Shown: piece after piece, positions 1-64,000 of the stretch
How the letters are laid out: each line of letters starts with the position of its first letter
How positions within the stretch are numbered: the stretch's first letter is position 1
Assembly: GCA_002335385.1 (NCBI GenBank)
Contig: DCVK01000071.1
Span: 13,330-77,329 of the forward strand
Direction of reading: 5' to 3'
DNA length: 64,000 bases
Source of the DNA: Candidatus Aminicenantes bacterium UBA2190
Lineage (GTDB): Bacteria; Acidobacteriota; Aminicenantia; UBA2199
The notes under the pieces: model-generated
What the model was told of the DNA's origin: nothing
Databases searched by the model: none
The model's input: the letters and a program-made list of their open reading frames with translations, nothing else
Position numbers and translations under genes: made by a program

Positions 1-1
1 C

Positions 2-1192
2 GGCAGTCCGGAGTACATCCAGGGGCTGCAGCGGTCGCCGCGGCACTATTTTCAGCGCCCGGACGCCGGCCACCTTTCTCTCGACGACGGCGCCGCATCG
101 CTGAGCGGCTGGGCCGGCCGCGTCACCCTCAACCGCCAAAAAGGCAGCTTGATCTTCAACGCCGCCCTGGGCGGGATATCCCCGGGCTTCGAGGCCAACG
201 ACCTGGGCTACCAGTCGCGCGGCGACTACGTCAACACCCACCTGGCCGCCGGCTACCGCTGGCTCCATCCCGGCAAGCTCTTCCGCAATGCCCAGTTGCT
301 GGGAGCCACGGCCCGGAGCTGGGATTTCGGCGGTCATGCCCTCTTGGAGAACTATTACGTTTTTGCCTACGGCCAATTCCTGAATTATTGGGGCGGCGAG
401 ATCGACCTGGGGTACATCGACGCCGCCTTTGACAAGGAGGCCACGCGCGGCGGCGTCCTGCTGCGCCAGCCGCCCGCTTACTGGATCAACGGCTATTTTT
501 TCAGCGACAGCCGCAAACGGCTCGTGCTCTCCGTGTTCGGCGAAGCCTCGCGGCGGCGGGACGGCAGCTGGGACCTCGGCATCGGGCCCGAGCTTCTCTG
601 GAAGCCGCGCAGCAACGTCTCCTTCTCCATCGAGCCGGAGTTCGCGATCATCCGCAGCCATCGCCAGTGGGTGGCCAACGTCGCCGACCCGTTGATGACC
701 GCCACCTACGGTCGCCGCCACGTTTTCGCCCAATTGGACCAGAAGGTCCTCTCGGCCGAGATGCGCCTGAACTGGATCTTCTCCCCGCGCATCAGCCTGC
801 AGGCGTTCCTGCAGCCGCTGCTGGCCGTCGGCGCCTACTCCGGCTTCAAGGAACTGGCGCAGCCGGCCAGCCGGTGTTTCCGTTCCTATGGCTCGGACGG
901 TTCGACGATCGTCCGCGGTGCCGAGGGCTTTACTGTAGATCCCGACGGCACCGGCCCGGCGTCGTCGTTCACTTTCCCCGATCCCGACTTCAACTTCAAG
1001 TCGCTGCGCGGCACGGTGGTCTTCCGCTGGGAGTACCGCCCCGGTTCCACCCTCTACTTCGTCTGGACGCAGAACCGCCGGGACTTCGCCAACCCCGGCG
1101 ATTTCGATTTCAGGCGCGACCTCGGCGACCTGGTATCCGCCCAGGGCGACAATGTTTTCATGCTCAAGGCCACCTATCGATTCAATCTGTAG
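2..1192 (+). CDS. Outer-membrane beta-barrel-like protein, DUF5916-like (5' end lies outside the window)
   Basis: The frame is open from nt 2 with no stop, so the track's TTG at 149 is internal. Stop is TAG at 1190-1192. Alternating aromatic/hydrophobic strand pattern, ending ...KATYRFNL. The family name is from memory and unverified. Confidence 0.55.
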   Translation, partial: GSPEYIQGLQRSPRHYFQRPDAGHLSLDDGAASLSGWAGRVTLNRQKGSLIFNAALGGISPGFEANDLGYQSRGDYVNTHLAAGYRWLHPGKLFRNAQLLGATARSWDFGGHALLENYYVFAYGQFLNYWGGEIDLGYIDAAFDKEATRGGVLLRQPPAYWINGYFFSDSRKRLVLSVFGEASRRRDGSWDLGIGPELLWKPRSNVSFSIEPEFAIIRSHRQWVANVADPLMTATYGRRHVFAQLDQKVLSAEMRLNWIFSPRISLQAFLQPLLAVGAYSGFKELAQPASRCFRSYGSDGSTIVRGAEGFTVDPDGTGPASSFTFPDPDFNFKSLRGTVVFRWEYRPGSTLYFVWTQNRRDFANPGDFDFRRDLGDLVSAQGDNVFMLKATYRFNL

Positions 1193-1216
1193 GGATATAC
1201 GGCATCCAGTTCAAGC

Positions 1217-1662
1217 CAGACGGCAGGGGGAAAAGTGTCAGTGTCAGTGACAGTGTCAGTGTCACTGTCAGCAGGAAAGGAAAGTAATCGGTTGACGGTA
1301 GACGGTTTACGGTTAACGGTCAGGATGGGTAATATTAAGACCTAAATCCCATTTCTTCGTTTGGGTCAATGTCCCAGCCAGGGGATTTGGCAATTTGAAT
1401 TTATTTGGGATTTGGAATTTGGTGCTTGGAATTTAATTCTTCACATGTCACGCGTCACGAAGATCGATTTCTTCTCTTTGTTTTGGACATTGGGTATTTG
1501 GAGCTTGGAATTTGTTTGGAATTTGGTGCTTGAGATTTGGAATTTAAGTCCTAATATTGCCTTTTTCTGACCCTCTACCGTAAACCGTCAACCGTACACC
1601 GAGTTCGCTCTGATGTTTTTTCCCTGCCGTCTACCGTCCGCCGTAAACCGTCAACCGTCCAC
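1217..1662. repeat. Mosaic intergenic element, copy A (6/7-nt periodic arrays plus AT-rich TTGGAAT-type core, nested inverted repeat)
   Basis: GTGTCA x6 at 1235-1270. NACGGTN heptamers at 1289-1321, with reverse-complement arrays at 1574-1600 and 1625-1662. Two direct AT-rich copies at 1354-1440 and 1470-1569. CACGCGT units at 1442-1460. Outer arms 1217-1350 and 1539-1662 are imperfect reverse complements. Confidence 0.85.
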
Positions 1663-1676
1663 CAAGCTCTTATAGT

Positions 1677-4424
1677 TCAATACACATTGCCGATGCCGAT
1701 CTGCACCAGGAAGTTCTGCTCGGCGGCCTTGCGCAGGTTGAAGGCGAAGTCAAGGCGGATGGGGCCCAGCGGCGTGCGGTACTTCAGGCCGAAGCCCAGT
1801 GCGCGTTCCATCTTCTTCAGGTTGAGGTCCGTGGACTTGCCGAACACGTTGCCCACGTCGGCGAAGAACGTGTAGAACAGGTTCTCCATGGGCAGCAGAA
1901 TGCTGGGCACGGTGGCCTCCAGGTTGAGCAGCAGCAGGATATTGCCGCCCTCGGGCTTGTCCGTATCGAGATTGATGGGGCCCAGGCGGTCGTTGCGCGT
2001 GCCGCGGAAGGAGTGCGAACCGCCGGCGAAGAAGCGCTCGGTGATCGACATGTCGCCGAAGCCGATGCCGTTCTTGACCGAGACGCTGAAGGTGCCGTCG
2101 CGCAGGAAGGGGTAGTGGCGTTGGTAGTTCCAGAAGAACTTCAGGAACGTGTAGTCCTTCTCGAACACGGGCAGGCCGAGCTTCAGGTCGGCGGTCAGGA
2201 AATGGCCGTTGCGGGGGTTGAACGGGTCATTGCGCCCCTCGTTGACGAAGGAGAGCGACAGGGCGGTGGTGTTGAAGGGTTTGTCCAGCTGGTCGACGCC
2301 GAACACCGGGATCTCCAGCCATGTGAGCGAGGTGCGGTACCACTTGGCCGAGCCGAGCAGGTACAGCTTGTCGGAGAATTTTTTCACGAACGAAGCGCCC
2401 AGCCCCCAGCGCTTGAAGCGGTAGCTGGGGTAGGTCTCGTCCTCTTCCCAGAGCTGGAGCGACGAAGTGATCTTCTGGTCGAAGAACAGGGGGGTGTCGA
2501 CGGTCAGGATGCCCCGGCGATCGTTGACCACCAGCTGCTTGTCGCGCGTGTTGATGCCCAGTTGCAGGGTGGCGGCGACGGACGAGGTCGATTGGAACAG
2601 GTTCCTTTCCTGGAACTCGAGCGTGCCGCGCGGGCCGCGGCGCTCCTCCCAGCCGACGCCGAAGCCGTAGAGGCGGCTGCGGTCGGGGGTGACCCGCACC
2701 AGGACATCGAGGACCTCGCCCTTCCTGGCGATCTTCTCCACGCGTACCTCGGAAAAAATGGCGCTGTTCTCGACATCGGTGCGGAAGGCGTCGAGTTGGT
2801 TGCGGCTGAACGGCTGCCCCCGGCGCAGCGGGAACAGTTTGCGCAAGAACCGGCGCTGGGAGGAGGAGGCGCCGATGAGGATCAGTTCGCCCATGCGCTG
2901 GCGCTCGTTCTCGCGGATGGTGATCAGCAGCGACTTCTCCTCGCCCGGGGAAAGCTCGTAGCTGACGACGGCGTCGTCGTAGCCCATGTCCCAGTAGAAA
3001 TTCTGCAGCCGGGCGATGTCGTCGCTGAACTGCTTGGGAACATAGGGGCTGCCGGTGCGGCTCTTCAGCAGCCGGTAGAGGTCGGTGCTGGCGAAAGCGC
3101 GGTTGCCGTTGAACTCGACGCTGCCCATGCGCAAGGACAGGCCCTCGCTGATGACGAAGTCGATGTCGACGCGGCGGCCGCGGAAGCTCGGTTCCAGGCG
3201 GATCTCGATGGGCGAGATGCCCTGGTAGTAGTAGTAGAGCTTGAGCACTTCCAGGTCGGCCACCAGGGAATTGAGCCGCAGCCAGAACAGCTTGTTGAAC
3301 AGCAGATCGTCGGCGCGGATGATCGCCTGGATCTTCTCGTCGCTCAGCGCCTGGTTGCCGCTGGCGGTGATCGCTCCCAACCGGTAGCGGCTGTTCTTTT
3401 GCGCCGTGAACACGATGGTCTTGTCCGCGCCGCGGGTGGTGACGGAGGATGCGATGCGGGCATCGAAGTAGCCCTCGTTCTTCAGGTGATTCAGCAGCCG
3501 GGCCCGGCTCTCCTCCTCGGCCCATTTCTCGAAGACCTGCCGCTCCCAGACGTCGGAGATCAGCGACATCCTGTCGGTCATGCCGTGGAAAAAGAAATGG
3601 TAGCGGAAGCCGCAGGCGATGGTCACCGTTACGTTGACCGCCGTGCGTTCGGGGTCCGAAAATTCCTCCTGCACCTTGATCTCCGGGAAATAATAGCGGT
3701 GCTCCTTCAGCCGCTTGCGGGCCTTTTCGCCCGCCTTGGCGAATTCGTCCGGGACATAGTGGCTGCGGCCGCCGTAAAAGCCGAGAATGGCGCCCGCCTG
3801 CTCCGGGTCATCGACGTCCACCACCAGGCGCGCGATGCGGGCGATGCGTCCCGGGGCGATGACGAACTGCACGGTGCAGGAGGAGCGGTCCCCGGAAAGG
3901 CTGACGCGGGGGGACACCCGGGCGTTGAAGTATCCTCGCGAGCGGAACAGGGTCTGCAGCTCCTCCACCGCCTTGGGCAGACGGCTCTCCTCGAACAACT
4001 CGCCCCGGCGCAGGGAATAAATGGCCGACCGCATCGCCTTCGTCCGCAGCGGCGGATCGCCGCTGAACTCCAGGGCGCGAACGCGCGGCTTGCGCTGCAA
4101 AAGGAAGAGGACGTCCAGCCCTCCGCCTTCCCTTTCCCGGACCTTGACCTCGATGCCGGCGAACAGGCCGGTGCGGTTCAGCCTCTCGATGTTGCGCCGG
4201 ACGTCGGGGTAGCGGTAGGGCTCGCCGCGGCGCAGGTCGACCAGGGGACGGTAGGGGAGCAGCCCGGCAGCGGCCTGCCCGTCGTCATCCAGCAGCAGCA
4301 CCTGGTCGATGAGCCGCTCCGACCCGGCGGCCGGTGCGGCGGCCAGCAGGCCGGCCGCCAGCGCCAGGAGCAGGCAGGCGGGCGCCAGCCGCTTGCGGGT
4401 GGGGAGTGCGTTGCGGCGTTCCAT
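1677..4424 (-). CDS. bamA: Outer membrane protein assembly factor, BamA/TamA (Omp85) family
   Basis: 915 aa. N-terminal signal peptide ([17 protein letters not shown]), repeated POTRA-like modules, and a C-terminal Omp85/D15-type barrel region (...GPIRLDFAFNL...). Sits immediately downstream of tamB. Confidence 0.85.
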   Translation of the reverse strand: MERRNALPTRKRLAPACLLLALAAGLLAAAPAAGSERLIDQVLLLDDDGQAAAGLLPYRPLVDLRRGEPYRYPDVRRNIERLNRTGLFAGIEVKVREREGGGLDVLFLLQRKPRVRALEFSGDPPLRTKAMRSAIYSLRRGELFEESRLPKAVEELQTLFRSRGYFNARVSPRVSLSGDRSSCTVQFVIAPGRIARIARLVVDVDDPEQAGAILGFYGGRSHYVPDEFAKAGEKARKRLKEHRYYFPEIKVQEEFSDPERTAVNVTVTIACGFRYHFFFHGMTDRMSLISDVWERQVFEKWAEEESRARLLNHLKNEGYFDARIASSVTTRGADKTIVFTAQKNSRYRLGAITASGNQALSDEKIQAIIRADDLLFNKLFWLRLNSLVADLEVLKLYYYYQGISPIEIRLEPSFRGRRVDIDFVISEGLSLRMGSVEFNGNRAFASTDLYRLLKSRTGSPYVPKQFSDDIARLQNFYWDMGYDDAVVSYELSPGEEKSLLITIRENERQRMGELILIGASSSQRRFLRKLFPLRRGQPFSRNQLDAFRTDVENSAIFSEVRVEKIARKGEVLDVLVRVTPDRSRLYGFGVGWEERRGPRGTLEFQERNLFQSTSSVAATLQLGINTRDKQLVVNDRRGILTVDTPLFFDQKITSSLQLWEEDETYPSYRFKRWGLGASFVKKFSDKLYLLGSAKWYRTSLTWLEIPVFGVDQLDKPFNTTALSLSFVNEGRNDPFNPRNGHFLTADLKLGLPVFEKDYTFLKFFWNYQRHYPFLRDGTFSVSVKNGIGFGDMSITERFFAGGSHSFRGTRNDRLGPINLDTDKPEGGNILLLLNLEATVPSILLPMENLFYTFFADVGNVFGKSTDLNLKKMERALGFGLKYRTPLGPIRLDFAFNLRKAAEQNFLVQIGIGNVY

Positions 4425-4431
4425 GGGCCCC

Positions 4432-7400
4432 TCAGCGCCGGGAGCGCAGGCGCAGGTCGAGGCTGTAGCGCCCTTCCTGGTTGCGCATGGCGATCAGCGA
4501 CATGGTCGGGGAAAGCTGGTATTGCAGGTAGAGGATCTCCTGGCGGGCGGTGGAGAGGGTGGTGGAGTAGACGACGACCAGATCCTTGGAGATCGACTTG
4601 CCGATGGTCAGCCGCGAGGTGTCCACGGTCGACTGCCCGGAAACGGAAAAGACGGGATCGATGCGCAGCATGTCGATCCCCAGCAGCTGGTTGGCCCGGT
4701 TCTTGATCTCTTCGGTCAGCTTGGCGGTGACCAGGGCGGTGCCGCCTTCGCGCGAGCTGATCTCCAGGGAGCCGGAGCGCTGGAACACCTCGCCCAGGGA
4801 CACCAGGGCCAGGATGTCCTGGATCGGCAGCGGCGGCGAGGAGCTCAGCTCGGGCTTGGCGCGCGAGGCGCTGCCGCGGATGTCGAAGCGGATGCGGTAA
4901 CTCTGGATGAAGGCCTCCGACTCGACGTGGATCAAGGGGTCGATGACGGCGTTGTTGTTGAACACCAGCTTGGCCTTCACCAGGCTGAAGGAGCGGTCGG
5001 AGAAATAGATCTCCCCCTGGCTGCCTTCGCAGCTGCCGCTCAGGATCGGGAAGCTGGCGGTGCCGGTCAGGCGCAGCTTGAAGCGGCCGCGGATGCGCCC
5101 CAGCGAGTTCTGCATCAGGATGCTCTCGCTGGCCATGGCGATGTCCAGCCGCAGCATCTCGAGGATCTTGGACTCGGCGGTGGATAGCTGCGAGCGGGTG
5201 CTGAATACGATGCGCTCGTCGATCTCGCGCAGCCAGTCGACCGTTTGAAAAGCCAGGGAACCCGAAAGCAGAAGATGTTTCTCCGCGTATTTCAGGGTCA
5301 GGCTGGGACTGACCAGGCAGGAAGTGCGGTCCATGGGATAGAGGCGCAGGTCCTTGCCCTGCAGGTTGAGGGTCATTTCCTGCAGTTCGCCCTCCGCCAC
5401 GATCAGCTGGCCGTTGCCCTCCACCGGGCCGCCCCCCATCTTGCCGCGCAGCGACTGCAGGGAGAAATTCGTGCCGGTGAAAGTGACCGTAGCCTGAAAG
5501 TCGTCCAGCGAGTGGGAAAAGTTCGGCAGCGAGAGGGTGCTCCCGGAGAACACGGCCACGCCGCGGCTGTGCATGCCGCCGTCGCTTCCGCTGTAGATCT
5601 GCCCCAGCAGGCGCATGGTGCCGGAGTTGTTCTTCCAGGGGATGAGCAGGTTGAGGTCGTTGAGCTCGAACTGGAAATTGCCGTCGTATCTCCCCTGGCG
5701 GAGACCGAGATCGAGCTTGTAGGGGAAAGCGCCGAGTTCATCGGTCACTTCGCCCTGGGCGGACAAACTGAAGTCGGAGAAATCGGTCAGCAGCGCGGCC
5801 GTGCCGCGGGCGCTGAAACCGCGGTCAGGGTAGTAGAACATGTCGTGGCAGCGATAGGATACGCTCAGCGGGTCCTTCATGAACTCGCCGCGGCCGTCGA
5901 TCTCCAGGTCGGCGCGGCCCTGGAAGCCCCCCAGCCACTGCGAGACGTCGAGGCCGGCGATGCGGCCCTGGATGTCGAACTGCCGGCGGGAGAAATCGAT
6001 GCGCACGTCGCCCTGGGCCCGGCCGCCGCGGTGGGTGAATTCGAGCCCCGACAGGCCGATGTCCTCCAGGTGGGAGCGCAGTTCGCCCTTGACCCGCTCA
6101 AGGGCGTAGCCCATGAACGTCAGGCGGTCGGCCGTGAAATTCCCGTGCACCTCGGGCTCCTTCAGCGCCTTGCCTGTGCTGTAGGTGAAGTCGCCCGCGA
6201 TCCGGCCTTGCAGGGCCACGTCCAGGTTGAGGATCCTCATGATCTTGTGTGCCTCGCCCTGCAGATCGGGGAAGCGGATGGCGGTCCTGCCGGCGGCGAT
6301 GGACAGCTCGATGCGGGAATCCAGGTCGGCAGCCGCGACGGTGATGTCGCCGCGGGTCCCCGGCGGCGCGTGGTGCACTTCGCCTTTCAGGCTGGATATG
6401 GCCTGGCGGTTGACCCGGAAGCCGTCCAGGCGGAAGCGGCTGTCGATGCGTTTGCGGCCCCGGCGCCTGTCGATCACGAGCTCGAAGGCGCCGCTGCCAC
6501 CGCTCAATTTCCAGGGCCGCAGGTCGATGTCCAGGTAGTGGGCCGAGTAGGGAGCGATGTTCTCCATGTCGTTGAGGGCGGCGTCGATGCGGATTTCCGT
6601 GGTGTGGGCCAGCGAATCGATCAGCCCCTTAATGCTGAGCTCGCCGGCTCCGAGCTGCAGCTTCTGCCCCGAGAACATGGTCCGTTTGGCCTTCTTGTCG
6701 CGCTGGAATTCGATGCCGCCCCGGAAGACGAAGGGGCGGTTGAGCGGCTGCGAGGGGGCGGCGTCCAGGTCGGCCCGGCCGCGGATGAATCCCGGGACGA
6801 ACTCCACCTCGCCGCGGCGGACGATGCCGGCCAGCGGCGCGTCGTCGGTGATGTCCAGGATGTCGGCGATGGCCGCGGCGGGCAGGTCCTGGAACGAGAT
6901 GCGGGTCTCCTTGCCCCGGTTGGCCACGCTCAGCTTCGTCCGCGCCAGCTCGCTGTGGAAGGAGGCCTCCAGCTCCAGGGTCCGGCCCAGGCTGTTCCAC
7001 TGCGCCGTGCCGCGCAGGTCGCGGCAGCGGTTTTCCTTGATGCGGCAGGAGGGCGAGTTGAAGTCGGCGCTGAGGCGCACGACATGCTGCGCGTCCCGGG
7101 TGATGCGGGCGTCGGCGTAGGTCAGGCCGTTGACGGCCAGCTCATCCAGCAGGGGCAGCAGGACGTTGTCCGGGTTGCCCTGGGCCGACACGTTGAAATG
7201 GTAGGCGCCTTGCGGCAGCAGGCGGCCGTTGAGGCCGAAGCGCAGCCGGCTGGTCTGCCAGGCGAAGCGGCTGATCTTCCAGTTATCTCCCTGCTGGTGG
7301 ACCTCGGCGGACATATTGCCCTCCAGCGACACCGGATCGCCGCTCACCGGCAGCGTGACCTTCAGATGGGGTGAATCGACGCGAAAGGAGTAGCCCTCGG

Positions 7401-7818
7401 CCAGGCTACCCGACTGCAGGTTGAAGGCGAGAAGCTGGGCTTCGATGTCCCGGCCCCGGAAGCGCAGCTCCCCGTTGCGGATGCGGATGCGCTGGATGGT
7501 GAAGGAGGAGCCGAGTCCCTTGCCGCCGGGCCTGCCCTTGAGGAGCGTATCGTCGAGGATGAACAGCGGCCGCTCGATCTCGATGCTGACGGCCTTTTTC
7601 TTCATGAACAGCGATGTCGGCGGCAGGTAGACGTTGACGCCGGCGAACGAGACCAGGTTGTCGTCGCGGATGGGAAAATCCTTGATGTTGCGGATCTCCA
7701 GGCCCAGGGGAAAGAGGGAGAGTCGCAGGTCGCTGAAGCGGACCGCGACGGCGCCGCCGCGGGCGATCAGGCGATAGACATAGTATTTCGCGCCGTAATA
7801 GGCGCCGGTGCATAGCAA
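4432..7818 (-). CDS. tamB: Translocation and assembly module protein TamB (DUF490 C-terminus); the 5' end is probably at ATG 7862, across a T9 tract
   Basis: 1128 aa, beta-rich, with a DUF490-like C-terminus (...RLTIGKSISKDLVVVYSTTLS...YLQYQLSPTMSLIAMRNQEGRYSLDLRLR). The track start is a TTG inside a hydrophobic segment. See the finding on the homopolymer at 7825-7833. Confidence 0.8.
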   Translation of the reverse strand: MLCTGAYYGAKYYVYRLIARGGAVAVRFSDLRLSLFPLGLEIRNIKDFPIRDDNLVSFAGVNVYLPPTSLFMKKKAVSIEIERPLFILDDTLLKGRPGGKGLGSSFTIQRIRIRNGELRFRGRDIEAQLLAFNLQSGSLAEGYSFRVDSPHLKVTLPVSGDPVSLEGNMSAEVHQQGDNWKISRFAWQTSRLRFGLNGRLLPQGAYHFNVSAQGNPDNVLLPLLDELAVNGLTYADARITRDAQHVVRLSADFNSPSCRIKENRCRDLRGTAQWNSLGRTLELEASFHSELARTKLSVANRGKETRISFQDLPAAAIADILDITDDAPLAGIVRRGEVEFVPGFIRGRADLDAAPSQPLNRPFVFRGGIEFQRDKKAKRTMFSGQKLQLGAGELSIKGLIDSLAHTTEIRIDAALNDMENIAPYSAHYLDIDLRPWKLSGGSGAFELVIDRRRGRKRIDSRFRLDGFRVNRQAISSLKGEVHHAPPGTRGDITVAAADLDSRIELSIAAGRTAIRFPDLQGEAHKIMRILNLDVALQGRIAGDFTYSTGKALKEPEVHGNFTADRLTFMGYALERVKGELRSHLEDIGLSGLEFTHRGGRAQGDVRIDFSRRQFDIQGRIAGLDVSQWLGGFQGRADLEIDGRGEFMKDPLSVSYRCHDMFYYPDRGFSARGTAALLTDFSDFSLSAQGEVTDELGAFPYKLDLGLRQGRYDGNFQFELNDLNLLIPWKNNSGTMRLLGQIYSGSDGGMHSRGVAVFSGSTLSLPNFSHSLDDFQATVTFTGTNFSLQSLRGKMGGGPVEGNGQLIVAEGELQEMTLNLQGKDLRLYPMDRTSCLVSPSLTLKYAEKHLLLSGSLAFQTVDWLREIDERIVFSTRSQLSTAESKILEMLRLDIAMASESILMQNSLGRIRGRFKLRLTGTASFPILSGSCEGSQGEIYFSDRSFSLVKAKLVFNNNAVIDPLIHVESEAFIQSYRIRFDIRGSASRAKPELSSSPPLPIQDILALVSLGEVFQRSGSLEISSREGGTALVTAKLTEEIKNRANQLLGIDMLRIDPVFSVSGQSTVDTSRLTIGKSISKDLVVVYSTTLSTARQEILYLQYQLSPTMSLIAMRNQEGRYSLDLRLRSRR

Positions 7819-7865
7819 AAGTGTAAAAAAAAACCGATCAGGAGCTTGAACTTTTTCTTCATCCT

Positions 7866-8510
7866 TCAGCGCTTGACTTTTTCCCAGTCCTTGAGGAAGC
7901 GCTCCATGCCGGAGGTGGTGAGGGGGTGGTTCAGGAGTTGCGCCAGGGTGGCGAAAGGAATGGTGGCCACGTGGGCGCCGATGCGCGCCGCTTCCACGAA
8001 GTGCAGCGGGTGGCGCACCGAGGCGACGATGATCTCGGTGGCGATCTCGTAGTTTTCGAAAATGAGGGCGATGTCCTCGACCAGGGCCATGCCGTCGCCG
8101 GAGATGTCGTCAACGCGGCCGACGAACGGCGACACGTAGGTCGCACCGGCCTTGGCGGCCAGCAGCGCCTGCGAGGGGGAGAATATCAGCGTGACGTTGG
8201 TCTTGATGCCGCGCCCGGAGAGGGCTTTGACCACCTGCAGCCCTTCCAGGTTGATCGGGACCTTGACGACCACATTGGCGGCAAGAGCGGCATAAGCTTC
8301 GGCCTGGGCGATCATCTCCTGCGGATGGCTGGCCGTCACCTCGACGGATACCGGCCCCGGGACCAGCGCGGCGATCTCCCGCACCAGGGGGATGAACTCC
8401 TTGCCCTCCTTGGCGACCAGGCTGGGGTTGGTGGTGACGCCGTCGATGACTCCGTACGCCAGGGCTTTCTTGATCTCAGTGATGCTGGCCGTGTCCAAGA
8501 ATATTTTCAT
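7866..8510 (-). CDS. tal: Transaldolase / fructose-6-phosphate aldolase (short type 3B family)
   Basis: [31 protein letters not shown]... is the classic family N-terminus. 214 aa counted from the ATG at 8510, which has a GGAG 7 nt upstream. The track's longer ORF (to 8573) adds 21 non-conserved residues. Confidence 0.9.
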
Positions 8511-8574
8511 GATGCTTCTCCATTCCTGAGCGGTTCCCATTATAACAAATTCACGGGAAAAAGTAACGAACAAT

Positions 8575-8970
8575 CGGAACGCGGAACACGTTATGCGTTA
8601 TGCGTGATGAGAAAGAACAAGAACTTTAAATTCGTGACGCGTAACGCGTGACGCGTGACATGTGAAGAATTAAATTCCAAATCCCAAGCACCAAATTCCA
8701 AATAAATATCAAATTCCAAATTCCAATTACCCAAACAAAGACACTCACAGGTTCTTCTCTTCGTTTGGGTCAAAGTCCCCGCCAGGGGATTTGGTAATTG
8801 GTGATTGGTATTTGTTTGTGATTTGGAGCTTGGGATTTGGAAATTAAGTCCCAATATTGCCTTTTTCTGCCTGTCAACCGTTCACCAATTACTTTCATTT
8901 CCTGCTGACACTATCACTAACACTGGACTCGTCTCTAATTCTTGCTGACGCTGTCACTGACACTTGCTGT
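8575..8970. repeat. Mosaic intergenic element, copy B
   Basis: Heptamer arrays at 8575-8607 (cgcggaa/cacgtta/tgcgtta/tgcgtga) and CGTGACG x4 at 8633-8660. AT-rich inverted arms at about 8663-8741 and 8757-8850. TGACAC-type hexamers at 8906-8929 and 8945-8968. Blocks 8758-8798 and 8836-8869 are near-identical to 1354-1394 and 1536-1569. Confidence 0.85.
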
Positions 8971-8975
8971 TCGTT

Positions 8976-11126
8976 CTATTTCTTTTTGGCCCTGCTGCTG
9001 CTCGAGCCGGAGGATGAAGAGGAGCTGGAGGCGCGGCTCGAACTCCCGGAAGAAGAGGAGCCGGAGCCATAGCTGCGGCTGGGGGAGGATGAGCGACTGC
9101 CGCCGGAGTAGGAACTCCCGGCATAGCTGCTCGCGGGGCGGCTGTAGGTGGAGGGGCGGCTCGACATGGCCTGCGGGCTCGAGCTGCCGCCCGTATCATC
9201 GCTGCGGGAGCGGTAAGCGCCGTCGCTGGAGCCGGGCCGCGAATAGCTGGAAGCGCCGGCGGAGGAGGGGATGCTGCCGATATACCTGCGGCCGGAATTG
9301 GCGGCCGCCTGGCTCCCCGTGTCCTCGCTGGAGGTGTATGCGGAGCCGCTGCCTGAAACGGTGCGGCTCCGATAACGGGCGACCGGGGCGGCGGCGCCGG
9401 CGGCATGGCCGGAATCGCCGCTCCCCGAATACGAGAGGTAGGACGGCTCTCCTTTTTTCTTTTTTCTGGCCGTGCCGCTGGAGCTGCCGGATGAGGAGGA
9501 TGAAGAGGAAGATGAGGAGGAAGATGAACTGCCGGAGCGGCTGCGGTAGCTGCCGCTGCTCGAGCTGCCGGTGCTGGAGGAGCTGCTGTCGCCCGAGTCA
9601 TCGGACCGGCTGCGGTAGCTGCCGGTGCGGGTCGAGCTGCCGGTGCCGGAAGAACCGCCGGAGCCGGATGTGTAGCGGGTGCGGCCGGATGACTCGTCGG
9701 CGGCGCGCGAACGGAACTCGGTGTCGTCCTTGACGGCCGGGCGGATCGTTTCCCGGCTGCCCGGGGCGGCGCTGTACCTGTAGACGGAATTGCGGATATC
9801 GGACCCCTGGGCGCGGTACTTTTCCGCGCTGACGACGGCGCCCTGCTTGTAGGTCACCGAGCGGCCCCTGGCGTTGATCACCGTGACCTTGTTCAGCTCC
9901 GGGCGCAGGGAGGGGGCCGAACCGCGGAAGGCGATGGTGCCGTCGTTGCCCTGGCCCGGCGTGGTCTTGTTCACGGCCACGCGGTGGATGTTGGCGGCCG
10001 ACAGCTCGTTCTTGCGGATAATGATGGTGGAGCGGGAATGGTGCGGGATGCCGCGGTGGTAATCATAATGGCGGTCCCAGTGGTTGTTGATGATGACCAC
10101 CGGCCGGTTCCACCAGCTCAGCGGGCTCCAGCCGTAGTAATGGTCATTCCAGAACCAGGAAACCCATGCCGGTGACCAGTGGTAGGAGGGAATCCAGTAC
10201 CAGCCGTTATTGTAGCTCCAGTGCCAGCGGCCATAGTGGTGGGTGAACCAGCCGCAGGTGTCGTACGAGGTCCAGACGTAGCCGTAATAGGGGTTCCACA
10301 CCCAGCGGCCATTGGCATACGGCCTCCAGTCGGCGCCGGCATGGTAGGGACGCCAGACATAGGAACTGTAATCGGACATGTAGATCCAGCGGCCGGCACG
10401 CGACATCTCGTACTCATAGTCTTCGTAGCCCCCCTGCAGGTAGCGGGAGGTGCCGTAGCGCGCGTAGCCCAGATCGCGGTTCTGTTCCTCGTTCCAGCGG
10501 TCGAAATCGTCCTTCTCCGAGGCGTAGAAATAAAAGGGCCGCTCGGCCATCTGGCCGCGCGCCATGACGATCTTCTGGTTCTCGCGGACATTGCGGCTGC
10601 TATCGCTGCCGGCCACCTCGGCGATGCCTTCCAGCACGACCACTTCCGTCTGCCCTTTAACGCCGGAGTTGACGCGGTACACTCCCTTGTCCAGGAGGAA
10701 AATGCCGCAGTCGGCGGTCTGGATCTCGATGCCCTTTTCGCTGTCCAGGTTCTCGATCTCCAGGTAGATGCTCCCCTCCTCCAGGCGCACGGCCAGGTCG
10801 GTGCGGCGCAACGCCGGCACCTTTTCCAGCACGACCACCGTGTCGGCGTCCAGGCGCAGGTAGTTCAGGCGGCCGAGGTATACGGCCAGTCGGCCGTCGG
10901 TGGTGCCCACGACGTCCTTCTCGAACAGAGGCAGGTTGACCGTGGCCTCCTCCATGCCCTCGTCATAGGATCGTTGGACGAAACCCTCGCCCTCCACGCT
11001 CTTGACGCGCACGACCTTGGCGTTGTCGTAATATTTGGCTTCGTTGGCGTTCGCTTCCAGGTCGTCGGACCAGCAGGCGCCCGACAACAGCAGCAGGCTC
11101 GCCAATGCGATTATTGTCTTTTTCAT
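8976..11126 (-). CDS. Secreted FecR-domain / Trp-Tyr-rich (DUF6600-like) protein with a roughly 250-aa Ser/Gly/Arg low-complexity tail
   Basis: Start ATG at 11126 with a GAGGAGG 5 nt upstream. Signal peptide MKKTIIALASLLLLSGA. FecR-like beta region, then a W/Y-rich segment (WYWIPSYHWSPAWVSWFWNDHYYGW), then a C-terminal tail of YRSRS...SSSS repeats ending RAKKK. Confidence 0.7.
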   Translation of the reverse strand: MKKTIIALASLLLLSGACWSDDLEANANEAKYYDNAKVVRVKSVEGEGFVQRSYDEGMEEATVNLPLFEKDVVGTTDGRLAVYLGRLNYLRLDADTVVVLEKVPALRRTDLAVRLEEGSIYLEIENLDSEKGIEIQTADCGIFLLDKGVYRVNSGVKGQTEVVVLEGIAEVAGSDSSRNVRENQKIVMARGQMAERPFYFYASEKDDFDRWNEEQNRDLGYARYGTSRYLQGGYEDYEYEMSRAGRWIYMSDYSSYVWRPYHAGADWRPYANGRWVWNPYYGYVWTSYDTCGWFTHHYGRWHWSYNNGWYWIPSYHWSPAWVSWFWNDHYYGWSPLSWWNRPVVIINNHWDRHYDYHRGIPHHSRSTIIIRKNELSAANIHRVAVNKTTPGQGNDGTIAFRGSAPSLRPELNKVTVINARGRSVTYKQGAVVSAEKYRAQGSDIRNSVYRYSAAPGSRETIRPAVKDDTEFRSRAADESSGRTRYTSGSGGSSGTGSSTRTGSYRSRSDDSGDSSSSSTGSSSSGSYRSRSGSSSSSSSSSSSSSSGSSSGTARKKKKGEPSYLSYSGSGDSGHAAGAAAPVARYRSRTVSGSGSAYTSSEDTGSQAAANSGRRYIGSIPSSAGASSYSRPGSSDGAYRSRSDDTGGSSSPQAMSSRPSTYSRPASSYAGSSYSGGSRSSSPSRSYGSGSSSSGSSSRASSSSSSSGSSSSRAKKK

Positions 11127-11223
11127 TTTGGCCTCCTCGCTGAAAAGAAAGCAATTCATATGCCAAATCCCGGCAAGGGAAACTGTCCTGTTTTCGTGAC
11201 AAAGAAGCGGGAAAAGGCTGATA

Positions 11224-12819
11224 TCAGGACAGGTCCCGTGCCGCCGGCAGGCGGTTGAACATTTGCGTCAGCTGTCGCAGGCGGCGGCCGATCTCCGGGG
11301 TCAGCGCCCCCGGGGTCAGGCGCCAGCGCCAATTGCCCACGGCCTGGCCCGGGGTGTTCATACGGAAACGCTCGTCGTAGCCCAGGATGTCCTGCACGGG
11401 AAGCACAGCCAGGCGGGCCACCGACTGCATGGCCAGGCGGTTGAAGTGCCAGTGGAACTCGTCGCGATGGGCGAGACCCATGTAGTCCAGGACGGCCTGC
11501 TTCTGTGTTTCGCCCGTCTCCGGGCCGTAGAACCAGCCGTTGCTGGTGTTATTGTCATGGGTGCCGGTATAGACCAGGCAGTTGGCGTCGGTGAAGTTGT
11601 GGGGAAGGTAGGGGTTGGCGCTCTGGCCGTCGAAGGCGAACTGCAGGATCTTCATGCCCGGGAATCCCAGGCGTTCGCGCAAAGCCACTACCCCCGGCGT
11701 GATCTCGCCAAGGTCCTCGGCGACCAGTGGCAGCTCGCCCAGCTCCCGCTTCAGGTGATCGAAGAAGTCCATCCCCGGCCCCGGATGCCAGCGGCCCTTG
11801 ACCGCCGTCGGCTCCGCCTCCGGGATCGCCCAGTAGGAATCGAAGCCGCGGAAATGGTCGATCCGCAGCACGTCGACCATTTGCAGCAGGTGACGGATGC
11901 GCTCCCGCCACCAAACCATGGTCGGAGCATGAAGCGCCCCGTCCTGCTGCCAGCGGTAAAGCGGGTTTCCCCAGCGCTGGCCGCTGGCGCTGAAGTAGTC
12001 GGGCGGGACGCCGGCCACGAACGCCGGCCGCCCCGTCCCCTTATCGACCTGAAAGATTTCGGGGCGCGACCAGGCGTCGGCGCTCTCGAAATTGACGTAG
12101 AAAGGGATGTCACCGATGAGACGCACCCCCTGGCGGTTGGCCGTTTCTTTCAGAGCCCGCCACTGGCTGAAAAAGATGAACTGCTCGAAGCGCCGCCGGC
12201 GGATGGCGTCCTGCAGCTCGTTTTGCCAGCGGGCGACGGCGGCAGGTTGGCGACGGGAGATCGCGTCGGGCCAGTCGGTCCAGCGGAAAGTAGCGAAGCG
12301 ATCAGCCAGGGCGCGGAACAGGGCGTAATCCTCGAGCCAGCCCTTTTCCCTGGAGCAGAAGCCGGCGAAGGCGGAGTCGTCGCCTTCGGCGAAGAAACGC
12401 CGGGCGGACGCCTCCAGCCAGGCGGCGTTCCGGGCCGCAGCGGCGTCGAGGTCGCAGAAATCGCTCGCGGGGACGACTGCACCCGCGCGCAGCTCGTCGG
12501 CGCTGAGCCAGCCCCGCTCGTGAAGCGCTTGCGGGTCGATCAGCAGCTCGTTGCCGGCGAAGGTCGAAGGCGACGAGTAGGGAGAGAAATTCCAGTGCGG
12601 GCAGACCGGCCCCAGGGGCAGCACCTGCCAGTAGGACTGGCCGCTGGCGGCCAGGAAGGAGGCAAAGGCTGCGGCCTCGCGGCCCAGGGTGCCGCAATGG
12701 CGGTCGCCGGGCAGCGAAGTAATGTGCAGCAGCAGGCCGCTGGCGCGCTCAATGGCCACGGGTTCCTCCTTGCAGGCCCCGTCCAGGCGGGGCGAGACGG
12801 CCGTTCCCGGCCCGGTCAT
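11224..12819 (-). CDS. malQ: 4-alpha-glucanotransferase (amylomaltase, GH77)
   Basis: SGLLLHITSLPG..., full-length GH77-like sequence of 531 aa. Its ATG overlaps the stop of the upstream GGDEF gene (ATGA). Confidence 0.9.
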   Translation of the reverse strand: MTGPGTAVSPRLDGACKEEPVAIERASGLLLHITSLPGDRHCGTLGREAAAFASFLAASGQSYWQVLPLGPVCPHWNFSPYSSPSTFAGNELLIDPQALHERGWLSADELRAGAVVPASDFCDLDAAAARNAAWLEASARRFFAEGDDSAFAGFCSREKGWLEDYALFRALADRFATFRWTDWPDAISRRQPAAVARWQNELQDAIRRRRFEQFIFFSQWRALKETANRQGVRLIGDIPFYVNFESADAWSRPEIFQVDKGTGRPAFVAGVPPDYFSASGQRWGNPLYRWQQDGALHAPTMVWWRERIRHLLQMVDVLRIDHFRGFDSYWAIPEAEPTAVKGRWHPGPGMDFFDHLKRELGELPLVAEDLGEITPGVVALRERLGFPGMKILQFAFDGQSANPYLPHNFTDANCLVYTGTHDNNTSNGWFYGPETGETQKQAVLDYMGLAHRDEFHWHFNRLAMQSVARLAVLPVQDILGYDERFRMNTPGQAVGNWRWRLTPGALTPEIGRRLRQLTQMFNRLPAARDLS

Positions 12820-13970
12820 TCGCTTTCCTTCTCGATGGCGTCATTGTAGATGACGGTGCGGTTGCGCCCCGACTCCTTGGCGAAGTACAGCGCCTGGTCG
12901 GCGCGGTTGAGGATCTCGTCGGCGGCGGCCCCGTGCTCGGGATAGGCGGCCAGGCCGATGGAGATGGTGAGTTTCTTCTGCGGCTGCGTCTCGGCGCCGG
13001 GGAACGCCTGCTTCTCCATGCCCTCGCGCAGCCTCTCGGCGGCCAGGTAGGCGCCGACCTTGTCGGTCTGCGGCAGGATAATGACGAACTCGTCGCCGCC
13101 ATACTTGGCCAGCAGGTCGCTGGCGCGGAACTTGCGGCGCATGAGGTCGGCGACGGCGCGCAGCGTCTCCGAGCCGCGCAGGTGCCCGTTATGGTCGTTG
13201 AAGTTCTTGAAGTGGTCGACGTCGAAGATGATCAGGGAATAGCTTCCGTCGTGGCGCTGCGATTTCCGGGTCTCGCGGTCGAGGAGCTGGAAGAAGTGCA
13301 ACTGGTTGTACAGGCCCGTCAGGCCGTCGGTGACCGACAGCTCGCGTGACTGCCGCAGCAGCTCCTTGAGCAGATCCTCGTTGCGGTGCAGGTTCTTGGA
13401 GAGGTAGCCGGAGACGAGGTAGGTGAAGACGAACATGAAGTAATACGCCAGCAGGTCGGTGACCGTGGGGCCGGAGAAAAAACCCCGGCCCTCCTGCAGC
13501 AGGGCGATGGCCAGGAGCAGCGCCATGGAGGCCACGGTGTTGCGCAGGGCCCGGCGGTAGTCGACCAGGAAGGTGGAGATCACGATATAGACGATGATCA
13601 GGGCGATGACCGGGCTTTGCAGGCCGCCGGAGAAGAACACGGTCAGGGAGAAGGCGGCCAGGTCGAAGTCGAGCTGCCGCGCGACCCGGCGCGCCCATTC
13701 GTCGTAGCCCGCCGGCGGGGCGCTCGCCCTTTCCCGCCGGCGGATGGCCAGCAGGAACAGCAGGTTGGCGGCGACGGGCAGCAGGAAGACCAGCAGCGCA
13801 TCCAGCGGGTTGATGGGCGAGCGCCGGGCCAGGAAACGGTAGGCCAGGAAGAAGGCCATGATGAAGACCGGGTAGACCCAGCGGATGCGCACCAGCCAGA
13901 GGTTCTTGCCGATCATGTGCCGCAGCGCCAGGGTGTCGGGATGCGGCGTGTCCGTTGCCTCGCCTTTCAT
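12816..13970 (-). CDS. Membrane-bound diguanylate cyclase (GGDEF domain)
   Basis: The N-terminal half has multiple hydrophobic helices. The C-terminal half carries DGLTGLYN...FDVDHFKNFND...YGGDEFVIILPQ. Confidence 0.9.
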   Translation of the reverse strand: MKGEATDTPHPDTLALRHMIGKNLWLVRIRWVYPVFIMAFFLAYRFLARRSPINPLDALLVFLLPVAANLLFLLAIRRRERASAPPAGYDEWARRVARQLDFDLAAFSLTVFFSGGLQSPVIALIIVYIVISTFLVDYRRALRNTVASMALLLAIALLQEGRGFFSGPTVTDLLAYYFMFVFTYLVSGYLSKNLHRNEDLLKELLRQSRELSVTDGLTGLYNQLHFFQLLDRETRKSQRHDGSYSLIIFDVDHFKNFNDHNGHLRGSETLRAVADLMRRKFRASDLLAKYGGDEFVIILPQTDKVGAYLAAERLREGMEKQAFPGAETQPQKKLTISIGLAAYPEHGAAADEILNRADQALYFAKESGRNRTVIYNDAIEKESE

Positions 13971-14013
13971 CCCACTAAAATATTTTTTTTCGCGGCAAAA
14001 GTCAAATGGGCGA

Positions 14014-14042
14014 TTGAAGTTACTTTCATAAAATACTACAAT
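14014..14042 (+). promoter_or_regulatory. Candidate sigma70-type promoter of the sdh operon
   Basis: TTGAAG (14014-14019), a 17-nt spacer, then TACAAT (14037-14042). If it is used, the ATG at 14041 cannot be the sdhC start. Confidence 0.4.
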
Positions 14043-14076
14043 GCTTTTTCATCGATCTCACGTCAAGGAGGAGAGC

Positions 14077-14451
14077 TTGTACAAGAGAACGCGCTTCTAT
14101 GACTTCACGTACTACAATTTCATCGGCTCCTGGGCCTGGATCCTGCACCGGCTCTCGGGCCTGGCGCTCATTTTTTACCTGAGCCTGCACATCTGGGTCA
14201 TCAACAGCCTGACCTACGGCGAGAAGACGTTCAACGACGTCATGACCTTCCTGAACAGCCCGTTGTTCAAGCTGCTGGAGGTGGGCCTGTGGGGCGTCAT
14301 CCTCTTCCACGCCTTCAACGGCGCGCGCATCGTCATCGTCGATTTCTTCAAGGGCTCGCTGGCGCACAAGAAGCTGTTCGTCGCGCTGATCGCCGCGGCC
14401 TTCGTCCTGTGGGCGCTGGGCTCCTTCCTGCTCCTGCGCCACGCGTTCTAG
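14077..14451 (+). CDS. sdhC: Succinate dehydrogenase/fumarate reductase cytochrome b subunit
   Basis: Three hydrophobic helices, and its position ahead of sdhDAB. I prefer the TTG at 14077 (AAGGAGG 5 nt upstream) over the track's ATG at 14041, which has no RBS and overlaps the putative -10. Confidence 0.75.
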   Translation: MYKRTRFYDFTYYNFIGSWAWILHRLSGLALIFYLSLHIWVINSLTYGEKTFNDVMTFLNSPLFKLLEVGLWGVILFHAFNGARIVIVDFFKGSLAHKKLFVALIAAAFVLWALGSFLLLRHAF

Positions 14452-14461
14452 GGAGGGCACG

Positions 14462-14836
14462 ATGGAAAAGAACTTCAAGCAATCCTCGCGCTCGGGGGCG
14501 GTCGCCTGGCTGCTGCAGCGCATCTCGGCCGTCATCCTGTTCGTCCTGCTCCTCTTCCATTTCCTTACCTACCACTTCCTGACCCGGGGCCGGTCGGTCG
14601 ACTACCAGCAGGTCCTGGAGCGGTCCCAGAGCTGGTGGTTCCCGCTGCTGCAGTTCGCCTTCCTGCTCACCGCCCTGTACCACGGCCTGAACGGGGTCTG
14701 GTCGGTCCTGGAGGACTACACCGCGAGCAGGGGCTGGCGCCTGGTCTGGTTCAGCCTGCTGCTCACGGTCGGGTTGGCGCTGCTGTTCGTCGGCACCCTG
14801 ACCATCATCAAGCTCTACACCCTGAAGGTTGCCTGA
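14462..14836 (+). CDS. sdhD: Succinate dehydrogenase/fumarate reductase hydrophobic membrane anchor
   Basis: 124 aa, three predicted helices, located between sdhC and sdhA. Confidence 0.75.
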   Translation: MEKNFKQSSRSGAVAWLLQRISAVILFVLLLFHFLTYHFLTRGRSVDYQQVLERSQSWWFPLLQFAFLLTALYHGLNGVWSVLEDYTASRGWRLVWFSLLLTVGLALLFVGTLTIIKLYTLKVA

Positions 14837-14848
14837 AGGAGCGACACC

Positions 14849-16579
14849 ATGAAGATCGAAGAAGCAAGAAGATATCACAAGATCGACGCCGTGATCGTCG
14901 GCGCCGGCCTGGCCGGCCTGCGCGCCGCCCTGGAGGTGGCCAAGAGCGGGCTGAGCGCCGCCGTGATCACCAAGGTCTACCCGACGCGCTCGCATTCGGG
15001 CGGGGCCCAGGGGGGCATCGCCGCCGCCCTGGCCAACGTCAGCGAGGACTCCCTGGAAGCCCACATGTTCGACACCATCAAGGGCAGCGACTACCTGGCC
15101 GACCAGGACATCATCGAACGCTTCGTCAACGAGGCGCTCAAGACAGTCTACGAGTTCGAGCACATGGGCGTCCCCTTCTCGCGCACCGAGGACGGCCGCA
15201 TCAACCAGCGCCCCTTCGGCGGCCATTCGGCGCCGCGGGCGTGCTTCGCCCAGGACATCACCGGCCACGTGCTGCTGCACACCCTTTACGAGCAGTGCCT
15301 GCAGCACAATGTCCTGTTCTTCAACGAGTTCCAGGTGCTTTCGCTGCTGCTCAGGGACGACGTCTGCCGCGGCCTGGTGGCCTGGGACATCCGCGCGGGC
15401 GGGCTGCATATCTTCCAGACCCGGGCGGTGCTGCTGGCCACCGGCGGCTACGGCCGCGCCTGGAAGGTCACTTCCAACGCCCACGCCAACACCGGTGACG
15501 GCGTGGCCCTGGTGCTCGAGGCCGGGCTGCCGCTGGAGGACATGGAATTCGTCCAGTTCCATCCCACCGGGCTCTACAAGCACGGCATCCTCCTTTCCGA
15601 GGCCGCCCGCGGTGAAGGCGCCTACATCGTCAATGACCGCAACGAGCGCTTCATGAAGACCTACGCCGCGGCCAAGATGGAACTGGCGCCGCGCGACGTG
15701 GTCTCGCGCGCCGAGCAGACCGAGATCAACGAGGGCCGCGGCATCCACGGCCAGGACTACGTCTACCTCGACCTGCGCCACCTGGGGCGGGAGAAGATCC
15801 TGTCGCGCCTGCCGCAGATCTACGACCTGGCCCTGAACTATCTCAAGGTCGACGCCATCCAGGAGCCGGTCCCCATCCAGCCCACCGCGCACTACTCGAT
15901 GGGCGGCATCCCGGCCAACGTGCGCACCGAGGTGATCAAGGACGCCGCCGGCCAGGTGGTCAAGGGACTGTACACCGCCGGCGAAGCGTCCTGCCTTTCG
16001 CTGCACGGCGCCAATCGCCTGGGCACCAACTCGCTGCAGGACGCGGCCACCTTCGGCCGCATCGCCGGCATCCACATGACCGAGTTCTGCCGCAAGAACG
16101 CCTTCTCCGACCTGCCGGTCAAGCCGCTGGAGACCGCCCAGGGCAAGATCGACCGCCTGTGGTCGGGCGGCAAGGAGCGCCACGCCCCCATCCGGGAAAT
16201 CCTGCAGGAGAACATGACCCGGGCCATGGGCGTATTCCGCAACCAGGACGACATGCTCAAGATGCTGGCCGTCATCAAGGAGCTGCAGGAGCGCTACCAG
16301 CAGGTGGGGGTCGACGACCATGGCCAGGCCTTCAACCTCGACCTGGTCGAGGCCCTGGAGCTGGAGAACCTGCTCAGCTTTTCGGAGGTCATCGTCGAGG
16401 GCGCCCTGGCGCGCAAGGAGTCGCGCGGCGCCCATTTCCGCAGCGATTTCCCCAAGCGCAACGACGGCGACTGGCTGCGCCATACGCTGGCCTGGCGCCG
16501 CGGCGGCAAGATCGTCCTGGACTTCAGCAAGGCGGTGGTCATTTACCCGCAATACCAGCCGCAGGAAAGGAAATACTAG
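14849..16579 (+). CDS. sdhA: Succinate dehydrogenase/fumarate reductase flavoprotein subunit
   Basis: [10 protein letters not shown] dinucleotide fold and [12 protein letters not shown] (the covalent FAD histidine region). 576 aa. Confidence 0.95.
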
Positions 16580-16589
16580 GAGGAGCACC

Positions 16590-17297
16590 ATGGCCAAGAT
16601 CGACATCCACGTGAACATACTGCGCTACCGGCCGGAGAGCGACGAGAAGCCCCGCTGGCAGGAATTCGCCATTTCCGTCGACGACGAGTCGACCGTCCTG
16701 GACGTGCTCAACGAGATCCACTGGCAGCACGACGGCACCCTGGCCTACCGCCGCTCCTGCCGCAGCTCGATCTGCGGCTCCTGCGCCATGAAGGTCAACG
16801 GCCGCAACGTGCTGGCCTGCGAGACCCCCATCCATCGCTTCGGCAGAAAGCTGAAGATCGAGCCGCTGTCGGGCTTCCAGATCATCAAGGACCTGGTCGT
16901 CGACCTCGATCCCTTCTTCGAGAAGCTCCAGCGCATCAAGCCCTACCTGATCCTCGACAAGTCGCTGCCCGACAAGGAGTTCGTGCAGACGCCGGCGCAG
17001 CTGGAGCAGATCGGCGAGTCCACGCTGTGCATCCTCTGCGCCGCCTGCAGCGCCGCCTGCCCCAGCTCGTGGCCCAACAGCGAGTACCTGGGCCCGGCGG
17101 CCCTGCTCAAGGCCTACCGCTTCGTCTTCGACAGCCGCGACGACGGCGCCGACCAGCGCCTGGAGATCGTCAACGACAAGAACGGCGTCTGGCGCTGTCA
17201 CACCATCTTCAACTGCATGGAGGCCTGCCCCAAGAAGATCAAGATCACCGAGTATTTGTCGCGCCTGAAGCTGAAGGTGGTGGAGAATTCGCTTTAG
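16590..17297 (+). CDS. sdhB: Succinate dehydrogenase/fumarate reductase iron-sulfur subunit
   Basis: Start ATG at 16590 follows AGGAGGAGC. Cys clusters are CRSSICGSC, CILCAACSAACP and CHTIFNCMEACP. The track ORF from 16320 is an overlap artefact with sdhA. Confidence 0.95.
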   Translation: MAKIDIHVNILRYRPESDEKPRWQEFAISVDDESTVLDVLNEIHWQHDGTLAYRRSCRSSICGSCAMKVNGRNVLACETPIHRFGRKLKIEPLSGFQIIKDLVVDLDPFFEKLQRIKPYLILDKSLPDKEFVQTPAQLEQIGESTLCILCAACSAACPSSWPNSEYLGPAALLKAYRFVFDSRDDGADQRLEIVNDKNGVWRCHTIFNCMEACPKKIKITEYLSRLKLKVVENSL

Positions 17298-17306
17298 CAG
17301 AAGGCC

Positions 17307-17334
17307 GCAGACGCACGACGTCAGACGTTAGCAG
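17307..17334. repeat. Heptamer-periodic array (gcagacg/cacgacg/tcagacg/ttagcag)
   Basis: Four units in strict 7-nt register, beginning 10 nt after the sdhB stop codon. Confidence 0.6.
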
Positions 17335-17452
17335 GAGAAGAACCAGAAGGCGACGGGCGCCAGGGGTTGGCCGCGATTTCGGGAAAATCATCATGGATTG
17401 AGATTTGTCGCGGAATTTCATATATCATCACCTTGGACAAGGAGGACGTGTA

Positions 17453-19057
17453 ATGATCAATTTAAAAAAGGCATTTTTCCTGTTCCTGGGTCTGGCATAC
17501 GCCGGCGGGCTGTTCGCCGCCAACAGCATCACACTGGTCTCTCCCAACAGCGGCGTGAACCTGACCTCCGGCCAGAAGGCGCACATCCACTGGACGTTCA
17601 GCGGTTATCCCGACAGCACTCCGGTGCGCATCGTACTCTGGCAGAACGGGGTCAAGAAAGGCGAGATCGCGACCAACATCCCCATCCGCTCCGGCCAGTA
17701 CACGGCGGGGAACGGGGGCTTCATGTGGACGGTGGGGGATTACGAGGGCGGTACCGCCGCCGCCGGCTGCGGCTATTCCATCAACGTGCGGGTACAGGAA
17801 ACCTCCGGAGAGAGCTCCATGAGCTCCCTGCCCTTCTGCATCGTCGGCCAGGGTCAGGGCTCCATCGTGGTGAGCGCGCCCAACGGCGGGGAAAAATACA
17901 GCCTGGGATCCCAGAAAGAGATCCGCTGGACGTCGAGCGGGCTGACCGGCAACGTCCGGATCCGCCTGCGCCTTCCCGGCGAGGGCATGGACCGGGCCAT
18001 CGCCACCAGCGTGCCGATCTCCGAGGGCAAATTCCTTTGGAAGGTCGGCGACCTGCTCGATCCGCATCCCGACCTGACCGGGCCTAAATCCGGGCTCAAG
18101 ATCGTCGTCCAGACCCTGAGCGGCGATTTCAGCGATGAGAGCGACGGAACGTTCGAGGTGGTGAGCGCGAGCATTCCCATCATCATTCAGCCCCGGGTCA
18201 GCAATTGGATCAAGGTGCAGAGCCCCGTCGACGGCGCATCTTTCCAGCGCATCGGGGACTGCGACATCGCCTGGACCTTCTCCGACTCCCTCAAGGGCAA
18301 GAAAGCCAAGCTCCTGCTGCTCAAGTCCGGCGGCGGCACGCAGATGGTGATCGAGCCGCAGCTGCCGCTGAACATCGACGACTACCACTGGAACATTCCC
18401 GGCGCCGACGCCCTGCCCGCCGGCGATTACCGCGTCCGCCTGCAGTCGCTTGACCATCCGGGCGTTTTTGGCGACAGCGGGCTGTTCAAGATCACGGCTT
18501 ATGTGCACCAGCTTGCGCCCAAGTACACGTTCACGCCGGTCATCACCAACAAGGGCCGTTATCACGTGCATCGTGACAGCAATAATGTTTTCATCATGGC
18601 CCCTGAGGGTCTGGAAATCCCCGACCCCGGGCCTTCCTGTTGCCGCCTCGGCTGGACGAACCGCTGCGAAGACGAATGGAACATCAACTGGATATACCGC
18701 AGCCACCTGGCGCTGAATGTGAGCAAGATCCCGGCGTCGGCGTCGGTGGTCAGCGCGCGCCTGACATGGACCACCAGCGGGGGCAACCCGACGGCGATCC
18801 GCCTCTTCAAGCTGACCGCCCCCTGGGACGGCGATTGGAAGACCCTTTTCTCCATCCCCTGCACGGAGATCGGCCTCAACCACCCCACGCAGCTGCGGGA
18901 CGCGGTGCGGGAGTGGGTGCAGCAGCCGGGCAAGAACTACGGGCTGGTGCTTGTCGGCGCGGACGAAAGCATGAATTGCAGCCACGCCAAGAAAAGCATC
19001 CACATCCTGTGCGACCTCAAGCTGGAGGTGGAAACCCAGCTGACGGTCGTGGATTGA
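17453..19057 (+). CDS. Secreted protein with tandem Ig-like (Kre9/KNH-type) repeats and a DNRLRE-like C-terminal domain
   Basis: ATG at 17453 with a GGAGGA 7 nt upstream. Signal peptide MINLKKAFFLFLGLAYAGGLFA. Repeats read I(T/V)LVSPN(S/G)G...W(T/S)..G. The C-terminus (ALNVSKIPASASVVSARLTWTTSGG...) resembles DNRLRE domains, a call from memory. Confidence 0.7.
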   Translation: MINLKKAFFLFLGLAYAGGLFAANSITLVSPNSGVNLTSGQKAHIHWTFSGYPDSTPVRIVLWQNGVKKGEIATNIPIRSGQYTAGNGGFMWTVGDYEGGTAAAGCGYSINVRVQETSGESSMSSLPFCIVGQGQGSIVVSAPNGGEKYSLGSQKEIRWTSSGLTGNVRIRLRLPGEGMDRAIATSVPISEGKFLWKVGDLLDPHPDLTGPKSGLKIVVQTLSGDFSDESDGTFEVVSASIPIIIQPRVSNWIKVQSPVDGASFQRIGDCDIAWTFSDSLKGKKAKLLLLKSGGGTQMVIEPQLPLNIDDYHWNIPGADALPAGDYRVRLQSLDHPGVFGDSGLFKITAYVHQLAPKYTFTPVITNKGRYHVHRDSNNVFIMAPEGLEIPDPGPSCCRLGWTNRCEDEWNINWIYRSHLALNVSKIPASASVVSARLTWTTSGGNPTAIRLFKLTAPWDGDWKTLFSIPCTEIGLNHPTQLRDAVREWVQQPGKNYGLVLVGADESMNCSHAKKSIHILCDLKLEVETQLTVVD

Positions 19058-19198
19058 ACGGGAACGGTTCCTGAAGAAACCGGGCGTCGGGCGTCAGTGA
19101 GAAAAGCAAGGCAACGGACTCCTCTTTTCTGACGCCGGGCACCGGAGGTCTTTTCGTGAAAGCATTCGCGGACCGTATGGCAGGATGTTTTTTCATGC

Positions 19199-19219
19199 CA
19201 ACGTCTAGCGTCTAACGCC
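19199..19219. repeat. Heptamer-periodic array (caacgtc/tagcgtc/taacgcc)
   Basis: Three units in 7-nt register inside a weak ATGCCA...TGGCAT hairpin. The hairpin is followed by a T7 run that overlaps the phoH2 stop codon. Confidence 0.45.
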
Positions 19220-19231
19220 TGGCATCTTTTT

Positions 19232-20557
19232 TTAAAGCAAATCGCTGGCCAGCTCGGCCAGCATGGAGCGCTCCCCCTTCTCCAGGGTGATGTGCGAATA
19301 GATCTTCTGCCCCTTCATGCGGTGGATCAGGTAGGTGAGGCCGTTGGAGCGGGCGTCCAGGTAGGGGGTGTCGATCTGGTAGGGGTCGCCGGTGAAGACC
19401 ACCTTGGTCCCTTCGCCGGCGCGGGTGATGATGGTCTTCACCTCGTGCGGCGTCAGGTTCTGGGCCTCGTCGACGATGAAGAAGATGCGCTCGAGGCTGC
19501 GGCCGCGAATATAGGACAGCGGGGTGATGCAGAGCTTCTTGTCCTCCAGCATGTTGTTGATGCGCTTGTATTCAGTGGAGTGTTCGTTGAACTGGTGCTT
19601 GATCACCGCCAGGTTGTCGAACAGCGGCTGCATGAAGGGGTCGAGCTTGGAATCGATATCGCCCGGCAGGAAACCCATGTCGCGGTTGGACAGGGGGATG
19701 ATGGGCCGGGCCAGATAGATCTGCCGGAACTGCCGGCTCATCTCCAGGGCGGCCGCCAGGGCCACCAGTGTCTTGCCGGTCCCGGCCTTGCCCATCAGGG
19801 TGACCAGCAGCACGCCGGGGTGGGTCAGGGCATGGAGGGCGAAGATCTGCTCGGCGTTCCTGGGCGTGATGCCGAAGGCGGGTTTCTTCTCGATGCGCTC
19901 CAGCCGGCCCGATTCGGGGTTGTGGTAGGTCAGGACCGACTTGCTGCCGTTCTTCAGGATGCAGTACTCGTGGGGCTGCAGGTCGTGCAGGCCGATAGCG
20001 GCGGGGTCGAGTCCTCCCGCCTCACTGTACATCCGCGAGATCATGTCGCCGGGCACGTCCGGCAGCGATCGCTTGCCGGCATACAGCCGGTCGATGTCCT
20101 GGATGCGGTCGGTGAAATAGTCCTGGGCCACGATCTCCAGCGACTTGGCCTTCAGGCGCAGGTTCACGTCCTTGGAGACCAGGACGACCTGGCCGGTGCC
20201 CGGCTTCTGCTTCCGCGACAGATAGTAGGCCACGCTCAGGATACGATGGTCGGGCCGGTTCTCGGTGAACATGCTCGTCACGGCGGGTTCCTGCAGGTGC
20301 TCGGTGATGATGCGGATCTTGCCGCCCTTGCGGCTGATCTTTGTTCCGCCCTTGAGGATCTTGTCGCCGGAGAGGGTGTCCAGGATGCGGATGAACTCCC
20401 GGGAGTTGAAATTGATCTGGTCGCTTCCCCTCTTGAACTGGTCCAGCTCTTCCAGGACGGTGATGGGAATCGCGATGTCGTTGTCCTCGAAGCTGTAGAT
20501 GCACTCGTAATCGTGAAGAATGACGTTGGTGTCTAGGACAAATGTCTTTTTGGCCAT
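19232..20557 (-). CDS. PhoH2-type protein (N-terminal PIN domain fused to a PhoH-like ATPase)
   Basis: N-terminus FVLDTNVILHD is PIN-like. Walker A is GKAGTGKT. The PhoH-like C-terminus includes IVDEAQN. 441 aa. Confidence 0.9.
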   Translation of the reverse strand: MAKKTFVLDTNVILHDYECIYSFEDNDIAIPITVLEELDQFKRGSDQINFNSREFIRILDTLSGDKILKGGTKISRKGGKIRIITEHLQEPAVTSMFTENRPDHRILSVAYYLSRKQKPGTGQVVLVSKDVNLRLKAKSLEIVAQDYFTDRIQDIDRLYAGKRSLPDVPGDMISRMYSEAGGLDPAAIGLHDLQPHEYCILKNGSKSVLTYHNPESGRLERIEKKPAFGITPRNAEQIFALHALTHPGVLLVTLMGKAGTGKTLVALAAALEMSRQFRQIYLARPIIPLSNRDMGFLPGDIDSKLDPFMQPLFDNLAVIKHQFNEHSTEYKRINNMLEDKKLCITPLSYIRGRSLERIFFIVDEAQNLTPHEVKTIITRAGEGTKVVFTGDPYQIDTPYLDARSNGLTYLIHRMKGQKIYSHITLEKGERSMLAELASDLL

Positions 20558-20680
20558 GGATCACCTTTTTTGTTGGATTTCGGGAGTTCCTTGAATTGAA
20601 TCTTCGTACGTTTCCGATCAAAGCCGTCTGGACATGCTTTTTCTATTTCTCCAAGAAATGACCGTGCCGGGGATGGCATG

Positions 20681-21085
20681 TTAAAGCCCCTTCAGCAATT
20701 CCATTTGGACGTTCAGAGGCCGGGCCAGGGTTTGGAAATGATTGTCCAGGGTAAGCACGGTCAGGCCGTGCGCCTTGGCCAGGGCGGCGATGAGCAGGTC
20801 GGAGAGGGGCATGTTGAACCCTTTTTTGCGCATGGAGGCCCCCATTTTCCCCGCCATCGCGAATATGTCACGGGTTGCTTCCAGGAAGGGCAATCCGAGG
20901 AAGGATTCTTCAAGAAAATCCTGATCCTTTTCATTGTGAATCCCGGTCAACAACTCCGCCAATATGATCCCCGAAACAACGGCACGGTTCTCGTCGAGAA
21001 GCTTTTCCAGCCGTTTTTTTATTGCCGTTTTTTCCCCGCGCAGGAATTCAACCCAGACCGAGGTGTCGACCAGGTATTCACTCAC
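20681..21085 (-). CDS. vapC: Type II toxin VapC (PIN-domain ribonuclease)
   Basis: YLVDTSVWVEFLRG is a PIN N-terminus. The GTG start at 21085 overlaps the vapB stop (GTGAGTGA). 134 aa. Confidence 0.85.
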   Translation of the reverse strand: MSEYLVDTSVWVEFLRGEKTAIKKRLEKLLDENRAVVSGIILAELLTGIHNEKDQDFLEESFLGLPFLEATRDIFAMAGKMGASMRKKGFNMPLSDLLIAALAKAHGLTVLTLDNHFQTLARPLNVQMELLKGL

Positions 21086-21293
21086 CCAGTTCTCTCCGCC
21101 GGAGTTCCCGCACGTCCACATCGACGGCGATCTTACCCCAAGCTCCCTTCAGCTTCTGCCGCCGCAGCCGGTCCAGCATCTCGCGCAGGGCTTTGTCGAT
21201 GATCTCCGTCTTGCTCTTCACCCCGGACAGCCGCGCGATCTCGCGCAGCTTGTCCTCGGCGATGTTGAGCGTGGTCCTCATCTGCATCTCCAA
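21078..21293 (-). CDS. vapB: Type II antitoxin VapB
   Basis: MRTTLNIAEDKLREI... is a typical VapB N-terminus, so the start may be the ATG at 21281 rather than 21293. Overlaps vapC by 8 nt. Confidence 0.8.
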   Translation of the reverse strand: MEMQMRTTLNIAEDKLREIARLSGVKSKTEIIDKALREMLDRLRRQKLKGAWGKIAVDVDVRELRRRELGE

Positions 21294-21413
21294 TCTGCAT
21301 TATAAGTGCATATAAAATGAAATGTCAATACATGGAAGAATGGGGGTGATTGCGATTTGCTTCCAAAGCAGGGGAGGGTTTTAAGCCCTCCCGTTTGTCA
21401 ATTCATTGATTGT

Positions 21414-21451
21414 ATTAAAAAGAAAGGGCAGGCACGGGGGCCTGCCCCTAC
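21414..21451 (-). terminator. REP-like GTAG hairpin (copy 1) followed by a T-rich tract; candidate intrinsic terminator of the aor operon
   Basis: The minus strand reads GTAG-GGGCAGGC-CCCCGT-GCCTGCCC and then TTTCTTTTTAA. This is an 8-bp GC stem with a 6-nt loop, about 108 nt downstream of the aor stop. Confidence 0.5.
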
Positions 21452-21475
21452 AAAACGCCTTAAACTGATTTCTTT

Positions 21476-21546
21476 GCCGTCGGCCGTAAACCGTCCGCCG
21501 TCAGCCGAGCCATTTAACGTCGAACAGCGAACGTCGAACAAAGAAC
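21476..21546. repeat. Two adjacent heptamer-periodic arrays (GCCGTNN x5, then AACGTCG-type x4)
   Basis: gccgtcg/gccgtaa/accgtcc/gccgtca/gccgagc at 21476-21510. aacgtcg/aacagcg/aacgtcg/aacaaag at 21516-21543. Confidence 0.7.
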
Positions 21547-21558
21547 CTCGGTCTTGCC

Positions 21559-23733
21559 TTACAGGTGCTTCCTGACCAGCTCGATGACCTCGGGCAGGTC
21601 CATGCCGATCTCCTTCAGGTGCTCGACCGTGGGCACGCCCTCGGGGGACCAGCCGCGGCGCTTGAAGACGGCGTCGATCAGGCTCTCGTATTGCGCCTCG
21701 CGGTACTGGCGCAGCAGCGTGATCTTCTCCTCGGTGCTCTTGCCCGTTGGGTCGATGTTCTGCTTTTCCTTCAGCGCCTTGTCGTAGCGCTCGGCGCGCG
21801 ACTCGTATTCCTCGACCGTGACCGGGCCCATGGCGCGGTAGGGGGGATAATCCTCAACGCGCTTGCCGTGGCCCATCTTCAGGTTGAAGACGCGCTGGAA
21901 GTTGTAGACGCGCTCCGACTGGCGGATGAGCTCCTCCTTGTCGATCTTCTCGCCGGTGATGGCGTTGTAGATGTCGACGTAGTTCTGCACGTGCTCGGGC
22001 ACCTTGTTGGGTTCCGGGTACTTGGCGTTGTCGGCCGGTTCGATGTCGTTCCAGGGCAGCTTGCACAGCCCCATCAGCCCGAACCAGGTGCGGAACATGG
22101 GGAAGTAATGCAGCGCCTCGGCCTTCTTCTCGAAGGTGGGGATCTGGTTGTTGACCATGTCCATGAAGATCAGCCAGGCCTCGTCGTGCTGCGGACCCTT
22201 GTTGGTCAGGTAGTAGCCGCCCTGCTGGGCCAGCGATTCCTTGGACTGGTATTCCGATTGTTCCAGCCCCTTGCCGTGCATGCCGATGTCCTTGAGGAAC
22301 CGGGCGTCGGCGCCGTATTCCCTGGCGAAGTACTCCTGCATGAACTTGATGCCCTTGCCGGCGATCAGGCCGAACTTCTCGCCGCGGGCGATCTGGTGCA
22401 TCATCTCCAGCGCCGCTTCCCAGTTGCCCCAGGTCATCTCCAGGCCGCCGCAGCGCTCGCTGTTCAGGATGCCGTTCTCATAGCAGTCCATGACGAAGCC
22501 GGTGATGGTGCCGAAGGAAATGGTGTCCAGGCCGTAGGTATCGCAGTAGAAATTGATCTCGACGACGGCCTTGGGGTCGAAGATGGCCGGGTTGGAGCCG
22601 CAGCCGCCGACCGTCTCGTACTCGGGGCCGTCGACCAGCACCTTGTGGCCCTTGTAGGGTCCGGTGCGCAGCTCGAAGTTGTCGATGCCGTGGGCGCAGG
22701 ACATGGTGCAGCCGAACCAGCAGCCGTCGGGGACGTTCTGGGTGAACATCTCCTTCCATACCCAGGAGGCGAGGTTCTTGGCGTCGGGGTGGCTGCCGAA
22801 GCGGAAGTTCTTGGTGGGCAGCAGGTCGTAGTCGTTCATGATCTCGACCAGGTGGGCGGTGCCGATGGTGCGCATCTGGCACTGCTTTTCGTCGTGGGCG
22901 ATGATCTCCTTGTGCAGCTTCAAGCCCGTTTTTTGCAGGGTCTCCATGTCGACGGGGTTGTTGGACTTGCCGGTGAGGCCCGAATACTTGACCACCATGG
23001 CCTTGATCTTCTTATTGCGGAACACCGTGCCGATGCCGCCGCGTCCCGCCTGCTTCAACCGGGGCAGCTTGCGGCGCTTGTCCCAGTAAGAGAAGTTCAG
23101 GCAGCCGATCCAGGCGTGCTCCGAGCCGCGGCCGGCGGAGACCACCGATATGTGCTGCTTCTCGCGCTCGCTGGCGGCGAACATCTCGTGCAGCTGCTCG
23201 GCCACCACGTGCGAGTCGGTCGCCTCCAGCGGCGCCTCCATGATCTGGACCTTGCCCTGGTTGCCGTCGATGTAGATCAGAACGTCGCGGTCGGCCTTGC
23301 CCTGGATCTCCATGGCGTCGAAACCGGAGAACTTCAGGTAGGGGCCGAAGTGGCCGCCGACGTTGCTGTCGATGGGGATGCCGGTCTGGGGCGAGATGGT
23401 GGTGACCAGCGACTTTCCCGAGCCCGGGTAATTGGTGTTGCCGGCGATGGGGCCGGTGGCGATGCAGATCTCGTTCTCGGGCGAGTCCCAGCGCGTGTCG
23501 CCGCTGACCGCGTCCCACAGCAGCTTGAGGTCATAGCCCTTGCCGCCGATGAACTTTTTCTTCATCAGCGCCGGCACCGGTTTCTCCTTGATCTCCAGGG
23601 TGGCCAGGTTGATGTACAGGGTGCGGTCGTTGTAGCCCTTGACCACCGGCTTCAGCTCGTAGGTGAATTCCTTCAGGACCTTGTGGGCCTGTCTGATCTT
23701 TTCGATGTCGTGCTTGGCTTCATTGGCGCTCAT
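21559..23733 (-). CDS. aor: Aldehyde:ferredoxin oxidoreductase family tungsto/molybdopterin enzyme (long form, 724 aa)
   Basis: Start ATG at 23733 follows AAGGAGGA. The N-terminal AOR fold includes YNDRTLYINLATLEIKEKPVP...KFIGGKGYDLKLLW. The track's 846-aa ORF runs on through the out-of-frame ferredoxin gene. Confidence 0.85.
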   Translation of the reverse strand: MSANEAKHDIEKIRQAHKVLKEFTYELKPVVKGYNDRTLYINLATLEIKEKPVPALMKKKFIGGKGYDLKLLWDAVSGDTRWDSPENEICIATGPIAGNTNYPGSGKSLVTTISPQTGIPIDSNVGGHFGPYLKFSGFDAMEIQGKADRDVLIYIDGNQGKVQIMEAPLEATDSHVVAEQLHEMFAASEREKQHISVVSAGRGSEHAWIGCLNFSYWDKRRKLPRLKQAGRGGIGTVFRNKKIKAMVVKYSGLTGKSNNPVDMETLQKTGLKLHKEIIAHDEKQCQMRTIGTAHLVEIMNDYDLLPTKNFRFGSHPDAKNLASWVWKEMFTQNVPDGCWFGCTMSCAHGIDNFELRTGPYKGHKVLVDGPEYETVGGCGSNPAIFDPKAVVEINFYCDTYGLDTISFGTITGFVMDCYENGILNSERCGGLEMTWGNWEAALEMMHQIARGEKFGLIAGKGIKFMQEYFAREYGADARFLKDIGMHGKGLEQSEYQSKESLAQQGGYYLTNKGPQHDEAWLIFMDMVNNQIPTFEKKAEALHYFPMFRTWFGLMGLCKLPWNDIEPADNAKYPEPNKVPEHVQNYVDIYNAITGEKIDKEELIRQSERVYNFQRVFNLKMGHGKRVEDYPPYRAMGPVTVEEYESRAERYDKALKEKQNIDPTGKSTEEKITLLRQYREAQYESLIDAVFKRRGWSPEGVPTVEHLKEIGMDLPEVIELVRKHL

Positions 23734-23735
23734 GT

Positions 23736-24128
23736 TCAGTCCTCCTTGACTTCGATCTTCAGGGCCCCGGTCGGGCACTCCTTGGCGCAGGCGTCGCAGG
23801 CGATGCACTTGAAGGGCACCAGCCCGCCGCGCCAGGTCATCATGGTGTCGGTGGGACAGGCGGCAACGCAGGCCAGACAGTTGATGCACAGGGCACGGTT
23901 GATCAGGACCACGCCCAGCCTGTTGACCGAGATGGCCTGGGTGGGGCATTCGGCGATGCAAGCCCGGCACTGGTCGCAGGCGCTCAGGGTGTAGGAGCCG
24001 TCGGCGGCCGGGGTGACCCGGATGGCCGATTTTTCCGGGTTGTCCTCCTTGAAGTAGAGCTTCGAGCATACGCTCATGCAGGCGTTGCAGCCGATGCACG
24101 CCTCGGCGATGGTCTTGAGATATTTCAT
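23736..24128 (-). CDS. Poly-ferredoxin (four CxxCxxCxxxC motifs), AOR electron-transfer subunit
   Basis: Motifs are CIGCNACMSVC, CDQCRACIAECP, CINCLACVAACP and CIACDACAKECP. Its stop lies 2 nt before the aor ATG. Confidence 0.85.
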   Translation of the reverse strand: MKYLKTIAEACIGCNACMSVCSKLYFKEDNPEKSAIRVTPAADGSYTLSACDQCRACIAECPTQAISVNRLGVVLINRALCINCLACVAACPTDTMMTWRGGLVPFKCIACDACAKECPTGALKIEVKED

Positions 24129-24146
24129 GGTGTCGCGGCGACCTCC

Positions 24147-24311
24147 TTATTTTTTTCCGGGCTGAAGCGAGATCTCGATCGTTTCCATGGGCTGGGGGAT
24201 CTTGTCCAGGGCCTGTACCGCTCCCAGCACCAGGTTGACGAAGATCTTTTTCACGAAAGGGTTGAGGGCAATGGTCCGGCCGTTGACCTTGAGTTCGATC
24301 TTAGTGTTCAT
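24147..24311 (-). CDS. Small ORF (54 aa) not in the ORF track; hypothetical protein of the mobB-aor operon
   Basis: ATG at 24311 has a GGAGGA 5-6 nt upstream and overlaps the mobB stop (ATGAACACTAA). Product is MNTKIELKVNGRTIALNPFVKKIFVNLVLGAVQALDKIPQPMETIEISLQPGKK. TAA at 24147-24149, followed by the ferredoxin gene's RBS. Confidence 0.45.
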   Translation of the reverse strand: MNTKIELKVNGRTIALNPFVKKIFVNLVLGAVQALDKIPQPMETIEISLQPGKK

Positions 24312-24786
24312 GTCGTTCCTCCATGAATGCGGCGATGGCGGCGATCTGATCGGGATGGAAACGCGGCCGGCCCGGGAGACCGCCGGAAACGCCGACCAGG
24401 GCCGCCAGTTCTTCCGGCCCGGTCTTCAGGGCGTTCCCCTGGCGCGGGCCTTCGACCTCGATGATGGGAATGCCCGGATGGGTCAGGCCTTCCAAAAGAA
24501 CAATGTCATCCTGGCCGAGCCGCGACCCCAGTTCGGCCAGCAGCTCCCCCGGCTCGGCAAGGGGGGTCATGCGCAACAGCTCCTTCCCGGCCAGGAGATA
24601 AGCTTCCTTGGCCCCGGCCTGGAGGAAGCGGGCCGTGTCCTTGCCCTCGGGCTGAACGCCGTAGCCGGCGTGGGTGCTTTTGACGGCGATCACCCGCCGG
24701 CCTCGGGCCTTGAAATTTTCGATCAGGCGGGTGATGAGCGTGGTTTTGCCGCTGCCCGACCAGCCGACGATCGAAAAAATCTTCAT
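24301..24786 (-). CDS. mobB: Molybdopterin-guanine dinucleotide biosynthesis adapter protein MobB
   Basis: MKIFSIVGWSGSGKTTLITRLI... is a Walker A motif. 161 aa. Confidence 0.85.
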   Translation of the reverse strand: MKIFSIVGWSGSGKTTLITRLIENFKARGRRVIAVKSTHAGYGVQPEGKDTARFLQAGAKEAYLLAGKELLRMTPLAEPGELLAELGSRLGQDDIVLLEGLTHPGIPIIEVEGPRQGNALKTGPEELAALVGVSGGLPGRPRFHPDQIAAIAAFMEERHEH

Positions 24787-24890
24787 GGGGCATCATCTTA
24801 TTATAGATGCCCGCGCGAGTCAACCGCGGCAAGAACCGCCCGCGCGAGCGCCGGGGCGCGGACGGCAGCTTCCGGGCCTGCCCGGAAAAC

Positions 24891-25661
24891 TCAGTCCCGG
24901 CTATCCTTCATGCCCGGGTCGGGCCTTTTTACGCTGCCGATGCCGATGGCGAACACTCCGTCGCTGCGGTCTTCGGTCTTTTGCGCACCCAACACGGCGG
25001 GCTTGGCCGCGCGGGCCATGCCGGCGACCGGCTGCTCCTGCCACTGGATCTGGATGCTGTAGCTGTTTCCCGGGGGATAGGGAATGCCGTTCAGCAGCCG
25101 CGAGCCGACCTGCCAGGTGTAACGCAGGCTGGAGGCCGGCAGGTTCTCGGCGATGGCGCCCAGCGGCTGGTTGTCCTTGAACAGGGTCAGGCTGACGTAG
25201 CCTCCCGCCCCGGCGCACGACCAGCTGATGTCAAAAGCGCTGCCCTTCTCCAGCATCTCGCCGCCGTTGGGCGTCATCAGCGCCACGACGGAAGCAGGGG
25301 CGGCGATGGTGAAGGCCGAGTCGCTCAGGTCAAAGATGTCGTCGCCGTCGCGGATCTCGATGATGACGCGATAATCCATCGCCGGCTTGGCGAAGGATCC
25401 GTCCATCTTCTGACCGGCCAGCCACGGCAGCGAGCCCTGGGAAACCGTGCTGTACGCGATCGGGCCGAAATCGGTCGCCCCTTCCAGGGCGATGAGCACC
25501 TGCTCGTTTCCGCTGAATCCGGAATATGTCCAGCTGATCGCCAGCGGCGTGCCGCTGAGCAGGGTTTCGCCGCCGTTGGGAGCGATCAGTGTGATCTTCT
25601 TGGCATGGACGGCGCTCAGGCTGAATATCACCATCAGGGTGAAAAGAAATACCTTTTTCAT
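24891..25661 (-). CDS. Secreted protein with two Ig-like (Kre9/KNH-type) repeats
   Basis: ATG at 25661 follows AAGGAGGAAACA. Signal peptide MKKVFLFTLMVIFSLSAVHA. ITLIAPNGGETLLSGTPLAISWTYSG and MTPNGGEMLEKGSAFDISWSC are paralogous to the 17453-19057 protein. Confidence 0.7.
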   Translation of the reverse strand: MKKVFLFTLMVIFSLSAVHAKKITLIAPNGGETLLSGTPLAISWTYSGFSGNEQVLIALEGATDFGPIAYSTVSQGSLPWLAGQKMDGSFAKPAMDYRVIIEIRDGDDIFDLSDSAFTIAAPASVVALMTPNGGEMLEKGSAFDISWSCAGAGGYVSLTLFKDNQPLGAIAENLPASSLRYTWQVGSRLLNGIPYPPGNSYSIQIQWQEQPVAGMARAAKPAVLGAQKTEDRSDGVFAIGIGSVKRPDPGMKDSRD

Positions 25662-25698
25662 TGTTTCCTCCTTTGCGGCAATTATATACAATTTCCCG

Positions 25699-26424
25699 TT
25701 ACATATCTCGCAAAAAAATCAAGCGCACGGCTTTTGTCTGCAGCAGCAGCCCCCGGGCGTCGAACAGGCGCAGCTCAAAACGGCCTTGGGCATCCCTGGC
25801 CAGTGCCTGGAGCGGCCGGCTGATCCTGGTCAGGAGAAAGCTGTTCATCCGCTTCCTGCCGCCGAATTTCCCCAGATCGGCCACTTCCTTTTGCTCGGCG
25901 AACAGGGCGATGCGGTACACTCCGCGGCAGTTCCTGAAGTCGTCCAGCAACGCCCTCAGGTCGATGCGCACGCACTCCGGGCATTCAGGCCAATGCGCGA
26001 GGTCGAGCTTGGTGACGGTGATCGCGGGGACGATCGGCGCCAGGATGGAAAAAGTGCCGTCGCTGGCGTCGGAGCCGTCGATCGCCTCCAGGTGGATCCT
26101 GTAGCCGGGCCCGGGAACGATCCAGGTGCCGTCGCTGAGCTTTCCCACCGCCTGCCATTTGAAAAAGCCCTGGCTCATCGGCACGCCGGCCGGGCTGATC
26201 TGTCCCGAATACCCCGGCCCGGAATGGATGGTGTTGGCTATTTCCACAATGACATGGGCGCTGCCGGCGCAATTGCTGCAGTTCCATATGATCGTGTATT
26301 CCGTTCCCATCACGAGGTTTTCCCCGCCGTTGGGAGAGGATACGGCCGCCTGCGGAGGGGCGGCGGACAAGGCCGCTGCGGAGATGGCCGCGATCCACAG
26401 CCGCCAAATGGTTTTTTGTTTCAC
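25699..26424 (-). CDS. Secreted protein with an Ig-like (Kre9/KNH-type) repeat
   Basis: GTG at 26424 follows GGAGGATGCC. Signal peptide KQKTIWRLWIAAISAAALSAAPP, then VSSPNGGENLVMGTEYTIIWNC. Confidence 0.6.
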   Translation of the reverse strand: MKQKTIWRLWIAAISAAALSAAPPQAAVSSPNGGENLVMGTEYTIIWNCSNCAGSAHVIVEIANTIHSGPGYSGQISPAGVPMSQGFFKWQAVGKLSDGTWIVPGPGYRIHLEAIDGSDASDGTFSILAPIVPAITVTKLDLAHWPECPECVRIDLRALLDDFRNCRGVYRIALFAEQKEVADLGKFGGRKRMNSFLLTRISRPLQALARDAQGRFELRLFDARGLLLQTKAVRLIFLRDM

Positions 26425-26496
26425 GGCATCCTCCTTGGAATTTCCGGATTCAGGCAAAGAATGTTTTTGATCCGGGCATTTTTTCTGCCCATGGCG

Positions 26497-27423
26497 TCAA
26501 TTCCCGTCCCAGCCGGCCAGTCGCGCCAGGAGCCACCACATGGCGCGGCCTTTGAGCACGCAGTTCAAGTTCTGCGAATGGGCGCATTCGGGGCAGTCGG
26601 CGGCCAGGCGGGCCAATTCGCTCCCCGGGTTGGCCGCGATCCAGTCCGCGGCCCAGTTGCGGTCGCGGGAGCCGTTGCCGTCGCTGTCGTAGTCGCAGTT
26701 GTCGTCGGCCATGCGTTCCATGTAATTGGCGTCGCCTCCCGGGGCGAAACTTTCGATGTCGGCGAAGTCGAAGAGGAATTTGCCGTTGGCGCGGCAAAAG
26801 GCGCGGATCTGTTCATTGCGGCGGTGCAGGTTGCCGTTGGCGCCGCCGCCGTCGAGATGGCCGGTCATATAGACGAATTGCACGCCCGGGTAGTCTCTCT
26901 CCAGGCCGTCCATGGCGTTGAGATAGGTGCCGATGCCGCCTTCGCTGCAGTCGCTCACCCCGCCGCACCAGGACCAGATGACCACGTTGCGGTCGTTGCC
27001 GGGACGGGAAAGCATCTCGACGGTGGCCGACCGCCAGCCCAGGTCGCCGTCATAGCCGAGATCGTCGGCACCGCCTTCGTTGCCCCAGTAGTCGTTGAGG
27101 AACACCCCCGCCTGCAGCCCCCAGTCGGAATAGGTGAAATAAAAAGCGGAGCCGCTGCCGCCGCGAAAGGCCATCATGCCGCTGACCGGCTGGCTGCCGT
27201 GGGAGGTGTGGCCGTAGCCGATGCGCAGGCGGCTGCGCGCCTGCTCGATCCAGGTGGCCGGGATCTTGGCGCTATCGGTGCAGAGGTGGTCGATGACCCT
27301 GGACGCGGCCGGGAGCGGATCCGGATCCGGATCCTCCGCCGGCGGATCGTCCCGGGGCGCCGGGCTGCAGCCCGACAGCATGGCCAGGGCCAGAAGAGCG
27401 AGAACCCACCGTGCAGGATTCAT
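26497..27423 (-). CDS. Lipoprotein, hypothetical (family not recognised)
   Basis: Lipobox LALAMLSGC. ATG at 27423 follows GGAGG. 308 aa with a conserved-looking HTSHGSQ and WSWCGG. I cannot name the family. Confidence 0.6.
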   Translation of the reverse strand: MNPARWVLALLALAMLSGCSPAPRDDPPAEDPDPDPLPAASRVIDHLCTDSAKIPATWIEQARSRLRIGYGHTSHGSQPVSGMMAFRGGSGSAFYFTYSDWGLQAGVFLNDYWGNEGGADDLGYDGDLGWRSATVEMLSRPGNDRNVVIWSWCGGVSDCSEGGIGTYLNAMDGLERDYPGVQFVYMTGHLDGGGANGNLHRRNEQIRAFCRANGKFLFDFADIESFAPGGDANYMERMADDNCDYDSDGNGSRDRNWAADWIAANPGSELARLAADCPECAHSQNLNCVLKGRAMWWLLARLAGWDGN

Positions 27424-27498
27424 GTCAACCTCCGAACGATTTTTCCTCTATTAGATATGGCGGAACGGCCGTTCATCTCATGAACCCAACGGGGAAAC

Positions 27499-27612
27499 AG
27501 TGAAAAGTGAAAAGTGAATAGTGAAAAGTGAATAGTTAAAAGAAGCCGCATTGCAGCGAACCATTGCTTTCATGTCATTGCTGTTTTACTTCTTATTTTT
27601 CACTTTTCACCC
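27499..27612. repeat. AGTGAAA heptamer array with an inverted partner (long hairpin) in a divergent promoter region
   Basis: agtgaaa x7 with variants at 27499-27545. CATTGC recurs at 27549, 27562 and 27576. The inverted partner cttcttatttttcacttttcaccc lies at 27589-27612. Confidence 0.75.
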
Positions 27613-27680
27613 GGGTCCTTCTATTTCAACTTCGCGCCTCCATGTTTACTATAGCCCGGAGTTCAACTATAATGGCCCCG

Positions 27681-28310
27681 ATGAGAATATTCACGGGCAT
27701 CGCTCTGGATGACGAGGTCAGAAGGAACGTCCTCAAGGAATTGCAGCCGTTCCAGAAGGCGGGCATTCCCATGCGCTGGACCGACGAGCGCAACATCCAC
27801 CTGACCTTGAAATTCATCGGCGAGGTGGCCGAGGCCGAGGCCGCGCGCGTGGGCGCGGTCCTGGAGGCGCTGCCCCCCGCTTCTTCCTTCCGCCTGCGCC
27901 TGCGCGGTTTCGGCAAGTTCCCCGCCGGGAACGGGTTGCACGTCCTCTGGGCCGGGGTGGAGGAGAGCCTGGAACTGCGGGCCCTGTTCGCCGTTGTCGA
28001 GGATGCCCTGGCGGCGCTGGGTATCCCCCGCGATACCCGTCCTTTCCATCCCCACGTCACCCTCGGCCGCAGTACGGACTCCCGGTCCGGCCGGCCCGGG
28101 ACGTCGGGGCTCCAGCGGCCCCTCCAGCCGTCGGTGCGGGGCCGTACGGCCGGTCAAGAATCCAATGGCGTCATGCCGCTGTTGCGGGAGAAGGGCGACC
28201 TCTTCCTCGGCGAATGGGAAGCGGCCGCCCATCGGCTTTATTCCAGCCGCCTGACCCCCGCTGGCCCTTCCTATACCGTTCTAAAGGAGATCCCCCTTGT
28301 CGAGTCATGA
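27681..28310 (+). CDS. thpR: RNA 2',3'-cyclic phosphodiesterase (2'-5' RNA ligase family, ThpR/LigT)
   Basis: MRIFTGIAL..., with two HxTx motifs (HLTLKF and HVTLGR). The start could alternatively be the ATG at 27672. Confidence 0.8.
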   Translation: MRIFTGIALDDEVRRNVLKELQPFQKAGIPMRWTDERNIHLTLKFIGEVAEAEAARVGAVLEALPPASSFRLRLRGFGKFPAGNGLHVLWAGVEESLELRALFAVVEDALAALGIPRDTRPFHPHVTLGRSTDSRSGRPGTSGLQRPLQPSVRGRTAGQESNGVMPLLREKGDLFLGEWEAAAHRLYSSRLTPAGPSYTVLKEIPLVES

Positions 28311-28896
28311 GATCCTTTATGTGGCCTGCTCCTACCTGCTGGGCTCCGTCCCTTTCGGCTACCTCATCTTCTTTTTCAGCGAGGGCAAGGATATCCGCAC
28401 CACGGGCAGCGGCAACATCGGCGCCACCAACGTGCTGCGCAGCAAGGGCAAGCTGGCCGGTCTGGCCACGCTGGCCCTGGACATCCTGAAGGGGGCGCTG
28501 CCGATCGTCTATGGCCGCGTCCATTTCGACCTGCCCTGGGTCGTGCTGCTGGGCGGCCTGGCCGTGCTGCTGGGCCACGTCTTCCCCGTCTTCCTGAGGT
28601 TCCGCGGCGGCAAGGGCGTGGCCGCGCTGGTCGGCGTCTTCCTGGTCTTCCATTATCCCTCCCTGCTGGCCTTCCTGGTGTTCTTCTTCGCTACCCTGGT
28701 GCTGACCCGCTATGTCTCGCTGGGCTCACTGCTGGGCACGACGGCGCTGTTCTTCGCCATCCTGTTCACCCAGACGGTCGAAACGGCCATGGTGGCGTTC
28801 GTCATGCTGCTGCTGATCGCGTTCCGTCACCGCGGCAATATCGCGCGCCTGCTGGAAGGCAGCGAAAGGAAGTTCGTCTTCAGGAAAAATGAATAG
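28297..28896 (+). CDS. plsY: Glycerol-3-phosphate acyltransferase PlsY
   Basis: GSGNIGATNVLR motif and multiple TM helices. 199 aa. Confidence 0.9.
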   Translation: MSSHEILYVACSYLLGSVPFGYLIFFFSEGKDIRTTGSGNIGATNVLRSKGKLAGLATLALDILKGALPIVYGRVHFDLPWVVLLGGLAVLLGHVFPVFLRFRGGKGVAALVGVFLVFHYPSLLAFLVFFFATLVLTRYVSLGSLLGTTALFFAILFTQTVETAMVAFVMLLLIAFRHRGNIARLLEGSERKFVFRKNE

Positions 28897-29899
28897 CATA
28901 CTGGTCATCGGCGGCGGCTCCTGGGGCACGGCCTTCGCCGACTACCTGGCCCGCCGGGGCGAAGATGTCCGCCTGTGGGCCAGGGAGGAGGAGGTCCTCG
29001 CCGCCATCCGCACGGACCGCGAGAACCGCGTCTTCCTGCCCGGAGTCAAGCTGTCCCCGCAGCTGGGGGTCGGCGCCGACCTGGAGGTCGAGGCCGGGCG
29101 CGCGGCCATTCTGGTACTGGCCGTGCCCTCGAAGTACATGCGCCCGGTGCTGCGGCGGCTGCAGGCTCTCCTCCGCGGGGACCACGCCCTGCTCTGCCTC
29201 TCCAAGGGCTTCGAGTCCGATTCCCTCAGGACCATGTCCCAGGTGGCGGCCGAGGTCTTCGGCCCCGGCGTGTTGCGGCAGTGGCTGACGTTGTCCGGGC
29301 CCTCCTTCGCCCGCGAGCTCGCGCAAGGGCACCCCACGGCCGTGGCCGCCGCCGCGGAGAACGAGGAGCTGCTCGGCCGCGTCCAGGAGAGCTTCTCTTC
29401 CCCGACCCTGCGCGTCTACCGCTCGGACGACCTGCGCGGCCTGGAGGTGGCCGGATCGTTGAAGAACGTGATGGCCATCGCTTCGGGCATGATCAGCGGC
29501 CTGGGCTACGGGTTCAACACCACGGCCTCCATGGTCACGCGGGCCAATATGGAGATCTCCCGCCTCGGCGTCCGCCTGGGGGCCAGGCCGGAGACGTTCT
29601 GGGGGCTGGCCGGGATCGGCGACCTGATGCTGACCTGTTTCGGCAGCCTGTCGCGCAACTTTCAGCTGGGGCGGCGCATCGCGCTGGGCGAGTCGCTGGA
29701 GGCGGTGGAGCGCTCGACGCCGATGGTGGCCGAGGGCGTGGAAACGACCAAGGCCATCCGGCGCCTGGCCGAGAATCTGGCCATCGAGATGCCCATCGCC
29801 CGCGAGGTGCACCGTGTGCTCTTCGAGGGCAAGAGCGTGGGCGAGGCGGTCGGCGAGCTGATGACGAGGAGCCTGAAAAGAGAATGGACTACAAGCTAG
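28889..29899 (+). CDS. gpsA: NAD(P)H-dependent glycerol-3-phosphate dehydrogenase
   Basis: ILVIGGGSWGTAFA Rossmann fold with full-length GpsA similarity. Overlaps plsY by 8 nt. Confidence 0.9.
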   Translation: MNSILVIGGGSWGTAFADYLARRGEDVRLWAREEEVLAAIRTDRENRVFLPGVKLSPQLGVGADLEVEAGRAAILVLAVPSKYMRPVLRRLQALLRGDHALLCLSKGFESDSLRTMSQVAAEVFGPGVLRQWLTLSGPSFARELAQGHPTAVAAAAENEELLGRVQESFSSPTLRVYRSDDLRGLEVAGSLKNVMAIASGMISGLGYGFNTTASMVTRANMEISRLGVRLGARPETFWGLAGIGDLMLTCFGSLSRNFQLGRRIALGESLEAVERSTPMVAEGVETTKAIRRLAENLAIEMPIAREVHRVLFEGKSVGEAVGELMTRSLKREWTTS

Positions 29900-31443
29900 A
29901 ATACCTGGCCGACGACGAGGTGAAGGTCTTCTTCCTGGCCAAGGAAGCGGTGGTCATCGGCAAGCTGCCCGACAACGACATCGAGTTGAAGGACAACACC
30001 GTCTCGCGCCAGCACTGCCGCCTGCAGCGCACCGCCAAGGGCTTCAAGCTCTCCGACATGAACAGCACCAACGGCTGCTACGTCAACGGCCGCCGCGTGC
30101 AGGCGAAGGCACTGGAGGTCGGCGACAAGATCACCATCGGCCGGACCATCCTCAGCTACCTGGCGGTCGACAAGAAGGAAAGCTACCGCGATACCGACGA
30201 CCAGCGGATCTCGATGATGGTCCCCCTGGAGGACCTGCTGCCGGCGGAGAAGAAGGCGCGGCGCAAGCGCGAGGAGCCGAGCTTCCTGGCCTCGCTCACG
30301 GCGCTGGGCAAAAGCCTGATCGCCTCCCAGGACATCGACGAGAGCTTCCAGAAGCTGGGCGACCTGATCTTCCAGTTCGTGCATCCCGAGAAGATCTATA
30401 TCTTCTACTATGACGAGAAGCAGAACGATGTCCGCCTCAAGTACACCTATTCCATGCAGGCGCAGGAGGCCGACGTCGTGCGCATCTCCAAGACCATCGC
30501 CCTAAAGGCCATCCATGAGAAGGTGGCCATCCTGTCGTCCAACACGCGCAACGACGCGCGCTTCGACAGCTCCAACAGCGTCATCATGTACGGCATCACC
30601 TCGGCCATCTCGGTGCCCATCTGGACCAAGGAGTGCATCTACGGCCTGATCTACGTCGACACGGCGAGCGTTTCCCAGGTGTTCGGCGAGAAGGACCTCG
30701 AGGTCATGTCCATCATCGCCAACTTCGCCGGCTTCGCCATCGAGGGGGCCAACAGCCTGGACAAGCTGAACCGCGAGCGGCGGCTGCGCGCCCGGCTCGA
30801 GCGCTACCACTCGCCGGCGGTGGTCTCGCGGCTGCTGGAGTTCCAGGACAGCAACACCGGCGAGCTCATGCCCTACCGCGAATCGGAGGCCACGGTCCTG
30901 TTCATGGATATCGTCCGCTTCACCTCGCGGGCCGAGCAGATGACCCCCATCGCCGTGGGCATGTTCCTGAACAATTTCTTCACCGAAATGACCGAGATCA
31001 TCTTCCGCCACAACGGCACGCTGGACAAGTTCATCGGCGACGCCATCATGGCCGTCTTCGGCGTTCCCCTCGAATGCGCCGATCATGCCGAGCGCGCCAT
31101 CGTCGCCGCCCTGGAGATGATGGCGCGGCTGGGCGAGCTCAATGGCCAGGTTGAGGAAAAGAACCGGGTGCAGGTGCGCATCGGCATCCATTCGGGCAAG
31201 CTGATCTCCGGAGACTTCGGCTCGCCCAAGCGCCTGGAATTCACGGTGCTGGGCAACACGGTCAACATCGCCTCGCGCCTGGAATCGACGGTGGCCGGCT
31301 GCGACGAGATCGTGGTCTCCGAGCAGACCCACCAGACGACCCGGGGGCGCTTCGCTTTCGAGCTTCTGGGCGAAAAGAAACTGACGGGCATTTCCAAGCC
31401 GTTGAAAGTGTACAAGGTCAAGGGACCAAAGGGGGCAACATGA
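29884..31443 (+). CDS. FHA-GAF-class III adenylate/guanylate cyclase
   Basis: ATG at 29884. FHA region is IGKLPDNDIELKDNTVSRQHCRL...STNGCYVNG. A GAF-like middle region follows. The cyclase domain includes VLFMDIVRFTSRAE...GDAIMAVFG. The track's 822-aa ORF is an overlap artefact with gpsA. Confidence 0.85.
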   Translation: MDYKLEYLADDEVKVFFLAKEAVVIGKLPDNDIELKDNTVSRQHCRLQRTAKGFKLSDMNSTNGCYVNGRRVQAKALEVGDKITIGRTILSYLAVDKKESYRDTDDQRISMMVPLEDLLPAEKKARRKREEPSFLASLTALGKSLIASQDIDESFQKLGDLIFQFVHPEKIYIFYYDEKQNDVRLKYTYSMQAQEADVVRISKTIALKAIHEKVAILSSNTRNDARFDSSNSVIMYGITSAISVPIWTKECIYGLIYVDTASVSQVFGEKDLEVMSIIANFAGFAIEGANSLDKLNRERRLRARLERYHSPAVVSRLLEFQDSNTGELMPYRESEATVLFMDIVRFTSRAEQMTPIAVGMFLNNFFTEMTEIIFRHNGTLDKFIGDAIMAVFGVPLECADHAERAIVAALEMMARLGELNGQVEEKNRVQVRIGIHSGKLISGDFGSPKRLEFTVLGNTVNIASRLESTVAGCDEIVVSEQTHQTTRGRFAFELLGEKKLTGISKPLKVYKVKGPKGAT

Positions 31444-32210
31444 AAAAGGTGATCCTGATGGCGGCGGCAACGGCGATGCTGCTGGCCTGCGGCGGCGGCC
31501 AGCCGCGCACGGCTCCGGGACAGCTGCAGCCCGGGTCGGCCGAATTCCTGGCCAACGAGGGCATCGGCTATCTCAACGAGGGACGGCTGGACGTGGCGGC
31601 GGACAGGCTGGAGGCGGCGCTGAAGAAAAACCCGCGCCTGGTGCCGGCCTTGAACGGCATGGCCCTGGTCCATGTCTACCGCCGCGAATTCCCCAAGGCC
31701 GTCGACCTGCTCAACCGCCTGCTGCAGGTCAGCCCGAAGTTCCATGACGCCTACAACCTGCTGGGCACGGTATACAGCGAGATGGGCGACTACGAGCAGG
31801 CCAAGGAGAAGCTGCTCATCGCCGCCAATGCCGAGGAATATCAGACGCCGGAGAACTCCTTCGCCAACCTGGCGATGCTGGAGATCAAGTTCGGCAAGCA
31901 TGAATCGGCCTTGCGCTACGCGGAGAAGGGGCTGCAACTCAATCGGCGCTTCGCCCCGCTCTTCAATCTGAAGGGACTGGCGCTGGAGAACCTGAACCGC
32001 CTGCCCGAGGCCGCCGAGAGCTTCATCCGCGCCCTGGCCCTGCTGCCCGCGCCGGAGCCGCTCATCCTGGTCAACAGCGCCAGGGTCGCCGCCCGGCTCG
32101 GGGAAAAGAAGAAGGCGCTCGACCAGCTGGAGCAGGCCCTGGGCCGGACCCAGGACGCGGCCCTGAAAGCCGAGATCATCCGCATGATCAGGGAAGTGGA
32201 AGGGCGCTGA
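31440..32210 (+). CDS. Tetratricopeptide-repeat lipoprotein
   Basis: Lipobox MLLACGG and TPR-like repeats throughout. ATGA overlap with the cyclase gene. Confidence 0.7.
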   Translation: MKKVILMAAATAMLLACGGGQPRTAPGQLQPGSAEFLANEGIGYLNEGRLDVAADRLEAALKKNPRLVPALNGMALVHVYRREFPKAVDLLNRLLQVSPKFHDAYNLLGTVYSEMGDYEQAKEKLLIAANAEEYQTPENSFANLAMLEIKFGKHESALRYAEKGLQLNRRFAPLFNLKGLALENLNRLPEAAESFIRALALLPAPEPLILVNSARVAARLGEKKKALDQLEQALGRTQDAALKAEIIRMIREVEGR

Positions 32211-32220
32211 AGCTCCCGCG

Positions 32221-32249
32221 TTGACAGGCAGCGGAATTCTCCCTATAAT
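32221..32249 (+). promoter_or_regulatory. Consensus sigma70-type promoter upstream of rubredoxin
   Basis: Perfect TTGACA (32221-32226), a 17-nt spacer, then perfect TATAAT (32244-32249), about 60 nt upstream of the rubredoxin ATG. Confidence 0.6.
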
Positions 32250-32308
32250 TGGGACCCAAGGCCGGAGCGGTGCCGATCCCGGCCCCGGCGGCATGAAAGG
32301 AGGCGGAC

Positions 32309-32470
32309 ATGAACAAGTATGTATGCACCGTGTGCGGCTACGTATACAACCCGGCCGACGGCGATCCCGACTCGGGAATCCAGCCGGGCACCGCGTTCGA
32401 GGACATCCCCGAGGATTGGGTCTGCCCGGTCTGCGGGGCCGGCAAGGACTCTTTCGAGCCCACGGACTGA
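32309..32470 (+). CDS. Rubredoxin (53 aa; below the ORF-track length cutoff)
   Basis: [53 protein letters not shown] carries both CxxCG knuckles. RBS is AAAGGAGG. Confidence 0.92.
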
Positions 32471-32549
32471 GCGGGAAGGGAAGATTCCTGGCCGGTCATG
32501 AGGCCGGTGCCGTTGGCGTCACCTTTTATTTTCTCACCTTGGAGGCAAC

Positions 32550-33737
32550 ATGGCGGCCATTGAACTGAAAAAAGATATCATTTGGGTGGGGGCCCTTGAC
32601 TGGGACCGGCGGCTCTTCGACGAGCTGATCCCGCTGCCCGACGGCACGTCGTACAACGCCTACCTAGTGCGCGGCAGCAGCAAGACGGCCCTGATCGACG
32701 CCGTCGACCCGGCCAAGGCCGGCGACCTGCTGGCCAACCTGCAGCAGGCCGGAGTGACGCGCATCGACTACCTGGTCAGCCAGCACGCCGAGCAGGATCA
32801 TTCGGGCACCATCGGCGACGTCCTGGATCTGTTTCCCGAGGCCAGGGTGGTGACCAACGAGAAGTGCAAGGCCATACTCCGGGACCTGCACCAGCTGCCG
32901 GAAGACAGGTTCCAGGTCGTCGCCGACGGCGCGACGCTGGACCTCGGCGGCCGGACCCTGGAGTTCATCCTGGCGCCTTGGGTGCACTGGCCCGAGACCA
33001 TGCTCACCTATCTGCGCGAGGACAAGGTCCTGTTCAGCTGCGATTTCCTGGGCGCCCACCTGGCCCAGAGCCACCCCGTCCTCAGCGACGAGGCCCGCAC
33101 GCTCAGCGCGGCCAAGCGCTACTTCGCCGAGATCATGATGCCTTTCCGCGGGCCGATCCGCAAGCACCTGGAGAAGCTGCAGGGAATGGCCATCGACATG
33201 ATCGCCCCTAGCCACGGCGTGGTCTACCCGCGCCCGGCCCTGATCCTCGACGCCTACCGCGAGTGGGCGTCCGACGCCACCCGGAACCTGGCCCTGATCC
33301 CCTTCGTCTCCATGCACGGCAGCACCCGCGAAATGGTGGAGTACCTTGCCGACGCCCTGGTGCGCCAAGGGGTCGAGGTCGTCCCCTGCAACCTGATCAC
33401 GGCCGACGTCGGCGAGTTGGCCAAGGAGCTGATCGATGCCTCCACCCTGGTCCTGGCCACGCCGACGGTGCTGGGCGGCGCCCACCCGGCCGCCGCATCC
33501 GCCGCCTACCTGATCAACGCTCTGCGGCCGAAGACGAAGTTCGCCTCGATCATCGGCTCCTATGGCTGGGGCGGCAGGACGGAGGAGAGCCTAAGGGCCT
33601 CCCTGGGCAACCTCAAGGCTGAATTTTTGCCGACGGTGCTGGTCAAGGGCTACCCGGCGGAGAAAGACTACCGGGCCCTGGACGAGCTGGCCGCAGCCAT
33701 CGCTGACCGGCACCGCGACATCGGTGTCCTTTCCTGA
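32550..33737 (+). CDS. Flavodiiron protein (rubredoxin:oxygen/NO oxidoreductase, FprA/ROO type)
   Basis: The metallo-beta-lactamase-like N-domain carries the diiron motif HAEQDHSG. A flavodoxin-like C-domain follows. 395 aa. Confidence 0.9.
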   Translation: MAAIELKKDIIWVGALDWDRRLFDELIPLPDGTSYNAYLVRGSSKTALIDAVDPAKAGDLLANLQQAGVTRIDYLVSQHAEQDHSGTIGDVLDLFPEARVVTNEKCKAILRDLHQLPEDRFQVVADGATLDLGGRTLEFILAPWVHWPETMLTYLREDKVLFSCDFLGAHLAQSHPVLSDEARTLSAAKRYFAEIMMPFRGPIRKHLEKLQGMAIDMIAPSHGVVYPRPALILDAYREWASDATRNLALIPFVSMHGSTREMVEYLADALVRQGVEVVPCNLITADVGELAKELIDASTLVLATPTVLGGAHPAAASAAYLINALRPKTKFASIIGSYGWGGRTEESLRASLGNLKAEFLPTVLVKGYPAEKDYRALDELAAAIADRHRDIGVLS

Positions 33738-33821
33738 AAGACGTTTTGACGTCTTGCCCGGCGTTCGCTTTGCGCGTACAATGAACCCGGCAATCGATGG
33801 CAACGTAGAAAATTCGCTAGC

Positions 33822-34439
33822 ATGGAGGAGATGAAAATGAAGAAGCTGTTGTTGAGTCCCCTGGTGATCCTGATCGGCGTGGTGGTGATCGTCGCCCTGT
33901 GGGTGATGAGTGCCTATAACGGCCTGGTCGCCCTGGACCAGAAAGCCCTTTCCCAGTGGGCGCAGGTGGAGAGCGCCTACCAGCGCCGCGCCGACCTGAT
34001 ACCCAACCTGGTGGAGACGGTCAAGGGCGCCGCCGATTTCGAGAAGGAGACCTTTACCCAGGTGACCGAGGCCAGGGCCAGGGTGGGCCAGGTGCAGCTG
34101 GGCAACAATCCGGCCAGCGACCCCGAGGCCTTCGCCAAGTTCCAGCAGGCCCAGGACGGGCTGTCGTCGGCCCTGTCACGGCTGCTGGTGGTGGTGGAGA
34201 AATATCCCGACCTCAAGGCCACCCAGAACTTCCGCGACCTGCAGGTGCAGCTGGAGGGAACCGAGAACCGCATCAACGTAGAGCGCATGCGCTTCAATGA
34301 GGCGGCCCAGGCCTTCAACACCAAGAGGATGAGCTTCCCCACGGTGATCATCGCCAACTTCTTCGGCAAGCGCTTCCAGGAAAAGTCCTATTTCAAGTCC
34401 CAGCCCGGCGCCGAGACCGCGCCCAAGGTCCAGTTCTAG
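33822..34439 (+). CDS. lemA: LemA family protein
   Basis: N-terminal TM helix, then YNGLVALDQKALSQWAQVESAYQRRADLIPNLVETVKG (LemA signature). The true start is probably the ATG at 33837, 6 nt after GGAGGAG. Confidence 0.85.
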   Translation: MEEMKMKKLLLSPLVILIGVVVIVALWVMSAYNGLVALDQKALSQWAQVESAYQRRADLIPNLVETVKGAADFEKETFTQVTEARARVGQVQLGNNPASDPEAFAKFQQAQDGLSSALSRLLVVVEKYPDLKATQNFRDLQVQLEGTENRINVERMRFNEAAQAFNTKRMSFPTVIIANFFGKRFQEKSYFKSQPGAETAPKVQF

Positions 34440-34442
34440 TCA

Positions 34443-35192
34443 GTGAAAACGCGGCGGCTTCTCCTGCCGGCGCTGGCCGGTCTGCTCCTCCTTGCCCTGG
34501 CCGTGGGAGCGCAGGCCCAGGCCGGCACCGGGGCCGAGACCCCGATCCCGGCCTCTCCCCAGCGCTGGTTCACCGATACGGCCGGGCTGGTTTCTCCGGC
34601 GGTCGCCTCTGAACTCGATGGCCGGTTGGAGGCCTTTGAAAGATCCAGCGGCCACCAGGTCGTGGTCTATATCGCAACGACCACCGGCGTGGTCCCCATC
34701 GAGGACTGGGCGGTCAAGGCTTTTGCCGCGTGGCGGGTCGGGCGCAAGGGCCTCGACGACGGCCTGGTCCTGTTCGTCATGGCCGATGACAAGCGGCTGC
34801 GCATCGAGACGGGCTACGGCCTGGAGGAACAGCTCCCCGATGCCCTGGCCGGCCGCATCATCAATGACGAGATCGCACCGCGGTTGCGGGACGGGGACAA
34901 CGACGGCGCCATGCGCGCCGCCGTCGACCGTCTGATCGCCGTCATCTCCGGGGAGGGGGCCGCCTCAGGCGGCGGGGAAGAGCCAAGGGCTGAGGGCCGG
35001 CCGATGACCCTTTCCGAAAAGATCCTGCTGGGCATCGGCATCCTGTTCTTCCTCATCCTGTTCATCACCAATCCCTCGCTGGCCATCTACCTGCTCTTCA
35101 CCATCCTGTCGGGGGGGCGCGGCGGCGGGCGGGGAGGGTTCTCAGGCGGCGGCGGCAGGTCGGGAGGCGGCGGCGCCTCCGGCTCGTGGTAG
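34443..35192 (+). CDS. TPM-domain protein (YgcG-like) with a Gly-rich C-terminus
   Basis: Signal peptide, a TPM phosphatase-like domain (VVVYIATTTG...GLVLFVMADDKRLRIETGYGLE), a TM helix, and a GGRGGGRGGFSGGGG tail. Confidence 0.8.
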   Translation: MKTRRLLLPALAGLLLLALAVGAQAQAGTGAETPIPASPQRWFTDTAGLVSPAVASELDGRLEAFERSSGHQVVVYIATTTGVVPIEDWAVKAFAAWRVGRKGLDDGLVLFVMADDKRLRIETGYGLEEQLPDALAGRIINDEIAPRLRDGDNDGAMRAAVDRLIAVISGEGAASGGGEEPRAEGRPMTLSEKILLGIGILFFLILFITNPSLAIYLLFTILSGGRGGGRGGFSGGGGRSGGGGASGSW

Positions 35193-35202
35193 GGAGGCGA
35201 TC

Positions 35203-35658
35203 ATGGCGTTCATGAGCCAGCACAAGCTGCTCGCGATCATCGACGACGACCGCATCAAGACGGCCATCGCCGCGGCGGAGAAGTGCACCTCGGGCGAGAT
35301 CCGTGTTTCCGTTTCGCGCTTTTTCTACGGCAGCGTCCGCCATGCCGCCGAAAAAGCCTTCAACCGCATGGGCATGCGCAACACCCGCGACCGCAACGGC
35401 ATCCTCTTCTTCGTCGTCCCCTCGCGGCACCGCTTCGTCGTCGTCGGCGACGAGGGCATCCACCGGAAGGTCGGCCAGGAATTCTGGGACCAGCTGGTCG
35501 CCGCCATGGCGGGCGACTTCAGGGAAGGGAAGTTCAACGAGGGCTTGCTCCACGGCATCGTGGAGTGCGGCCGCCTGCTCGCCGCCCACTTCCCCCACCA
35601 GGGCGAGCGCGACGTCAACGAGCTGCCGGACGACATCGATTTCGGCAACAAGGAATGA
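35203..35658 (+). CDS. TPM-domain protein (cytoplasmic type)
   Basis: SGEIRVSVSRFF...NGILFFVVPSRHRFVVVGDEGIHRKVG. 151 aa, third gene of the LemA-TPM-TPM set. Confidence 0.75.
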   Translation: MAFMSQHKLLAIIDDDRIKTAIAAAEKCTSGEIRVSVSRFFYGSVRHAAEKAFNRMGMRNTRDRNGILFFVVPSRHRFVVVGDEGIHRKVGQEFWDQLVAAMAGDFREGKFNEGLLHGIVECGRLLAAHFPHQGERDVNELPDDIDFGNKE

Positions 35659-35663
35659 AAGAA

Positions 35664-36012
35664 ACCGGTTGACGGTAGACGGTGTACGGTCATAACAGCA
35701 ATACGAAGACTAAAATACCAAATCCAAAATTCCAAATAACAAACAATATCCAAATTCCAAATTCCAATTTCCAAAACGAAAGCTCCTTGCAAAGGATTCT
35801 CTTTGTTTTGGTCATTGGGTAATTGGAATTTGGAATTTATTTGGAAATTGGTGCTTGGGATTTGGAATTTAAGTCCTATTAATTCCTTATTCTTCCACCT
35901 TACGCCCTGCGACTTCCGCTTTATGCCTTATGCCGAGTTCTGTTCTTCCTCGTTACGCGTCACGAATAGCGTCTTGTTTTCTTTCGCATAACGCCTGACG
36001 CATAACGAAACT
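35664..36012. repeat. Mosaic intergenic element, copy C
   Basis: NACGGTN heptamers at 35667-35690. AT-rich inverted arms at about 35708-35782 and 35801-35876 around an apex TCCTT-GCA-AAGGA (35784-35796). CCTTATG-type heptamers at 35898-35935. cgttacgcgtcacg and cgcataa/cgcctga/cgcataa arrays at 35951-36008. Confidence 0.85.
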
Positions 36013-36032
36013 CGTTGTTTATTCTTTCCTTG

Positions 36033-37400
36033 TCATGGAAAGAACTCGTCATGGATGGCGCGAACGGCGCGGTCCAGGTCCGGGCTCCTGACCAGGAAAT
36101 AACAGGCGACGGAGGAGGCGCCGGCGGCGGCCATCTCGACGTTGATCTTCTCGCGGGCCACGGCGGTGAAGATGCGGGCGTAGATCCCCTCCTTCTCCAT
36201 GATGCGCTCGCCCACCACCCCGACCAGCGCCAGCCGCTCCTCGAGCTCGATCCTCTTGATGACGCCGTTGACGGCGGCTTTCATTTTACGCAGGCTGCGC
36301 CGGGCGTCGGCGGGATCGAGCAACAGGTTGATGCAGGTCTGCGAGGTGAGCACCGAGTGGATGTTGATGCCGGCGCCGGCCAGCAGCGAGCTGACGCCGG
36401 CGAGCAGGCCGGGCTTGGAGCCGATGCCGGCGCCGTGGATGCGGATGACGGCCAGTCGGCGGTTGGCGGCGATCCCGGCCACGTCCACCGCGCGGTTCGG
36501 GCCGGAGGCGGTGATCTCGCTGCCCGCTCCGGCGGGATCTTCCAGGTTGCGCACGAAGATCCGGGTGCGCGTCCCGGCCAGCGGTTCCACGGTGCGCGGG
36601 TGGAGGATCCTGGCGCCGAAGTAGGAGAGCTCGGCCGCCTCGGCGAACGAGAGGCGCTCCAGGCGGCGCGCCGTCGGCACCCGGGACGGATCGGCGCTCA
36701 TGAAGCCGTCGACATCCTTCCATACCTCGAGGCGCTCCGCCCCCAGGGCATAGGCCACGGCGGCGGCGCTGTAATCGGAGCCGTTGCGACCCAGCAAGGT
36801 GACGGCCCCGCCGGGCCCGCGGCCGAAAAATCCCGGGATGACCGGGATGATGCCCCGGCGCAGCAGAGGGGCAACCTTGGCGCGCAGGACCCTGCGGGTG
36901 CGGTCGCGGTCGATGCTGGCGTTCTCGTAATTGCCGTCGGTGCAAATGCCGGCCCGATGGGCGTCCAGCGCCGCGGATCTTGTCTCCAGGCACTCCAGGA
37001 CGCCGGCCAGCAGCCGCGCCGCCAGCCTCTCGCCGTAGCTCAGCAGCCGGGCTCGTACCGCCGGCGTCAGGTCGCGGTGCCAGGCGATGCCGGTGAGCAG
37101 GCGTTCGACCTGGGCAAGTTGCGCGGCGATCGCAACCTGCAGGCGCTTTTTCGCGGGTCCGCCCGGGCACAACTCGTCGATGACGGCAAGGTGCCGGGTC
37201 GCCAGGGCGGCCAGGATGGGGGGGATGTTCCGCTCATGGCGCTTGGCCTGCTCGATGGCGGCGAGCAACCGCTCGGTCACGCCGTGGATGGCGGAGACCA
37301 CGACCACGGCCCGCCTCTGCGCTGAGATGATGGCGCAGGCCTGCGCGATGCTGCGGCTGTCGCGCAAACAGCCGCCGCCGAACTTCATCACCCTAGTCAT
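36033..37400 (-). CDS. lysC: Aspartate kinase
   Basis: VMKFGGGCL..., with a full-length amino-acid kinase domain plus ACT-like C-terminal domains. 455 aa. Overlaps asd by 8 nt. Confidence 0.9.
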   Translation of the reverse strand: MTRVMKFGGGCLRDSRSIAQACAIISAQRRAVVVVSAIHGVTERLLAAIEQAKRHERNIPPILAALATRHLAVIDELCPGGPAKKRLQVAIAAQLAQVERLLTGIAWHRDLTPAVRARLLSYGERLAARLLAGVLECLETRSAALDAHRAGICTDGNYENASIDRDRTRRVLRAKVAPLLRRGIIPVIPGFFGRGPGGAVTLLGRNGSDYSAAAVAYALGAERLEVWKDVDGFMSADPSRVPTARRLERLSFAEAAELSYFGARILHPRTVEPLAGTRTRIFVRNLEDPAGAGSEITASGPNRAVDVAGIAANRRLAVIRIHGAGIGSKPGLLAGVSSLLAGAGINIHSVLTSQTCINLLLDPADARRSLRKMKAAVNGVIKRIELEERLALVGVVGERIMEKEGIYARIFTAVAREKINVEMAAAGASSVACYFLVRSPDLDRAVRAIHDEFFP

Positions 37401-38451
37401 TCGCCGCCTCCGGGATCCATCCCTTCCGGACCGCCAGCTCGGCGTTCAGCACCGAGCCGCCGGCGGCCCCGCGCACCGTGTTGTGCAGCAGCAGGAAAAA
37501 GTCACAGCGGCTGCCCCGCGGCCGCAGCCGGCCCACGCTCACCGCCATGCCGCGGGCACGCCCGTGCCGCCCCGCCACGACGGGGTCCGGCTCACCCGCC
37601 TGGACGTCGAGGGACGGCTGCGGGCGGTCCTCCTCGCCGCGGACGACGATGGGCTGGGCCGGAGCCGTGGGCAGCTTCAGCTGCTGCGGCTCCGCCGCAA
37701 AGCCGGACAGCGCCTCCTTGATCTCTTCGCCGCCGACCGGCCGGACGAACTCGGCGCTGACGCTCTGCAGGTGGCCTTCGCGCACCGGGACGCGGCTGCA
37801 GGAGGGGTAGATCTCGATGGGGCTGTCCGCGACATGACCGCCCGCCAGCTCGCCGAGGATCTTGCCCGTTTCGCGCACGATCTTCTCTTCCTCGCCGGCG
37901 ATGAAGGGGACGACGTTGCCCAGGATGTCCCAGGCGGCGACGCCGCGGCGGCCGCCGCCGGAAACGGCCTGGAAGGTGGTGACGGTCACGGTCCGCAGTC
38001 CCAGGGCCGTGAGCGGCTTCAGGACCAGCGCCAGCCCTGCGACCACGCAGTTGGGATTGGTCACGATGAATCCGGGGTGGGTGCGCAGCTGCTGCCGCGC
38101 CAGCTCCAGGTGGCCGGGGTTGACCTCGGGGATGAGCAAGGGGACATTCCCGTCCAGGCGGTGGGCGCCGGCGTTGGAAAAGACGCGCAGGCCCGCGGCG
38201 CGCAGCTCGGCCTCCAGCGGCCCGGCCGCGGCGGCAGGCAAGGCCGAGAAGACGGCCCGTGCCCCGCTGCGGATGATTTCGGCCGCCGTGGTCTCGCGGA
38301 TCACCAGCGCCTCGGCGCAGGTCTTGTTCGCCGAGCGGCTGGAGGCGGTAAGGCAGGACAACTCAAAATAGGGATGATCGTCCAGCAGGCGGATGAATTC
38401 CCGCCCGACGAGGCCGGTGCAGCCCAGCAGGGCGACCTTGATCTTCTTCAT
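37393..38451 (-). CDS. asd: Aspartate-semialdehyde dehydrogenase
   Basis: MKKIKVALLGCTGLVGREF... Rossmann fold, and NPNCVVAGL containing the active-site Cys. 352 aa. Confidence 0.9.
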   Translation of the reverse strand: MKKIKVALLGCTGLVGREFIRLLDDHPYFELSCLTASSRSANKTCAEALVIRETTAAEIIRSGARAVFSALPAAAAGPLEAELRAAGLRVFSNAGAHRLDGNVPLLIPEVNPGHLELARQQLRTHPGFIVTNPNCVVAGLALVLKPLTALGLRTVTVTTFQAVSGGGRRGVAAWDILGNVVPFIAGEEEKIVRETGKILGELAGGHVADSPIEIYPSCSRVPVREGHLQSVSAEFVRPVGGEEIKEALSGFAAEPQQLKLPTAPAQPIVVRGEEDRPQPSLDVQAGEPDPVVAGRHGRARGMAVSVGRLRPRGSRCDFFLLLHNTVRGAAGGSVLNAELAVRKGWIPEAAND

Positions 38452-38460
38452 CTTCTCCTC

Positions 38461-39186
38461 CTATCCCCTGCTGATCCGCTGCGGCCGGACGGCGGTGCGG
38501 ACGAGCGGCGGCAGGCTGCCGCCCATGCCCAGGTGATCGCCGGCGACGACCAGCAGCCCGTCGATTCCGTCCGCCGGCGTCTCGCGGATGGCCCGGGCGA
38601 CGGCTGCCCCGTTCCTTTCGCTGACGCGGTTGCAAAGGGCGGTGGCCGTGGCGTCGGCCAGGCAGCCGCTTTCGGCCACGACCGTGGCCGCGTCGGCCCG
38701 GCCGAAGGAGAGGGAATGGCCCACGGTGCCCGACGAGGTGCAGACGGAAAAAATGCCGGGCCGCGGCTCAAGGCGCAGGGCGATGTCGCGCACGCGTGCG
38801 TCGCCGGTAAAGATGCCGACCGTCAGCGGCCGGTCGATGCGCAGCACCACGTCGCCGCCGTTGTCCACGACCACGTGACGGCAGCCGGCGGCGACCAGCG
38901 CCTCCACCGTGACCTGGGCGATGGCGCCGGCGACCGCCGCCATGGGGCCGACCCCGGCCAGGGCGGCGGCCGCGGCCATGCGCCGCGCCACCTGCGGCGC
39001 CGCCATGTCGATGGGCAGCGGCTCCAGCGAGGTGAGAAAGCGCGGCTCAACAACGATATAGGCCTCGATATCGGCGCGGGCGGCGGCGATGGCGCGCTCC
39101 GCCAGCTCCAGGAAGCGCTCGGCGGCGGTCACGGTGGCGAACGTATCCTTGATGCGGATCTGCCGGCGGACCAGGTCAGCGTCCAT
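38461..39186 (-). CDS. UPF0280 / ApbE-like (COG2122) protein
   Basis: 241 aa. The family call is from memory of UPF0280 proteins of methanogens. Overlaps the upstream DUF39 gene by 11 nt. Confidence 0.55.
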   Translation of the reverse strand: MDADLVRRQIRIKDTFATVTAAERFLELAERAIAAARADIEAYIVVEPRFLTSLEPLPIDMAAPQVARRMAAAAALAGVGPMAAVAGAIAQVTVEALVAAGCRHVVVDNGGDVVLRIDRPLTVGIFTGDARVRDIALRLEPRPGIFSVCTSSGTVGHSLSFGRADAATVVAESGCLADATATALCNRVSERNGAAVARAIRETPADGIDGLLVVAGDHLGMGGSLPPLVRTAVRPQRISRG

Positions 39187-40537
39187 GGTCTCCCCCGTGG
39201 ATGGCGCCGGCCGGGCATACCCGGTCGCAGAGGCCGCAGCCCGTGCAGTGCTGCTCGGCGGCCGTCACCTGCCAGTCGTTGTCCCGGCGAAAGACGCCGG
39301 CGGGGCAGATGCCCAGGCACTGGCCGCAGGAAAGGCACAGCGCACGCTCCCAGGCGACGCGCTCCCCCGCGGCCACCCTGCTTCCGGAGCGCCGGGAAGG
39401 AGCGTCTGGTCGCGGCGGCTGGATCGCCAGCGGCCCGGCCGCTCCCTGAACGGGGAGCTTCGCCGCCGGGATGCTCAGCTGAAAGGAGCCCTGTTCGATC
39501 CGCTCCTTCAGGGTGCGCGCGATCCGCCTGGCCATATGCAGGCTGGACAGGGGCGAGGCGGGTACATCCCGGTCCCGCAGCCGGACCGTTCCCGACTTGA
39601 GCTGCTCGTAGGAGCAGCGGCCCAGCAGCGGTCGTTGGCGGGCGGGAACGGCGAAATCGATGATGCCGGTCTCGATGTCCCGGTCGCGGACGGCGGCGGC
39701 GCGGGCGATGCCGGCGTGCAGCACCGGGATGGGGACGCCGATGCCCACGTAGAGCGAGGTGCCGTAGCCCGGGAATGCCGCCGCCCGCAGGAATTCAGGG
39801 GACATGCCCTGCAGGTCGCCCTGCACCATCAGGGTGGCGAACCCCTTTTGCGGGTCGTGCTGCGTGCCGGAGCCGGTGACGTAGCCGACGCCGCCGCCCA
39901 GGAAGATGCGCGTGCCGATGCCGATGGTCTCCAGGCCGGGGTCGTTCATCAGGGGTGACAGCTCGCCGGCGCCGGAAAATGTGACGTTGCCCACGCCGGG
40001 CAGGAGCTTGCCCATGTAGGTGTGCAGCGTGCGCGCGCCGGAGTTGGCGGCGGCGTGATAGCGCTGGTAGGCGTTGCGCGGGTTGCACAGCAGCGCCTGG
40101 TTGAGTCCGGCGAGGGTGACCTCGCCGAGCAGCTCCTTGCGCGGGTAGCAGTCGCTGCCGTAGGACACGGCGCGCAGCACCACCGGCCTGCCGCGCAGCA
40201 GGTCCTCGATGACGTGAGCGCCGCCGTAATCCGCCCCCGGCGTTTCGCAACCTTGCGTGGCGCCCAGGTAGGCGTCGACGGCGGCGATGCCGGCGTAAGC
40301 CTCGACGTCGTTGAGCCAGACGCGGGTCATCTTGATCGGCGGGTCGGAATGACCGAAGTTCAGGAAGGCGCCGCTGGAGCACATGGCGCCGAAGGTGCCG
40401 GTGGTGACGACGTCGACCCCGGCGGCGGCCTGCTCGGCCCCCAGCTCCTCCACGAGCGCGGGCATCTGGTCGGCCGTGACCACGCGCACGGTCCTATTCA
40501 GAATTTTGCGATTGATTTCCTCGACAGTCTTGGACAT
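39176..40537 (-). CDS. Homocysteine biosynthesis protein (DUF39/COG1900 domain fused to a 2x[4Fe-4S] ferredoxin domain)
   Basis: N-terminal region is VVTADQMPALVEE...VDVVTTGTFGAMCSSGAFLNFGHSDPPIKM...WLNDVEAYAG (DUF39-like). The C-terminus carries CLSCGQCLGICPAG and CTGCGLCDRVCPAG. Confidence 0.75.
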   Translation of the reverse strand: MSKTVEEINRKILNRTVRVVTADQMPALVEELGAEQAAAGVDVVTTGTFGAMCSSGAFLNFGHSDPPIKMTRVWLNDVEAYAGIAAVDAYLGATQGCETPGADYGGAHVIEDLLRGRPVVLRAVSYGSDCYPRKELLGEVTLAGLNQALLCNPRNAYQRYHAAANSGARTLHTYMGKLLPGVGNVTFSGAGELSPLMNDPGLETIGIGTRIFLGGGVGYVTGSGTQHDPQKGFATLMVQGDLQGMSPEFLRAAAFPGYGTSLYVGIGVPIPVLHAGIARAAAVRDRDIETGIIDFAVPARQRPLLGRCSYEQLKSGTVRLRDRDVPASPLSSLHMARRIARTLKERIEQGSFQLSIPAAKLPVQGAAGPLAIQPPRPDAPSRRSGSRVAAGERVAWERALCLSCGQCLGICPAGVFRRDNDWQVTAAEQHCTGCGLCDRVCPAGAIHGGDHGR

Positions 40538-40684
40538 GATAAGCCTCCATTTTCTGTTTTTTTTGAAATGGTGGAAGTTGGAGTTCCCCGAACCTGCGCT
40601 TCTAGATCAGAAGCGACAGGCCCGGGCCGGGCATTATCATGCAGTGCGAAAAGAAGTCATTTTGGCACATGGCTGTCAGGCGGG

Positions 40685-40713
40685 AGTTTACACCAGACGC
40701 GCCGGGCTGTCAA
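40685..40713 (-). promoter_or_regulatory. Candidate sigma70-type promoter of the DUF39-UPF0280-asd-lysC operon
   Basis: The minus strand reads TTGACA (40713-40708), a 17-nt spacer, then TAAACT (40690-40685). This leaves a leader of about 140 nt before the ATG at 40537. Confidence 0.5.
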
Positions 40714-40840
40714 TCGCTGCCGGCGAAAAAAAACAGTTGGGCCCGCGGCGCGCCGGTGAGCGCGGGTTGTATTTCCCGGGGAAGCATGCTAGATAATGAC
40801 GGCGCCGCATTGTTCGCGCGCCTTGGTGATGGAGTCATTC

Positions 40841-41608
40841 ATGGCCTTGTTCACGAAAGCCCTGGCAAGAAAACCGTGTCGCAACCTGGTCCACGGCCTT
40901 TCCGGCGCCGGCATGGGGCCCCCGGATTACGGGAAAGCCGTGGAGCAGCACGACGCCTACATCGAGGCCCTGCGCGGCTGCGGCCTGGCCGTGACGGTGC
41001 TGGAAGCCGACGAGGCCTATCCCGACTCGGTCTTCATCGAGGATACGGCGGTATGTTGCGAAAAATCGGCCGTCATCGCCCGTCCCGGCGCCAACAGCCG
41101 CCGCGGCGAGGAAAAAACCGTGGCCCTGGCCCTGGCCGATCTCTACCCGCGGCTGGAGGGGATCCGCGCCCCCGGGACGCTGGAGGGCGGCGACGTCATG
41201 CGCGCCGGCGAGCGCTTCTATATCGGCCTGTCGAACCGGACCAACGGGGATGGGGCGCAACAGCTGGCCGCCATCCTCCGCCGCCATGGCTACGAGGCGC
41301 TGTCCGTGCCCCTGCGCCAGGTCCTGCACCTCAAGACGGGCATGTCCTACCTGGAGCACAACCGCCTGCTGGCTTGCGGGGAATTTTTGCGGCACCCTCT
41401 CCTGTCTTCGTTCGCGACCATCCCCGTGCCGGCCGGGGAAAGCTATGCCGCCAACTCCCTATGGGTCAACGGCCGCGTGCTGGTCCCCGCCGGCTTCCCC
41501 GGGACCCGCCGGGCCATCGAGGACGCGGGCTACGAAACCGTGCTCCTGGACGTCTCGGAGTTCCGCAAGCTGGACGGGGGCTTGAGCTGCCTTTCACTGC
41601 GCTTTTGA
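40841..41608 (+). CDS. Dimethylarginine dimethylaminohydrolase-type amidinotransferase (DDAH family)
   Basis: ALARKP...VFIEDTAV...LEGGDVMR...LHLKTG...KLDGGLSCLSLRF with the C-terminal catalytic Cys. I prefer the ATG at 40841 (GGAG upstream) to the track start at 40796. Confidence 0.75.
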   Translation: MALFTKALARKPCRNLVHGLSGAGMGPPDYGKAVEQHDAYIEALRGCGLAVTVLEADEAYPDSVFIEDTAVCCEKSAVIARPGANSRRGEEKTVALALADLYPRLEGIRAPGTLEGGDVMRAGERFYIGLSNRTNGDGAQQLAAILRRHGYEALSVPLRQVLHLKTGMSYLEHNRLLACGEFLRHPLLSSFATIPVPAGESYAANSLWVNGRVLVPAGFPGTRRAIEDAGYETVLLDVSEFRKLDGGLSCLSLRF

Positions 41609-41673
41609 CCGGTCGTCGCGGAGGCGGCGCGAAATATTGCCGGCGCCGCCCGGTATACAAGCGTCGGCAAGAT

Positions 41674-41682
41674 TGTTATAAT
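41674..41682 (+). promoter_or_regulatory. Candidate extended -10 promoter element upstream of purB
   Basis: TGTTATAAT (TGn plus a perfect TATAAT) lies 20 nt upstream of the GTG at 41703. No good -35 was found. Confidence 0.3.
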
Positions 41683-41702
41683 CAAGGCCGAAGGAGACGC
41701 AC

Positions 41703-43004
41703 GTGATCGACAGGTACCAAGCGGCGGAAATCGCCCGCATCTGGAGCGAGGACAACAAATACCGCAGATGGCTGGACGTCGAGCTGGCCGTCGCCGAGGT
41801 CTGGGCCGAGATGGGGCAGGTGCCGGCGGCCAGCCTGAAGCGCATCCGCCGGCGCGCGGCGTTCGACGTCGGCCGCATCCACGAGATCGAAAAGAAGGCC
41901 AAGCACGACGTCATCGCCTTCCTGACCTCGGTGGAGGAGTCGATCGGGGCCGACTCGGCCTACGTGCACAAGGGCATCACCTCCTACGACGTGGTGGACA
42001 CGGCCCTGTCGCTGCTCATCCGCGAGTCGCTGGACGTGGTCCTGGCCCGCTGCCGGGAGCTGAAGCGGGTGCTGCTGGACAAGGCGTTCGCCTACCGCGA
42101 CCTGCCGGCCATCGGCCGCACCCACGGCATCCACGCCGAACCGATCGCCTTCGGCTGCAAGTTCCTGATCTGGCACGAGGAGATGGAGCGCAACCTGCGG
42201 CGGCTGCAAGCCGCCAGGGAGGCGACGGCGGTGGGCAAGGTCTCGGGCTCGGTGGGGACCTACATCCACTTCCCGGCCGCCGGCGAGGCGCGGGTGCTGC
42301 GCCGGCTGGGGCTGAAACCATGCCGGGTCTCCTCGCAGATCATCCAGCGCGACCGCCACGCCGAGGTCATCGCGGCGCTGGCCCTGCTGGGCACCAGCCT
42401 GGAAAAGATCGCCATCGAGATCCGCCACCTGCAGAAGACCGAGTCGCTCGAGGCCGAGGAGCCCTTCACCCGCGGGCAGAAAGGCTCCTCCTCCATGCCG
42501 CACAAGCGCAACCCCGTGCGCTGCGAGCGCGTATCCGGGCTGGCGCGCATCCTGCGCGGCCACGCGGCCGTGGCACTGGAGAACAACGTCCTCTGGCACG
42601 AGCGCGACATTTCCCATTCCTCGGCCGAACGGGTCATCTTCCCCGACGCCTTCCACCTGGCCGTATTCCTGCTCGACGACATGACCGACGTGCTGCGGCA
42701 CCTGGTCGTCTATCCCGAGAACGTCCGCCGCAACCTGGAGCTGACCCAGGGCGTGTACTTCTCCCAGAAAGTGCTGACCCTGCTGGTCGAGAAGGGCATG
42801 GCCCGCCAGCGCGCCTATGAGCTGGTGCAGGCGCAAGCCATGCGCTCCTGGCGGGAGAAATGCAGTTTCCCTGAACTGGTGCTGGCCGACCCGGCCATCA
42901 CCGCCGTCTGTTCCGCCTCCGAGCTCGAGAAGGCCTTTTCACTGCGGGCGATGCTGTCCGGGACACGGGACATCTTCAGGCGCTTCTCCCGGCGGGGGAA
43001 ATAA
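41703..43004 (+). CDS. purB: Adenylosuccinate lyase
   Basis: Full-length PurB-like sequence (RYQAAEIARIWSE..., SSSMPHKRNP signature loop). GTG start follows AAGGAGA. Confidence 0.92.
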   Translation: MIDRYQAAEIARIWSEDNKYRRWLDVELAVAEVWAEMGQVPAASLKRIRRRAAFDVGRIHEIEKKAKHDVIAFLTSVEESIGADSAYVHKGITSYDVVDTALSLLIRESLDVVLARCRELKRVLLDKAFAYRDLPAIGRTHGIHAEPIAFGCKFLIWHEEMERNLRRLQAAREATAVGKVSGSVGTYIHFPAAGEARVLRRLGLKPCRVSSQIIQRDRHAEVIAALALLGTSLEKIAIEIRHLQKTESLEAEEPFTRGQKGSSSMPHKRNPVRCERVSGLARILRGHAAVALENNVLWHERDISHSSAERVIFPDAFHLAVFLLDDMTDVLRHLVVYPENVRRNLELTQGVYFSQKVLTLLVEKGMARQRAYELVQAQAMRSWREKCSFPELVLADPAITAVCSASELEKAFSLRAMLSGTRDIFRRFSRRGK

Positions 43005-43011
43005 GCGGGCC

Positions 43012-43875
43012 ATGGCCCTGGCGACGATCGATTCGGTCCTGGAACAGATCGACGGCCTGGTGCGCGGCGCCGGCGCGGAAAGCGGCCGGGACTTCCGCCT
43101 GCGCCTGGAGGATCTGGTACGCCGGGGAGGAAGGAGCACCGAGAACGCCATCGTCCACTACATCACCGGCCGCGCCGTCGGCATGGGCACGCGCATCGAC
43201 CTGGTGCGCATGGCCGGCTACATCCGCAGTGACGCCTTCCTGCTGCCGTTGAAGAAGGTCATCGCCATGGGCGAGGACGACCTGCTGCGCGAGGAGGCCA
43301 TCCTCAGCATCGCCAAGTACAACGACCGCCGCGCCCTGGACATCCTGGAATCGGCCCTGGCCCGGATCGCCAAGCCGCAGCTGCAGGCGGTGATCACCCA
43401 GGCCATCGAGCGCATCAAGGCGAACAGCCCCCTGCTGGCCATGCTGCCGCGTTTCCTGCGCGGCGGCCGGGATTCCGACCTCTTCCAGGTCACGCTGAAG
43501 GTGTTCAAGAAGATCCTCGAGCCCGCCGACGCCAGGACCTTCATCGCCTACCTGCACCACGGCGACCAGGCGGTGTCGGAGGGGTCCTTCGAGATCCTGT
43601 GCGCCCGCGGCGACGAGGCGGTCTATTTTTTCGTGGCCGAGTATTTCCGCGAGCAGGCCCGCCTGCTGCTGCGGACGGCGGAGAGCCGGGTGGGGGCCGC
43701 GCGCCTGGAGCGGCTGATCGCCGCCCTGCGCGACTACCTGGGACGTTTCCCGCAGTTCTTTCCGCAGCTGCGCCCCGATATCGCGAACCTGCGCGAGCGG
43801 GCGGACGGGGCCGCCTGGGGCAAGGCGCTCTCGGCGCTGATCAGCGACCTGGATCGGGTGGCGGAAGCGCGATGA
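43012..43875 (+). CDS. Hypothetical alpha-helical (HEAT-like) protein
   Basis: 287 aa from the ATG at 43012. The track ORF from 42817 overlaps purB in another frame. Helical repeat character only; no family recognised. Confidence 0.5.
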   Translation: MALATIDSVLEQIDGLVRGAGAESGRDFRLRLEDLVRRGGRSTENAIVHYITGRAVGMGTRIDLVRMAGYIRSDAFLLPLKKVIAMGEDDLLREEAILSIAKYNDRRALDILESALARIAKPQLQAVITQAIERIKANSPLLAMLPRFLRGGRDSDLFQVTLKVFKKILEPADARTFIAYLHHGDQAVSEGSFEILCARGDEAVYFFVAEYFREQARLLLRTAESRVGAARLERLIAALRDYLGRFPQFFPQLRPDIANLRERADGAAWGKALSALISDLDRVAEAR

Positions 43876-43894
43876 ACGAGAAAGGAGCGGCAAC

Positions 43895-46800
43895 ATGGCG
43901 ATGATCCGCAGGGTATTCGTGGAAAAGAAAGGCGGGTTCGCCGGCGAGGCCCGGGCGCTGCTGGCCGACCTGCGCGACAACCTGGGGGTGAGGGCGTTGA
44001 GCGGCGTGCGCCTGCTCAACCGCTACGACGTGTGCGGCCTCCTGGCCGGAGAATGGCAGCGGGCGTGCCGGGGCATCTTTTCCGAACCGCCGCTGGACGA
44101 GGTGCGCGAGGAGAAATTGGCGCTGGCAGCGGGCGAGACCGCATTCGCCGTCGAATACCTGCCCGGGCAGTACGACCAGCGGGCCGACTCCGCCTGGCAG
44201 TGCCTGCAGCTGCTTTTCCCGCGCCGCCGCTCCGAGGTGGCCGCCGCCCGCGTCATCGTCCTGAGCGGGGAGCTGACGCCGGCCGATGTGGATACGGTCA
44301 AGCGCTATCTCATCAACCCGGTGGACTCGCGCGAGGCCGCCATGGCCAAGCCGCGTTCGCTGACGCTGCGCCCGGCCGCACCGGCAGCGGTGCCGGTCCT
44401 GAAGGGTTTCAACGCCATGAGCGGCGAAGGGCTGCGCCGCCTGGCGCAGGAGCTGGGCCTGGCCATGGACGAGGCCGACCTGCGCTTCTGCCAGGCCCAT
44501 TTCCGCGACCGGGAGAAGCGCGACCCGACCCTGACCGAGGTGCGCCTGCTCGACACCTACTGGTCGGACCATTGCCGGCACACCACCTTCCTGGCCGCCA
44601 TCGACAGCATCGAGATCTCCCCCGGCGCCTGGGCCGAGCCCATGCGCCGGGCTTATGAGAGCTACCTGGAGGCGCGCAGCGGCCTCTACCGCCGGCGCTC
44701 CGTCGATCTCTGCCTGATGGATCTGGCCATGATGGCCATGAAGGAGCTCCGCGCCCGGGGGCGGCTGGCGGACGTCGACCTCTCCGACGAGATCAATGCC
44801 TGCACCTTCAAGGCCCTGGTCGACGTCGACGGCGCCAGGGAGGAGTGGCTGGTCCTCTTCAAGAACGAGACGCACAATCACCCGACCGAGATCGAGCCCT
44901 TCGGCGGCGCCGCCACCTGCCTGGGCGGCGCCATCCGCGATCCCCTGTCGGGGCGGGCCTTCGTCTACCAGGCCATGCGCGTCACCGGCAGCGGCGATCC
45001 CCGCCGGCCGGTCGCCGCCACCCTGCCGGGGAAGCTGCCGCAGCGCAAGATCACCACCGAGGCGGCCCACGGCTACAGCTCCTACGGCAACCAGGTGGGG
45101 CTGGCCACCGGCCAGGTCAGCGAGGCCTACCATGAGGGCTATGTAGCCAAGCGCCTGGAGATCGGCGCCGTCATCGGCGCCGCGCCGCGGCGCAACGTCG
45201 TGCGCCGCGAGCCGGCGCCCGGTGACGTGGTGCTGCTGGTGGGCGGCCGTACCGGACGCGACGGCATCGGCGGCGCCACCGGCTCCTCCAAGGCCCATGG
45301 CGAGGGGTCGCTGCGCAGCTGCGGCGCCGAGGTACAGAAGGGCAACCCGCCGGTCGAGCGCAAGCTGCAGCGGCTGTTCCGCGATCCGCGCGCCAGCCGC
45401 CTGATCAAGCGCTGCAACGACTTCGGCGCCGGCGGCGTCGCCGTGGCCGTCGGCGAGCTGGCGCCGGGCCTGGAGATCGACCTCGACCGCGTGCCCAAGA
45501 AATATGCCGGGCTCAACGGCACCGAGCTCGCCCTCTCCGAGTCGCAGGAGCGCATGGCCGTGGTGCTGAGCGCCGCCGACGCGCGCCGCTTCCAGAAGCT
45601 GGCCGCCGCCGAGAACCTCGAGGCCACCGTCATCGCCCGGGTCAGCGCCCGCCCGCGACTGAGGATGAAATGGCGCGGCCGCGCCATCGTCGATCTGCAG
45701 CGCGCCTTCCTCGACAGCCATGGCGCCCGGCGCCGGGCAGCGGTAAGGGTCGAGGCGCCCGATGCCGCCGGCGACTTCTTCAAGGCCCTGCCCGGCGGCA
45801 ACAAGCTGGCCGACCTGGGCGCTGCCTGGAAGGCGATGCTGGAGGGTTTGAGCGTCTGTTCGCAGAAGGGGCTGGGCGAACGCTTCGACTCCTCCATCGG
45901 CGCCGCCACGGTCCTCTATCCCCACGGCGGCCGCTTCCTGTCCACCCCGGTGGAAGCCATGGTCGCCAAGATGCCCCTGGCGGCGGGGGAGACGAACAGC
46001 GCCACAATCATGAGCTACGGCTTCCAGCCCGCCCTCTCCGCCTGGAGCCCGTTCCACGGCGGCATCTATGCGGTGATCGAGGCGCTGGCGCGCCTGGCGG
46101 CCTGCGGCGGCGACAGCGGCCGCGCCCGCCTGACGCTGCAGGAGTACTTCCCCAAGCCCGGCCTGGACCCGCGGCGCTGGGGATTGCCGTTCGCCGCCCT
46201 GCTGGGGGCGTTCACCGCCCAGCGCGAGCTGGAGGTCGCCGCCATCGGCGGCAAGGACAGCATGTCGGGCTCCTTCCGTGACCTGGACGTGCCGCCGACC
46301 CTGGTCGCCTTCGCCGTCGCCCTGGTGGACGCGCGCCGCGTCCTCTCTCCCGAGTTCAAGAAGGCGGGCAGCCAGGTCGTGCTGCTGGCGCTGCCGCGCG
46401 ACGATCGCGAGATGCCCGATTTCGCCGTGTTCAAAAAGAACTGCGCGCGCGTTCACGAGCTGGCCGGCCGCGGCAAGATCCTGGCCGCCCAGTCGCTGCA
46501 TGCCGGCGGCCTGGCCGAGGCGATCAGCAAGATGTGCTTCGGCAACCGCCTGGGCTTCACGTTCGACAGGGAGCTGCCCGCCCAGGAGCTGCTGGCGCCC
46601 GCCATCGGCTCGCTGCTGCTGGAGGTGCCGGAAAAGGAGGACGCGGCCAGGCTGTTCGCCGGGACCGGCCACCGCCTCCTGGGCCGGACCGTTGCCGCGG
46701 CCAAGATCCGCGTCAACCAGTTGGAGCTGGACGTGGCGGAGCTGCAGGCGCATTGGGAAAAGCCGCTGGAGGAGATCTTTCCCACCCGGGCGCAAGCCGC

Positions 46801-47677
46801 CCCGCAGGACGCCGGCGGAGGCGAACGGCCGCTGTTCCGCGGTCGGCCGCCGGCCAGGAGCGGACGGCCGCTGGCCAGGCCGCGGGTGCTCATCACCGTC
46901 TTCCCGGGAACGAACAACGAGTACGACGTAGCCCGCGCCTTCGTGAAGGCGGGAGCCGTCCCCGACGTCTTCGTCTTCCGCAACCTGACCGCCGCCGCCA
47001 GCGAGGCATCCACGGCCGAGCTGGCGCGCAAGCTGCGCAACGCGCAGATGCTCATGATCCCCGGCGGCTTCAGCGCCGGCGATGAGCCCGACGGCTCGGG
47101 CAAGTTCATCGCCGCCGCCTTCCGCCATCCGCGCCTGTGCGACGCCGTCCATCACCTGCTGGAAAGGAGGGACGGGCTGATCCTGGGCATCTGCAACGGT
47201 TTCCAGGCCCTGGTCAAGCTGGGGCTGCTGCCCCACGGCGAGATCCGCGACCTCACTCCCGACTCGCCGACGCTGGCCGCCAACCTCATCGGCCGCTTCG
47301 TGTCACGGCCGGTGCGCACCCGGGTGGTCTCGACGCTGTCGCCGTGGTTCTCGCTCTGCAAGGCCGGCGAGATCCACACCGTGCCGGTGGCCCACGCCGA
47401 GGGGCGCTTCACGGCGCCGGCGGCGACCGTCGAGCTGCTGTTCTCCCTGGGGCAGGTGGCCACGCAGTACGTCGACTTCGACGGCAAGCCGGCCATGGAT
47501 TCCTTTTTCAATCCCAACGGCTCGCTGCTGGCCATCGAGGGCATCACCAGCCCCGACGGCCGCGTCCTGGGCAAGATGGCCCATTCCGAGCGCCTGCTGG
47601 GCAGCGACCTCTTCAAGAACGTCCCCGGCAACAAGGATCAGAAAATATTCGCCTCCGGGGTGAGGTATTTCAAATAA
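43895..47677 (+). CDS. purL: Phosphoribosylformylglycinamidine synthase (single-chain large FGAM synthase)
   Basis: 1260 aa with an AAGGAG RBS. Contains NETHNHPTEIEPFGGAATCLGGAIRD and a C-terminal glutamine amidotransferase domain (GICNGFQ). Confidence 0.92.
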   Translation: MAMIRRVFVEKKGGFAGEARALLADLRDNLGVRALSGVRLLNRYDVCGLLAGEWQRACRGIFSEPPLDEVREEKLALAAGETAFAVEYLPGQYDQRADSAWQCLQLLFPRRRSEVAAARVIVLSGELTPADVDTVKRYLINPVDSREAAMAKPRSLTLRPAAPAAVPVLKGFNAMSGEGLRRLAQELGLAMDEADLRFCQAHFRDREKRDPTLTEVRLLDTYWSDHCRHTTFLAAIDSIEISPGAWAEPMRRAYESYLEARSGLYRRRSVDLCLMDLAMMAMKELRARGRLADVDLSDEINACTFKALVDVDGAREEWLVLFKNETHNHPTEIEPFGGAATCLGGAIRDPLSGRAFVYQAMRVTGSGDPRRPVAATLPGKLPQRKITTEAAHGYSSYGNQVGLATGQVSEAYHEGYVAKRLEIGAVIGAAPRRNVVRREPAPGDVVLLVGGRTGRDGIGGATGSSKAHGEGSLRSCGAEVQKGNPPVERKLQRLFRDPRASRLIKRCNDFGAGGVAVAVGELAPGLEIDLDRVPKKYAGLNGTELALSESQERMAVVLSAADARRFQKLAAAENLEATVIARVSARPRLRMKWRGRAIVDLQRAFLDSHGARRRAAVRVEAPDAAGDFFKALPGGNKLADLGAAWKAMLEGLSVCSQKGLGERFDSSIGAATVLYPHGGRFLSTPVEAMVAKMPLAAGETNSATIMSYGFQPALSAWSPFHGGIYAVIEALARLAACGGDSGRARLTLQEYFPKPGLDPRRWGLPFAALLGAFTAQRELEVAAIGGKDSMSGSFRDLDVPPTLVAFAVALVDARRVLSPEFKKAGSQVVLLALPRDDREMPDFAVFKKNCARVHELAGRGKILAAQSLHAGGLAEAISKMCFGNRLGFTFDRELPAQELLAPAIGSLLLEVPEKEDAARLFAGTGHRLLGRTVAAAKIRVNQLELDVAELQAHWEKPLEEIFPTRAQAAPQDAGGGERPLFRGRPPARSGRPLARPRVLITVFPGTNNEYDVARAFVKAGAVPDVFVFRNLTAAASEASTAELARKLRNAQMLMIPGGFSAGDEPDGSGKFIAAAFRHPRLCDAVHHLLERRDGLILGICNGFQALVKLGLLPHGEIRDLTPDSPTLAANLIGRFVSRPVRTRVVSTLSPWFSLCKAGEIHTVPVAHAEGRFTAPAATVELLFSLGQVATQYVDFDGKPAMDSFFNPNGSLLAIEGITSPDGRVLGKMAHSERLLGSDLFKNVPGNKDQKIFASGVRYFK

Positions 47678-47778
47678 TCTGCCTGAACTGCGGGGGAGGG
47701 GGAACTGTGCTTCTTCCATATCGGCTGGTCGCTGTGGTTCATCAACTTGAGTAGGACGTTTATCCCGGCGTTAAAAAA

Positions 47779-48222
47779 ATGAGAATCACTGAAATGACAA
47801 AAGAAGAGAATGAAATCAAGGAAATGGTCGACCGCGAGACGCGGGGATGGGACACCCGGGACGCGGCGCTGCTGACGACCCTGTTTCATCCCGACATGGT
47901 CTGGCCCTGGCCGCGGACCTTTCAATCGCACGACCCGCTGGATTGGATATTCGTGCTCGGGAGGTTCAACCGGGAGCGCTGGATGAAAAACTGGCAGGAA
48001 CTGTTCGACTCCCATGAGCTGGAGCATAATATCAGGGAAATAAAGAAGATCGTCGTCAGCGAGGAAAAAGACGGGGCGTTCGCCGTCGTGGATATTGATA
48101 CGTTCTGGGTGGAAAAGCGGACGGGCAAGCATAACCATTGGAAGGGCAGGGTGTGCAAGGTCTATGCCAGGATCGGCGACGAATGGAAGATGACCATGCA
48201 CACCGGGGTATTGGCATATTGA
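47779..48222 (+). CDS. SnoaL-like / NTF2-fold (DUF4440-like) protein
   Basis: 147 aa; EMVDRETRGWDTRDAALLTTLFHPDMVW is typical of the fold. Noticeably more A+T-rich than its neighbours. Confidence 0.6.
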   Translation: MRITEMTKEENEIKEMVDRETRGWDTRDAALLTTLFHPDMVWPWPRTFQSHDPLDWIFVLGRFNRERWMKNWQELFDSHELEHNIREIKKIVVSEEKDGAFAVVDIDTFWVEKRTGKHNHWKGRVCKVYARIGDEWKMTMHTGVLAY

Positions 48223-48351
48223 TGAGGGAATGGAATAATTGACCATGTGCGGAAAAAGTGAGCGGCGCGACAATAGGCTGAAGATCGTGATGGCTTATAT
48301 GGCGAATGTTATGAAAGGAATACCGGAGGAACATATTTTACCCGAGGAGGG

Positions 48352-48834
48352 ATGTCCATGGCCAAGGCGTTGATCGTGTATTATTCCCGGAGCGGCAATA
48401 CCCGGAAGATGGCGGAATCCATCGCCGAGGGCATTCGCCGGGAGGATGTGGAGGCGGATGTCCGGGATGTCAAGGACGTCACCCCCGCCGATCTCAAGGC
48501 GTTCGCTGCCATCGTCGTCGGTTCTCCCACCTATTACGGGAGCATGGCCGCCGAGATCAAGAAGCTGTTCGACGAGTCCATTCGCTTCCACGGCAAGCTG
48601 GACGGAAAGATCGGCGCGGCCTTCGCCTCCAGCGCCAACATCGGCGGCGGCAACGAGACGACGATCCTTGATATTTTGAACGCCATGCTGATCCACGGCA
48701 TGATCGTGCAGGGCGACTGGCAGGGGGACCACTACGGCCCGGTGGCGATCGGCGCTCCCGATGAGCGGGCCGTCAAGGAGTGCCTGCGCGCCGGCGGCCG
48801 GATCGCCCGGCTGGTCAAGAGATTGGCGGATTAG
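48352..48834 (+). CDS. Flavodoxin-fold protein (WrbA/NAD(P)H-quinone reductase-like)
   Basis: KALIVYYSRSGNTRKMAE (FMN phosphate-binding loop) and GSPTYYGSMAAE. Confidence 0.8.
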   Translation: MSMAKALIVYYSRSGNTRKMAESIAEGIRREDVEADVRDVKDVTPADLKAFAAIVVGSPTYYGSMAAEIKKLFDESIRFHGKLDGKIGAAFASSANIGGGNETTILDILNAMLIHGMIVQGDWQGDHYGPVAIGAPDERAVKECLRAGGRIARLVKRLAD

Positions 48835-48922
48835 GCGCTCCACAAGAATATTTTCCGGCAGCGGATCCGGTGCCGCCGGGTTTGGACGTGGTCGCGTGTG
48901 GCTGCCCGGGTAATTTGCTATA

Positions 48923-49675
48923 ATGCCTGAAATGAAAACCTGGAAGACGAAGTGCGGATATGCGATCAGCAAATTACTGGCCGGCCGGAGCAATGTTTTT
49001 CTCTTGTCGCATGACGGAAAGAACATCCTGGTCGATACCGGCCCGGGCCGCAGCTGGAAAACGCTGGACCGGCGCTTGCGGCGGCTGGGTGTAGTGCGCC
49101 TCGATGCCCTGGTCCTGACCCACGCCCACTACGATCATGCCGGCAACGCGGCCCGGCTGCAGGAGAAGTATGAAGCCAGGGTGATCGCGCATATCGCCGA
49201 AGGGCCTTTCCTGGCCCGGGGCGAGAACAATGCCGTCGGCGGCACCAACGCGCTGGCCCGCCTTGTGGTCGCCGGCCTGGGCAAGTACTTTGCCCGGCGG
49301 GCCCGCTATGAACCGTGCCGGCCCAATCTCCAGGTCGATCCTTCCTTCGACCTGCGCGAATTCGGGTTCAATGCCCATGCCCTGCACACTCCCGGCCACA
49401 CGGCCGGCTCGCTGAGCGTGATCGTCGACGACGAGATCGCCCTGGTGGGTGACGCCATGTTCGGGATCTTCCCCGGGTCGGTCTTCCCGCCCTACGCCGT
49501 GGACACCGGCGAGACGGTCAGCAGCTGGGGAAAATTGCTGGCCACGAAATGCCGCCTTTTTCTTCCGGCCCACGGTTCGGCGAATCCCCGGCAGCTGGTG
49601 TTGAAGGATTATGATAAAAGAAGCGCCCGCAGGGAAAAAGGAGGATGCGCTGGGCCAAGTAAAATCGATCGCTGA
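48923..49675 (+). CDS. MBL-fold metallo-hydrolase
   Basis: LVLTHAHYDHAGN (HxHxDH motif). 250 aa. Confidence 0.85.
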   Translation: MPEMKTWKTKCGYAISKLLAGRSNVFLLSHDGKNILVDTGPGRSWKTLDRRLRRLGVVRLDALVLTHAHYDHAGNAARLQEKYEARVIAHIAEGPFLARGENNAVGGTNALARLVVAGLGKYFARRARYEPCRPNLQVDPSFDLREFGFNAHALHTPGHTAGSLSVIVDDEIALVGDAMFGIFPGSVFPPYAVDTGETVSSWGKLLATKCRLFLPAHGSANPRQLVLKDYDKRSARREKGGCAGPSKIDR

Positions 49676-49792
49676 AAGCAGTACGTTACCCGGTTCCAGG
49701 GCCGGATTCAAGGTCGTCGACCGCACTTCAAAAAACAGGCCCATGGTCAGGTTCTGCAAGCGAATGGATGCATCCACCAGGGAGAAAAATTC

Positions 49793-50386
49793 ATGAAAAC
49801 GGGAAAAAAACACCGCGTCTGCCCGGTGGAGGAGGCGGGGATGCTCGAGCACCCGCTGCGCCGGCTGTACGAGAGCCCGAAGCGCATCCTTCGCCCTTTC
49901 GTTTGCGAAGGGATGGCCGTTCTCGACTTCGGCTGCGGCCCGGGCTTCTTCACCCTGGAGATGGCGCGCCGCGTCGGCCCCGCCGGTCATGTCACCGCCG
50001 TCGACCTGCAGCAGGGGATGCTGGACAAGGCGCGGGAAAAGCTCGAGCGGGCGGGGCTGGCGGAGCGGGTGAGGTTCCATCGCTGCGGCGCCGACGTTGT
50101 CGGCCTGGCGGGGGCGTTTGATTTCATCCTGGTTTTCCATGTGCTTCACGAAGTGCCTGACCAAAAGAATTTATTGTTTGAAATGAAGAGTCTTTTGCAG
50201 CCGGGGGGCCGAATGCTTGTCGTGGAACCCGGTTTCCATGTTTCCCGGGAGGAATTCCGGGCAGCGAGCGAAATAATGGAACAGGCCGGGCTGGAGGTCG
50301 GACCAGGGCCGCGCATCCCGTTCAGCCGCACGGCCGTGTTGCGAGAAGCCGGCAATGAAAACGTAGAAAACCGGGCGCGGGACTAG
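49793..50386 (+). CDS. Class I SAM-dependent methyltransferase
   Basis: VLDFGCGPGFFT (motif I) and ILVFHVLHEV. 197 aa. Confidence 0.85.
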   Translation: MKTGKKHRVCPVEEAGMLEHPLRRLYESPKRILRPFVCEGMAVLDFGCGPGFFTLEMARRVGPAGHVTAVDLQQGMLDKAREKLERAGLAERVRFHRCGADVVGLAGAFDFILVFHVLHEVPDQKNLLFEMKSLLQPGGRMLVVEPGFHVSREEFRAASEIMEQAGLEVGPGPRIPFSRTAVLREAGNENVENRARD

Positions 50387-50522
50387 GATCGTCCAGGTTC
50401 CGGGAATGCCGGCACGGCGATTAATTTTCAATTTATGGTGCTCAAACGGCACGGCTGCGGGTTTAAGAGTTATCATGCTTGTGATAGAATTGCCAAACAT
50501 GTCGGCCATAAGGGGAACGCTC

Positions 50523-51635
50523 ATGAAAAGGATCGGCAACCGGCGGTTTTTGCTTTCACTGGTTCTGGTGTTCAGCTTGTTTCTCATGCCGGCCTGCCGG
50601 CCGGAGGAGGTCATCCCGACACCCGAGCCGGGGCCGAAAGCCGCGCGCGAAACGGTTGTATTCGTCGCCGGCTGGGGCGATACGGATGATGAAAGCTTCG
50701 CCGGCTATTGGCAGGATGGCCAATGGAAGGGTCTGAGCGCATGCAGCGACCCCGGGGAAAGGCCCTGGCGTTATGCCAATGCCATTTCCGTTTCCGGGGA
50801 CGATGTCTATGTCGGCGGATACAACGGCTGCGATTCTAAACTCGTGGCCTGTTATTGGAAAAACGGGGCGCGGACCGACCTGGCGCATCCCGCGGCCGAC
50901 AGCCATGCCAGATCCATGTGCGTTTCCGGGGACGACGTCTATATCGCCGGCTGGCTCGATTTCGGCGACTACACGATCCCCTGCTACTGGACGAACGGGG
51001 TGTGCACCGAGTTGAGCCGCCTGGGCCCGAGCAGGGTCGACCAGGCGGAGGCGATCGTCCTTGCCGACGGGGACGTTTATGTCGCCGGGACCGTCAACAG
51101 GAACCCCGACGCGAGCCAGATGATCTCCTCCCCCTGTTATTGGAAGAACGGCGAGCGGGTCGACCTGAAGGCCTACGATACCCTGAACCTCGGGTTCGGC
51201 AACTCGATCTGCGTGGCACAGGGCAAAGTCTATGTCGCCGGACATGTCGCGTATGGCTGCAGCTCGATGCCCTGCTACTGGGTCGACGGCGTCCGCTACG
51301 ATTTGAAAAAGGACGTCCCCGGCTGGGCGAACTCCATCCAGGTTTCGGGGACGGACATCTATATCGCCGGCATGGTGCAAACGGGGGAGGGCGAGAGCTA
51401 CAAGACGACGCCCTGCGTGTGGAAGAACAAGGCGCGCACCGACCTGGACGTGGCCGATAGCGGCTCCGCGTGGTCCATCTTTGTCCTGGACCAGAACGTG
51501 TTCGTCGCCGGATTCGGCAACAGCGGTTCTTATTACCATACCCCCTGCTACTGGAAGAACGGCGTGCGCACCGACCTCGTGCCGGGGGGCTATCCCGGAG
51601 GTTGCGCCCATTCCGTCTTCGCGACATACAAATAG
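50523..51635 (+). CDS. Lipoprotein with about seven tandem ~48-aa repeats (probable beta-propeller)
   Basis: ATG at 50523. Lipobox FLMPAC. The recurring unit is ...(S/C)(I/V)xVSGxDVY(V/I)AG...PCYW(K/T)NGxRTDL... Confidence 0.65.
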   Translation: MKRIGNRRFLLSLVLVFSLFLMPACRPEEVIPTPEPGPKAARETVVFVAGWGDTDDESFAGYWQDGQWKGLSACSDPGERPWRYANAISVSGDDVYVGGYNGCDSKLVACYWKNGARTDLAHPAADSHARSMCVSGDDVYIAGWLDFGDYTIPCYWTNGVCTELSRLGPSRVDQAEAIVLADGDVYVAGTVNRNPDASQMISSPCYWKNGERVDLKAYDTLNLGFGNSICVAQGKVYVAGHVAYGCSSMPCYWVDGVRYDLKKDVPGWANSIQVSGTDIYIAGMVQTGEGESYKTTPCVWKNKARTDLDVADSGSAWSIFVLDQNVFVAGFGNSGSYYHTPCYWKNGVRTDLVPGGYPGGCAHSVFATYK

Positions 51636-51744
51636 GAAACCCCGGAGTTGCCATTCTTGGCGGCGGCATTCCAAGCGCGCGGCATCTCCTCGCCGTCCGG
51701 AGCCGAAAAATCCGGCAGCCAACGGGAATTACTAAAGCCGCGCG

Positions 51745-51773
51745 TTGACATTTTCGCCGGAATTCCCCAGAAT
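51745..51773 (+). promoter_or_regulatory. Candidate promoter of the ligase-SDR-KASIII-KASIII operon
   Basis: TTGACA (51745-51750), a 17-nt spacer, then CAGAAT (51768-51773). The flank CGCGTTGACA and a GGAATTC in the spacer are shared with the rubredoxin promoter. Confidence 0.35.
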
Positions 51774-51856
51774 AGGGCGAATCGCAGACGGATATCCCGG
51801 TTCGAGCGACGGAATGCCGCCGGATGGCGGCGGAAGCTTGTCATGGAGGATACAGC

Positions 51857-53557
51857 ATGCAGATGGACCGTCCCTGGCTGAAGCACTACGAACCCGGCGT
51901 CCCCCACGACATCGAGACGCCCGCAACGACCCTGCAGGACCTGCTGCCCCGGGCCGCCGAAAAGTATCCCGGGCGCACGGCGCTGGTCATGGCGATGGCC
52001 GCCGCCGGCCGGCTCTTTTCCTACCCCGTCTCCTACCAGCGGCTCCAGCGCGACGTCGACCGCTTCGCCGCCGGGCTGCAGGGGCTCGGAGTGCAGGCGG
52101 GGGACCGCGTGGCCCTCTATTTGCCCAATTGCCCGCAGTTCGTCATCGCCTACCTGGCGGCCGCGCGCGCCGGGGCCATCGTCGTCCCCTTCAACCCGCT
52201 CTACTCGGCCCGCGAGACCGAGTACCAGCTCAAGGACTGCGGTGCGACCGTGGCCGTTGTCCTCGACCGCTTCTTCCCGCTGGTCGACGGCGTGCGCGCC
52301 AGGACCGGCCTGCGCCACGTGGTGGTCACGCGCATCAAGGAGTATTTCCCGCCGCTGCTCTGGACGCTGTATACCCTGACCAGGGAGCGCAGGCTGGAGG
52401 AGTTCCGCCTGCGCCCCGGCGACCGCTGGTTCCGGGACCTGCTCGGCTCCGGCACGCCCCGCCCGGTGCGCGTGGACAGCGAGGATACCGCGGTCCTGCT
52501 CTATACCGGGGGCACGACCGGCGTATCGAAGGGGGTCGAGCTTTCGCACCGCAACCTGATGGTGAACATGGAGCAGAACCGCATGTGGGCCGGCATCCGC
52601 GACGGCGTTGAGGTGTCGCTGGCGGCGGTGCCCCTGTTCCACGGCTTCGGCCTCACCTGCTGCCTGCACCTGGGATTGCGCACCGGGGCGACCATCCTGC
52701 TGGCGCCCATGCCCACCGACACCGCCGGCCTGATCCAGACCATCGAACGGCTGCGGCCGACGATCTTCCCGGTGGTGCCGACCTTCCTGATTTCGATCGC
52801 CGGCTTCCCGGGCATCGAGGGCCGCGACCTGCGCTCCGTGCGCGTCTGCCCCTGCGCCGGTTCGCCGCTGGCGCCGGCGGTGCAGCGCACGTTCATCGCC
52901 AAGACGGGCGTGCGCCCGGTGGAAGGCTACGGGCTGACCGAGGCCGGCCCGGTGACCCACGGCAACCCGCCTTTCGGCGACGACCGTCACGGCACCATCG
53001 GCCTGCCGTACCCGGGAACCGAGGCGCGCGTCGTCGACTTCGAGACCGGCGGGATCGACATGCCCTTTGAGGGCGAGTGGACGCAGCCCGGGGAGATCAT
53101 CATCCGCGGGCCGCAGGTGATGAAGGGCTACTGGCAACGTCCGCAGGAGACGGCGGCGCAGATCCGCAACGGCTGGCTGCACACCGGAGATATCGGCCAG
53201 ATGCATCGCGACGGCTACTTCCGCGTCGTCGACCGCCTGAAGGACATGATCATCCGCTCGGGGATGAACATCTACCCGGCCGAGGTGGAGGCCGTGCTCC
53301 ACGAGCACCCCAAGGTGCTCGAGGCGCTGGTGATCGGCATTCCCGACGCCGTGCGCGGCGAGCTGGTCAAGGCCTTCGTGGTGCCGCGCGACGGCGTTCA
53401 GCTCGAGGAGGAAGAGATCCTGGCCTTCTGCCGGCAGAACCTGGCCAAGTTCAAGGTGCCCTCGGCGGTGGAGATCCGCGACGGCCTGCGCCACTCGGCG
53501 GTGGGCAAGCCCCTGCGCCGCGCCCTGCGCGAGGAGCTGAACCTGGTGACGGCGTGA
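51857..53557 (+). CDS. fadD: Long-chain fatty acid-CoA ligase (FadD-like AMP-forming adenylating enzyme)
   Basis: ATG at 51857 follows GGAGGA. WLKHYEPGVPHDIE is a FadD-type N-terminus. YTGGTTGVSKGV is the AMP-binding motif. GWLHTGDIG is also present. Confidence 0.85.
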   Translation: MQMDRPWLKHYEPGVPHDIETPATTLQDLLPRAAEKYPGRTALVMAMAAAGRLFSYPVSYQRLQRDVDRFAAGLQGLGVQAGDRVALYLPNCPQFVIAYLAAARAGAIVVPFNPLYSARETEYQLKDCGATVAVVLDRFFPLVDGVRARTGLRHVVVTRIKEYFPPLLWTLYTLTRERRLEEFRLRPGDRWFRDLLGSGTPRPVRVDSEDTAVLLYTGGTTGVSKGVELSHRNLMVNMEQNRMWAGIRDGVEVSLAAVPLFHGFGLTCCLHLGLRTGATILLAPMPTDTAGLIQTIERLRPTIFPVVPTFLISIAGFPGIEGRDLRSVRVCPCAGSPLAPAVQRTFIAKTGVRPVEGYGLTEAGPVTHGNPPFGDDRHGTIGLPYPGTEARVVDFETGGIDMPFEGEWTQPGEIIIRGPQVMKGYWQRPQETAAQIRNGWLHTGDIGQMHRDGYFRVVDRLKDMIIRSGMNIYPAEVEAVLHEHPKVLEALVIGIPDAVRGELVKAFVVPRDGVQLEEEEILAFCRQNLAKFKVPSAVEIRDGLRHSAVGKPLRRALREELNLVTA

Positions 53558-54585
53558 CCCCGGGCGCCGGGGACGAACCGACCGCCCTGGTCACCGGGGT
53601 CTCCGCCCTGGTGCTGGGAGCGACGGGTTTCCTCGGCAGCCGCCTGGCCGTCGCCCTGAAAAAGAGCGGCGCCGCCGTCCGGGCCCTGGCCCGGCCGACC
53701 AGCGATGTTTCGTTTCTCGCTGCCAACGGCATCGAGATCGTGACCGGCGACCTGGCCGACGAGGATGCGCTGGCCCGGGCCGCTGCCGGGCAACGAGTGG
53801 TCTTCCATGCCGCCGCCCGGGTCGGTGACTGGGGCGGCGCCGGGGAATTCCGGCGGGTGAACGTCGACGGCACGGCGCGGGTGATCGCCGCCTGCTTGAG
53901 GAAGCGCGTGCGCCGCCTGGTCCACGTGAGCTCGCTGACCGTGCTGGGCCTGCCGCGCCGCGGCGCCCGCCTCGACGAAGAAACGCCGCCGGCCATGTCC
54001 GCCGCCGACGCCTACACCGCCAGCAAGATCGCCGGAGAGAAGCTGGTGCGCCGGGCACACGGCATGGACGGCCTGGAAACGGTCGTGGTGCGGCCCGGCG
54101 TGATCTGGGGTCCCGGCGATCCCACGTTCCTGCCGCGCTTCGCGGCGCTGCTGCGCCGGGGCAGGATGGTCCTGGTCAATGGCGGGCGCAACCGCGTCGC
54201 CCTCTCCCATGTCGACAACCTGGTCCAGGGGCTTCTCCTGGCCGCCTTCGTTCCCGGGGCGGCGGGGCAGGTCTTTCACATCACCGACGGCGAGGAGATC
54301 ACCGCCGCGGAGGCCTTCGGGCTGCTGGCCGAAAGGCTGGGCGTACCGCCGCCTCACCGCTCGCTGCCTTTCCCCGTCCTTCATGCCGCTGCCGCCCTGA
54401 TGGAAACCTGGGCGCGGCTGCGGGGCCAGGCCGCGCCGCCTGCGTTCACCCGCTACGGCGTGCGCCTGGTCGCCAGCGACGGTTGCTACGACATCGGCAA
54501 GGCGCGGCGCGAGCTGGGGTACCGGCCGGCGGTCGGCTTCCGCCGGGGGGTCGCCGCCCTGGCCGCGGCGACGGGGCCCGCATGA
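53554..54585 (+). CDS. NAD-dependent epimerase/dehydratase family reductase (extended SDR, 3beta-HSD-like)
   Basis: GTG at 53554 overlaps the fadD stop (GTGA). GATGFLGSRL Rossmann motif and YTASKIAGEK (YxxxK). Confidence 0.8.
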   Translation: MTPGAGDEPTALVTGVSALVLGATGFLGSRLAVALKKSGAAVRALARPTSDVSFLAANGIEIVTGDLADEDALARAAAGQRVVFHAAARVGDWGGAGEFRRVNVDGTARVIAACLRKRVRRLVHVSSLTVLGLPRRGARLDEETPPAMSAADAYTASKIAGEKLVRRAHGMDGLETVVVRPGVIWGPGDPTFLPRFAALLRRGRMVLVNGGRNRVALSHVDNLVQGLLLAAFVPGAAGQVFHITDGEEITAAEAFGLLAERLGVPPPHRSLPFPVLHAAAALMETWARLRGQAAPPAFTRYGVRLVASDGCYDIGKARRELGYRPAVGFRRGVAALAAATGPA

Positions 54586-55655
54586 GCGCGGCGGGGAAGA
54601 TCCGCATCGAAAGCCTGGGGGCCTATCTCCCCGAAAAGGTTCTGACCATGGAGGATCTGCTCGCCTCCTGCCGCCGCCGGCCGCCCTGGGACCTGGAGCG
54701 CATCACCGGCATCCGCGAGCGGCGGGTGGCGGTGGGGGAATACGCCGTTGATCTGGCGGTGCTGGCGGCAAGGCGGGCATTGGAGTTGTCGCGCTACCAG
54801 GCCGCCGAACTCGATGTCGTCATCTGCGCCAGCATCTCCAAGCACAATGGCGAGGACGAGTTTCATCTCGAGCCGGCCAGCGCCGGGCGCATTGCCGTTG
54901 CCATCGGTGCCCATGCGGCGCGTTCCTTCGACGTGGTCAACGCCTGCGCCGGCATGATGACCGGCATCCACGTGCTGCAGGGGTTGATCCGCGCCGGCGA
55001 AGCCCGTTGCGGCATGGTCGTTTCCGGTGAGCATAACCTGCCGGTGACCCGCACCGCGGCCCGCGAGCTGCGCCACCGCTTCGACGGCCAGATGGCCGCC
55101 CTCACCCTGGGCGACGGCGGCGCCGCGGTGATCCTCGACGCTGCACCCGGACCCGTCGGCGGGTTTCACCATATGGAGCTGGTCACCGGCGCCAGGCACG
55201 ATCATTACTGCTATTCCCGCCCGTCGCGGCGCGGCGCGGGCGGCATCCTGGTGACCAGGGCGCATGGGCTGCAGCGCAAGGGCAATGAGCATTTCCCCGC
55301 CTACCTGAAGGAGATCCTCGACCGCACGGGCTGGACCCTGGAGGATGTCGATCATATCATCCCCCACCAGGTCTCGGTGCGGGGCATCGAGAACAGCGCC
55401 CGGGCCGTGGAGCGCTATCTCGGCTCCCGGCTGCCGCCCGTTGTCCGCATCAGCGCCGGCCTCTATGCCAACACGTCGACCACCAGCCATTTCCTGGCCC
55501 TGCACCGCTTCATCCTCGACGGGACTATCCGGTCCGGCGACAAACTGCTTTTTGTATCGGGCGCCTCGGGGATCGTGATCTCCCATGCCACGTACACCTT
55601 CGATGACCTGCCCGGGCGCTACCGGACGATGTGGGACGAGGAAGGCAGGCAATGA
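54582..55655 (+). CDS. 3-oxoacyl-ACP synthase III (KAS III/FabH-like) family condensing enzyme with an intact catalytic triad
   Basis: ATGA overlap with the upstream gene. NACAG (Cys), IIPHQVS (His) and YANTSTTS (Asn) align by eye to the FabH triad motifs. Confidence 0.8.
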   Translation: MSAAGKIRIESLGAYLPEKVLTMEDLLASCRRRPPWDLERITGIRERRVAVGEYAVDLAVLAARRALELSRYQAAELDVVICASISKHNGEDEFHLEPASAGRIAVAIGAHAARSFDVVNACAGMMTGIHVLQGLIRAGEARCGMVVSGEHNLPVTRTAARELRHRFDGQMAALTLGDGGAAVILDAAPGPVGGFHHMELVTGARHDHYCYSRPSRRGAGGILVTRAHGLQRKGNEHFPAYLKEILDRTGWTLEDVDHIIPHQVSVRGIENSARAVERYLGSRLPPVVRISAGLYANTSTTSHFLALHRFILDGTIRSGDKLLFVSGASGIVISHATYTFDDLPGRYRTMWDEEGRQ

Positions 55656-56536
55656 AAAGGCGGGTGCGCATCGCCGGCATCGGAACCAGCCATCCGGGCT
55701 TCCGTCCTTGGCACCGGGGCTCGCTGGCGCGGGCGGTTCAAGCCGGCCGCCGCTGCCTGGCGGATGCGCGTCGCCGCCCGGCCGACGTCGGGCTGCTCAT
55801 CCATGCCGGCGTGACCCGCGACCATCATGTCTGCGAGCCGGCGAATGCCGCCTATATCCAGCATCGGCTGGGGATCAACGTTGAATTCCAGGGTGCGCGC
55901 ACCCTTTCCTTCGACCTGGGCAACGGCGGCTGCGGCATGCTCGACGCCGCCCACATACTCTGCGCGCTGCTGCAGGAGGGGAACGTGAGGGCGGGCATGG
56001 TCACCGCCTCCGAGGGCAACGCCGATTGGCGGGGAAAGGGCAAGCCCCCATGCCCCGACAGCGGGGCGGCGGTCCTGCTCGAGCTTTCGCCGCGCCCGGG
56101 AACGGGGTTCGGCAGTTTCGCTTTCCATGCACGCAGCGAGCATGCCGACATGGCGACGACCGTGGTCTCCCTGGCAGAGCCGCGCGGACGGCTGCTGACG
56201 AGGCGGGATCCCGGGCTGGCGGAACGCTGGCTGGAGATGGCCGGGCCGGTCGTTGACGACGTACTGCGGCGTGATGGCCTGAACCGGGATCAGGTCGACC
56301 GGGTCATCCCGGCGCAGATTTCGCCGGGTTTCCTGGCGCGCCTGCCCGGGGCGATCGGCATCCCGGCCGGGCGCGTCTGCGATTTCTCCGCCGACCTGCC
56401 CGATACCCTGTCCACCTCGGCGTTCCTGGCCCTGGAACGGGAATGGCGGCTTCGCCCCCCCGTGACCGGCCAGACGATCCTGCTGCTGGCCTTCGGCTCG
56501 GGACTTACGGCCGCCGCCGCCGCCTACCATTATTAA
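55652..56536 (+). CDS. KAS III-like protein lacking the His and Asn of the catalytic triad
   Basis: ATGA overlap with the upstream gene. GNGGCG retains a Cys. The HQ(A/V) motif reads VIPAQIS and the GNTS motif reads PDTLSTS. 294 aa. Confidence 0.7.
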   Translation: MKRRVRIAGIGTSHPGFRPWHRGSLARAVQAGRRCLADARRRPADVGLLIHAGVTRDHHVCEPANAAYIQHRLGINVEFQGARTLSFDLGNGGCGMLDAAHILCALLQEGNVRAGMVTASEGNADWRGKGKPPCPDSGAAVLLELSPRPGTGFGSFAFHARSEHADMATTVVSLAEPRGRLLTRRDPGLAERWLEMAGPVVDDVLRRDGLNRDQVDRVIPAQISPGFLARLPGAIGIPAGRVCDFSADLPDTLSTSAFLALEREWRLRPPVTGQTILLLAFGSGLTAAAAAYHY

Positions 56537-56584
56537 AAATCGGGAAGGGTCCTGCTGGCATGGATCGGGCTTGCGCGCGGGCGG

Positions 56585-58672
56585 CTATTTCTTTTCGGCG
56601 GCTTTCTTGGCGCGCAGGTCGGCCAGCAAGTTTTCCTCGATGGATTTGGGCAGCGGCGCATACTGCAGGAACTCGATGGAATGGCTGGCGCGGCCGCTGG
56701 AGACGGTGCGCAGCACCGAGGCGTAGCCGAACATCTCCATCAGCGGGATGCTGCCGTTGATCTTCTGCGAGCCCTTGCGAAAGCGGCGCATGCTGTCGAT
56801 GCGGCCGCGGCGGCGGTTGACGTCGCCGATGATCTCGCCCATGTACTCGTCGGGCGTGTTGATCTCGATCTTCATGATCGGCTCCAGGATGTGCGGCGCC
56901 GCCTTGGCGATGGCCTCCTTGATGGCCAGCTGGGCGCAGGTCTTGAAGGCCTGCTCGGAGGAGTCCACGGCGTGGAAGCTGCCGTCGAGCAGGACGAACT
57001 TGACGTCGACCATGGGGTAGCCGGCGAACGGGCCGCGCTCCATCGAGGCGCGGAAGCCCTTCTCGATGGCCGGGATGAACTCCTTGGGGATGTTGCCGCC
57101 CTTGATGTGGTTGACGAACTCCAGGCCCAGGCCGGTGTTGGGCTCGAGGCGCATCTCGATGTGGGCGAACTGGCCCTTGCCGCCGGTCTGCTTCTTGAAC
57201 TTGTAATTGCTCTCCCCTTCCCGGGTGATGGCCTCGCGGAAGGCCACGGCGGGCTGGCCGACCCTGACGTCGACCTTGTGCTCGCTCCTGAGGCGGTCGA
57301 CGATGATGTCCAGGTGCAGCTCGCCCATGCCCGAGATCACCGTCTCCTCGGTCTCGTCGTCGAAATGCACCTTGAAGGAGGGGTCCTCCAGCGACAGCTT
57401 GTGCAGGGCTGCCGACAGCTTGTCCCGCTCCCTGGCCGACGGCGGCTCGATCTTCAAGTCGATGACCGTGTCGGGGTAGTGGATGTTCTCCAGCAGCAGC
57501 GGCTCCTTCTCGGCGCACAGGGTGTCGCCGGTGGTGGTGAACTTGGTGCCGATCAGGGCGGCGATGTCGCCGGCGCGCACGGCGTCGATCTCCTCGCGGC
57601 GGTCGGCGTGGATGCGCAGGATGCGGCCGATGCGCTCGCGCTTGTCCTTGACCGGGTTGTAGACGTAGCTGCCGGCCTGCAGCTCGCCGGAGTAGACGCG
57701 AATGAAGGTCTGCTGGCCGACGAAGGCGTCGTTGATGATCTTGAAGGCCAGGGCGGCGAAAGGTTCCTTGGCCGACGGCTTGCGCGAGATCGCCTTTTCC
57801 CGGTCGTCGAGATCGCTGCCGACGATGATGCCGCGGTCGACGGGCGAGGGCAGGTAGTCGACCACCGCGTCCAGCAGCAGGCGGATGCCCTTGTTCTTGA
57901 AGGCGGTGCCGCAGAACACCGGGGTGATGCACAGGGTGAGGACGGCGTGGCGCGTGGCGCGCTTGATGTCCTCCTCGCTGATCTCCTTCTCGTTGAGGAA
58001 CTTCTCCATCAGGTCGAGATCGAAGTCGGCCAGCCTCTCCAGCATCTGGTAGCGCAGCTTGCGGGCCTGTTCCAGCAGGCCGGCGGGGACCGCGGAGATC
58101 TTCATCTCCATGCCGTCGAAGGTGACGGCCTGCATCCGGACCAGGTCGACCATGCCCTGGAAATTCTCCTCGCTGCCGATGGGCAGCTGGTAGACCAGGG
58201 CGTTGGCGCCCAGCATCTCGTTCATCATCTCCACGGTCTGGAACAGGTCGGCCCCCTGGCGGTCCATCTTGTTGACGAAGGCGATGCGCGGCACCTTGTA
58301 GCGGTCGGCCTGGTGCCAGACCGTCTCGCTCTGGGGCTCGACGCCGCCCACGGCGCAAAAGACCATGGCGATGCCGTCCAGCACGCGCAGCGAGCGCTCG
58401 ACCTCCACGGTGAAGTCGATGTGGCCCGGGGTGTCGATGAGATTGACCTGGTGGTCCTTCCAGCGGGTGGTGATGGCCGCCGAGGAGATGGTGATGCCCC
58501 GCTCCTGCTCCTGCTTCATGAAATCCATCACCGCCTGGCCGTCGTGGACCTCGCCGGTGCGGTGGGTGATGCCGGTGAAGAACAGGATGCGCTCGCTGGT
58601 GGTGGTCTTGCCGGCGTCGATATGGGCCACGATGCCGATGTTGCGGATCTTCTGCATGACGGACTGTTCCAT
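56585..58672 (-). CDS. fusA: Elongation factor G (standalone copy, outside a str operon)
   Basis: [20 protein letters not shown] (G1) and DTPGHIDF (G3). Full five-domain length of 695 aa. AAGGAG RBS. Confidence 0.9.
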
Positions 58673-58889
58673 GGGTCCTAGCTCCTTTTGCTATCGACCA
58701 GGCTCCAAGAACCGCCGTTCGACAGTAGGGCTTTTGTCTGGATGCGATTCCTCGGTGATTCTTGATCAGGGGATATGACGAAAAGTGATACCCGTTCTCA
58801 GGAAGCGATGGCCTTGATCGTAGAAGCGATTATACCACAGTCACTCCCGCCTGCCAAGGGCCCCCCGCTTGCGGACCGGTCGGCCCGGG

Positions 58890-58918
58890 TTGCAAAGATC
58901 GGCGGCTTCGGCTATGAT
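58890..58918 (+). promoter_or_regulatory. Candidate promoter giving a leaderless or near-leaderless plsC mRNA
   Basis: TTGCAA (58890-58895), a 17-nt spacer, then TATGAT (58913-58918). The ATG at 58927 is only 8 nt beyond the -10, and there is no Shine-Dalgarno sequence. Confidence 0.45.
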
Positions 58919-58926
58919 GGGCGCGC

Positions 58927-59658
58927 ATGCTGCGCACGGTCTTGTGGTTCGCCTACTTCTGGCTTTTCCAGCTCATCTCCACGGTCTTCCTGCTCGCCCA
59001 TTTCCTGCTCGGGCTCCTGGGCCTGAAGCGGAAACAGGCCAGGCTTCTCGAATGGATCACCGGCGCCTGGGCGCGGCAGATGATCGCCGCCGCCGGCGGC
59101 AAGGTCGAGGTGCTCGGCCTGGAGAACCTGCCGCACAAGCAGGGCATGCTTTTTGTTTCCAACCACCAGGGGGCTTTCGACATCCCGCTCCTGCTTGGCT
59201 TCGTGCCCGTGCTGAAGGGATTCGTCTCCAAGAAGGAAAATTTCCGCCTGCCCATCGTCTCCACCTGGATGAGGCTGCTGGGCTGCATCGTCATCGACCG
59301 CAACGACCTGCGCCAGTCGGCAGGCGCCATTGCCCGCGGTATCCGCGACCTGCGGGCCGGGCGCTCGCTGGTAATCTTTCCTGAGGGCACGCGCAGCAAG
59401 ACCGGGGCCCTGCGGCGCTTCAGGGAAGGGAGCTTCAAGCTGGCCACGCGCTCGGGAGCGACCATCGTGCCCCTGACCATCGACGGCTCCTATCGCCTGC
59501 TCGAGGGCAACCGCGGGCGCATCACGCCGGGGACCGTCCGTCTGCACATCCATCCCCCGGTCGTCCTGGCCGACCTTACGGACGAACAGAAAAAGGACCC
59601 GGTGGAGCTGGTGCGCGGCATCATCGCTTCCCGTCTCCCGGAGCAGCCGCGGCCATGA
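58927..59658 (+). CDS. plsC: 1-acyl-sn-glycerol-3-phosphate acyltransferase
   Basis: NHQGAFD (the HX4D motif) and FPEGTRS. N-terminal TM segment. Confidence 0.88.
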   Translation: MLRTVLWFAYFWLFQLISTVFLLAHFLLGLLGLKRKQARLLEWITGAWARQMIAAAGGKVEVLGLENLPHKQGMLFVSNHQGAFDIPLLLGFVPVLKGFVSKKENFRLPIVSTWMRLLGCIVIDRNDLRQSAGAIARGIRDLRAGRSLVIFPEGTRSKTGALRRFREGSFKLATRSGATIVPLTIDGSYRLLEGNRGRITPGTVRLHIHPPVVLADLTDEQKKDPVELVRGIIASRLPEQPRP

Positions 59659-60773
59659 GGATCGAGCCGTTTGCCCTGGAGCGCTTTTTCGCCGAGCACG
59701 AGTTCGGCGCCCAACATGTGCTGTGCGCCTCGGACTGCGAGACGCTGTCCGTCAGGGAGCTGCTGGCCATGGAACCGGGGGCGGACGAGGCCTTCGCGGC
59801 GTTGCGCCTGGGCTACACCGAGACCGCCGGCGGTCCGGCCCTGAGGAAGGAGATCGCCTCCCTGTACGAGGGGATCGCGGCCGACGACATCCTGGTTTTC
59901 GCCGGCGCCGAGGAGGGCATTTTCCTTTTCATGAACGCCGTGCTCTCCTCCGGCGACCACCTCATCGTCCATTCCCCTTGCTACCAGTCGTTGATTTCAG
60001 TGGCCGCCGCCGCCGGCTGCCGGGTGACGCGCTGGGATGCCCTGGCCGAGAACGGCTGGACGCCGGATCCCGGGCAGCTGGAGCGCGAGATCACTCCGGC
60101 GACCCGCGCCCTGGTCGTCAATTTTCCCCATAACCCCACCGGTCACCTGCCGGAAAAGGGGGCGTTCACCGCGATCGCGGACCTCGCCCGCCGGAACGGG
60201 CTCCTGCTGTTCTCCGACGAGGTGTACCGCTTGCTGGAATACGAAGAGGGCGACCGGCTGCCCGCCGCCTGCGAGATCTACGAGAACGGGGTCTCCCTGG
60301 GCGTCATGTCCAAGGCCTTCGGCCTGGCCGGGTTGCGCCTGGGCTGGGCGGCCTGCCGCAATCATGACGTCCTGGGCGCCATGGCCGGGTTCAAGGATTA
60401 CACCACCATCTGCACGGCCGCCCCCAGTGAGTTCCTGGCCGCACTGGCGCTGCGCCGGCGCGGCCTCATCCTGGCGCGCAACCTGGAGATTATCCGCGGC
60501 AACCTGCGGATCCTGGATGAGTTCCTTGCGCGCCATGAACACCAGTTCTCCTGGCAACGCCCCCATGCGGGCCCGGTCGCTTTTCCGGCAGTGCGCTTCG
60601 CCGCGGCCAGCGACGACTTCTGCGCCGGCCTGCTTCGTGAATGCGGCGTGCTGCTGGCGCCCGGACGCCTGTTCGGCGCCGCCCCGGAGCATTTTCGCAT
60701 CGGCTTCGGCCGCCGCGATTTTCGCCGTGGGCTGGAGGCGGTTTCCGGCCATATGCGGGAAAAACCGGCCTGA
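59655..60773 (+). CDS. Class I/II PLP-dependent aminotransferase
   Basis: 372 aa. NFPHNPTG and the SKAFGLAGLRLGW (Lys) motifs. ATGA overlap with plsC. Confidence 0.85.
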   Translation: MRIEPFALERFFAEHEFGAQHVLCASDCETLSVRELLAMEPGADEAFAALRLGYTETAGGPALRKEIASLYEGIAADDILVFAGAEEGIFLFMNAVLSSGDHLIVHSPCYQSLISVAAAAGCRVTRWDALAENGWTPDPGQLEREITPATRALVVNFPHNPTGHLPEKGAFTAIADLARRNGLLLFSDEVYRLLEYEEGDRLPAACEIYENGVSLGVMSKAFGLAGLRLGWAACRNHDVLGAMAGFKDYTTICTAAPSEFLAALALRRRGLILARNLEIIRGNLRILDEFLARHEHQFSWQRPHAGPVAFPAVRFAAASDDFCAGLLRECGVLLAPGRLFGAAPEHFRIGFGRRDFRRGLEAVSGHMREKPA

Positions 60774-60805
60774 GGATCCGGCAGCAGCGCGATCCCCGCC
60801 GCCGG

Positions 60806-61903
60806 CTACTCGCCGCCGCGCAAGGCGCGGTAGTGCCGGTGGCCCCAGGCCAATTCCTCGATGATCACCTTGATGATGCCGGTCACCGGGATGCAGAGCA
60901 GCAGCCCCATGATGCCGAACATCTCGCCGCCGGTGAAGATCACCAGGATGACCAGCAGGGGATGGATGTGCAGGCTCCGCCCCAGGATATTGGGCGAAAG
61001 CAGGGTGTCGTCGATGAGGCGGATGAGCAGGAAGGCGGCGATGACCGGCAGGGCGGCGCCGAGCCGCCCCTTGATGATGACATTGAGGATGACCGCCGGG
61101 ATGGCGCCGACGATGGGGCCGAAGTAGGGGATCATGTTGGCCAGCCCGGCCACGGCGCCGATCAGCAGGAAATAGGGGATGCCGAGAGCGGCCAGCGCCG
61201 CCCCCGCCAGGATGCCGACACAGAGCGAGACGAGCAGCTGGCCGCGGATATAGTTGCCCACCTGGCGGTCGATCTTGTGCAGCAGGCTGACGGCCATCTC
61301 GAAATAGCGGTTGGGCAGCAGGGCGATGAAGAATTTCTTCAGCCGCCGGCCATCCTTGAGCAGGAAAAAGGTCATGAAAGGGATGAGCACCGCGGCGATG
61401 GCCACCGGCACGATGCTGGGCAGGAGCCGGACACTGCGCTGGAACAGGGTCTGGATGAATTCCTCGGCATAGGCCAGGATCTGGGCGATGATGCCGGGGT
61501 TCTTCAGCCAGGGCAGGTTCTCGCGCAGCAGCGTCTTGAATTTTTGCAGCAGCGTGGCCGGCGTTTCGTTCTGGGCCAGATGGCTGAGGGTGCGGAACTC
61601 GTCGGCGATGACCGGGGCCAGCAGCGCCAGCGCCACGGCCAGCACCGTTCCCAGGGCGCAAAGGACCAGGATGACGGCGGCGGTGCGCCCCAGGCCGCGG
61701 CGCTCGAGCATGACCACCAGCGGGTTGAGCAGCAGCGAGAGGATGAGGGAAAGGATCAGCGGCGTCAGGACCATGCCGCTGTGGGAGAGGATCCAGGCCA
61801 GCGCCAGCAGGGCCAGCAGCGCCAGGGCCGTCTTGAACAGGAAGCGGACGAACTGGCGGTCGAAATGAACGACGATGCCCCGAGGCTCGCCGGACGGGCT
61901 CAT
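60806..61903 (-). CDS. AI-2E family transporter (PerM/UPF0118)
   Basis: 365 aa with about 8 TM helices and family-typical ...IPYFGPIVGAIPAV... Confidence 0.85.
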   Translation of the reverse strand: MSPSGEPRGIVVHFDRQFVRFLFKTALALLALLALAWILSHSGMVLTPLILSLILSLLLNPLVVMLERRGLGRTAAVILVLCALGTVLAVALALLAPVIADEFRTLSHLAQNETPATLLQKFKTLLRENLPWLKNPGIIAQILAYAEEFIQTLFQRSVRLLPSIVPVAIAAVLIPFMTFFLLKDGRRLKKFFIALLPNRYFEMAVSLLHKIDRQVGNYIRGQLLVSLCVGILAGAALAALGIPYFLLIGAVAGLANMIPYFGPIVGAIPAVILNVIIKGRLGAALPVIAAFLLIRLIDDTLLSPNILGRSLHIHPLLVILVIFTGGEMFGIMGLLLCIPVTGIIKVIIEELAWGHRHYRALRGGE

Positions 61904-62472
61904 GGTGCGCTCTCCCCCTCGGTCTCCACCACCAGCGCGTCCAGGGAGAGGCGCTGCAGTTCCTGGTTGGTCAGGCGCAGGCGGCGGGCCAGGACGTCGG
62001 CCAGCGCGGCCAGAAGCTTGACGCCCAGCTGCGGTTTGCGGCGGAAGAGGTGGAAAAGATCGGGATGGATCAGGCCAAAAAGACAGGCATCGCCCCGGGC
62101 CACCGCGGTGGCGGAGCGGCAGTCGCCCTCCAGCAGCGCCATCTCACCGAAAAAATCCCCGCTTTGCAGGCGCGCCAGCTCCCTCTGCCCCCGCTTGCCG
62201 TACTCCTTGTAGATGCTCACCTCGCCCTGCTGCACGATGTACATGCCCACGCCGGGTTCGCCCTCCCAGAAGACCACCTCGCCGTCCTTGTACAGGCGGC
62301 GGTGGACCAGGCGCTCGACATCCCGGAGCTCGCACTTGCGCAGCCCGGCGAAGAGCGGGACTTGCTTCAGCAGCGCCCCCGTCCGCTCGGCGTCATGGTT
62401 CCTTTTCCTGACGATGCTCGCCCACAGGGAATGGTTAGGCCTCATTTGCCTCCTCCGTTGCCTTGCGACCAC
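61900..62472 (-). CDS. Cyclic nucleotide-binding domain protein
   Basis: VPLFAGL...GDFFGEMALLEG..RSATAVA (cNMP-binding signature). 190 aa. Overlaps the transporter gene by 4 nt. Confidence 0.85.
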   Translation of the reverse strand: MVARQRRRQMRPNHSLWASIVRKRNHDAERTGALLKQVPLFAGLRKCELRDVERLVHRRLYKDGEVVFWEGEPGVGMYIVQQGEVSIYKEYGKRGQRELARLQSGDFFGEMALLEGDCRSATAVARGDACLFGLIHPDLFHLFRRKPQLGVKLLAALADVLARRLRLTNQELQRLSLDALVVETEGESAP

Positions 62473-62490
62473 CAGCGTATTGAAGACCGT

Positions 62491-63489
62491 TCATGACAAC
62501 TCGGTCAGCTCGCCGGCCAGCGACTTCTGGAAATTGCCCTTGATCAGTTCCGGCCGGTCGTACTGGCCCAGCAGGAACATGAGCTTGACGGCCGCCGCCT
62601 CGAAGGTCATGTCGCCGGCCGGGATCACGCCCATCTCCAGCAGCCGGCTGCCCGACTCGTAGAGCTGCGGCTCGATGCGGCCGCCGTGGGCCTCGCTGTC
62701 CAGCACCACCAGCTTGCCCTGCCGCAGCCAAGCCTCGATGCGCGGCAGCAGCTCGCCGGTCTGCAGGGGGATGGTGCCGGCGCCGTAAGCGACGATCAGC
62801 ACGGCGCGGACATCGTCCCCGGGCTGGAAATAGCCGCCGCTGCACCCCGGGAACAGCTTCAGCACCGCCAGTGCCGACGAGAATTCGTTGAACACATGGA
62901 AATGGCCGCCGGGATGCAGGATGTTGGGACGGTAGATCTCGATGTTGATGCCGACCTCGGCCAGCAGCGGGTAGTTGGGTGAATGGAATGCGTCGAAGAA
63001 ATTGATATGGTTCTTGCTGGTGCGGTTGCCGCGCATCAGCTGGTAGTCGAAGAAGATGCACACTTCGGGGATGTCGGCGCAGGCCAGCTCCACGGCGTTG
63101 ATCAGGTTGTTGCGCGCGTCGCTGCGCAGCTCGCCCAGCGGCTTCTGCGCCCCGGTCAGGATGACGGGAACGGGGACGTTGTGCAGCATGTAGGACAGGG
63201 CCGACGCGGTGTAGGCCAGCGTGTCGGTGCCGTGGGTGACGACCACGCCGTCGACGGCGCCGATGCGGGACTGGATGATGGCGGCCAGCCGCTGCCAGTG
63301 CTGGAAGCCGAGCTCGGCGCTGTCGAAGACGAAGGGAATCTCGACCTCGATATCGGCGATGGTGGAAAGCTCGGGGATGACCTTGAGCAGGCCGGCGTAG
63401 AAATGGTCGGGACGCAGCACGCCGCTGCGGCTGTCGCGGGTCATGCCGATGGTGCCGCCGGTGTGGATGAGGAGAATCTTCTTTTTCAT
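62491..63489 (-). CDS. ansA: L-asparaginase, type I
   Basis: KILLIHTGGTIGM (catalytic Thr motif) and HGTDTLAYTA. 332 aa. Confidence 0.9.
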   Translation of the reverse strand: MKKKILLIHTGGTIGMTRDSRSGVLRPDHFYAGLLKVIPELSTIADIEVEIPFVFDSAELGFQHWQRLAAIIQSRIGAVDGVVVTHGTDTLAYTASALSYMLHNVPVPVILTGAQKPLGELRSDARNNLINAVELACADIPEVCIFFDYQLMRGNRTSKNHINFFDAFHSPNYPLLAEVGINIEIYRPNILHPGGHFHVFNEFSSALAVLKLFPGCSGGYFQPGDDVRAVLIVAYGAGTIPLQTGELLPRIEAWLRQGKLVVLDSEAHGGRIEPQLYESGSRLLEMGVIPAGDMTFEAAAVKLMFLLGQYDRPELIKGNFQKSLAGELTELS

Positions 63490-63559
63490 GGTTTTCCGCT
63501 ATATGACAGGTTATAATCGGGAGCACGGGCAAAGTCAATAGGGGAAAGGGCCACACGAG

Positions 63560-63627
63560 CTCGGTATACGGTAGACGGCAAGAACGGAAACAAACTATCG
63601 GGACAAGTGACGAGTGACGAGTGACGC
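63560..63627. repeat. Heptamer-periodic arrays (NACGGNA x4, then GTGACGA x3)
   Basis: ctcggta/tacggta/gacggca/agaacgg at 63560-63587. gtgacga/gtgacga/gtgacgc at 63607-63627. Confidence 0.7.
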
Positions 63628-63684
63628 GGAAGAAGAGCATCGCGGGGCTTGCCTTTCCTTCCCGATGTAGTAAGGCAAAAATCT

Positions 63685-63710
63685 GTAGGGGCGGACCCCC
63701 GTGTCCGCCC
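63685..63710 (+). repeat. REP-like GTAG hairpin, copy 2 (variant stem)
   Basis: GTAG-GGGCGGAC-CCCCGT-GTCCGCCC. Same loop and GTAG as copies 1 and 3. Two stem positions differ, each with a complementary change on the other strand of the stem. Confidence 0.75.
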
Positions 63711-63744
63711 TCTTTCAATCATCGCGATCTGGTATTTATCGGCG

Positions 63745-63770
63745 GGGCAGGCACGGGGGCCTGCCCCTAC
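63745..63770 (-). repeat. REP-like GTAG hairpin, copy 3 (identical to copy 1)
   Basis: The plus strand gggcaggcacgggggcctgcccctac is identical over 26 nt to 21426-21451. It is inverted relative to copy 2, 34 nt away. Confidence 0.75.
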
Positions 63771-63805
63771 CCATTTCTTCTTTTTTACTTTATACTTTCT
63801 TGCAA

Positions 63806-64000
63806 ATGCTCAAGGAAGAAACGATCAATGCCTTGACCCACGGCGTGGGCGCCGTTCTGGGCGCGGCGGGGCTGGTGGCACTGGTGGTGCTGGCCGTCCT
63901 GCGCGGCGACGCCTGGCACGTCGTCAGCTGCGCCATCTACGGCGCCACCCTGGTGCTGCTGTTCACCAGCTCCACCCTCTACCACAGCTGCCGCGGGCCG
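63806..64000 (+). CDS. Hemolysin III / PAQR family membrane protein (3' end lies outside the window)
   Basis: MLKEETINALTHGVGAVLGAAGLVALVVLAVLRGDAWHVVSCAIYGATLVLLFTSSTLYHS is a typical Hly-III N-terminus. The frame is open to the window edge. It is absent from the track because no stop is reached. Confidence 0.8.
   Translation, partial: MLKEETINALTHGVGAVLGAAGLVALVVLAVLRGDAWHVVSCAIYGATLVLLFTSSTLYHSCRGP

Follow-up and report, generated by a model that had tools for sequence, protein, structure and literature searches.

In many bacteria the most frequent long simple repeats are heptanucleotide repeats, and we know of no accepted reason for their 7-nt unit or of any accepted function. The four-helix-bundle proteins annotated as '23S rRNA intervening-sequence proteins' form a very large family, found in operons, CRISPR loci and rRNA, for which, to our knowledge, no role is established outside the relatives of the retroelement protein Avd. 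Avd is a small, basic, pentameric four-helix bundle that binds nucleic acid, and we know of no report that it recognizes heptamer repeats. Arrays of 7-bp units can serve as protein-binding sites: the omega repressor of plasmid pSM19035 occupies direct and inverted WATCACW arrays with one dimer of a small protein per unit. In Coxiella, the 23S rRNA intervening sequence (IVS) carries three tandem GACAGAT heptamers, strain-variable in copy number, just upstream of its S23p open reading frame (ORF) (PMC4990558). Here we report evidence that joins two decades-old orphans, the heptamer repeats and the four-helix-bundle family: the same fixed, heptad-periodic arms lie on both sides of the gene in hosts whose labels span at least five phyla, and a repeat-filled spacer in the 64-kb stretch of DNA analysed here (the window) is probably a rearranged, gene-less and non-coding member of a dispersed repeat family, a MITE-like derivative of a four-helix-bundle cassette.

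The element, denoted A, occupies the whole 484-nt spacer (1193–1676) between two convergent genes, a DUF5916 outer-membrane protein gene on the plus strand (2–1192) and a BamA/Omp85-like gene on the minus strand (1677–4424). Its outer inverted repeat consists of a left copy (1218–1234, AGACGGCAGGGGGAAAA) and a right copy (1616–1632, TTTTTTCCCTGCCGTCT) that are 88% complementary and pair in the predicted fold. Inwards from the left copy lie a GTGTCA/GTGACA hexamer array (1234–1271, 6.3 copies), which is homologous to 8909–8968 in element B and forms, on the minus arm, the distal array of a type-1 tail; the conserved type-1 linker (1272–1288, minus strand), the reverse complement of ATTACTTTCCTTTCCTGC as aligned between A0m and B2p; a minus-arm array of ACCGTNN heptamers (1289–1320, 4.6 copies, NACGGTN on the plus strand); and the stump of a minus-strand core (1321–1350, GGGATTT..AGGTCTTAATATTACC), of which inverted-repeat search and alignment recover only the last ~30 nt. 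Two plus-strand cores follow. Core A1 (1347–1448; 44.8 bits with nhmmer, and by alignment) is a heptad-periodic TTTGG core with a CCCAGCCAGGGG hairpin in its head, a type-3 end (..AATTCTTCACATGT) and a short CACGCGT-type tail (1442–1462, CACATGT CACGCGT CACGAAG). Core A2 (1472–1563; 80.4 bits) is complete, with an end of type 1 (..GGAATTTAAGTCCTAATATTGCC), and has an orthologous core in the related locus L050; its proximal tail is a plus-strand ACCGTNN array (1567–1602, 3.6 copies), and a second such array (1627–1663, 5.3 copies) ends 14 nt short of the stop codon of the BamA-like gene. Element A is a rearranged copy, in which a truncated minus arm is followed by two different plus arms in tandem.

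A first-pass annotation of the DNA had described this spacer as a mosaic of 6- and 7-nt arrays folding as a nested inverted repeat. The mosaic is real, and all of its parts were found at or near the positions given. What had been read as six exact GTGTCA units is indeed a period-6 array (87% match with TRF), but only four of its units match exactly, the other two being GTGACA and CTGTCA. The NACGGTN heptamers at 1289–1320 recur as complements at 1577–1601 and 1627–1663, and an 18-nt pattern built on them matches the window 15 times against 0.3 expected. The two direct AT-rich copies align at 1381–1446 and 1492–1557 with 73% identity, inside the spans of the two cores, and are a compositional outlier as described (GC 0.39–0.48, against ~0.65 for the window); the CACGCGT units lie where they had been placed, one of them exact and two partial. 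The outer blocks proved to be imperfect reverse complements, at 83% for 1288–1323 with 1567–1602 and 79% for 1328–1356 with 1533–1561, in addition to the outer repeat above; the inverted organization therein stands, but a clean nested palindrome does not, the copy being rearranged. Autocorrelation at lag 7 reaches 0.421 in element A, where Markov shuffles give 0.258 (z=7.9), with z=6.2 at lag 14. The signal extends to all curated intergenic DNA of the window (z=8.9) and is lost when elements A, B and C are removed (z=1.1), and coding DNA of the window has period 3 only. The spacer is not an artefact of assembly: all 484 nt are identical in two further independent assemblies, one contig from ENA and one from JGI.

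The modules do recur in the window, but less widely than the 'most larger spacers' first proposed: full elements occupy three of ~23 spacers, with six cores in total, and three more spacers hold arrays only. Element B (8574–8975) is a canonical head-to-head core pair, with GTTATGC ×3 (8589–8609) and GTGACGC ×3.9 (8633–8665) arrays, cores at 8657–8754 (minus) and 8768–8863 (plus), and a type-1 tail of ACCGT-like units, linker and TGACAC hexamers up to ~8968; its orthologous core in L050 lacks both of the B arrays. Element C (35659–36032) is likewise a canonical head-to-head pair, comprising ACGGT ×3 (35665–35692), an alpha core (35697–35796, minus), a beta core (35790–35888, plus) and a type-2 tail of CCTTACG-type units, GTTACGCGTCACG and CATAACG-type units up to ~36012; it is identical in three other assemblies. 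The array-only sites, all given on the plus strand, are GCCGTNN ×4.6 followed by AACGTCG ×3.4 (21476–21550), 9 nt before the stop codon of a gene; GTGAAAA ×6.9 (27494–27542), a centre of ~50 nt and inverted TTTTCAC ×2 (27594–27610); and ACGGT-type ×2.5, a linker and GTGACGA ×3.6 (63561–63626).

The unit common to the full elements, which the first-pass annotation missed, is an AT-rich core of fixed length (~95 nt) with the layout (TTGGNNN)×4-TTGT-(TTGGNNN)×4–5, nine or ten TTTGGNN heptads in a row with a single fixed step of 11 nt. At a threshold of at least 40 bits, an nhmmer profile of the core recovered 107 cores at 54 loci, all of them in intergenic elements, mostly in Aminicenantes metagenome-assembled genomes (MAGs), with others in MAGs that bear different phylum labels; the core is kept across MAGs labelled as several phyla, the labels being record titles of which only one was checked through protein homologues (L035, Desulfobacterota-like). 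Cores are arranged head-to-head in 30 cases, in tandem in four and tail-to-tail in one. The TTTGG columns are 98–100% invariant in 105 copies, only 2–3 positions of each heptad vary, and the conservation has period 7, not 3. Two arm types can be told apart, with identities of 0.86 between alpha arms, 0.80 between beta arms and 0.75 between the alpha and beta arms of one locus, and arm ends of a given type accompany tails of a given type. No transposase or other neighbouring gene recurs near the cores of 53 loci, and BLAST found no core on phages or plasmids; seven pattern matches on viral contigs lie in AT-rich coding DNA and were set aside as chance.

The nature of the two arm types, also missed in the first pass, is indicated by locus L077, in which two facing cores exactly enclose a four-helix-bundle gene. 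In complete cassettes of this kind the product is a ~113-amino-acid four-helix bundle of the TIGR02436/PF05635 family (Avd/S23p), and the beta arm type is the 5′ flank of the gene and the alpha type its 3′ flank. The subfamily was sampled as L077 and six more protein clusters (64–81% identical), labelled Aminicenantia, Chitinophagales, Jorgensenbacteria and Nitrospinae, with two clusters unlabelled. In all six, a minus core abuts the start codon and one or more plus cores follow the stop codon (10–79 bits), so that arms accompany the gene in 7/7 clusters, clearly in six and weakly in the Chitinophagales one; the enclosed PF05635 ORF was seen in relatives L077, L111–L129 and L138–L147. The junctions match: element C reads CCAAAACAAAGAGAATCC-TTTGC-AAGGAGCTTTCGTTTTGG, and the cassette of L112 reads CCAAAACGAAGAAGGAGAAATAATAA, a 342-nt ORF and then ACACT-AAGCGCTTTTGTTTGGG. 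The composition of the cassette is foreign to its GC-rich host, the L112 gene having a GC3 of 0.39 against 0.90–0.93 for host genes, and structure prediction has the two arms of the L112 cassette pairing on either side of the ORF (z −5.75). The closest solved relative, 2RLD, has five chains. The window itself holds no four-helix-bundle gene, its elements being arms without the ORF, and tblastn found no remnant of the ORF in the 75–209-nt centres of some pairs, which hold CTTCAACG 8-mers. That the source genome has the gene is suggested only by a contig from its metagenome that shares its repeat vocabulary.

The spread and action of the window elements we infer as follows. Elements A, B and C would stand to the cassette as MITEs stand to their parent element, with arms retained and gene absent, and the cassette itself would be a selfish element that crosses phyla. 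In a read-through transcript the arms may form a long, imperfectly paired stem like those of rRNA IVSs, and such a stem would insulate the host transcript. The four-helix-bundle protein, presumed to bind nucleic acid, would copy, insert or regulate the cassette that encodes it by recognizing the heptad-periodic arms, and the gene-less copies would be served in trans or be relics. The GC-rich heptamer tails may arise by slippage in 7-nt register at cassette borders, or by the same process as that of the cassette. For the phased DNA-binding protein that had been invoked earlier, the four-helix-bundle protein is now a concrete candidate.

The cassette resembles the S23p-bearing IVSs of Leptospira and Coxiella in its protein family (PF05635/TIGR02436), in having the gene between two arms with a long stem by predicted pairing, and in being viewed, like them, as selfish and spread by horizontal transfer. 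It differs in location, since all cassette and core copies examined lie between protein-coding genes, between or inside operons, and not in helix 25 or 45 of 23S rRNA, from which RNase III removes IVSs, and no rRNA match was found in the window; furthermore, the window copies lack the ORF, and the cassette arms are a fixed TTTGGNN heptad series with additional heptamer tails. The protein also belongs to the same superfamily as Avd of diversity-generating retroelements (PMC10053308). In contrast to those retroelements, the sampled cassettes have no reverse transcriptase, template repeat or variable repeat within 0.5–1.5 kb on each side, and their neighbours are ordinary operon genes. The likeness to omega operators goes no further than an analogy in the 4–5 conserved and 2–3 free positions of each unit: omega, a ribbon-helix-helix protein, acts at plasmid promoters, and no such protein or promoter context was seen here.

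The gene-less elements share with MITEs, Correia, ERIC, RUP, pneumococcal BOX and E. coli BIME elements a small, non-coding, multi-copy, imperfectly palindromic and intergenic nature with inverted arms, as well as enrichment at gene 3′ ends, modularity, a variable number of internal units, breaks in short-read contigs and the existence of a longer, gene-bearing relative. That relative, however, encodes a 113-amino-acid helical bundle rather than a transposase or RAYT; no recognizable transposase, integrase or reverse transcriptase is encoded in the cassette, and there is accordingly no parent transposase with matching ends. No target-site duplication or terminal inverted repeat is definable either, the outer boundaries being variable arrays, and copies are stable at orthologous sites, changing mainly by block replacement. 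REP and BIME elements, which are GC-rich palindromic units of 20–40 nt in genomes with a RAYT transposase, differ further in that the core here is a 95-nt AT-rich heptad series with no RAYT near its copies. An origin of the arrays as 'footprints' of 7-bp target duplication predicts direct flanks, and was rejected on the inverted flanks of element A and of Nostoc flagelliforme.

The comparison with the STRRs of cyanobacteria, drawn in the first pass, is fair: here too, above-chance head-to-tail arrays of 7-nt units in several words lie in non-coding, intergenic DNA, often near gene ends. Other intergenic heptanucleotide repeats of this sort are TAACTGA in Beggiatoaceae, cyanobacteria and Bacteroidetes, GGGAATC in Xanthomonas and GGGGAYT in Nostoc. 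The difference is that the arrays here surround a conserved fixed-length core, found across phyla in head-to-head pairs, and that the arm types are the two flanks of one specific gene. In the literature searched, we found no described family of such mosaic elements and no report linking STRRs to a four-helix-bundle gene. On finished plasmids of cultured cyanobacteria and Bacteroidota (Nostoc, Anabaena, Pseudanabaena, Bernardetia and Chondrinema), 6/6 sampled homologues of the gene are bordered on each side by period-7 arrays no more than 200 nt away, compared with 0.6–1.3% of random placements on the same plasmids. The heptamer words differ from those of the window cassette arms. It is possible, and we propose it tentatively, that TIGR02436/PF05635 proteins are the trans partner of bacterial heptanucleotide repeats generally, STRRs included, with words specific to each subfamily, a mobile cassette that crosses phyla without a transposase, and gene-less arrays as its non-autonomous copies or footprints. 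If true, standard bench work on cyanobacteria that can be cultured could address both the reason for the repeats and the role of the family. The majority of heptamer arrays, in the present loci as in cyanobacteria, have no four-helix-bundle gene next to them, and causality could be reversed, with the gene inserting into existing arrays.

Such reversal is part of the best-surviving alternative, which we consider unlikely: that the elements belong to the host and act at gene ends, as nucleoid-protein or gyrase sites, transcription insulators or bidirectional terminators of the kind suggested for BIME/REP, the four-helix-bundle gene being a separate selfish gene that favours them as insertion sites. 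Gene-less pairs outnumber gene-bearing ones by 30 to 1 among sampled loci, arrays without cores or genes are common, and some plasmid genes sit inside a direct, not inverted, single-word array as if splitting it. Elements are also enriched between convergent genes (13/38 elements against 36/251 spacers), and the antisense strand of the core is C-rich and nearly G-free, like a Rho-loading site. Divergent (promoter) spacers are nonetheless not depleted (6/38), sigma-70 promoters and intrinsic terminators show no excess at elements, and solo cores have no orientation bias towards neighbouring genes (10 versus 8 overall, 6 versus 4 in co-directional spacers), on which count a Rho-loading or terminator role was rejected. 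A possible −35/−10 pair at the core 3′ end was likewise rejected, as its key A at position 2 occurs in only ~45% of copies. The ~95-nt arm moves with the gene across hosts of 35–65% GC, staying AT-rich even at a host GC3 of 0.9, and its alpha type belongs 3′ of the gene and its beta type 5′.

Locus history bears on both the host-element reading and the gene-less cassette derivative that we prefer. Elements persist at orthologous sites, as a host function would have it, and yet are missing from the same site in sister lineages. The spacer of element C, between the aspartate kinase (AK) gene and a TPM-domain gene, is empty in L096, holds a toxin–antitoxin pair in L095 and a different array-bounded insert in L094, and in L093 contains the core pair of element C but other arrays. 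At the empty site two stop codons abut, so no target-site duplication can be read there. Between orthologues, whole arm-plus-tail blocks are swapped and arrays gained or lost. Contig L097, 97.6% identical overall, shows no difference near element C, its differences being clustered elsewhere, and so carries no information on strain-level variation. The divergence of orthologous cores is close to that of third codon positions (0.78–0.81 versus 0.72–0.83), on which basis purifying selection by rate was rejected; constraint shows only in the choice of columns.

That the arrays are mere by-products of replication slippage, without function or mobility and piling up where insertions are tolerated, we regard as very unlikely. 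A passage of PMC4679880 that draws on Mrazek 2007 has slippage favouring 7-nt units in many bacteria. Consistent with this, period 7 is the commonest among tandem repeats in 502 kb of related loci (269 arrays, 79 words), tails are wholly different between orthologues of 86–88% identity, and arrays reach within 9–22 nt of stop codons. For the core, slippage is contradicted by the fixed length and by columns invariant in many genomes, and it does not account for the strict head-to-head rule or for the tie between arm ends and tail types. Differences between units are restricted to 2–3 of seven positions (z=10.3, to which higher-order 14-nt units could contribute), and arrays are identical across four independent assemblies, so they are not hypermutable on that scale.

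Highly improbable, in our judgement, is that each core is a small RNA, either a sponge for an RNA-binding protein (CsrA-like with GGA per 7 nt, or HutP-like with period-7 triplets) or a structured RNA. The core does have an extreme strand asymmetry, being G/U-rich and nearly C-free, with 5–6 GGA motifs per 63 nt, and both strands of spacer A fold well in prediction (z −6.4 and −8.3), which upholds that part of the earlier suggestion of a long hairpin, cruciform or structured RNA. The arms, however, do not co-vary: those of one pair are less alike than random arms (0.726 versus 0.785), and same-locus alpha and beta arms less alike than cross-locus ones (0.747 versus 0.784, permutation p=1.0). 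Pairing is therefore not maintained, and a structured RNA or cruciform hairpin under selection was rejected as unsupported. There is no compensatory variation, common variants at columns 92 and 94 break the candidate terminal hairpin, promoter-like sites were not found in the centres, solo cores again lack an orientation preference, and Rfam 15 gave no gathering-threshold match anywhere in the window, nor any match at E≤1 for 1150–1720.

That the core encodes a small hydrophobic, W-rich, type I toxin-like peptide (for example 28 amino acids, MEIGIWSLEFVWNLVLGIWNLSLRIAFF, after AAGGAG-N8-TTG) is scarcely credible and already contradicted: an ORF does cross 1361–1570 and alpha heads have AAGGAG 8 nt ahead of TTG, but heptamers of such composition lack stop triplets in every frame, so open frames are automatic, conservation follows period 7 rather than 3, frequent in-frame variants are non-conservative (TGC versus AAT), the stop position differs between copies, beta arms have no AAGGAG motif, and AAGGAG aligns with the TAAGCG right after the stop codon of the L112 four-helix-bundle gene.

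The elements also matter for genome reconstruction, because they break short-read Aminicenantes assemblies, as in a Logan short-read contig that ends 134 nt into spacer A, and create spurious ORFs; a profile of the core would aid annotation. Separately from the cores, the window contains a REP-like hairpin.

The 484-nt spacer A (1193–1676) separates two convergent genes, one encoding a DUF5916 outer-membrane protein (2–1192, + strand) to its left and a BamA/Omp85-like gene (1677–4424, − strand) to its right. Every module described in the first-pass annotation is present: a GTGTCA hexamer array (1234–1271), NACGGTN heptamers (1289–1320) and their complements (1577–1601 and 1627–1663), two direct AT-rich copies and CACGCGT-type units (1442–1462). 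The outer blocks, read there as imperfect reverse complements, are 79–88% complementary, and the supposed AT-rich outlier was borne out by a GC content down to 0.39–0.48 against a window average of roughly 0.65. Lag-7 autocorrelation in A is 0.421 compared with 0.258 in shuffles (z = 7.9), and the coding DNA of the window shows period 3 only. With A and the two other repeat-filled spacers, B (8574–8975) and C (35659–36032), taken out, the remaining intergenic DNA of the window no longer shows an excess of period 7 (z = 1.1); it is thus these three large elements and three small array-only sites that produce the signal, and the claim that such modules recur in most of the larger spacers has to be narrowed to them. 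Spacer A is genuine sequence, not the assembly artefact that had been considered, and is prone to breaking assemblies: it is identical in one ENA contig and one JGI contig, and a Logan short-read contig ends 134 nt inside it.

Alignment of the arms of A, B and C revealed a common module of fixed length, the core, comprising a head (..CTTYGTTTTGG), (TTGGNNN)×4, TTGT, (TTGGNNN)×4–5, TTAAGTC and a short end. A profile built from pattern-anchored copies matched six cores in the window and, at a cut-off of at least 40 bits, 107 cores across 54 loci. The TTTGG columns are 98–100% invariant (105 copies), and each heptad varies at only two or three positions, which alternate between a few states (AAT, TGC, AGC and GAT). 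Because core conservation has period 7, not 3, ORFs running through the core were ruled out as genes. Particular core ends accompany particular GC-rich tails: ACCGTNN heptamers, a conserved linker and then TGACAC hexamers (type 1); CCTTACG-type, GTCACGC and CATAACG arrays (type 2); or CACGCGT (type 3). Further tail words in other places include GAGGTCA, GTGGAAC, GGCGTAC and GTGAAAA. Across 502 kb of core-bearing loci, tandem repeats most often have period 7 (79 different words), and differences between array units are confined to two or three of the seven positions (z = 10.3), to which higher-order 14-nt units may contribute. The two arm types of a core pair are 0.86 (alpha) and 0.80 (beta) identical among themselves. 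Copy A is a rearranged family member, in which a 30-nt minus-core stump (1321–1350, − strand) with its type 1 tail is followed by two unlike plus cores in tandem (1347–1448 and 1472–1563, + strand) and two ACCGT arrays. Core pairs in L075, L090, L011, L070, L026 and L112 (3109–3133) have heads that do not abut and centres of 75–116 nt with 8-nt repeats, CTTCAACG/GTTGAAGC, a period-8 module amid an otherwise period-7 vocabulary.

Every core copy is intergenic, and convergent spacers are enriched for elements (13/38 versus 36/251). Head-to-head pairs outnumber tail-to-tail pairs by 30:1, four arrangements are tandem and 39 cores are solo; solo cores show no orientation bias, and neither a transposase nor any other recurrent neighbour gene was found beside the copies. 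In a scan of species-representative genomes, whose phylum labels are mostly record titles, the core occurred mostly in Aminicenantes MAGs (for example, UBA2199 and UBA6072). It was also found in a ‘Clostridia’-labelled MAG, which shares 87.7% identity with the window over 6.9 kb, and in MAGs labelled Chrysiogenales, Planctomycetia, Vogelbacteria and delta proteobacterium, the last of which (L035) is probably Desulfobacterota, to judge by its protein homologues. The core was not found in phage and plasmid collections, and matches in viral contigs were chance matches. The heptamer-array architecture is common across uncultured lineages. Among pattern matches from other phyla, short TTGGGATTTGGAA segments lie, often as inverted pairs, inside other heptamer arrays (CTAATTG, GCTGGAT, GTTTGAA and CATACGC) in L008, L087 (Omnitrophota), L018 (Patescibacteria), L062 (Bacteroidia), L080 (Anaerolineales) and L027 (Calditrichaeota).

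At one locus from another genome, L077, two facing cores exactly enclose a 113-aa gene. The gene belongs to the very large TIGR02436/PF05635 family (‘four helix bundle protein’ or 23S rRNA intervening-sequence protein); Avd of retroelements is a relative of this family (PMC10053308), and the gene’s closest solved relative is 2RLD, with five chains. Close homologues (64–81% identical) appear under a wide range of phylum labels, and most of them sit on very short contigs. For all six further protein clusters whose surroundings we examined, the start codon adjoins a minus core and the stop codon is followed by between one and three plus cores. The 5′ flank is of the beta type and the 3′ flank of the alpha type. 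At its centre, window pair C matches both junctions of such a cassette in L112, minus its 342-nt ORF. The 64-kb window contains no four-helix-bundle gene, and its elements are probably gene-less derivatives. GC3 in L112 is 0.90–0.93 for host genes versus 0.39 for the cassette gene, a low GC relative to the host that explains the AT-rich outlier. In the predicted fold, the cassette arms pair around the ORF, as they do in ORF-bearing rRNA intervening sequences.

Elements A, B and C are probably gene-less, MITE-like copies of a phylum-crossing, AT-rich cassette, in whose complete form heptad-periodic inverted arms enclose an Avd/S23p-like gene. The arms would be cis sites of the four-helix-bundle protein and, once transcribed, might fold into a stem of the RNase III type; the GC-rich tails could have arisen by slippage in 7-nt register at the cassette borders. 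The main rival, that arms and arrays are host elements into which the gene inserts, seems unlikely to us. The majority of heptamer arrays do not adjoin a four-helix-bundle gene, and no target duplication could be defined for the elements.

Only 29 of 72,556 plasmids encode a homologue (14 of the 29 Nostoc). The first six homologues, chosen blind to their flanks (two Nostoc and one each from Anabaena, Pseudanabaena, Bernardetia and Chondrinema), all have period-7 arrays at most 200 nt away on both sides, such as TTCAAAA ×4.4 | gene | TTTTGAA ×4.6 in Nostoc flagelliforme or AAGTAAA ×9.4 | gene | AAAAGTA ×7.3 in Anabaena cylindrica. When gene-sized segments were placed at random in 50 kb of sequence from two of the plasmids, 0.6–1.3% were flanked likewise. 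Like selfish insertions, the plasmid genes are placed inside operons (cas2|cas1, RND adaptor|permease and cheB|kinase). Those of the Nostoc, Anabaena and Pseudanabaena plasmids L130, L131 and L133 lie in the gap separating cas2 from cas1 (in opposite orientation) or immediately upstream of cas1, in agreement with an earlier report (PMC3936711) that described 23S_rRNA_IVP genes at cas loci. Our literature search returned no paper tying the family to heptamer repeats, curators’ remarks in databases being possible, except for the Coxiella intervening sequence, with GACAGAT ×3 upstream of its S23p ORF (PMC4990558).

Comparisons of orthologous sites indicate that the family is inherited at fixed sites. 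On MAG contig L050, the A site and the B site each hold cores, but next to its BamA-like gene the arm end and tail are of another type than the window’s; it lacks two of B’s arrays, and both its ends fall within elements. Between the aspartate kinase (AK) and TPM-domain genes, the site of C, the core pair is common to the window and L093 (AK 86% identical) and the arrays differ. L094 (AK 79%) carries a 304-nt insert (11369–11672) bounded by inverted GGCGTAC/GTACGCC arrays, without a TTTGG core; its centre holds a possible small ORF with a CWNCLRC motif. In L095 (AK 74%), a ParE/Phd toxin–antitoxin pair (11408–11999) fills the exact spacer, and in L096 (AK 72%) the spacer is zero. This convergent junction is a repeated landing place for inserted DNA. 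Orthologous cores diverge to roughly the same extent as third codon positions, and constraint on the core appears in which columns vary, not in rate; copies are remodelled as they replace one another’s blocks and as arrays are gained or lost. L097 is identical to window 28195–47400 over most of its first 16 kb and, from a sharp boundary at locus position ~16,400, differs at about 15% of positions, suggestive of either a recombination tract or chimerism in the assembly.

The proposed long hairpin is predicted by folding for both strands of A and for the + strand of B and C (z −6.4 to −8.3). Partner arms are less similar than random arms (0.726 versus 0.785), and alpha/beta identity within a locus (0.747) is lower than across loci (0.784), so arm pairing is not kept up by co-variation. 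Rfam gave no match at the gathering threshold nor at E ≤ 1, and promoter-like or terminator-like sites showed no excess. A second, unrelated repeat, the GC-rich REP-like hairpin GTAGGGGCRGRCCCCCGTGYCYGCCC, occurs in three copies in both orientations (21423–21450, 63685–63712 and 63743–63770), and similar hairpins adjoin heptamer elements in L023 and L064. The DUF6600 gene (8976–11159, − strand) has an unusual codon-position GC of 0.52/0.57/0.84 and internal tandem repeats of 72, 18, 15 and 12 nt (9489–9668), together indicating a repetitive, low-complexity protein segment.

Follow-up and report, generated by a model that had tools for sequence, protein, structure and literature searches.

The intergenic element at 8576-8975, here called copy B, is one of three copies of a repeat within the 64,000-nt stretch of DNA that was analysed (the window). 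On balance, we lean towards regarding it as a full-length, reverse-oriented member of a lineage-restricted, non-coding mosaic family of intergenic elements that is remodelled by recombination. The family, which consists of hairpin-forming repeats built on 7-base units, has apparently not been described before.

Organization of Copy B and Its Neighborhood

Copy B fills the gap between tal (7866-8510, minus strand) and the gene upstream of it (8976-11159, minus strand). The preliminary description had correctly named tal as one neighbor, but the other, taken there as a FecR-like gene, is not demonstrably so: its product matched only DUF6600 in Pfam and gave no FecR match even at E <= 10. The parts of copy B and the positions of the other two copies are as follows.

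8539..8547, minus strand: extended -10 promoter of tal (TGTTATAAT), outside the element and marking its proximal limit
8576..8609, plus strand: outer beta-side arrays read from the sequence, two CGGAACR units followed by three CGTTATG/CGTGATG units (8589-8609)
8610..8632, plus strand: linker agaaagaacaagaactttaaatt, read from the sequence
8633..8666, plus strand: CGTGACG/CGTAACG heptamer array (3.9 units) and junction to the arm
8667..8741, minus strand: hairpin arm 1, beta-side, ATTCCAA/CCAAAT heptads (from nhmmer and pairing)
8742..8757, no strand assigned: loop of the subfamily II type with ..gacactcacaggttct.., read from the sequence and typed II+
8758..8853, plus strand: hairpin arm 2, alpha-side, TTGGAAT heptads (from nhmmer)
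8773..8789, plus strand: 17-nt GC mini-hairpin AAGTCCCCGCCAGGGGA inserted in arm 2
8854..8904, plus strand: alpha end, inverted, with atattgcctttttctg, ACCGT units (8873-8886) and linker aattactttcatttcctgc
8905..8966, plus strand: TGACAC/TATCAC/TAACAC hexamer arrays at 8905-8925 and 8946-8966, separated by a 20-nt linker, read from the sequence
1193..1676, plus strand: copy A, between convergent DUF5916 and BamA/Omp85 genes
35659..36032, plus strand: copy C, full-length, of subfamily I and oriented alpha to beta, flanked by TPM and aspartate kinase genes that converge on it

The spacer holding copy B has a G+C content of 42%, against roughly 65% in the window, and a clear 7-nt periodicity, with a base identity of 0.43 at lag 7 vs. 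0.30 at lags 5, 6, 8, and 9. Tandem Repeats Finder (TRF) assigned period 7 to 8589-8609 (3.0 copies) and to the array at 8633..8666 (3.9 copies, 90% matches), the latter being also picked by a period-7 array detector. Both arms were matched by the nhmmer arm profile, arm 1 at 8667-8755 on the minus strand (E = 1e-17) and arm 2 at 8749-8858 on the plus strand (E = 3e-18). Arm 2 ends with the core motif GATTTGGAAATTAAGTCCCA (8834-8853), which was located by the core pattern. The hexamer arrays, whose counterparts in copy A are the GTGTCA arrays at 1234-1271, stop 9 nt short of the TAG stop codon of the DUF6600 gene (8976-8978, minus strand). Since its sequence is identical across six independent metagenome contigs, copy B is not an assembly artefact. 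The source habitats are oil-sands tailings and anaerobic digesters.

Several of these parts recur elsewhere. The linker agaaagaacaagaactttaaatt also follows CGTGATG arrays at loci L122 and L030, the loop is present in opposite orientation in L013, L027, and L030, and the alpha-end module order is found in L013, L014, L019, L027, and L030. The outer beta-side arrays (8576..8609) match the reverse complement of copy C at 35949-36007 with 81% identity, while the alpha end (8854..8904) is the reverse complement of copy A at 1251-1351. In a different gene context, L030 (7605-7918) is ~90% identical to copy B over ~330 nt except for the mini-hairpin at 8773..8789, which it lacks. The possibility that this GC mini-hairpin (AAGTCCCCGYCAGGGGA) is an independent tiny mobile repeat was rejected; in the window and the loci it was found solely inside arms, so it is an indel of the arm subtype.

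Relationship Among the Three Copies

The near-identical blocks previously noted between copies A and B were recovered, with 2 mismatches in 34 nt between 8836-8869 and 1536-1569 and 3 mismatches in 42 nt between 8758-8799 and 1354-1395; 0 such matches are expected in either case, as estimated from 100 dinucleotide shuffles. The inverted correspondences also held. The left arm of B is the reverse complement of a copy A segment (8647-8724 vs. 1382-1459; 78 nt, 83% complementary), as is its right flank of the copy A left flank (8873-8925 vs. 1251-1303; 53 nt, 83%), with the modules in the reported order of hexamers, gcaggaaaggaaagtaat and ACGGT heptamers. Likewise, the two AT-rich arms of B are complementary (8667-8732 to 8785-8850; 66 nt, 79%).

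Arms made of simple heptads inflate self-similarity, and it could be argued that low-complexity AT-rich spacers resemble each other by chance and form no true family. We consider this practically excluded. Besides the 34-42-nt blocks with their 0 chance matches, an arm consensus of 70 nt shows 80-100% conservation across 34 copies belonging to six species, and non-repetitive linkers and loops are also common to different copies. The family counts obtained with the core pattern and nhmmer, the shuffle tests and the arm consensus refute a chance origin.

Copy C (35659-36032) is a third copy that the preliminary description did not list. It carries ACGGT arrays at 35666-35690, arms at 35708-35790 and 35790-35883, and then CCTTACG, GTTACGC, and CATAACG arrays. 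When reverse-complemented, copy B is collinear with it over 8886-8667 and 8648-8589, and direct-orientation matches of B to other copies arise because its core is palindromic. Much of the shuffling and inversion attributed to copy B is therefore the orientation of the whole element plus palindromy; re-assortment of modules is real, but it is seen at other sites. Copy A is arranged differently: its two arms (1346-1439 and 1467-1558) are direct and form no hairpin with each other. Pairing is seen between its outer arrays, ACGGT at 1289-1322 with ACCGT at 1567-1602, and one more array of ACCGT units is located at 1627-1663.

Architecture of the Family

The same set of modules, in conserved order, was found in ~46 elements, all of them intergenic. 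Each element is a 350-480-nt composite that takes up nearly all of the space between two neighboring genes. In the window, every copy has a central AT-rich hairpin region of ~190 nt with arms of TTGGAAT heptads, flanked by arrays of 6-8-nt units (ACGGTNN, GCGTSAC, CGTTATG, CCTTRCG, and GTGWCA). In alpha-to-beta order, an element comprises GTGWCA/GTGRTA hexamer arrays, a linker, ACGGTNN heptamers, CAGAAAA..GCAATA, an arm of ATTCCAA heptads, a loop, an arm of TTGGAAT heptads, and then CCTTRCG, GTCACGC, and CATAACG arrays. Base identity at lag 7 is 0.42-0.50, vs. 0.28-0.30 at other lags. A conserved ORF is precluded, because the copies differ by indels of 7 nt, 17 nt, and whole modules.

The inner arms are inverted, while the outer ends (alpha vs. 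beta) are unlike each other in most copies and mirrored only in copy A, L022, and L120. The outer arrays vary in type and number and extend as far as the flanking stop codons or overlap them. No pair of arms enclosed more than 230 nt in the window or in the 8-kb loci around the matches. A mirror rule placing TRAC on the left and GTYA on the right was weak (65 to 51 and 47 to 60).

Distribution

A search of 185,579 species genomes with the 20-nt core pattern returned 31 loci, when ~4 chance matches would be expected at equal base frequencies. All of them lie in five metagenome-assembled genomes (MAGs). Four of these carry the label Aminicenantes; the fifth is labelled "Clostridia" but is ~92% identical to UBA6072 and groups with the other four. 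In the 287 kb formed by the window and the 31 loci, the nhmmer arm profile gave 81 arm matches corresponding to ~46 elements, of which 33 were two-armed. The density of period-7 arrays is 9-56 per 100 kb here vs. 0.6 per 100 kb in distant relatives. The arm profile gave no match in 370 kb of tal loci of other relatives. A phage or plasmid origin was rejected, the core pattern being absent from the viral contigs of IMG/VR and copy B having no blastn match among the plasmids of PLSDB. As judged from these searches, the family does not extend beyond a single clade of uncultured Aminicenantes (Acidobacteriota). Nothing relevant was found in the literature on repeats in Aminicenantes. One contig breaks off 82 nt into an element.

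Turnover Between Related Genomes

Insertion polymorphism between related genomes was observed at the tal site, at the site of copy C (site C), between L017 and L032, and between L009 and L022. In five relatives, the region upstream of tal is ~100-300 nt long and has no element; in one of these element-free relatives, L041, a canonical terminator lies upstream of tal. The TGnTATAAT promoter is found at an equal distance from the tal ATG in L038-L042, all without the element. Site C holds a subfamily I element in the window, a subfamily II element in L118, a truncated copy in L119, perfect inverted ACGGCNN arrays alone in L120, and two GC hairpin terminators in L121, and it is empty in L124 (3-nt spacer) and L125 (45 nt).

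Other differences affect the interior of the elements. L009 and L022 differ by a half-element swap; cassettes have been replaced at orthologous sites in this pair and in L017 and L032; and loop cassettes and arrays show indels between orthologous copies. The loop exists as flip-flop isomers, in a ratio of 7 vs. 5 in subfamily I and 5 vs. 2 in subfamily II. Between L019 and L030 an inversion is bounded by copies of the element. Re-assortment is therefore real, as loop flip-flop, module swaps, loop cassettes, empty sites, and terminators in place of elements are all observed. Orthologous spacers do not carry the same element with ordinary divergence; they are empty (3 nt), hold canonical terminators, or contain different module sets. 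Together with ~46 members in one clade, this bears out the earlier view of copy B as a multi-copy, modular, recombining BIME-like element and not drifted spacer DNA.

The other half of the earlier label, MITE, was not supported; no target-site duplication, defined outer termini, or transposase was found in the window and the 31 loci. A MITE would be a non-autonomous cut-and-paste transposon mobilized in trans by a transposase encoded elsewhere, which would bind either the inverted arms or the subterminal arrays that mirror each other. The elements do resemble MITEs in being small, non-coding, AT-rich, hairpin-forming, and multi-copy, in their presence or absence at orthologous sites, and in the occurrence of near-identical copies in unrelated gene contexts. 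They are also nested in each other's loops, like pneumococcal BOX, RUP, and SPRITE (PMC10969869). Nevertheless, the check for target-site duplications proposed earlier revealed no direct repeats at the boundaries of copy C in comparison with the empty sites L124 and L125, and the differences between orthologous sites are replacements rather than clean insertions. The outer ends are not fixed, given the variation of the arrays, and at least eight array types would each need different binding proteins. No recurrent transposase-like family was found among the 226 predicted proteins of the 287 kb, where the recurrent element-associated proteins were only ordinary paralogues (GGDEF-FHA, histidine kinases, and a metallophosphatase). 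Selfish transposition also leaves unexplained why resident copies evolve threefold more slowly than third codon positions (see below). Taken together, we consider a MITE unlikely, although it is the strongest of the alternatives.

Folding, Sequence Constraint, and Transcription Signals

The predicted folds of the elements are very stable (z = -6.4 to -6.7); that of the copy B spacer reaches -129 kcal/mol (z = -6.4 vs. shuffles). Conserved RNA structure was nonetheless rejected as the cause of conservation. The arms are 73% complementary to their own partners vs. 80% alike across copies, and RNAalifold found 1 compensatory pair in 33, with an unfavorable covariation term. On these figures, arm conservation sits at the sequence level, and selection for pairing is not demonstrated. 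Orthologous arms have diverged by 4.2% (25/593) vs. 12.6% (913/7253) for third codon positions (Fisher p = 2e-11), i.e., three times more slowly for retained arms, in a small and biased sample of eight arm pairs from three sibling species that includes only arms still alignable.

The stability of the folds, together with a weak site in the copy A tail that resembles an outward-directed promoter (TTGAGA-16-TAATAT, 1530-1557), might suggest a structured small RNA or a multi-copy sRNA gene. This we judge very improbable, since covariation is lacking, elements lie in both orientations relative to the flanking genes, module-level indels are frequent, and there is no credible Rfam match: none in the window reached the gathering score, and a single chance-level match was obtained at E <= 1 in 8400-9100. 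A scan for tRNA and tmRNA genes found none.

No sigma-70 promoters or terminators above chance were detected in copy B. Its hairpin fails the criteria for intrinsic terminators (GC stem plus U-tract), the terminator scan showed in it only a weak local hairpin at chance frequency (8830-8854, plus strand), and terminator-like sites in the window are no more frequent than expected by chance. Elements were present in 10/27 convergent, 19/71 tandem, and 5/25 divergent spacers. Strict placement at 3' ends was rejected, as elements also occur in divergent promoter regions with no exclusive bias.

Comparison With Known Repeats

The heptad arrays recall the STRR (short tandemly repeated repetitive) sequences of cyanobacteria. 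As Mazel et al. reportedly found in 1990, these are tandem heptanucleotide arrays of several types, intergenic and belonging to one lineage. The present elements share with them tandem heptanucleotide arrays in intergenic DNA (TRF period 7). They differ in their heptamers (ACGGTNN, GCGTSAC, CGTTATG, and TTGGAAT); STRR consensus heptamers are typical of heterocystous cyanobacteria, whereas the host here belongs to Aminicenantes. Moreover, the arrays described here are mirror-paired around a conserved hairpin, and their units consist of a conserved core plus variable filler.

BIMEs (bacterial interspersed mosaic elements) are extragenic multi-copy mosaics of REP/PU units from Enterobacteria and Pseudomonas (PMC2817692). 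The family is like them in combining a few motifs that alternate in orientation or mirror each other, in its many extragenic copies, in a frequent position at 3' ends or between convergent genes, and in having termination, mRNA stabilization, and protein binding as candidate roles. The BIME unit, however, is an imperfect GC-rich palindrome of 20-40 nt headed by GTAG or CGTC, which was not found here, whereas this family has 75-95-nt AT-rich heptad arms and tandem arrays of 6-8-nt units. The sequences are not similar, the 226 predicted proteins include no RAYT, and the phylum is another one.

Pneumococcal BOX (boxA-boxB(n)-boxC), RUP, and SPRITE are likewise modular, with a variable number of internal units and stable secondary structure, and they cluster and insert into each other; SPRITE has been suggested to act much like a terminator (PMC10969869). 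The sequence of BOX is unrelated, its modules are of 45-60 nt and not heptads, and it has no long arm-loop-arm core with flip-flop isomers. REPINs are also hairpins of two inverted repeats, non-autonomous and forming long-lived sequence populations within genomes (PMC3337134, PMC3116915). They are nevertheless ~100 nt long with two ~25-nt REPs, the arms here being three to four times longer and heptad-built, and they need a single-copy RAYT gene flanked by REPINs, which was not seen in the window and the 31 loci. Finally, Correia/CREE, ERIC/IRU, and Rickettsia RPE are long-hairpin intergenic elements of 100-300 nt that can affect transcript ends (PMC10969869, PMC3184786). Unlike this family, where neither feature was found, they have defined terminal inverted repeats and Correia also a TA target duplication.

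Proposed Origin, Spread, and Function

The best reading is a BIME/BOX-like recombining mosaic repeat, possibly with a role in transcriptional punctuation. The family would encode nothing, and copying and remodelling would take place at the DNA level. From the comparisons, we infer that change is driven by recombination among dispersed copies and within the inverted arms of the element itself. The events seen in these comparisons are the exchange of half an element at the loop, the replacement of a whole cassette, the insertion of other modules into the loop, the inversion of the loop relative to its flanks (flip-flop), the expansion or contraction of arrays, and the inversion of a gene between two flanking copies. 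As far as sequence comparison can tell, this remodelling behavior is that of BIME/BOX-type mosaic repeats and not of a cut-and-paste MITE. Neither an enzyme nor a mechanism that would carry copies to new sites was identified.

The host probably uses the retained arms, because they are constrained. The most likely use would be structural, at the boundaries of transcription units, where a large hairpin with U-rich shoulders may stop or insulate transcription and guard 3' ends between adjacent units. In favor of termination, canonical intrinsic terminators occupy the corresponding spots in relatives without the element (L041 and L121); against it, the element is dispensable at some sites (L124, with its 3-nt spacer) and is also present in divergent promoter regions.

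A doubtful alternative, less probable than a MITE but more so than a small RNA, is a host cis platform on which an oligomeric DNA- or RNA-binding protein or a nucleoid-associated protein would sit in a 7-nt register, regulation or chromosome organization being primary and mobility secondary. It would account for conservation in sequence rather than structure, for the conserved 4-5-nt cores at exact 7-nt spacing with variable filler (ACGGT+NN, TTGG+N3), for the dominance of period 7 over periods 5, 6, 8, and 9 among the arrays, and for the solitary period-7 arrays that are also found in 3' UTRs and promoter regions. The geometry would be comparable to that of HutP, a protein whose binding sites are UAG-N4 repeats. 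On the other hand, the array types are many and unrelated, sites are dispensable in close relatives, and no candidate protein was identified. With equally little confidence, it can be speculated that the arms and mirrored arrays form a lineage-wide cis code, read by a putative oligomeric binder in a 7-nt register and domesticated as punctuation (factor-assisted bidirectional termination or insulation). In this clade such elements would have taken over most of the role of intrinsic terminators, yet would continue to spread and re-assort as selfish DNA does.

To our knowledge, work on interspersed mosaic repeats has dealt almost exclusively with Proteobacteria, Firmicutes, and cyanobacteria. The recombining mosaic family described here would extend them to a candidate phylum known from metagenomes alone, and with an unusual architecture, in which 6-8-nt periodic units are used throughout and mirror-arranged about a long hairpin. 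In practical terms, these repeats break MAG assemblies, are located at rearrangement breakpoints, and serve as a clade-specific marker. Beside the cyanobacterial STRRs, their heptad arrays would be a second, independent case for asking how and why heptanucleotide arrays arise. Furthermore, the slow evolution of the retained copies raises the question of whether a selfish repeat has been recruited as a general boundary of transcription units.

Structure of copy B and its counterparts

Copy B (8576-8975) occupies the spacer between two genes:

7866-8510, minus strand, tal
8976-11159, minus strand, DUF6600 gene (Pfam), upstream of tal

The upstream neighbour had been taken for a FecR-like gene, but DUF6600 was its only Pfam match, FecR being unmatched even at E <= 10. 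The C-terminal part of its protein (8976-9700, minus strand) is low-complexity and Ser/Gly/Arg-rich and reaches the edge of the element; the coding DNA of this part consists of imperfect tandem repeats of 9-72 nt (e.g., 9533-9665).

The sequence observation of the preliminary description, in which copies A (1193-1676) and B share near-identical blocks in both orientations, is confirmed. A 42-nt block (8758-8799 vs 1354-1395) and a 34-nt block (8836-8869 vs 1536-1569) matched with 3 and 2 mismatches, respectively, and 100 dinucleotide-preserving shuffles yielded 0 such matches. The left arm of B is the reverse complement of a copy-A segment (8647-8724 vs 1382-1459, 78 nt, 83% complementary), its right flank is the inverted left flank of A (8873-8925 vs 1251-1303, 53 nt, 83%), and its two AT-rich arms pair internally (8667-8732 with 8785-8850, 66 nt, 79%). 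The same relations were recovered by blastn among the three window spacers, including that of copy C (35659-36032), a third copy absent from the preliminary description. The B spacer had a G+C content of 42%, compared with roughly 65% for the window, a predicted fold of -129 kcal/mol (z = -6.4) and a strong 7-nt periodicity (0.43 vs 0.30 at neighbouring lags). The window is ordinary chromosome, with genes for EF-G, PurL, an SdhA/FrdA-type flavoprotein, tal, TamB and BamA.

The architecture of the element was derived from the three window copies and 31 related loci.

Modules of the element, from alpha to beta
1: hexamer arrays GTGWCA or GTGRTA
2: linker GCAGGAAATGAAAGTAAT
3: ACGGTNN heptamers
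4: CAGAAAA..GCAATA
5: arm, ATTCCAA heptads
6: loop
7: arm, TTGGAAT heptads, terminating in GATTTGGAATTTAAGTCCTA
8: CCTTRCG heptamers
9: heptamers GTCACGC or GTTACGC
10: CATAACG heptamers

Copies C and B are both complete elements, C in alpha-to-beta orientation and B in the opposite one; the direct-orientation matches of B occur because the core is palindromic. In copy A both arms are in direct orientation (1346-1439 and 1467-1558, nhmmer arm profile) and, therefore, no arm-arm hairpin is formed; pairing takes place between the outer ACGGT and ACCGT arrays instead, and the copy looks like two half-elements joined beta end to beta end. On the basis of loop and arm ends, the hairpins fall into two subfamilies, subfamily I with loop CGAAAGCTCCTTGCA (e.g., copy C) and subfamily II with loop CAAAGACACT..CAGGTTCTTCTC (e.g., copy B). 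A 17-nt GC mini-hairpin (8773-8789) is an indel confined to arm interiors. Conservation of the arms extended over ~70 nt at 80-100% across 34 copies.

Reading inward, TGA, TAA or TAG is present once per 7-nt array unit, and the neighbouring gene takes its stop codon from the array at several loci. Counts of stop trinucleotides in the 150-nt sequences flanking 28 hairpins were 456 inward vs 260 outward.

Family size and distribution

The family is clade-restricted. A scan of the 20-nt core against 185,579 species, with one genome per species, returned 31 loci, all of them within five MAGs (UBA2199, UBA6072, MFD04716, MFD01872 and SRP192927_co7_47); ~4 chance matches were expected across the whole collection, as calculated with equal base frequencies. 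SRP192927_co7_47 (SRP) is titled 'uncultured Clostridia', a label that looks wrong because its DNA is ~91-92% identical to that of Aminicenantes UBA6072 and it carries the family; its aspartate kinase and that of the window share 84% identity. The nhmmer arm profile gave 81 arm matches in the window and family loci, corresponding to ~46 elements, 33 of them with both arms; tal loci of other bacteria, 370 kb in total, gave no match. In addition, the core was not found in viral contigs, copy B had no plasmid match, the element matched no Rfam family, and the literature searched yielded no account of repeats of this kind in Aminicenantes. Exact matches of the tal protein came from metagenome contigs only (oil-sands tailings and others), and copy B did not differ between the six contigs retrieved, which excludes an assembly artefact.

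The density of period-7 arrays per 100 kb was 9.4 in the window, 0.6 in distant relatives and 56 in the family loci, which were chosen for core content. Among arrays, period 7 was commoner than periods 5, 6, 8 and 9.

Solitary arrays and other features of the window
20681-21121, minus strand, PIN-domain VapC of a VapBC toxin-antitoxin pair
21078-21281, minus strand, VapB of the same pair
21328-21299, perfect promoter TTGACA-18-TATAAT at VapBC
21476-21550, solitary GCCGTNN and AACGTCG heptamer arrays
27493-27542, solitary GAAAAGT/GAATAGT array of seven heptamers, divergent promoter spacer
50773-51577, five tandem repeats of ~130-150 nt (~45 aa) within ORF 50406-51635
63598-63631, GACAAGT/GACGAGT heptamer array, divergent spacer

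The arrays at 21476-21550 lie between the aldehyde:ferredoxin oxidoreductase stop codon (21559, minus strand) and the sole strong canonical terminator of the window (21449-21424, minus strand); thus, both can coexist in one 3' UTR. The array at 27493-27542 has no hairpin arms nearby; on one side lies a minus-strand gene that is unannotated (26497-27423) and on the other a plus-strand gene (27564-28310) for a LigT-like 2'-5' RNA ligase. The unit type at 63598-63631 matches arrays substituting for a full element in a related locus (L009 2958-3140). The repeats at 50773-51577 encode a Cys-Tyr-Trp-Lys-Asn-Gly motif, and their ORF had no Pfam match.

Orthologous sites and remodelling

The element had been proposed to be mobile or recombining, and the orthologous spacers of relatives indeed differed in presence or absence and in content, both at the tal site and at that of copy C (site C). 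The five most closely related tal loci (protein identity 70-88%, with retained tal-tamB synteny) all had an upstream spacer of ~100-300 nt that lacked the element (5/5), and the extended -10 promoter TGnTATAAT of tal was kept in all five. In the related locus L041 a canonical terminator stands at the position occupied by B in the window. The gene upstream of tal varies among relatives and, therefore, the site is also a synteny breakpoint. At site C, synteny (LemA, TPM, TPM, then convergent aspartate kinase) was retained wherever both flanks were covered.

Spacer content at site C in the window and in related loci
Window: 374 nt, subfamily I element
L118: 360 nt, hairpin of subfamily II and hexamer arrays
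L119: 157 nt, ACGGT arrays and a single arm, truncated at the loop
L120: 304 nt, no arms; unrelated DNA between perfect inverted ACGGCNN arrays
L121: 111 nt, two GC-rich hairpins, both canonical terminators
L122: at least 82 nt, contig break within CGTGATG arrays (one side of the site covered)
L124: 3 nt, empty
L125: 45 nt, empty

In the aspartate kinase tree the occupied loci form one clade and the empty loci its sister; site C therefore requires no more than a single ancient gain with remodelling in place thereafter. In L120 (3869-4172) the left and right arrays are mutually perfect inverted copies, variable dinucleotides included, and enclose ~200 nt of DNA; this mirrored arrangement may represent a layer of the system that is older or independent.

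Among three sibling species (UBA6072, UBA2199 and SRP, roughly 92% identical), certain elements were nearly unchanged, and modules of others were exchanged, inverted, nested or lost. The earlier claim that modules are shuffled and inverted between copies holds for such close relatives; much of the inversion seen in B, in contrast, is orientation of the whole element, as reverse-complemented B aligns collinearly with C (8886-8667, followed by 8648-8589; blastn). The alpha half was swapped for another module set precisely at the loop (L009 4565-5008 vs L022 3553-3900), one spacer had GTGACNA arrays in one species vs a full element in the other, and another had a full hairpin in UBA6072 vs arrays only in UBA2199. 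A loop cassette of ~115 nt, [GTGTCA]-GCAAGAGCC..-[CTTCAACG], was present in one species and absent from the other, array copy number varied, and a DUF937 gene (roughly 0.8 kb) between two elements was inverted in SRP vs UBA6072. The loop occurred both ways relative to the flanks in both subfamilies (7 vs 5 and 5 vs 2), which is a flip-flop signature of inter-arm recombination. Copy B was ~90% identical over ~330 nt to a UBA6072 element (L030 7605-7918) lying between unrelated genes.

Tandem metallophosphatase paralogues (~76% DNA identity) with an element after each (L023 2775-5379 and L025 2435-5045) suggest segmental duplication of the gene and element as a unit. The SRP contig of L122 ends 82 nt beyond the aspartate kinase stop codon (2869-2950), and two UBA2199 loci (L010 and L032) are identical over ~230 nt and divergent thereafter. 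Because the repeats appear to fragment MAG assemblies, the copies counted in MAGs are probably too few.

Constraint on the arms

Divergence was measured in orthologous alignments among the three sibling species.

Divergence by sequence class
Arms inside long alignments: 12/427, 2.8%
Eight matched arm pairs: 25/593, 4.2%
Codon positions 1 and 2: 618/14,514, 4.3%
Third codon positions: 913/7253, 12.6%
Other intergenic DNA: 448/3564, 12.6%

The eight arm pairs diverged less than third codon positions (Fisher p = 2e-11), in a small sample that counts only arms still alignable. Recent homogenisation by paralogues does not account for this slow rate, given that orthologous copies have locus-specific variants in common and paralogues are ~80% alike. 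Complementarity of an arm to its own partner (73%) was lower than its likeness across copies (80%), and RNAalifold on 13 hairpins gave 1 compensatory pair in 33, with an unfavourable covariation term. The conserved feature is the sequence, not demonstrably the pairing.

Nature and possible role of the element

The element is a non-coding, multi-copy, modular repeat whose copies coincide with rearrangement breakpoints and assembly breaks. Its spread and remodelling would have proceeded via ectopic homologous recombination or gene conversion among copies, with a possible contribution from template switching or recombination inside the inverted arms. Cut-and-paste transposition is less likely because no target-site duplication was visible in any filled-vs-empty comparison and the element ends are not fixed; likewise, the search for a cognate transposase found no recurrent transposase-like protein among 226 predicted proteins of the window and family loci.

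Cyanobacterial STRRs are heptamer arrays, a trait shared by the element, which differs from them in sequences and host. Of the MITE/BIME-like label given beforehand, the MITE part is not supported, as neither target-site duplication nor defined terminal inverted repeats were found. The BIME part stands with respect to behaviour, although the GTAG- or CGTC-headed GC palindrome of REP/BIME is lacking. In behaviour, the closest repeats are E. coli BIMEs, outlined as mosaics of few motifs in alternating orientation (PMC2817692), and pneumococcal BOX, RUP and SPRITE, modular repeats that differ in the number of units and are mutually nested (PMC10969869). We classify the element among interspersed mosaic intergenic repeats.

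More tentatively, the hairpin may serve the host as transcription-unit punctuation. The constrained arms and the canonical terminators that stand at these positions in loci lacking the element (L041, L121) argue for this role; against it, the hairpin does not qualify as a canonical terminator, empty sites exist and elements are present in divergent promoter spacers too. As a lead only, the inward stops would limit harm if an element lands on a gene end.

Follow-up and report, generated by a model that had tools for sequence, protein, structure and literature searches.

Element C, which fills the spacer between the aspartate kinase gene lysC and a TPM-domain gene, is probably an ORF-less, non-autonomous member of a family of gene cassettes spread over many bacterial phyla, and so are copy B and, in rearranged form, copy A of the same 64,000-nt stretch of DNA (hereafter, the window). 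In other genomes the same arms enclose a gene of about 115-125 amino acids of the PF05635 family (four-helix bundle, S23p, 23S_rRNA_IVP, Avd-like). We class C as an ORF-less derivative and not as a full member because it holds no PF05635 ORF, yet relatives with the same arms carry one. What has been shown directly is that C is homologous to the cassette at both ends, that the arms keep a fixed polarity and are associated with the gene, that a hairpin fold is predicted and that the orthologous site turns over between related species. To our knowledge, the C family has no transposase relative. New here are the arm family across phyla and its link to PF05635 cassettes.

Element C and its copies in the window

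The lysC/TPM spacer (35659-36032; 374 nt) has an A+T content of 61% in a genome of about 65% G+C and is composed of repeats over its whole length. The initial annotation had placed the element between the 3' ends of the two genes, which is borne out by the stop codons at its flanks, those of the TPM-domain gene (35203-35658, plus strand) and of lysC (36033-37400, minus strand), and the module positions it gave are accurate to within 1 nt (Table 1). The long hairpin it described is also real, with arms of about 75 nt built from 7-nt units and heptamer arrays outside them. The arms form an inverted repeat of 75 nt, 72% complementary across an 18-nt gap, and tandem repeat analysis (TRF) finds period 7 in both (35712-35776, 9.6 copies; 35823-35870, 7.3 copies). 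Period-7 tandem arrays in non-coding DNA are present in C as a description of its building blocks only, not of the ordered arm.

Table 1. Parts of element C and extent of copies A and B, in positions of the window
Feature	Position	Strand	Basis or remark
Outer heptamer array CGGTTGA CGGTAGA CGGTGTA CGGTC	35666-35691	+	Sequence
Linker, ..GCAATACGAAGACT	35692-35707	+	Outward continuation of the arm end, conserved (AAGACT / AGTCTT)
Left arm, CA-rich, degenerate CCAAATN heptamers	35708-35782	+	Inverted repeat, TRF
Apex, with mini-hairpin TCCTT-GCA-AAGGA at 35784-35796	35783-35800	.	Sequence, fold
Right arm, GT-rich, best-conserved part	35801-35876	+	Arm profile, E 2.9e-13
Conserved 3' extension of the repeat unit, beginning AAGTCCTATTAATTCC..	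35877-35964	+	Matches to L084, L085 and L088
CCTTAYG-type heptamers CCTTACG CCCTGCG ACTTCCG CTTTATG CCTTATG	35898-35935	+	
AGTTCTGTTCTTCC, then CGTTACG CGTCACG (35951-35964)	within 35877-35964	+	
Heptamers CGCATAA CGCCTGA CGCATAA	35985-36005	+	Sequence, minus-strand fold
Copy A: AGTGTC hexamer array, CGGTNNA array, arm-end remnant, two direct GT-type arms, inverted ACCGTNN array	1230-1670	.	
Copy B: CGTTATG and CGTGACG arrays, hairpin (CA arm 8672-8740, GT arm 8774-8844), ACCG and GACACT arrays	8575-8975	.	

The two arms of C are unequally preserved. The right arm holds the pattern TTGGAAATTGGTGCTTGGGATTTGGAA at 35841-35867, while the left arm is too degenerate for an arm-profile match at E<1e-3. 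Within the right arm, GGTCAT (35810-35815) is the complement of the cassette start-codon motif CCAATGACC and so places an ATG on the minus strand at 35815-35813; the inner end of the left arm reads CCAATTTCC, so the ATG has been lost there. The start-codon motif is thus kept on the minus strand and degenerate in the other arm, and the 18-nt apex occupies the place that the PF05635 ORF takes in full cassettes. The ORFs listed across C (35325-35792, minus strand; 35803-35991, plus strand) are almost certainly spurious.

The initial annotation had proposed comparing the fold with that of shuffled sequence, and in this comparison C comes out well ahead. The 186-nt core has a predicted RNA folding energy of -62.4 kcal/mol on the plus strand and -66.3 kcal/mol on the minus strand, where shuffles average -32.6 and -34.0 (z = -8.17 and -8.20; none of 200 shuffles as good), and the entire spacer also folds better than its shuffles (z = -6.65 and -6.88). 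The stem spans about 75 positions; its pairing is imperfect, with many AU and GU pairs. On the minus strand, the sense strand of lysC, the heptamers at 35985-36005 are predicted to pair with the CGTNACG array, forming a separate, GC-richer hairpin directly past the lysC stop codon. A search of C against Rfam gave nothing at the gathering threshold, and a permissive threshold returned sub-threshold miRNA-hairpin noise.

The right arm had also been described as kin to copy A, and indeed 35797-35893 is 89% identical to 1472-1568 of that copy; the same interval is 73% identical to 8772-8868 of copy B. Over the 64-kb window, the arm profile matches inside A, B and C only. All three copies had been thought to share one module order. 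The shared modules stand, and B has a hairpin like that of C; A does not, having two direct GT-type arms (1372-1434 and 1478-1545) and a short left-end remnant only. Copy A lies between convergent genes for a DUF5916 protein and a BamA-like Omp85 protein; copy B separates a DUF6600 gene, at its stop, from the start of a transaldolase gene, both on the minus strand. Adjoining B, the 3' part of the DUF6600 gene contains GCT/GGA-rich low-complexity repeats with periods of 9-72 (8990-9700, minus strand).

The modules outside the arms recur as well. The CGGT module at the left of C reappears as inverted arrays at both ends of copy A, and ACCGTNN arrays likewise border the arms in many Aminicenantes loci. 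The AAGACT/AGTCTT extension of the arm ends is also found around gene-carrying cassettes, reading TAAGACT-AAAATTCC ... GGAATTTTAGTCTTA in a Chrysiogenia locus (L087). The repeat unit exceeds the hairpin, as about 300 nt are alike at 75-84% in other Aminicenantes with the order of the flanking arrays kept: 35659-35963 is 77.5% identical to L085 over 307 nt, 35797-35966 is 81% identical to L084, and element C is 75% identical to L088 over 297 nt.

One closely related contig, L001, was set aside as a sign of conservation. It is 97.6% identical to window positions 26033-47400 overall and 100% identical over 32-40 kb, so that its copy of C, with 8 kb of identity around it, is uninformative; this very uneven divergence suggests recombination or a chimeric assembly. 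Orthologues of lysC at 67-88% identity carry the labels Aminicenantes or Acidobacteria, and the contig of the window is also present in hydrocarbon and other anoxic metagenomes. Matches in the RNA libraries X20-X22 were to the arm only and came from other copies and organisms.

A cross-phylum arm family and the PF05635 cassette

In a scan of one genome per species, a 27-nt pattern taken from the GT-rich arm (TTGGAAWTTGGTGCTTGRGATTTGGAA) is present, among the matches listed, in more than 110 genome stretches. The hosts listed include many Aminicenantes MAG contigs, Bacteroidales, Saprospiraceae, Planctomycetota, Omnitrophota, WOR-3, Verrucomicrobiae, Desulfobacterales, Chrysiogenia and one cultured Maribacter isolate, together with the CPR groups Saccharibacteria, Gottesman-, Kerfeld- and Peregrinibacteria and Microgenomates. 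Host G+C content ranges from 0.35 to 0.67, and part of the matches lie on megabase contigs. Mis-binning cannot account for this phylum spread, though a few labels are doubtful (for example, a "Clostridia" bin of 0.62-0.65 G+C).

The arm is made of different heptamers in a fixed order, in the GT sense GTTTTGG TCATTGG .. AATTTGG AATTTRT TTGGAAT TTGGTGC TTGGGAT TTGGAATTT, and its non-repetitive parts (AGGACT, the TTTRT spacer and CCAATGACCAAAAC) are also shared across phyla. An imperfect complementary partner arm occurs within 250 nt upstream in 75 of the 113 matches listed and downstream in none. Among the listed loci, profile pairs comprise 42 with the CA arm followed by the GT arm, one in the reverse order and 12 direct pairs, beside many single arms; in a CA-GT hairpin the CA-rich arm comes first on whichever strand is read. 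Among ORF-less hairpins, own arms match no better than the arms of other elements (identity 0.644, against 0.673 for permuted pairs), so there is no arm covariation that would prove selection on pairing, and the stem of these hairpins follows from family membership.

Single CA-sense arms were also seen to give a leader and an ATG (CAATGACC..) to unrelated genes in three phyla. Such an arm leads a TPR/transglutaminase protein gene (L008:5070-5140), a gene for an RlmL-type RNA methyltransferase whose domain starts at residue 21 (L029:3074-3140) and a lipoprotein gene with the signal peptide MTKFIFSVLLCFLCSC (L041:7813-7880). At two further loci (L044:3225-3336 and L078:2061-2214) the outer flanks are mutually complementary (for example, caaaaaggtg / cgcactttttg and ggggcgcgg / ccgccccc), which makes it look as though a host hairpin carried the element at its tip; IVSs (intervening sequences) are placed likewise in 23S rRNA helices.

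In Chrysiogenia (L087) and Kerfeldbacteria (L040), the gene inside full cassettes sits precisely between the two arms, CA on one side and GT on the other. The intact cassette of an Aminicenantia MAG (L199) fills the gap that separates a type II secretion F gene, from its stop codon, from the ATG of the gene that follows. The ATG and first codons of the cassette gene lie inside the inner motif of the arm, CCAATGACCAAAA; the stop codon, or a point a few bases past it, marks the beginning of the GT arm. The cassette protein matches PDB entry 2RLD (E 2e-12) and belongs to a clade of more than 7800 proteins at E<1e-20, with members about 70% identical across phyla.

The association between arm and gene holds when approached from the protein. 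We fetched 80 metagenome PF05635 loci by protein alone, without reference to arms, and found 37 arm-profile matches in the 36.7 kb within 250 nt of the PF05635 gene, compared with 24 in the other 116 kb, a fivefold higher density. Arms upstream of the gene are in the CA sense by 12 to 3 and those downstream in the GT sense by 21 to 1. Composition follows the same polarity: G falls to 4% or less over some 50-nt window in 37 of 72 upstream flanks, as does C in 57 of 75 downstream flanks, compared with 29 of 906 controls, and both flanks show a lag-7 periodicity peak. Loci under the profile threshold, inspected by eye, also have heptamer arms with a more diverged vocabulary. Most of the 80 loci have heptamer arms in matching orientation. 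Loci L200-L207 (gene at 2001-2360) encode one and the same PF05635 protein, flanked at several places by large Laminin_G_3 paralogues in tandem, and the gene caller extends the next ORF through the 3' arm from 3 nt past the stop codon; for the protein P0173, found on many contigs between tandem LamG-type paralogues, there was no clear evidence of movement.

Cassette RNAs are predicted to fold on their own arms. In all nine cassettes examined, the 5' arm pairs with the 3' arm through 43-72 base pairs and leaves the ORF in the loop. Own-arm duplexes average -39.1 kcal/mol compared with -35.1 kcal/mol for arms combined across cassettes, and none of 5000 permutations did as well. A MAFFT alignment matches C (minus strand) and B with the L087 and L040 cassettes at both ends, the ORF of about 400 nt being absent, and we therefore regard C and B as gene-less shells of the cassette. 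The aligned non-repetitive parts include AGGACT, CCAATGACCAAAAC (minus strand of C) and TTTTAGTCTT, and the arm ends of C are homologous to the gene-flanking ones, start-codon motif included. There is no PF05635 gene in the window or in about 45 Aminicenantes loci of 8 kb. The window also holds no rRNA, and none of 20 cassette loci tested lies within rRNA.

A full cassette consists of a 5' CA-rich heptamer arm supplying a leader and the ATG in CCAATGACC, the PF05635 gene and a 3' GT-rich arm. In RNA made from either direction, the arms would form a long, imperfectly paired stem whose loop is the ORF, or the 18-nt apex in the case of C; a transcript entering C from either neighbouring gene would make the CA-rich arm first and then the GT-rich arm. 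We infer that C derived from a gene-carrying cassette or arose by copying of cassette arms, and that it spreads, or has spread, as selfish DNA. By analogy with IVSs, its stem would be a substrate of RNase III, which may cut or cap read-through transcripts of lysC and TPM there and trim both mRNAs. Any terminator or insulator effect would be a by-product, and C a tolerated remnant of selfish DNA with an incidental effect on its neighbours. The PF05635 gene might instead settle into pre-existing hairpins.

A bolder extension, which we consider speculative and rather improbable, is that the heptamer arms are binding sites of a ring-forming Avd-like protein, at 7 nt per subunit, and the cassette is a new retro-mobile element. 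The stem-loop RNA released by RNase III would then be copied back into DNA by a reverse transcriptase acting in trans, with the 23S rRNA IVSs as the rRNA-resident subset and the Aminicenantes hairpins as non-autonomous passengers. ORF clustering over the 110 loci listed found no transposase, reverse transcriptase or other recurrent gene beside the elements, PF05635 excepted.

Termination, transposition and slippage as alternatives

The description in the initial annotation (modules, hairpin, kinship with A and B, position) stands; the function it assigned, that of a bidirectional terminator or insulator, found no positive support, there being neither a GC-rich stem with a U-tract nor a bias towards gene 3' ends. 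In that reading, C would be selected as a hairpin that stops or caps the convergent transcripts and blocks antisense read-through. It draws on the position of C between two gene 3' ends in a spacer with no other terminator-like site, on the strong fold on both strands and on the similar placement of copy A between convergent genes. Against it, no GC-rich stem with a T-run occurs inside 35659-36032, where the stem of C is AU/GU-rich and imperfect, and the genome does have a classical terminator elsewhere, near 21418-21455 on the minus strand. The gene contexts of 53 elements in the listed high-GC loci, called with a GC3-based caller, are tandem in 29, convergent in 13 and divergent in 11 cases, compared with 139, 42 and 39 for all junctions. 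Single arms sit as 5' leaders directly upstream of start codons, and one relative has only 45 nt at the orthologous site and no such element. Selection for termination or insulation is therefore unlikely, and C may have an incidental 3'-end effect.

The region of the classical terminator has repeats of its own. At 21418-21550, heptamer arrays (GCCGTNN, AACGTCG) lie just past the stop of the minus-strand gene 21559-24099, and a classical GC-rich hairpin with a T-run follows them on the minus strand (GGGGCAGGCCCCCGTGCCTGCCC TTTCTTTTT).

The orthologous lysC-TPM spacer was compared in four relatives with conserved gene order. At 86% lysC identity (L115), a spacer of 360 nt holds a hairpin with different outer arrays; at 84% (L116), 157 nt hold one arm only; at 79% (L117), 304 nt have no CCAAAT arms; and at 77% (L118), the 45-nt site is empty. 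The L117 spacer instead contains a different palindromic insert (5368-5673), in which inverted GGCGTAC-type arrays of about 31 nt flank about 190 nt of unique G+C-rich sequence, and the empty L118 site has a single CGGCGTACG.

These differences in presence at one site would also suit a conventional MITE or a REP/BIME-type element, dependent for its movement on a transposase, or a REP-associated tyrosine transposase, that another locus encodes, with adjacency to PF05635 being secondary. So would the small size, the multiple copies, the inverted ends of fixed polarity and the mosaic of modules, as in BIME or BOX elements. Yet inspection of 75 elements by eye showed no target-site duplication (junctions could not be read from the orthologous empty site, which has diverged too far), no transposase-like gene is recurrent near the 110 loci listed, and PF05635 is the only gene inside matching ends. 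The arms moreover carry the PF05635 start codon and begin at its stop codon, and viral contigs and phage and plasmid records contain no match, although the BLAST low-complexity filter may mask matches in phages and plasmids. We consider this origin improbable.

The known elements of these kinds are close in form. Correia/NEMIS elements of Neisseria and MITEs are short, multi-copy and co-transcribed, with inverted ends that form a double-stranded RNA stem, which RNase III cuts in Correia/NEMIS. C is likewise short and multi-copy with inverted ends and an RNA stem; in contrast to them, its family shows no TA or other target duplication and its apparent parent carries a four-helix-bundle gene. 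REP/BIME and BOX elements are extragenic, as C is, and are built from few modules in varying order and orientation, some acting on mRNA 3' ends, so that the module-built mosaic is a shared trait. REPs, however, are 35 nt long with a GTAG head and are species-specific, whereas the units of C are 7-nt arrays and arms of about 70 nt, and its family crosses phyla.

Local heptamer slippage, giving arrays like the cyanobacterial STRR or TAACTGA repeats with neither common descent with the cassettes nor function, is very improbable: it would suit the abundance of heptanucleotide arrays, the commonest long simple repeats in bacteria according to Mrazek 2007 as quoted in PMC4679880, the unrelated heptamer arrays in the window at 21476-21550, 27494-27542 and 63602-63626, and a complementarity between arms no better than the family average, but it leaves unexplained the fixed order of different heptamers and the non-repetitive parts common across phyla, and also the 42:1 polarity among the listed loci. 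Known heptanucleotide repeats (STRR of cyanobacteria; TAACTGA of Beggiatoaceae, Cyanobacteria and Bacteroidetes) are intergenic, often lie upstream of start codons and occur in several phyla with no known carrier (PMC4679880). They resemble C in their period of 7, intergenic position and cross-phylum range; they are direct arrays of one unit, whereas C consists of ordered arrays of several units inverted around a gene or apex.

The window also contains other repeats. The array at 27494-27542 comprises seven tandem heptamers (GAAAAGT/GAATAGT) in a 140-nt spacer of divergent genes, on the promoter side, unlike A, B and C, and that at 63602-63626 is a short GACGAGT array of 3.6 copies, also in a divergent spacer. 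Five DNA repeats of 129-153 nt at 50770-51580, inside ORF 50406-51635, resemble a tandem protein repeat in which a CYWKNG-like motif is conserved. Roles as a sigma-54 site, CsrA sponge, Rho rut site or RHH heptad operator were considered from sequence alone and dropped without support.

Relation to rRNA intervening sequences and implications

A close counterpart of the cassette is the IVS of 23S rRNA genes in Leptospira, Coxiella and Brucella. In Coxiella burnetii it is 428 nt long and carries an S23p ORF of the PF05635 family, its inverted repeats form a 28-bp stem that RNase III cleaves, and the ATG is directly preceded by tandem heptamers whose number differs between strains (PMC4990558). 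IVSs have long been suspected of being mobile (PMC4990558), and PF05635 also occurs in rRNA insertions of CPR bacteria (PMC11270868). The cassette shares with them the gene family, a terminal inverted-repeat stem with the ORF in the loop, tandem heptamers beside the start codon and a patchy distribution suggesting horizontal transfer (PMC4990558, PMC11270868); the likeness is one of gene family and architecture, not of sequence compared with a characterised IVS. Unlike a 23S rRNA IVS, C lies between protein genes and not in helix 25 or 45 of 23S rRNA, lacks an ORF, has CCAAAT-type heptamer arms of about 75 nt in place of a 28-bp stem and belongs to an element with many copies per genome in Aminicenantes.

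PF05635 is also related to Avd of diversity-generating retroelements (PMC10053308), and Avd and the cassette protein belong to one four-helix-bundle superfamily (PMC10053308). In contrast to Avd systems, no reverse transcriptase, template repeat or variable repeat lies beside the cassettes examined. Literature searches found nothing for the exact arm sequence or for Aminicenantes repeats, and in the part of the literature covered we found no description of CCAAAT-type arms, of cassettes between protein genes or of gene-less shells.

Short-read assemblies appear to break at the arms. One public contig from the organism of the window (L004, SRR5323328_278) ends at window position 35854, inside the right arm of C, and many PF05635-carrying contigs are just 1-2 kb long.

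If C is indeed a shell of the cassette, three subjects that are usually treated apart would become linked: 23S rRNA IVSs with an S23p ORF, the PF05635 family and intergenic heptanucleotide arrays in bacteria. PF05635, the "four helix bundle" family to which Avd is related, is very large and unexplained. The IVS would then be one landing site of a phylum-crossing cassette that also settles between ordinary genes and leaves gene-less hairpin shells behind. Such shells would break metagenome assemblies and spawn false ORFs; they can give leaders and start codons to unrelated genes, and could cut operon transcripts where they land.
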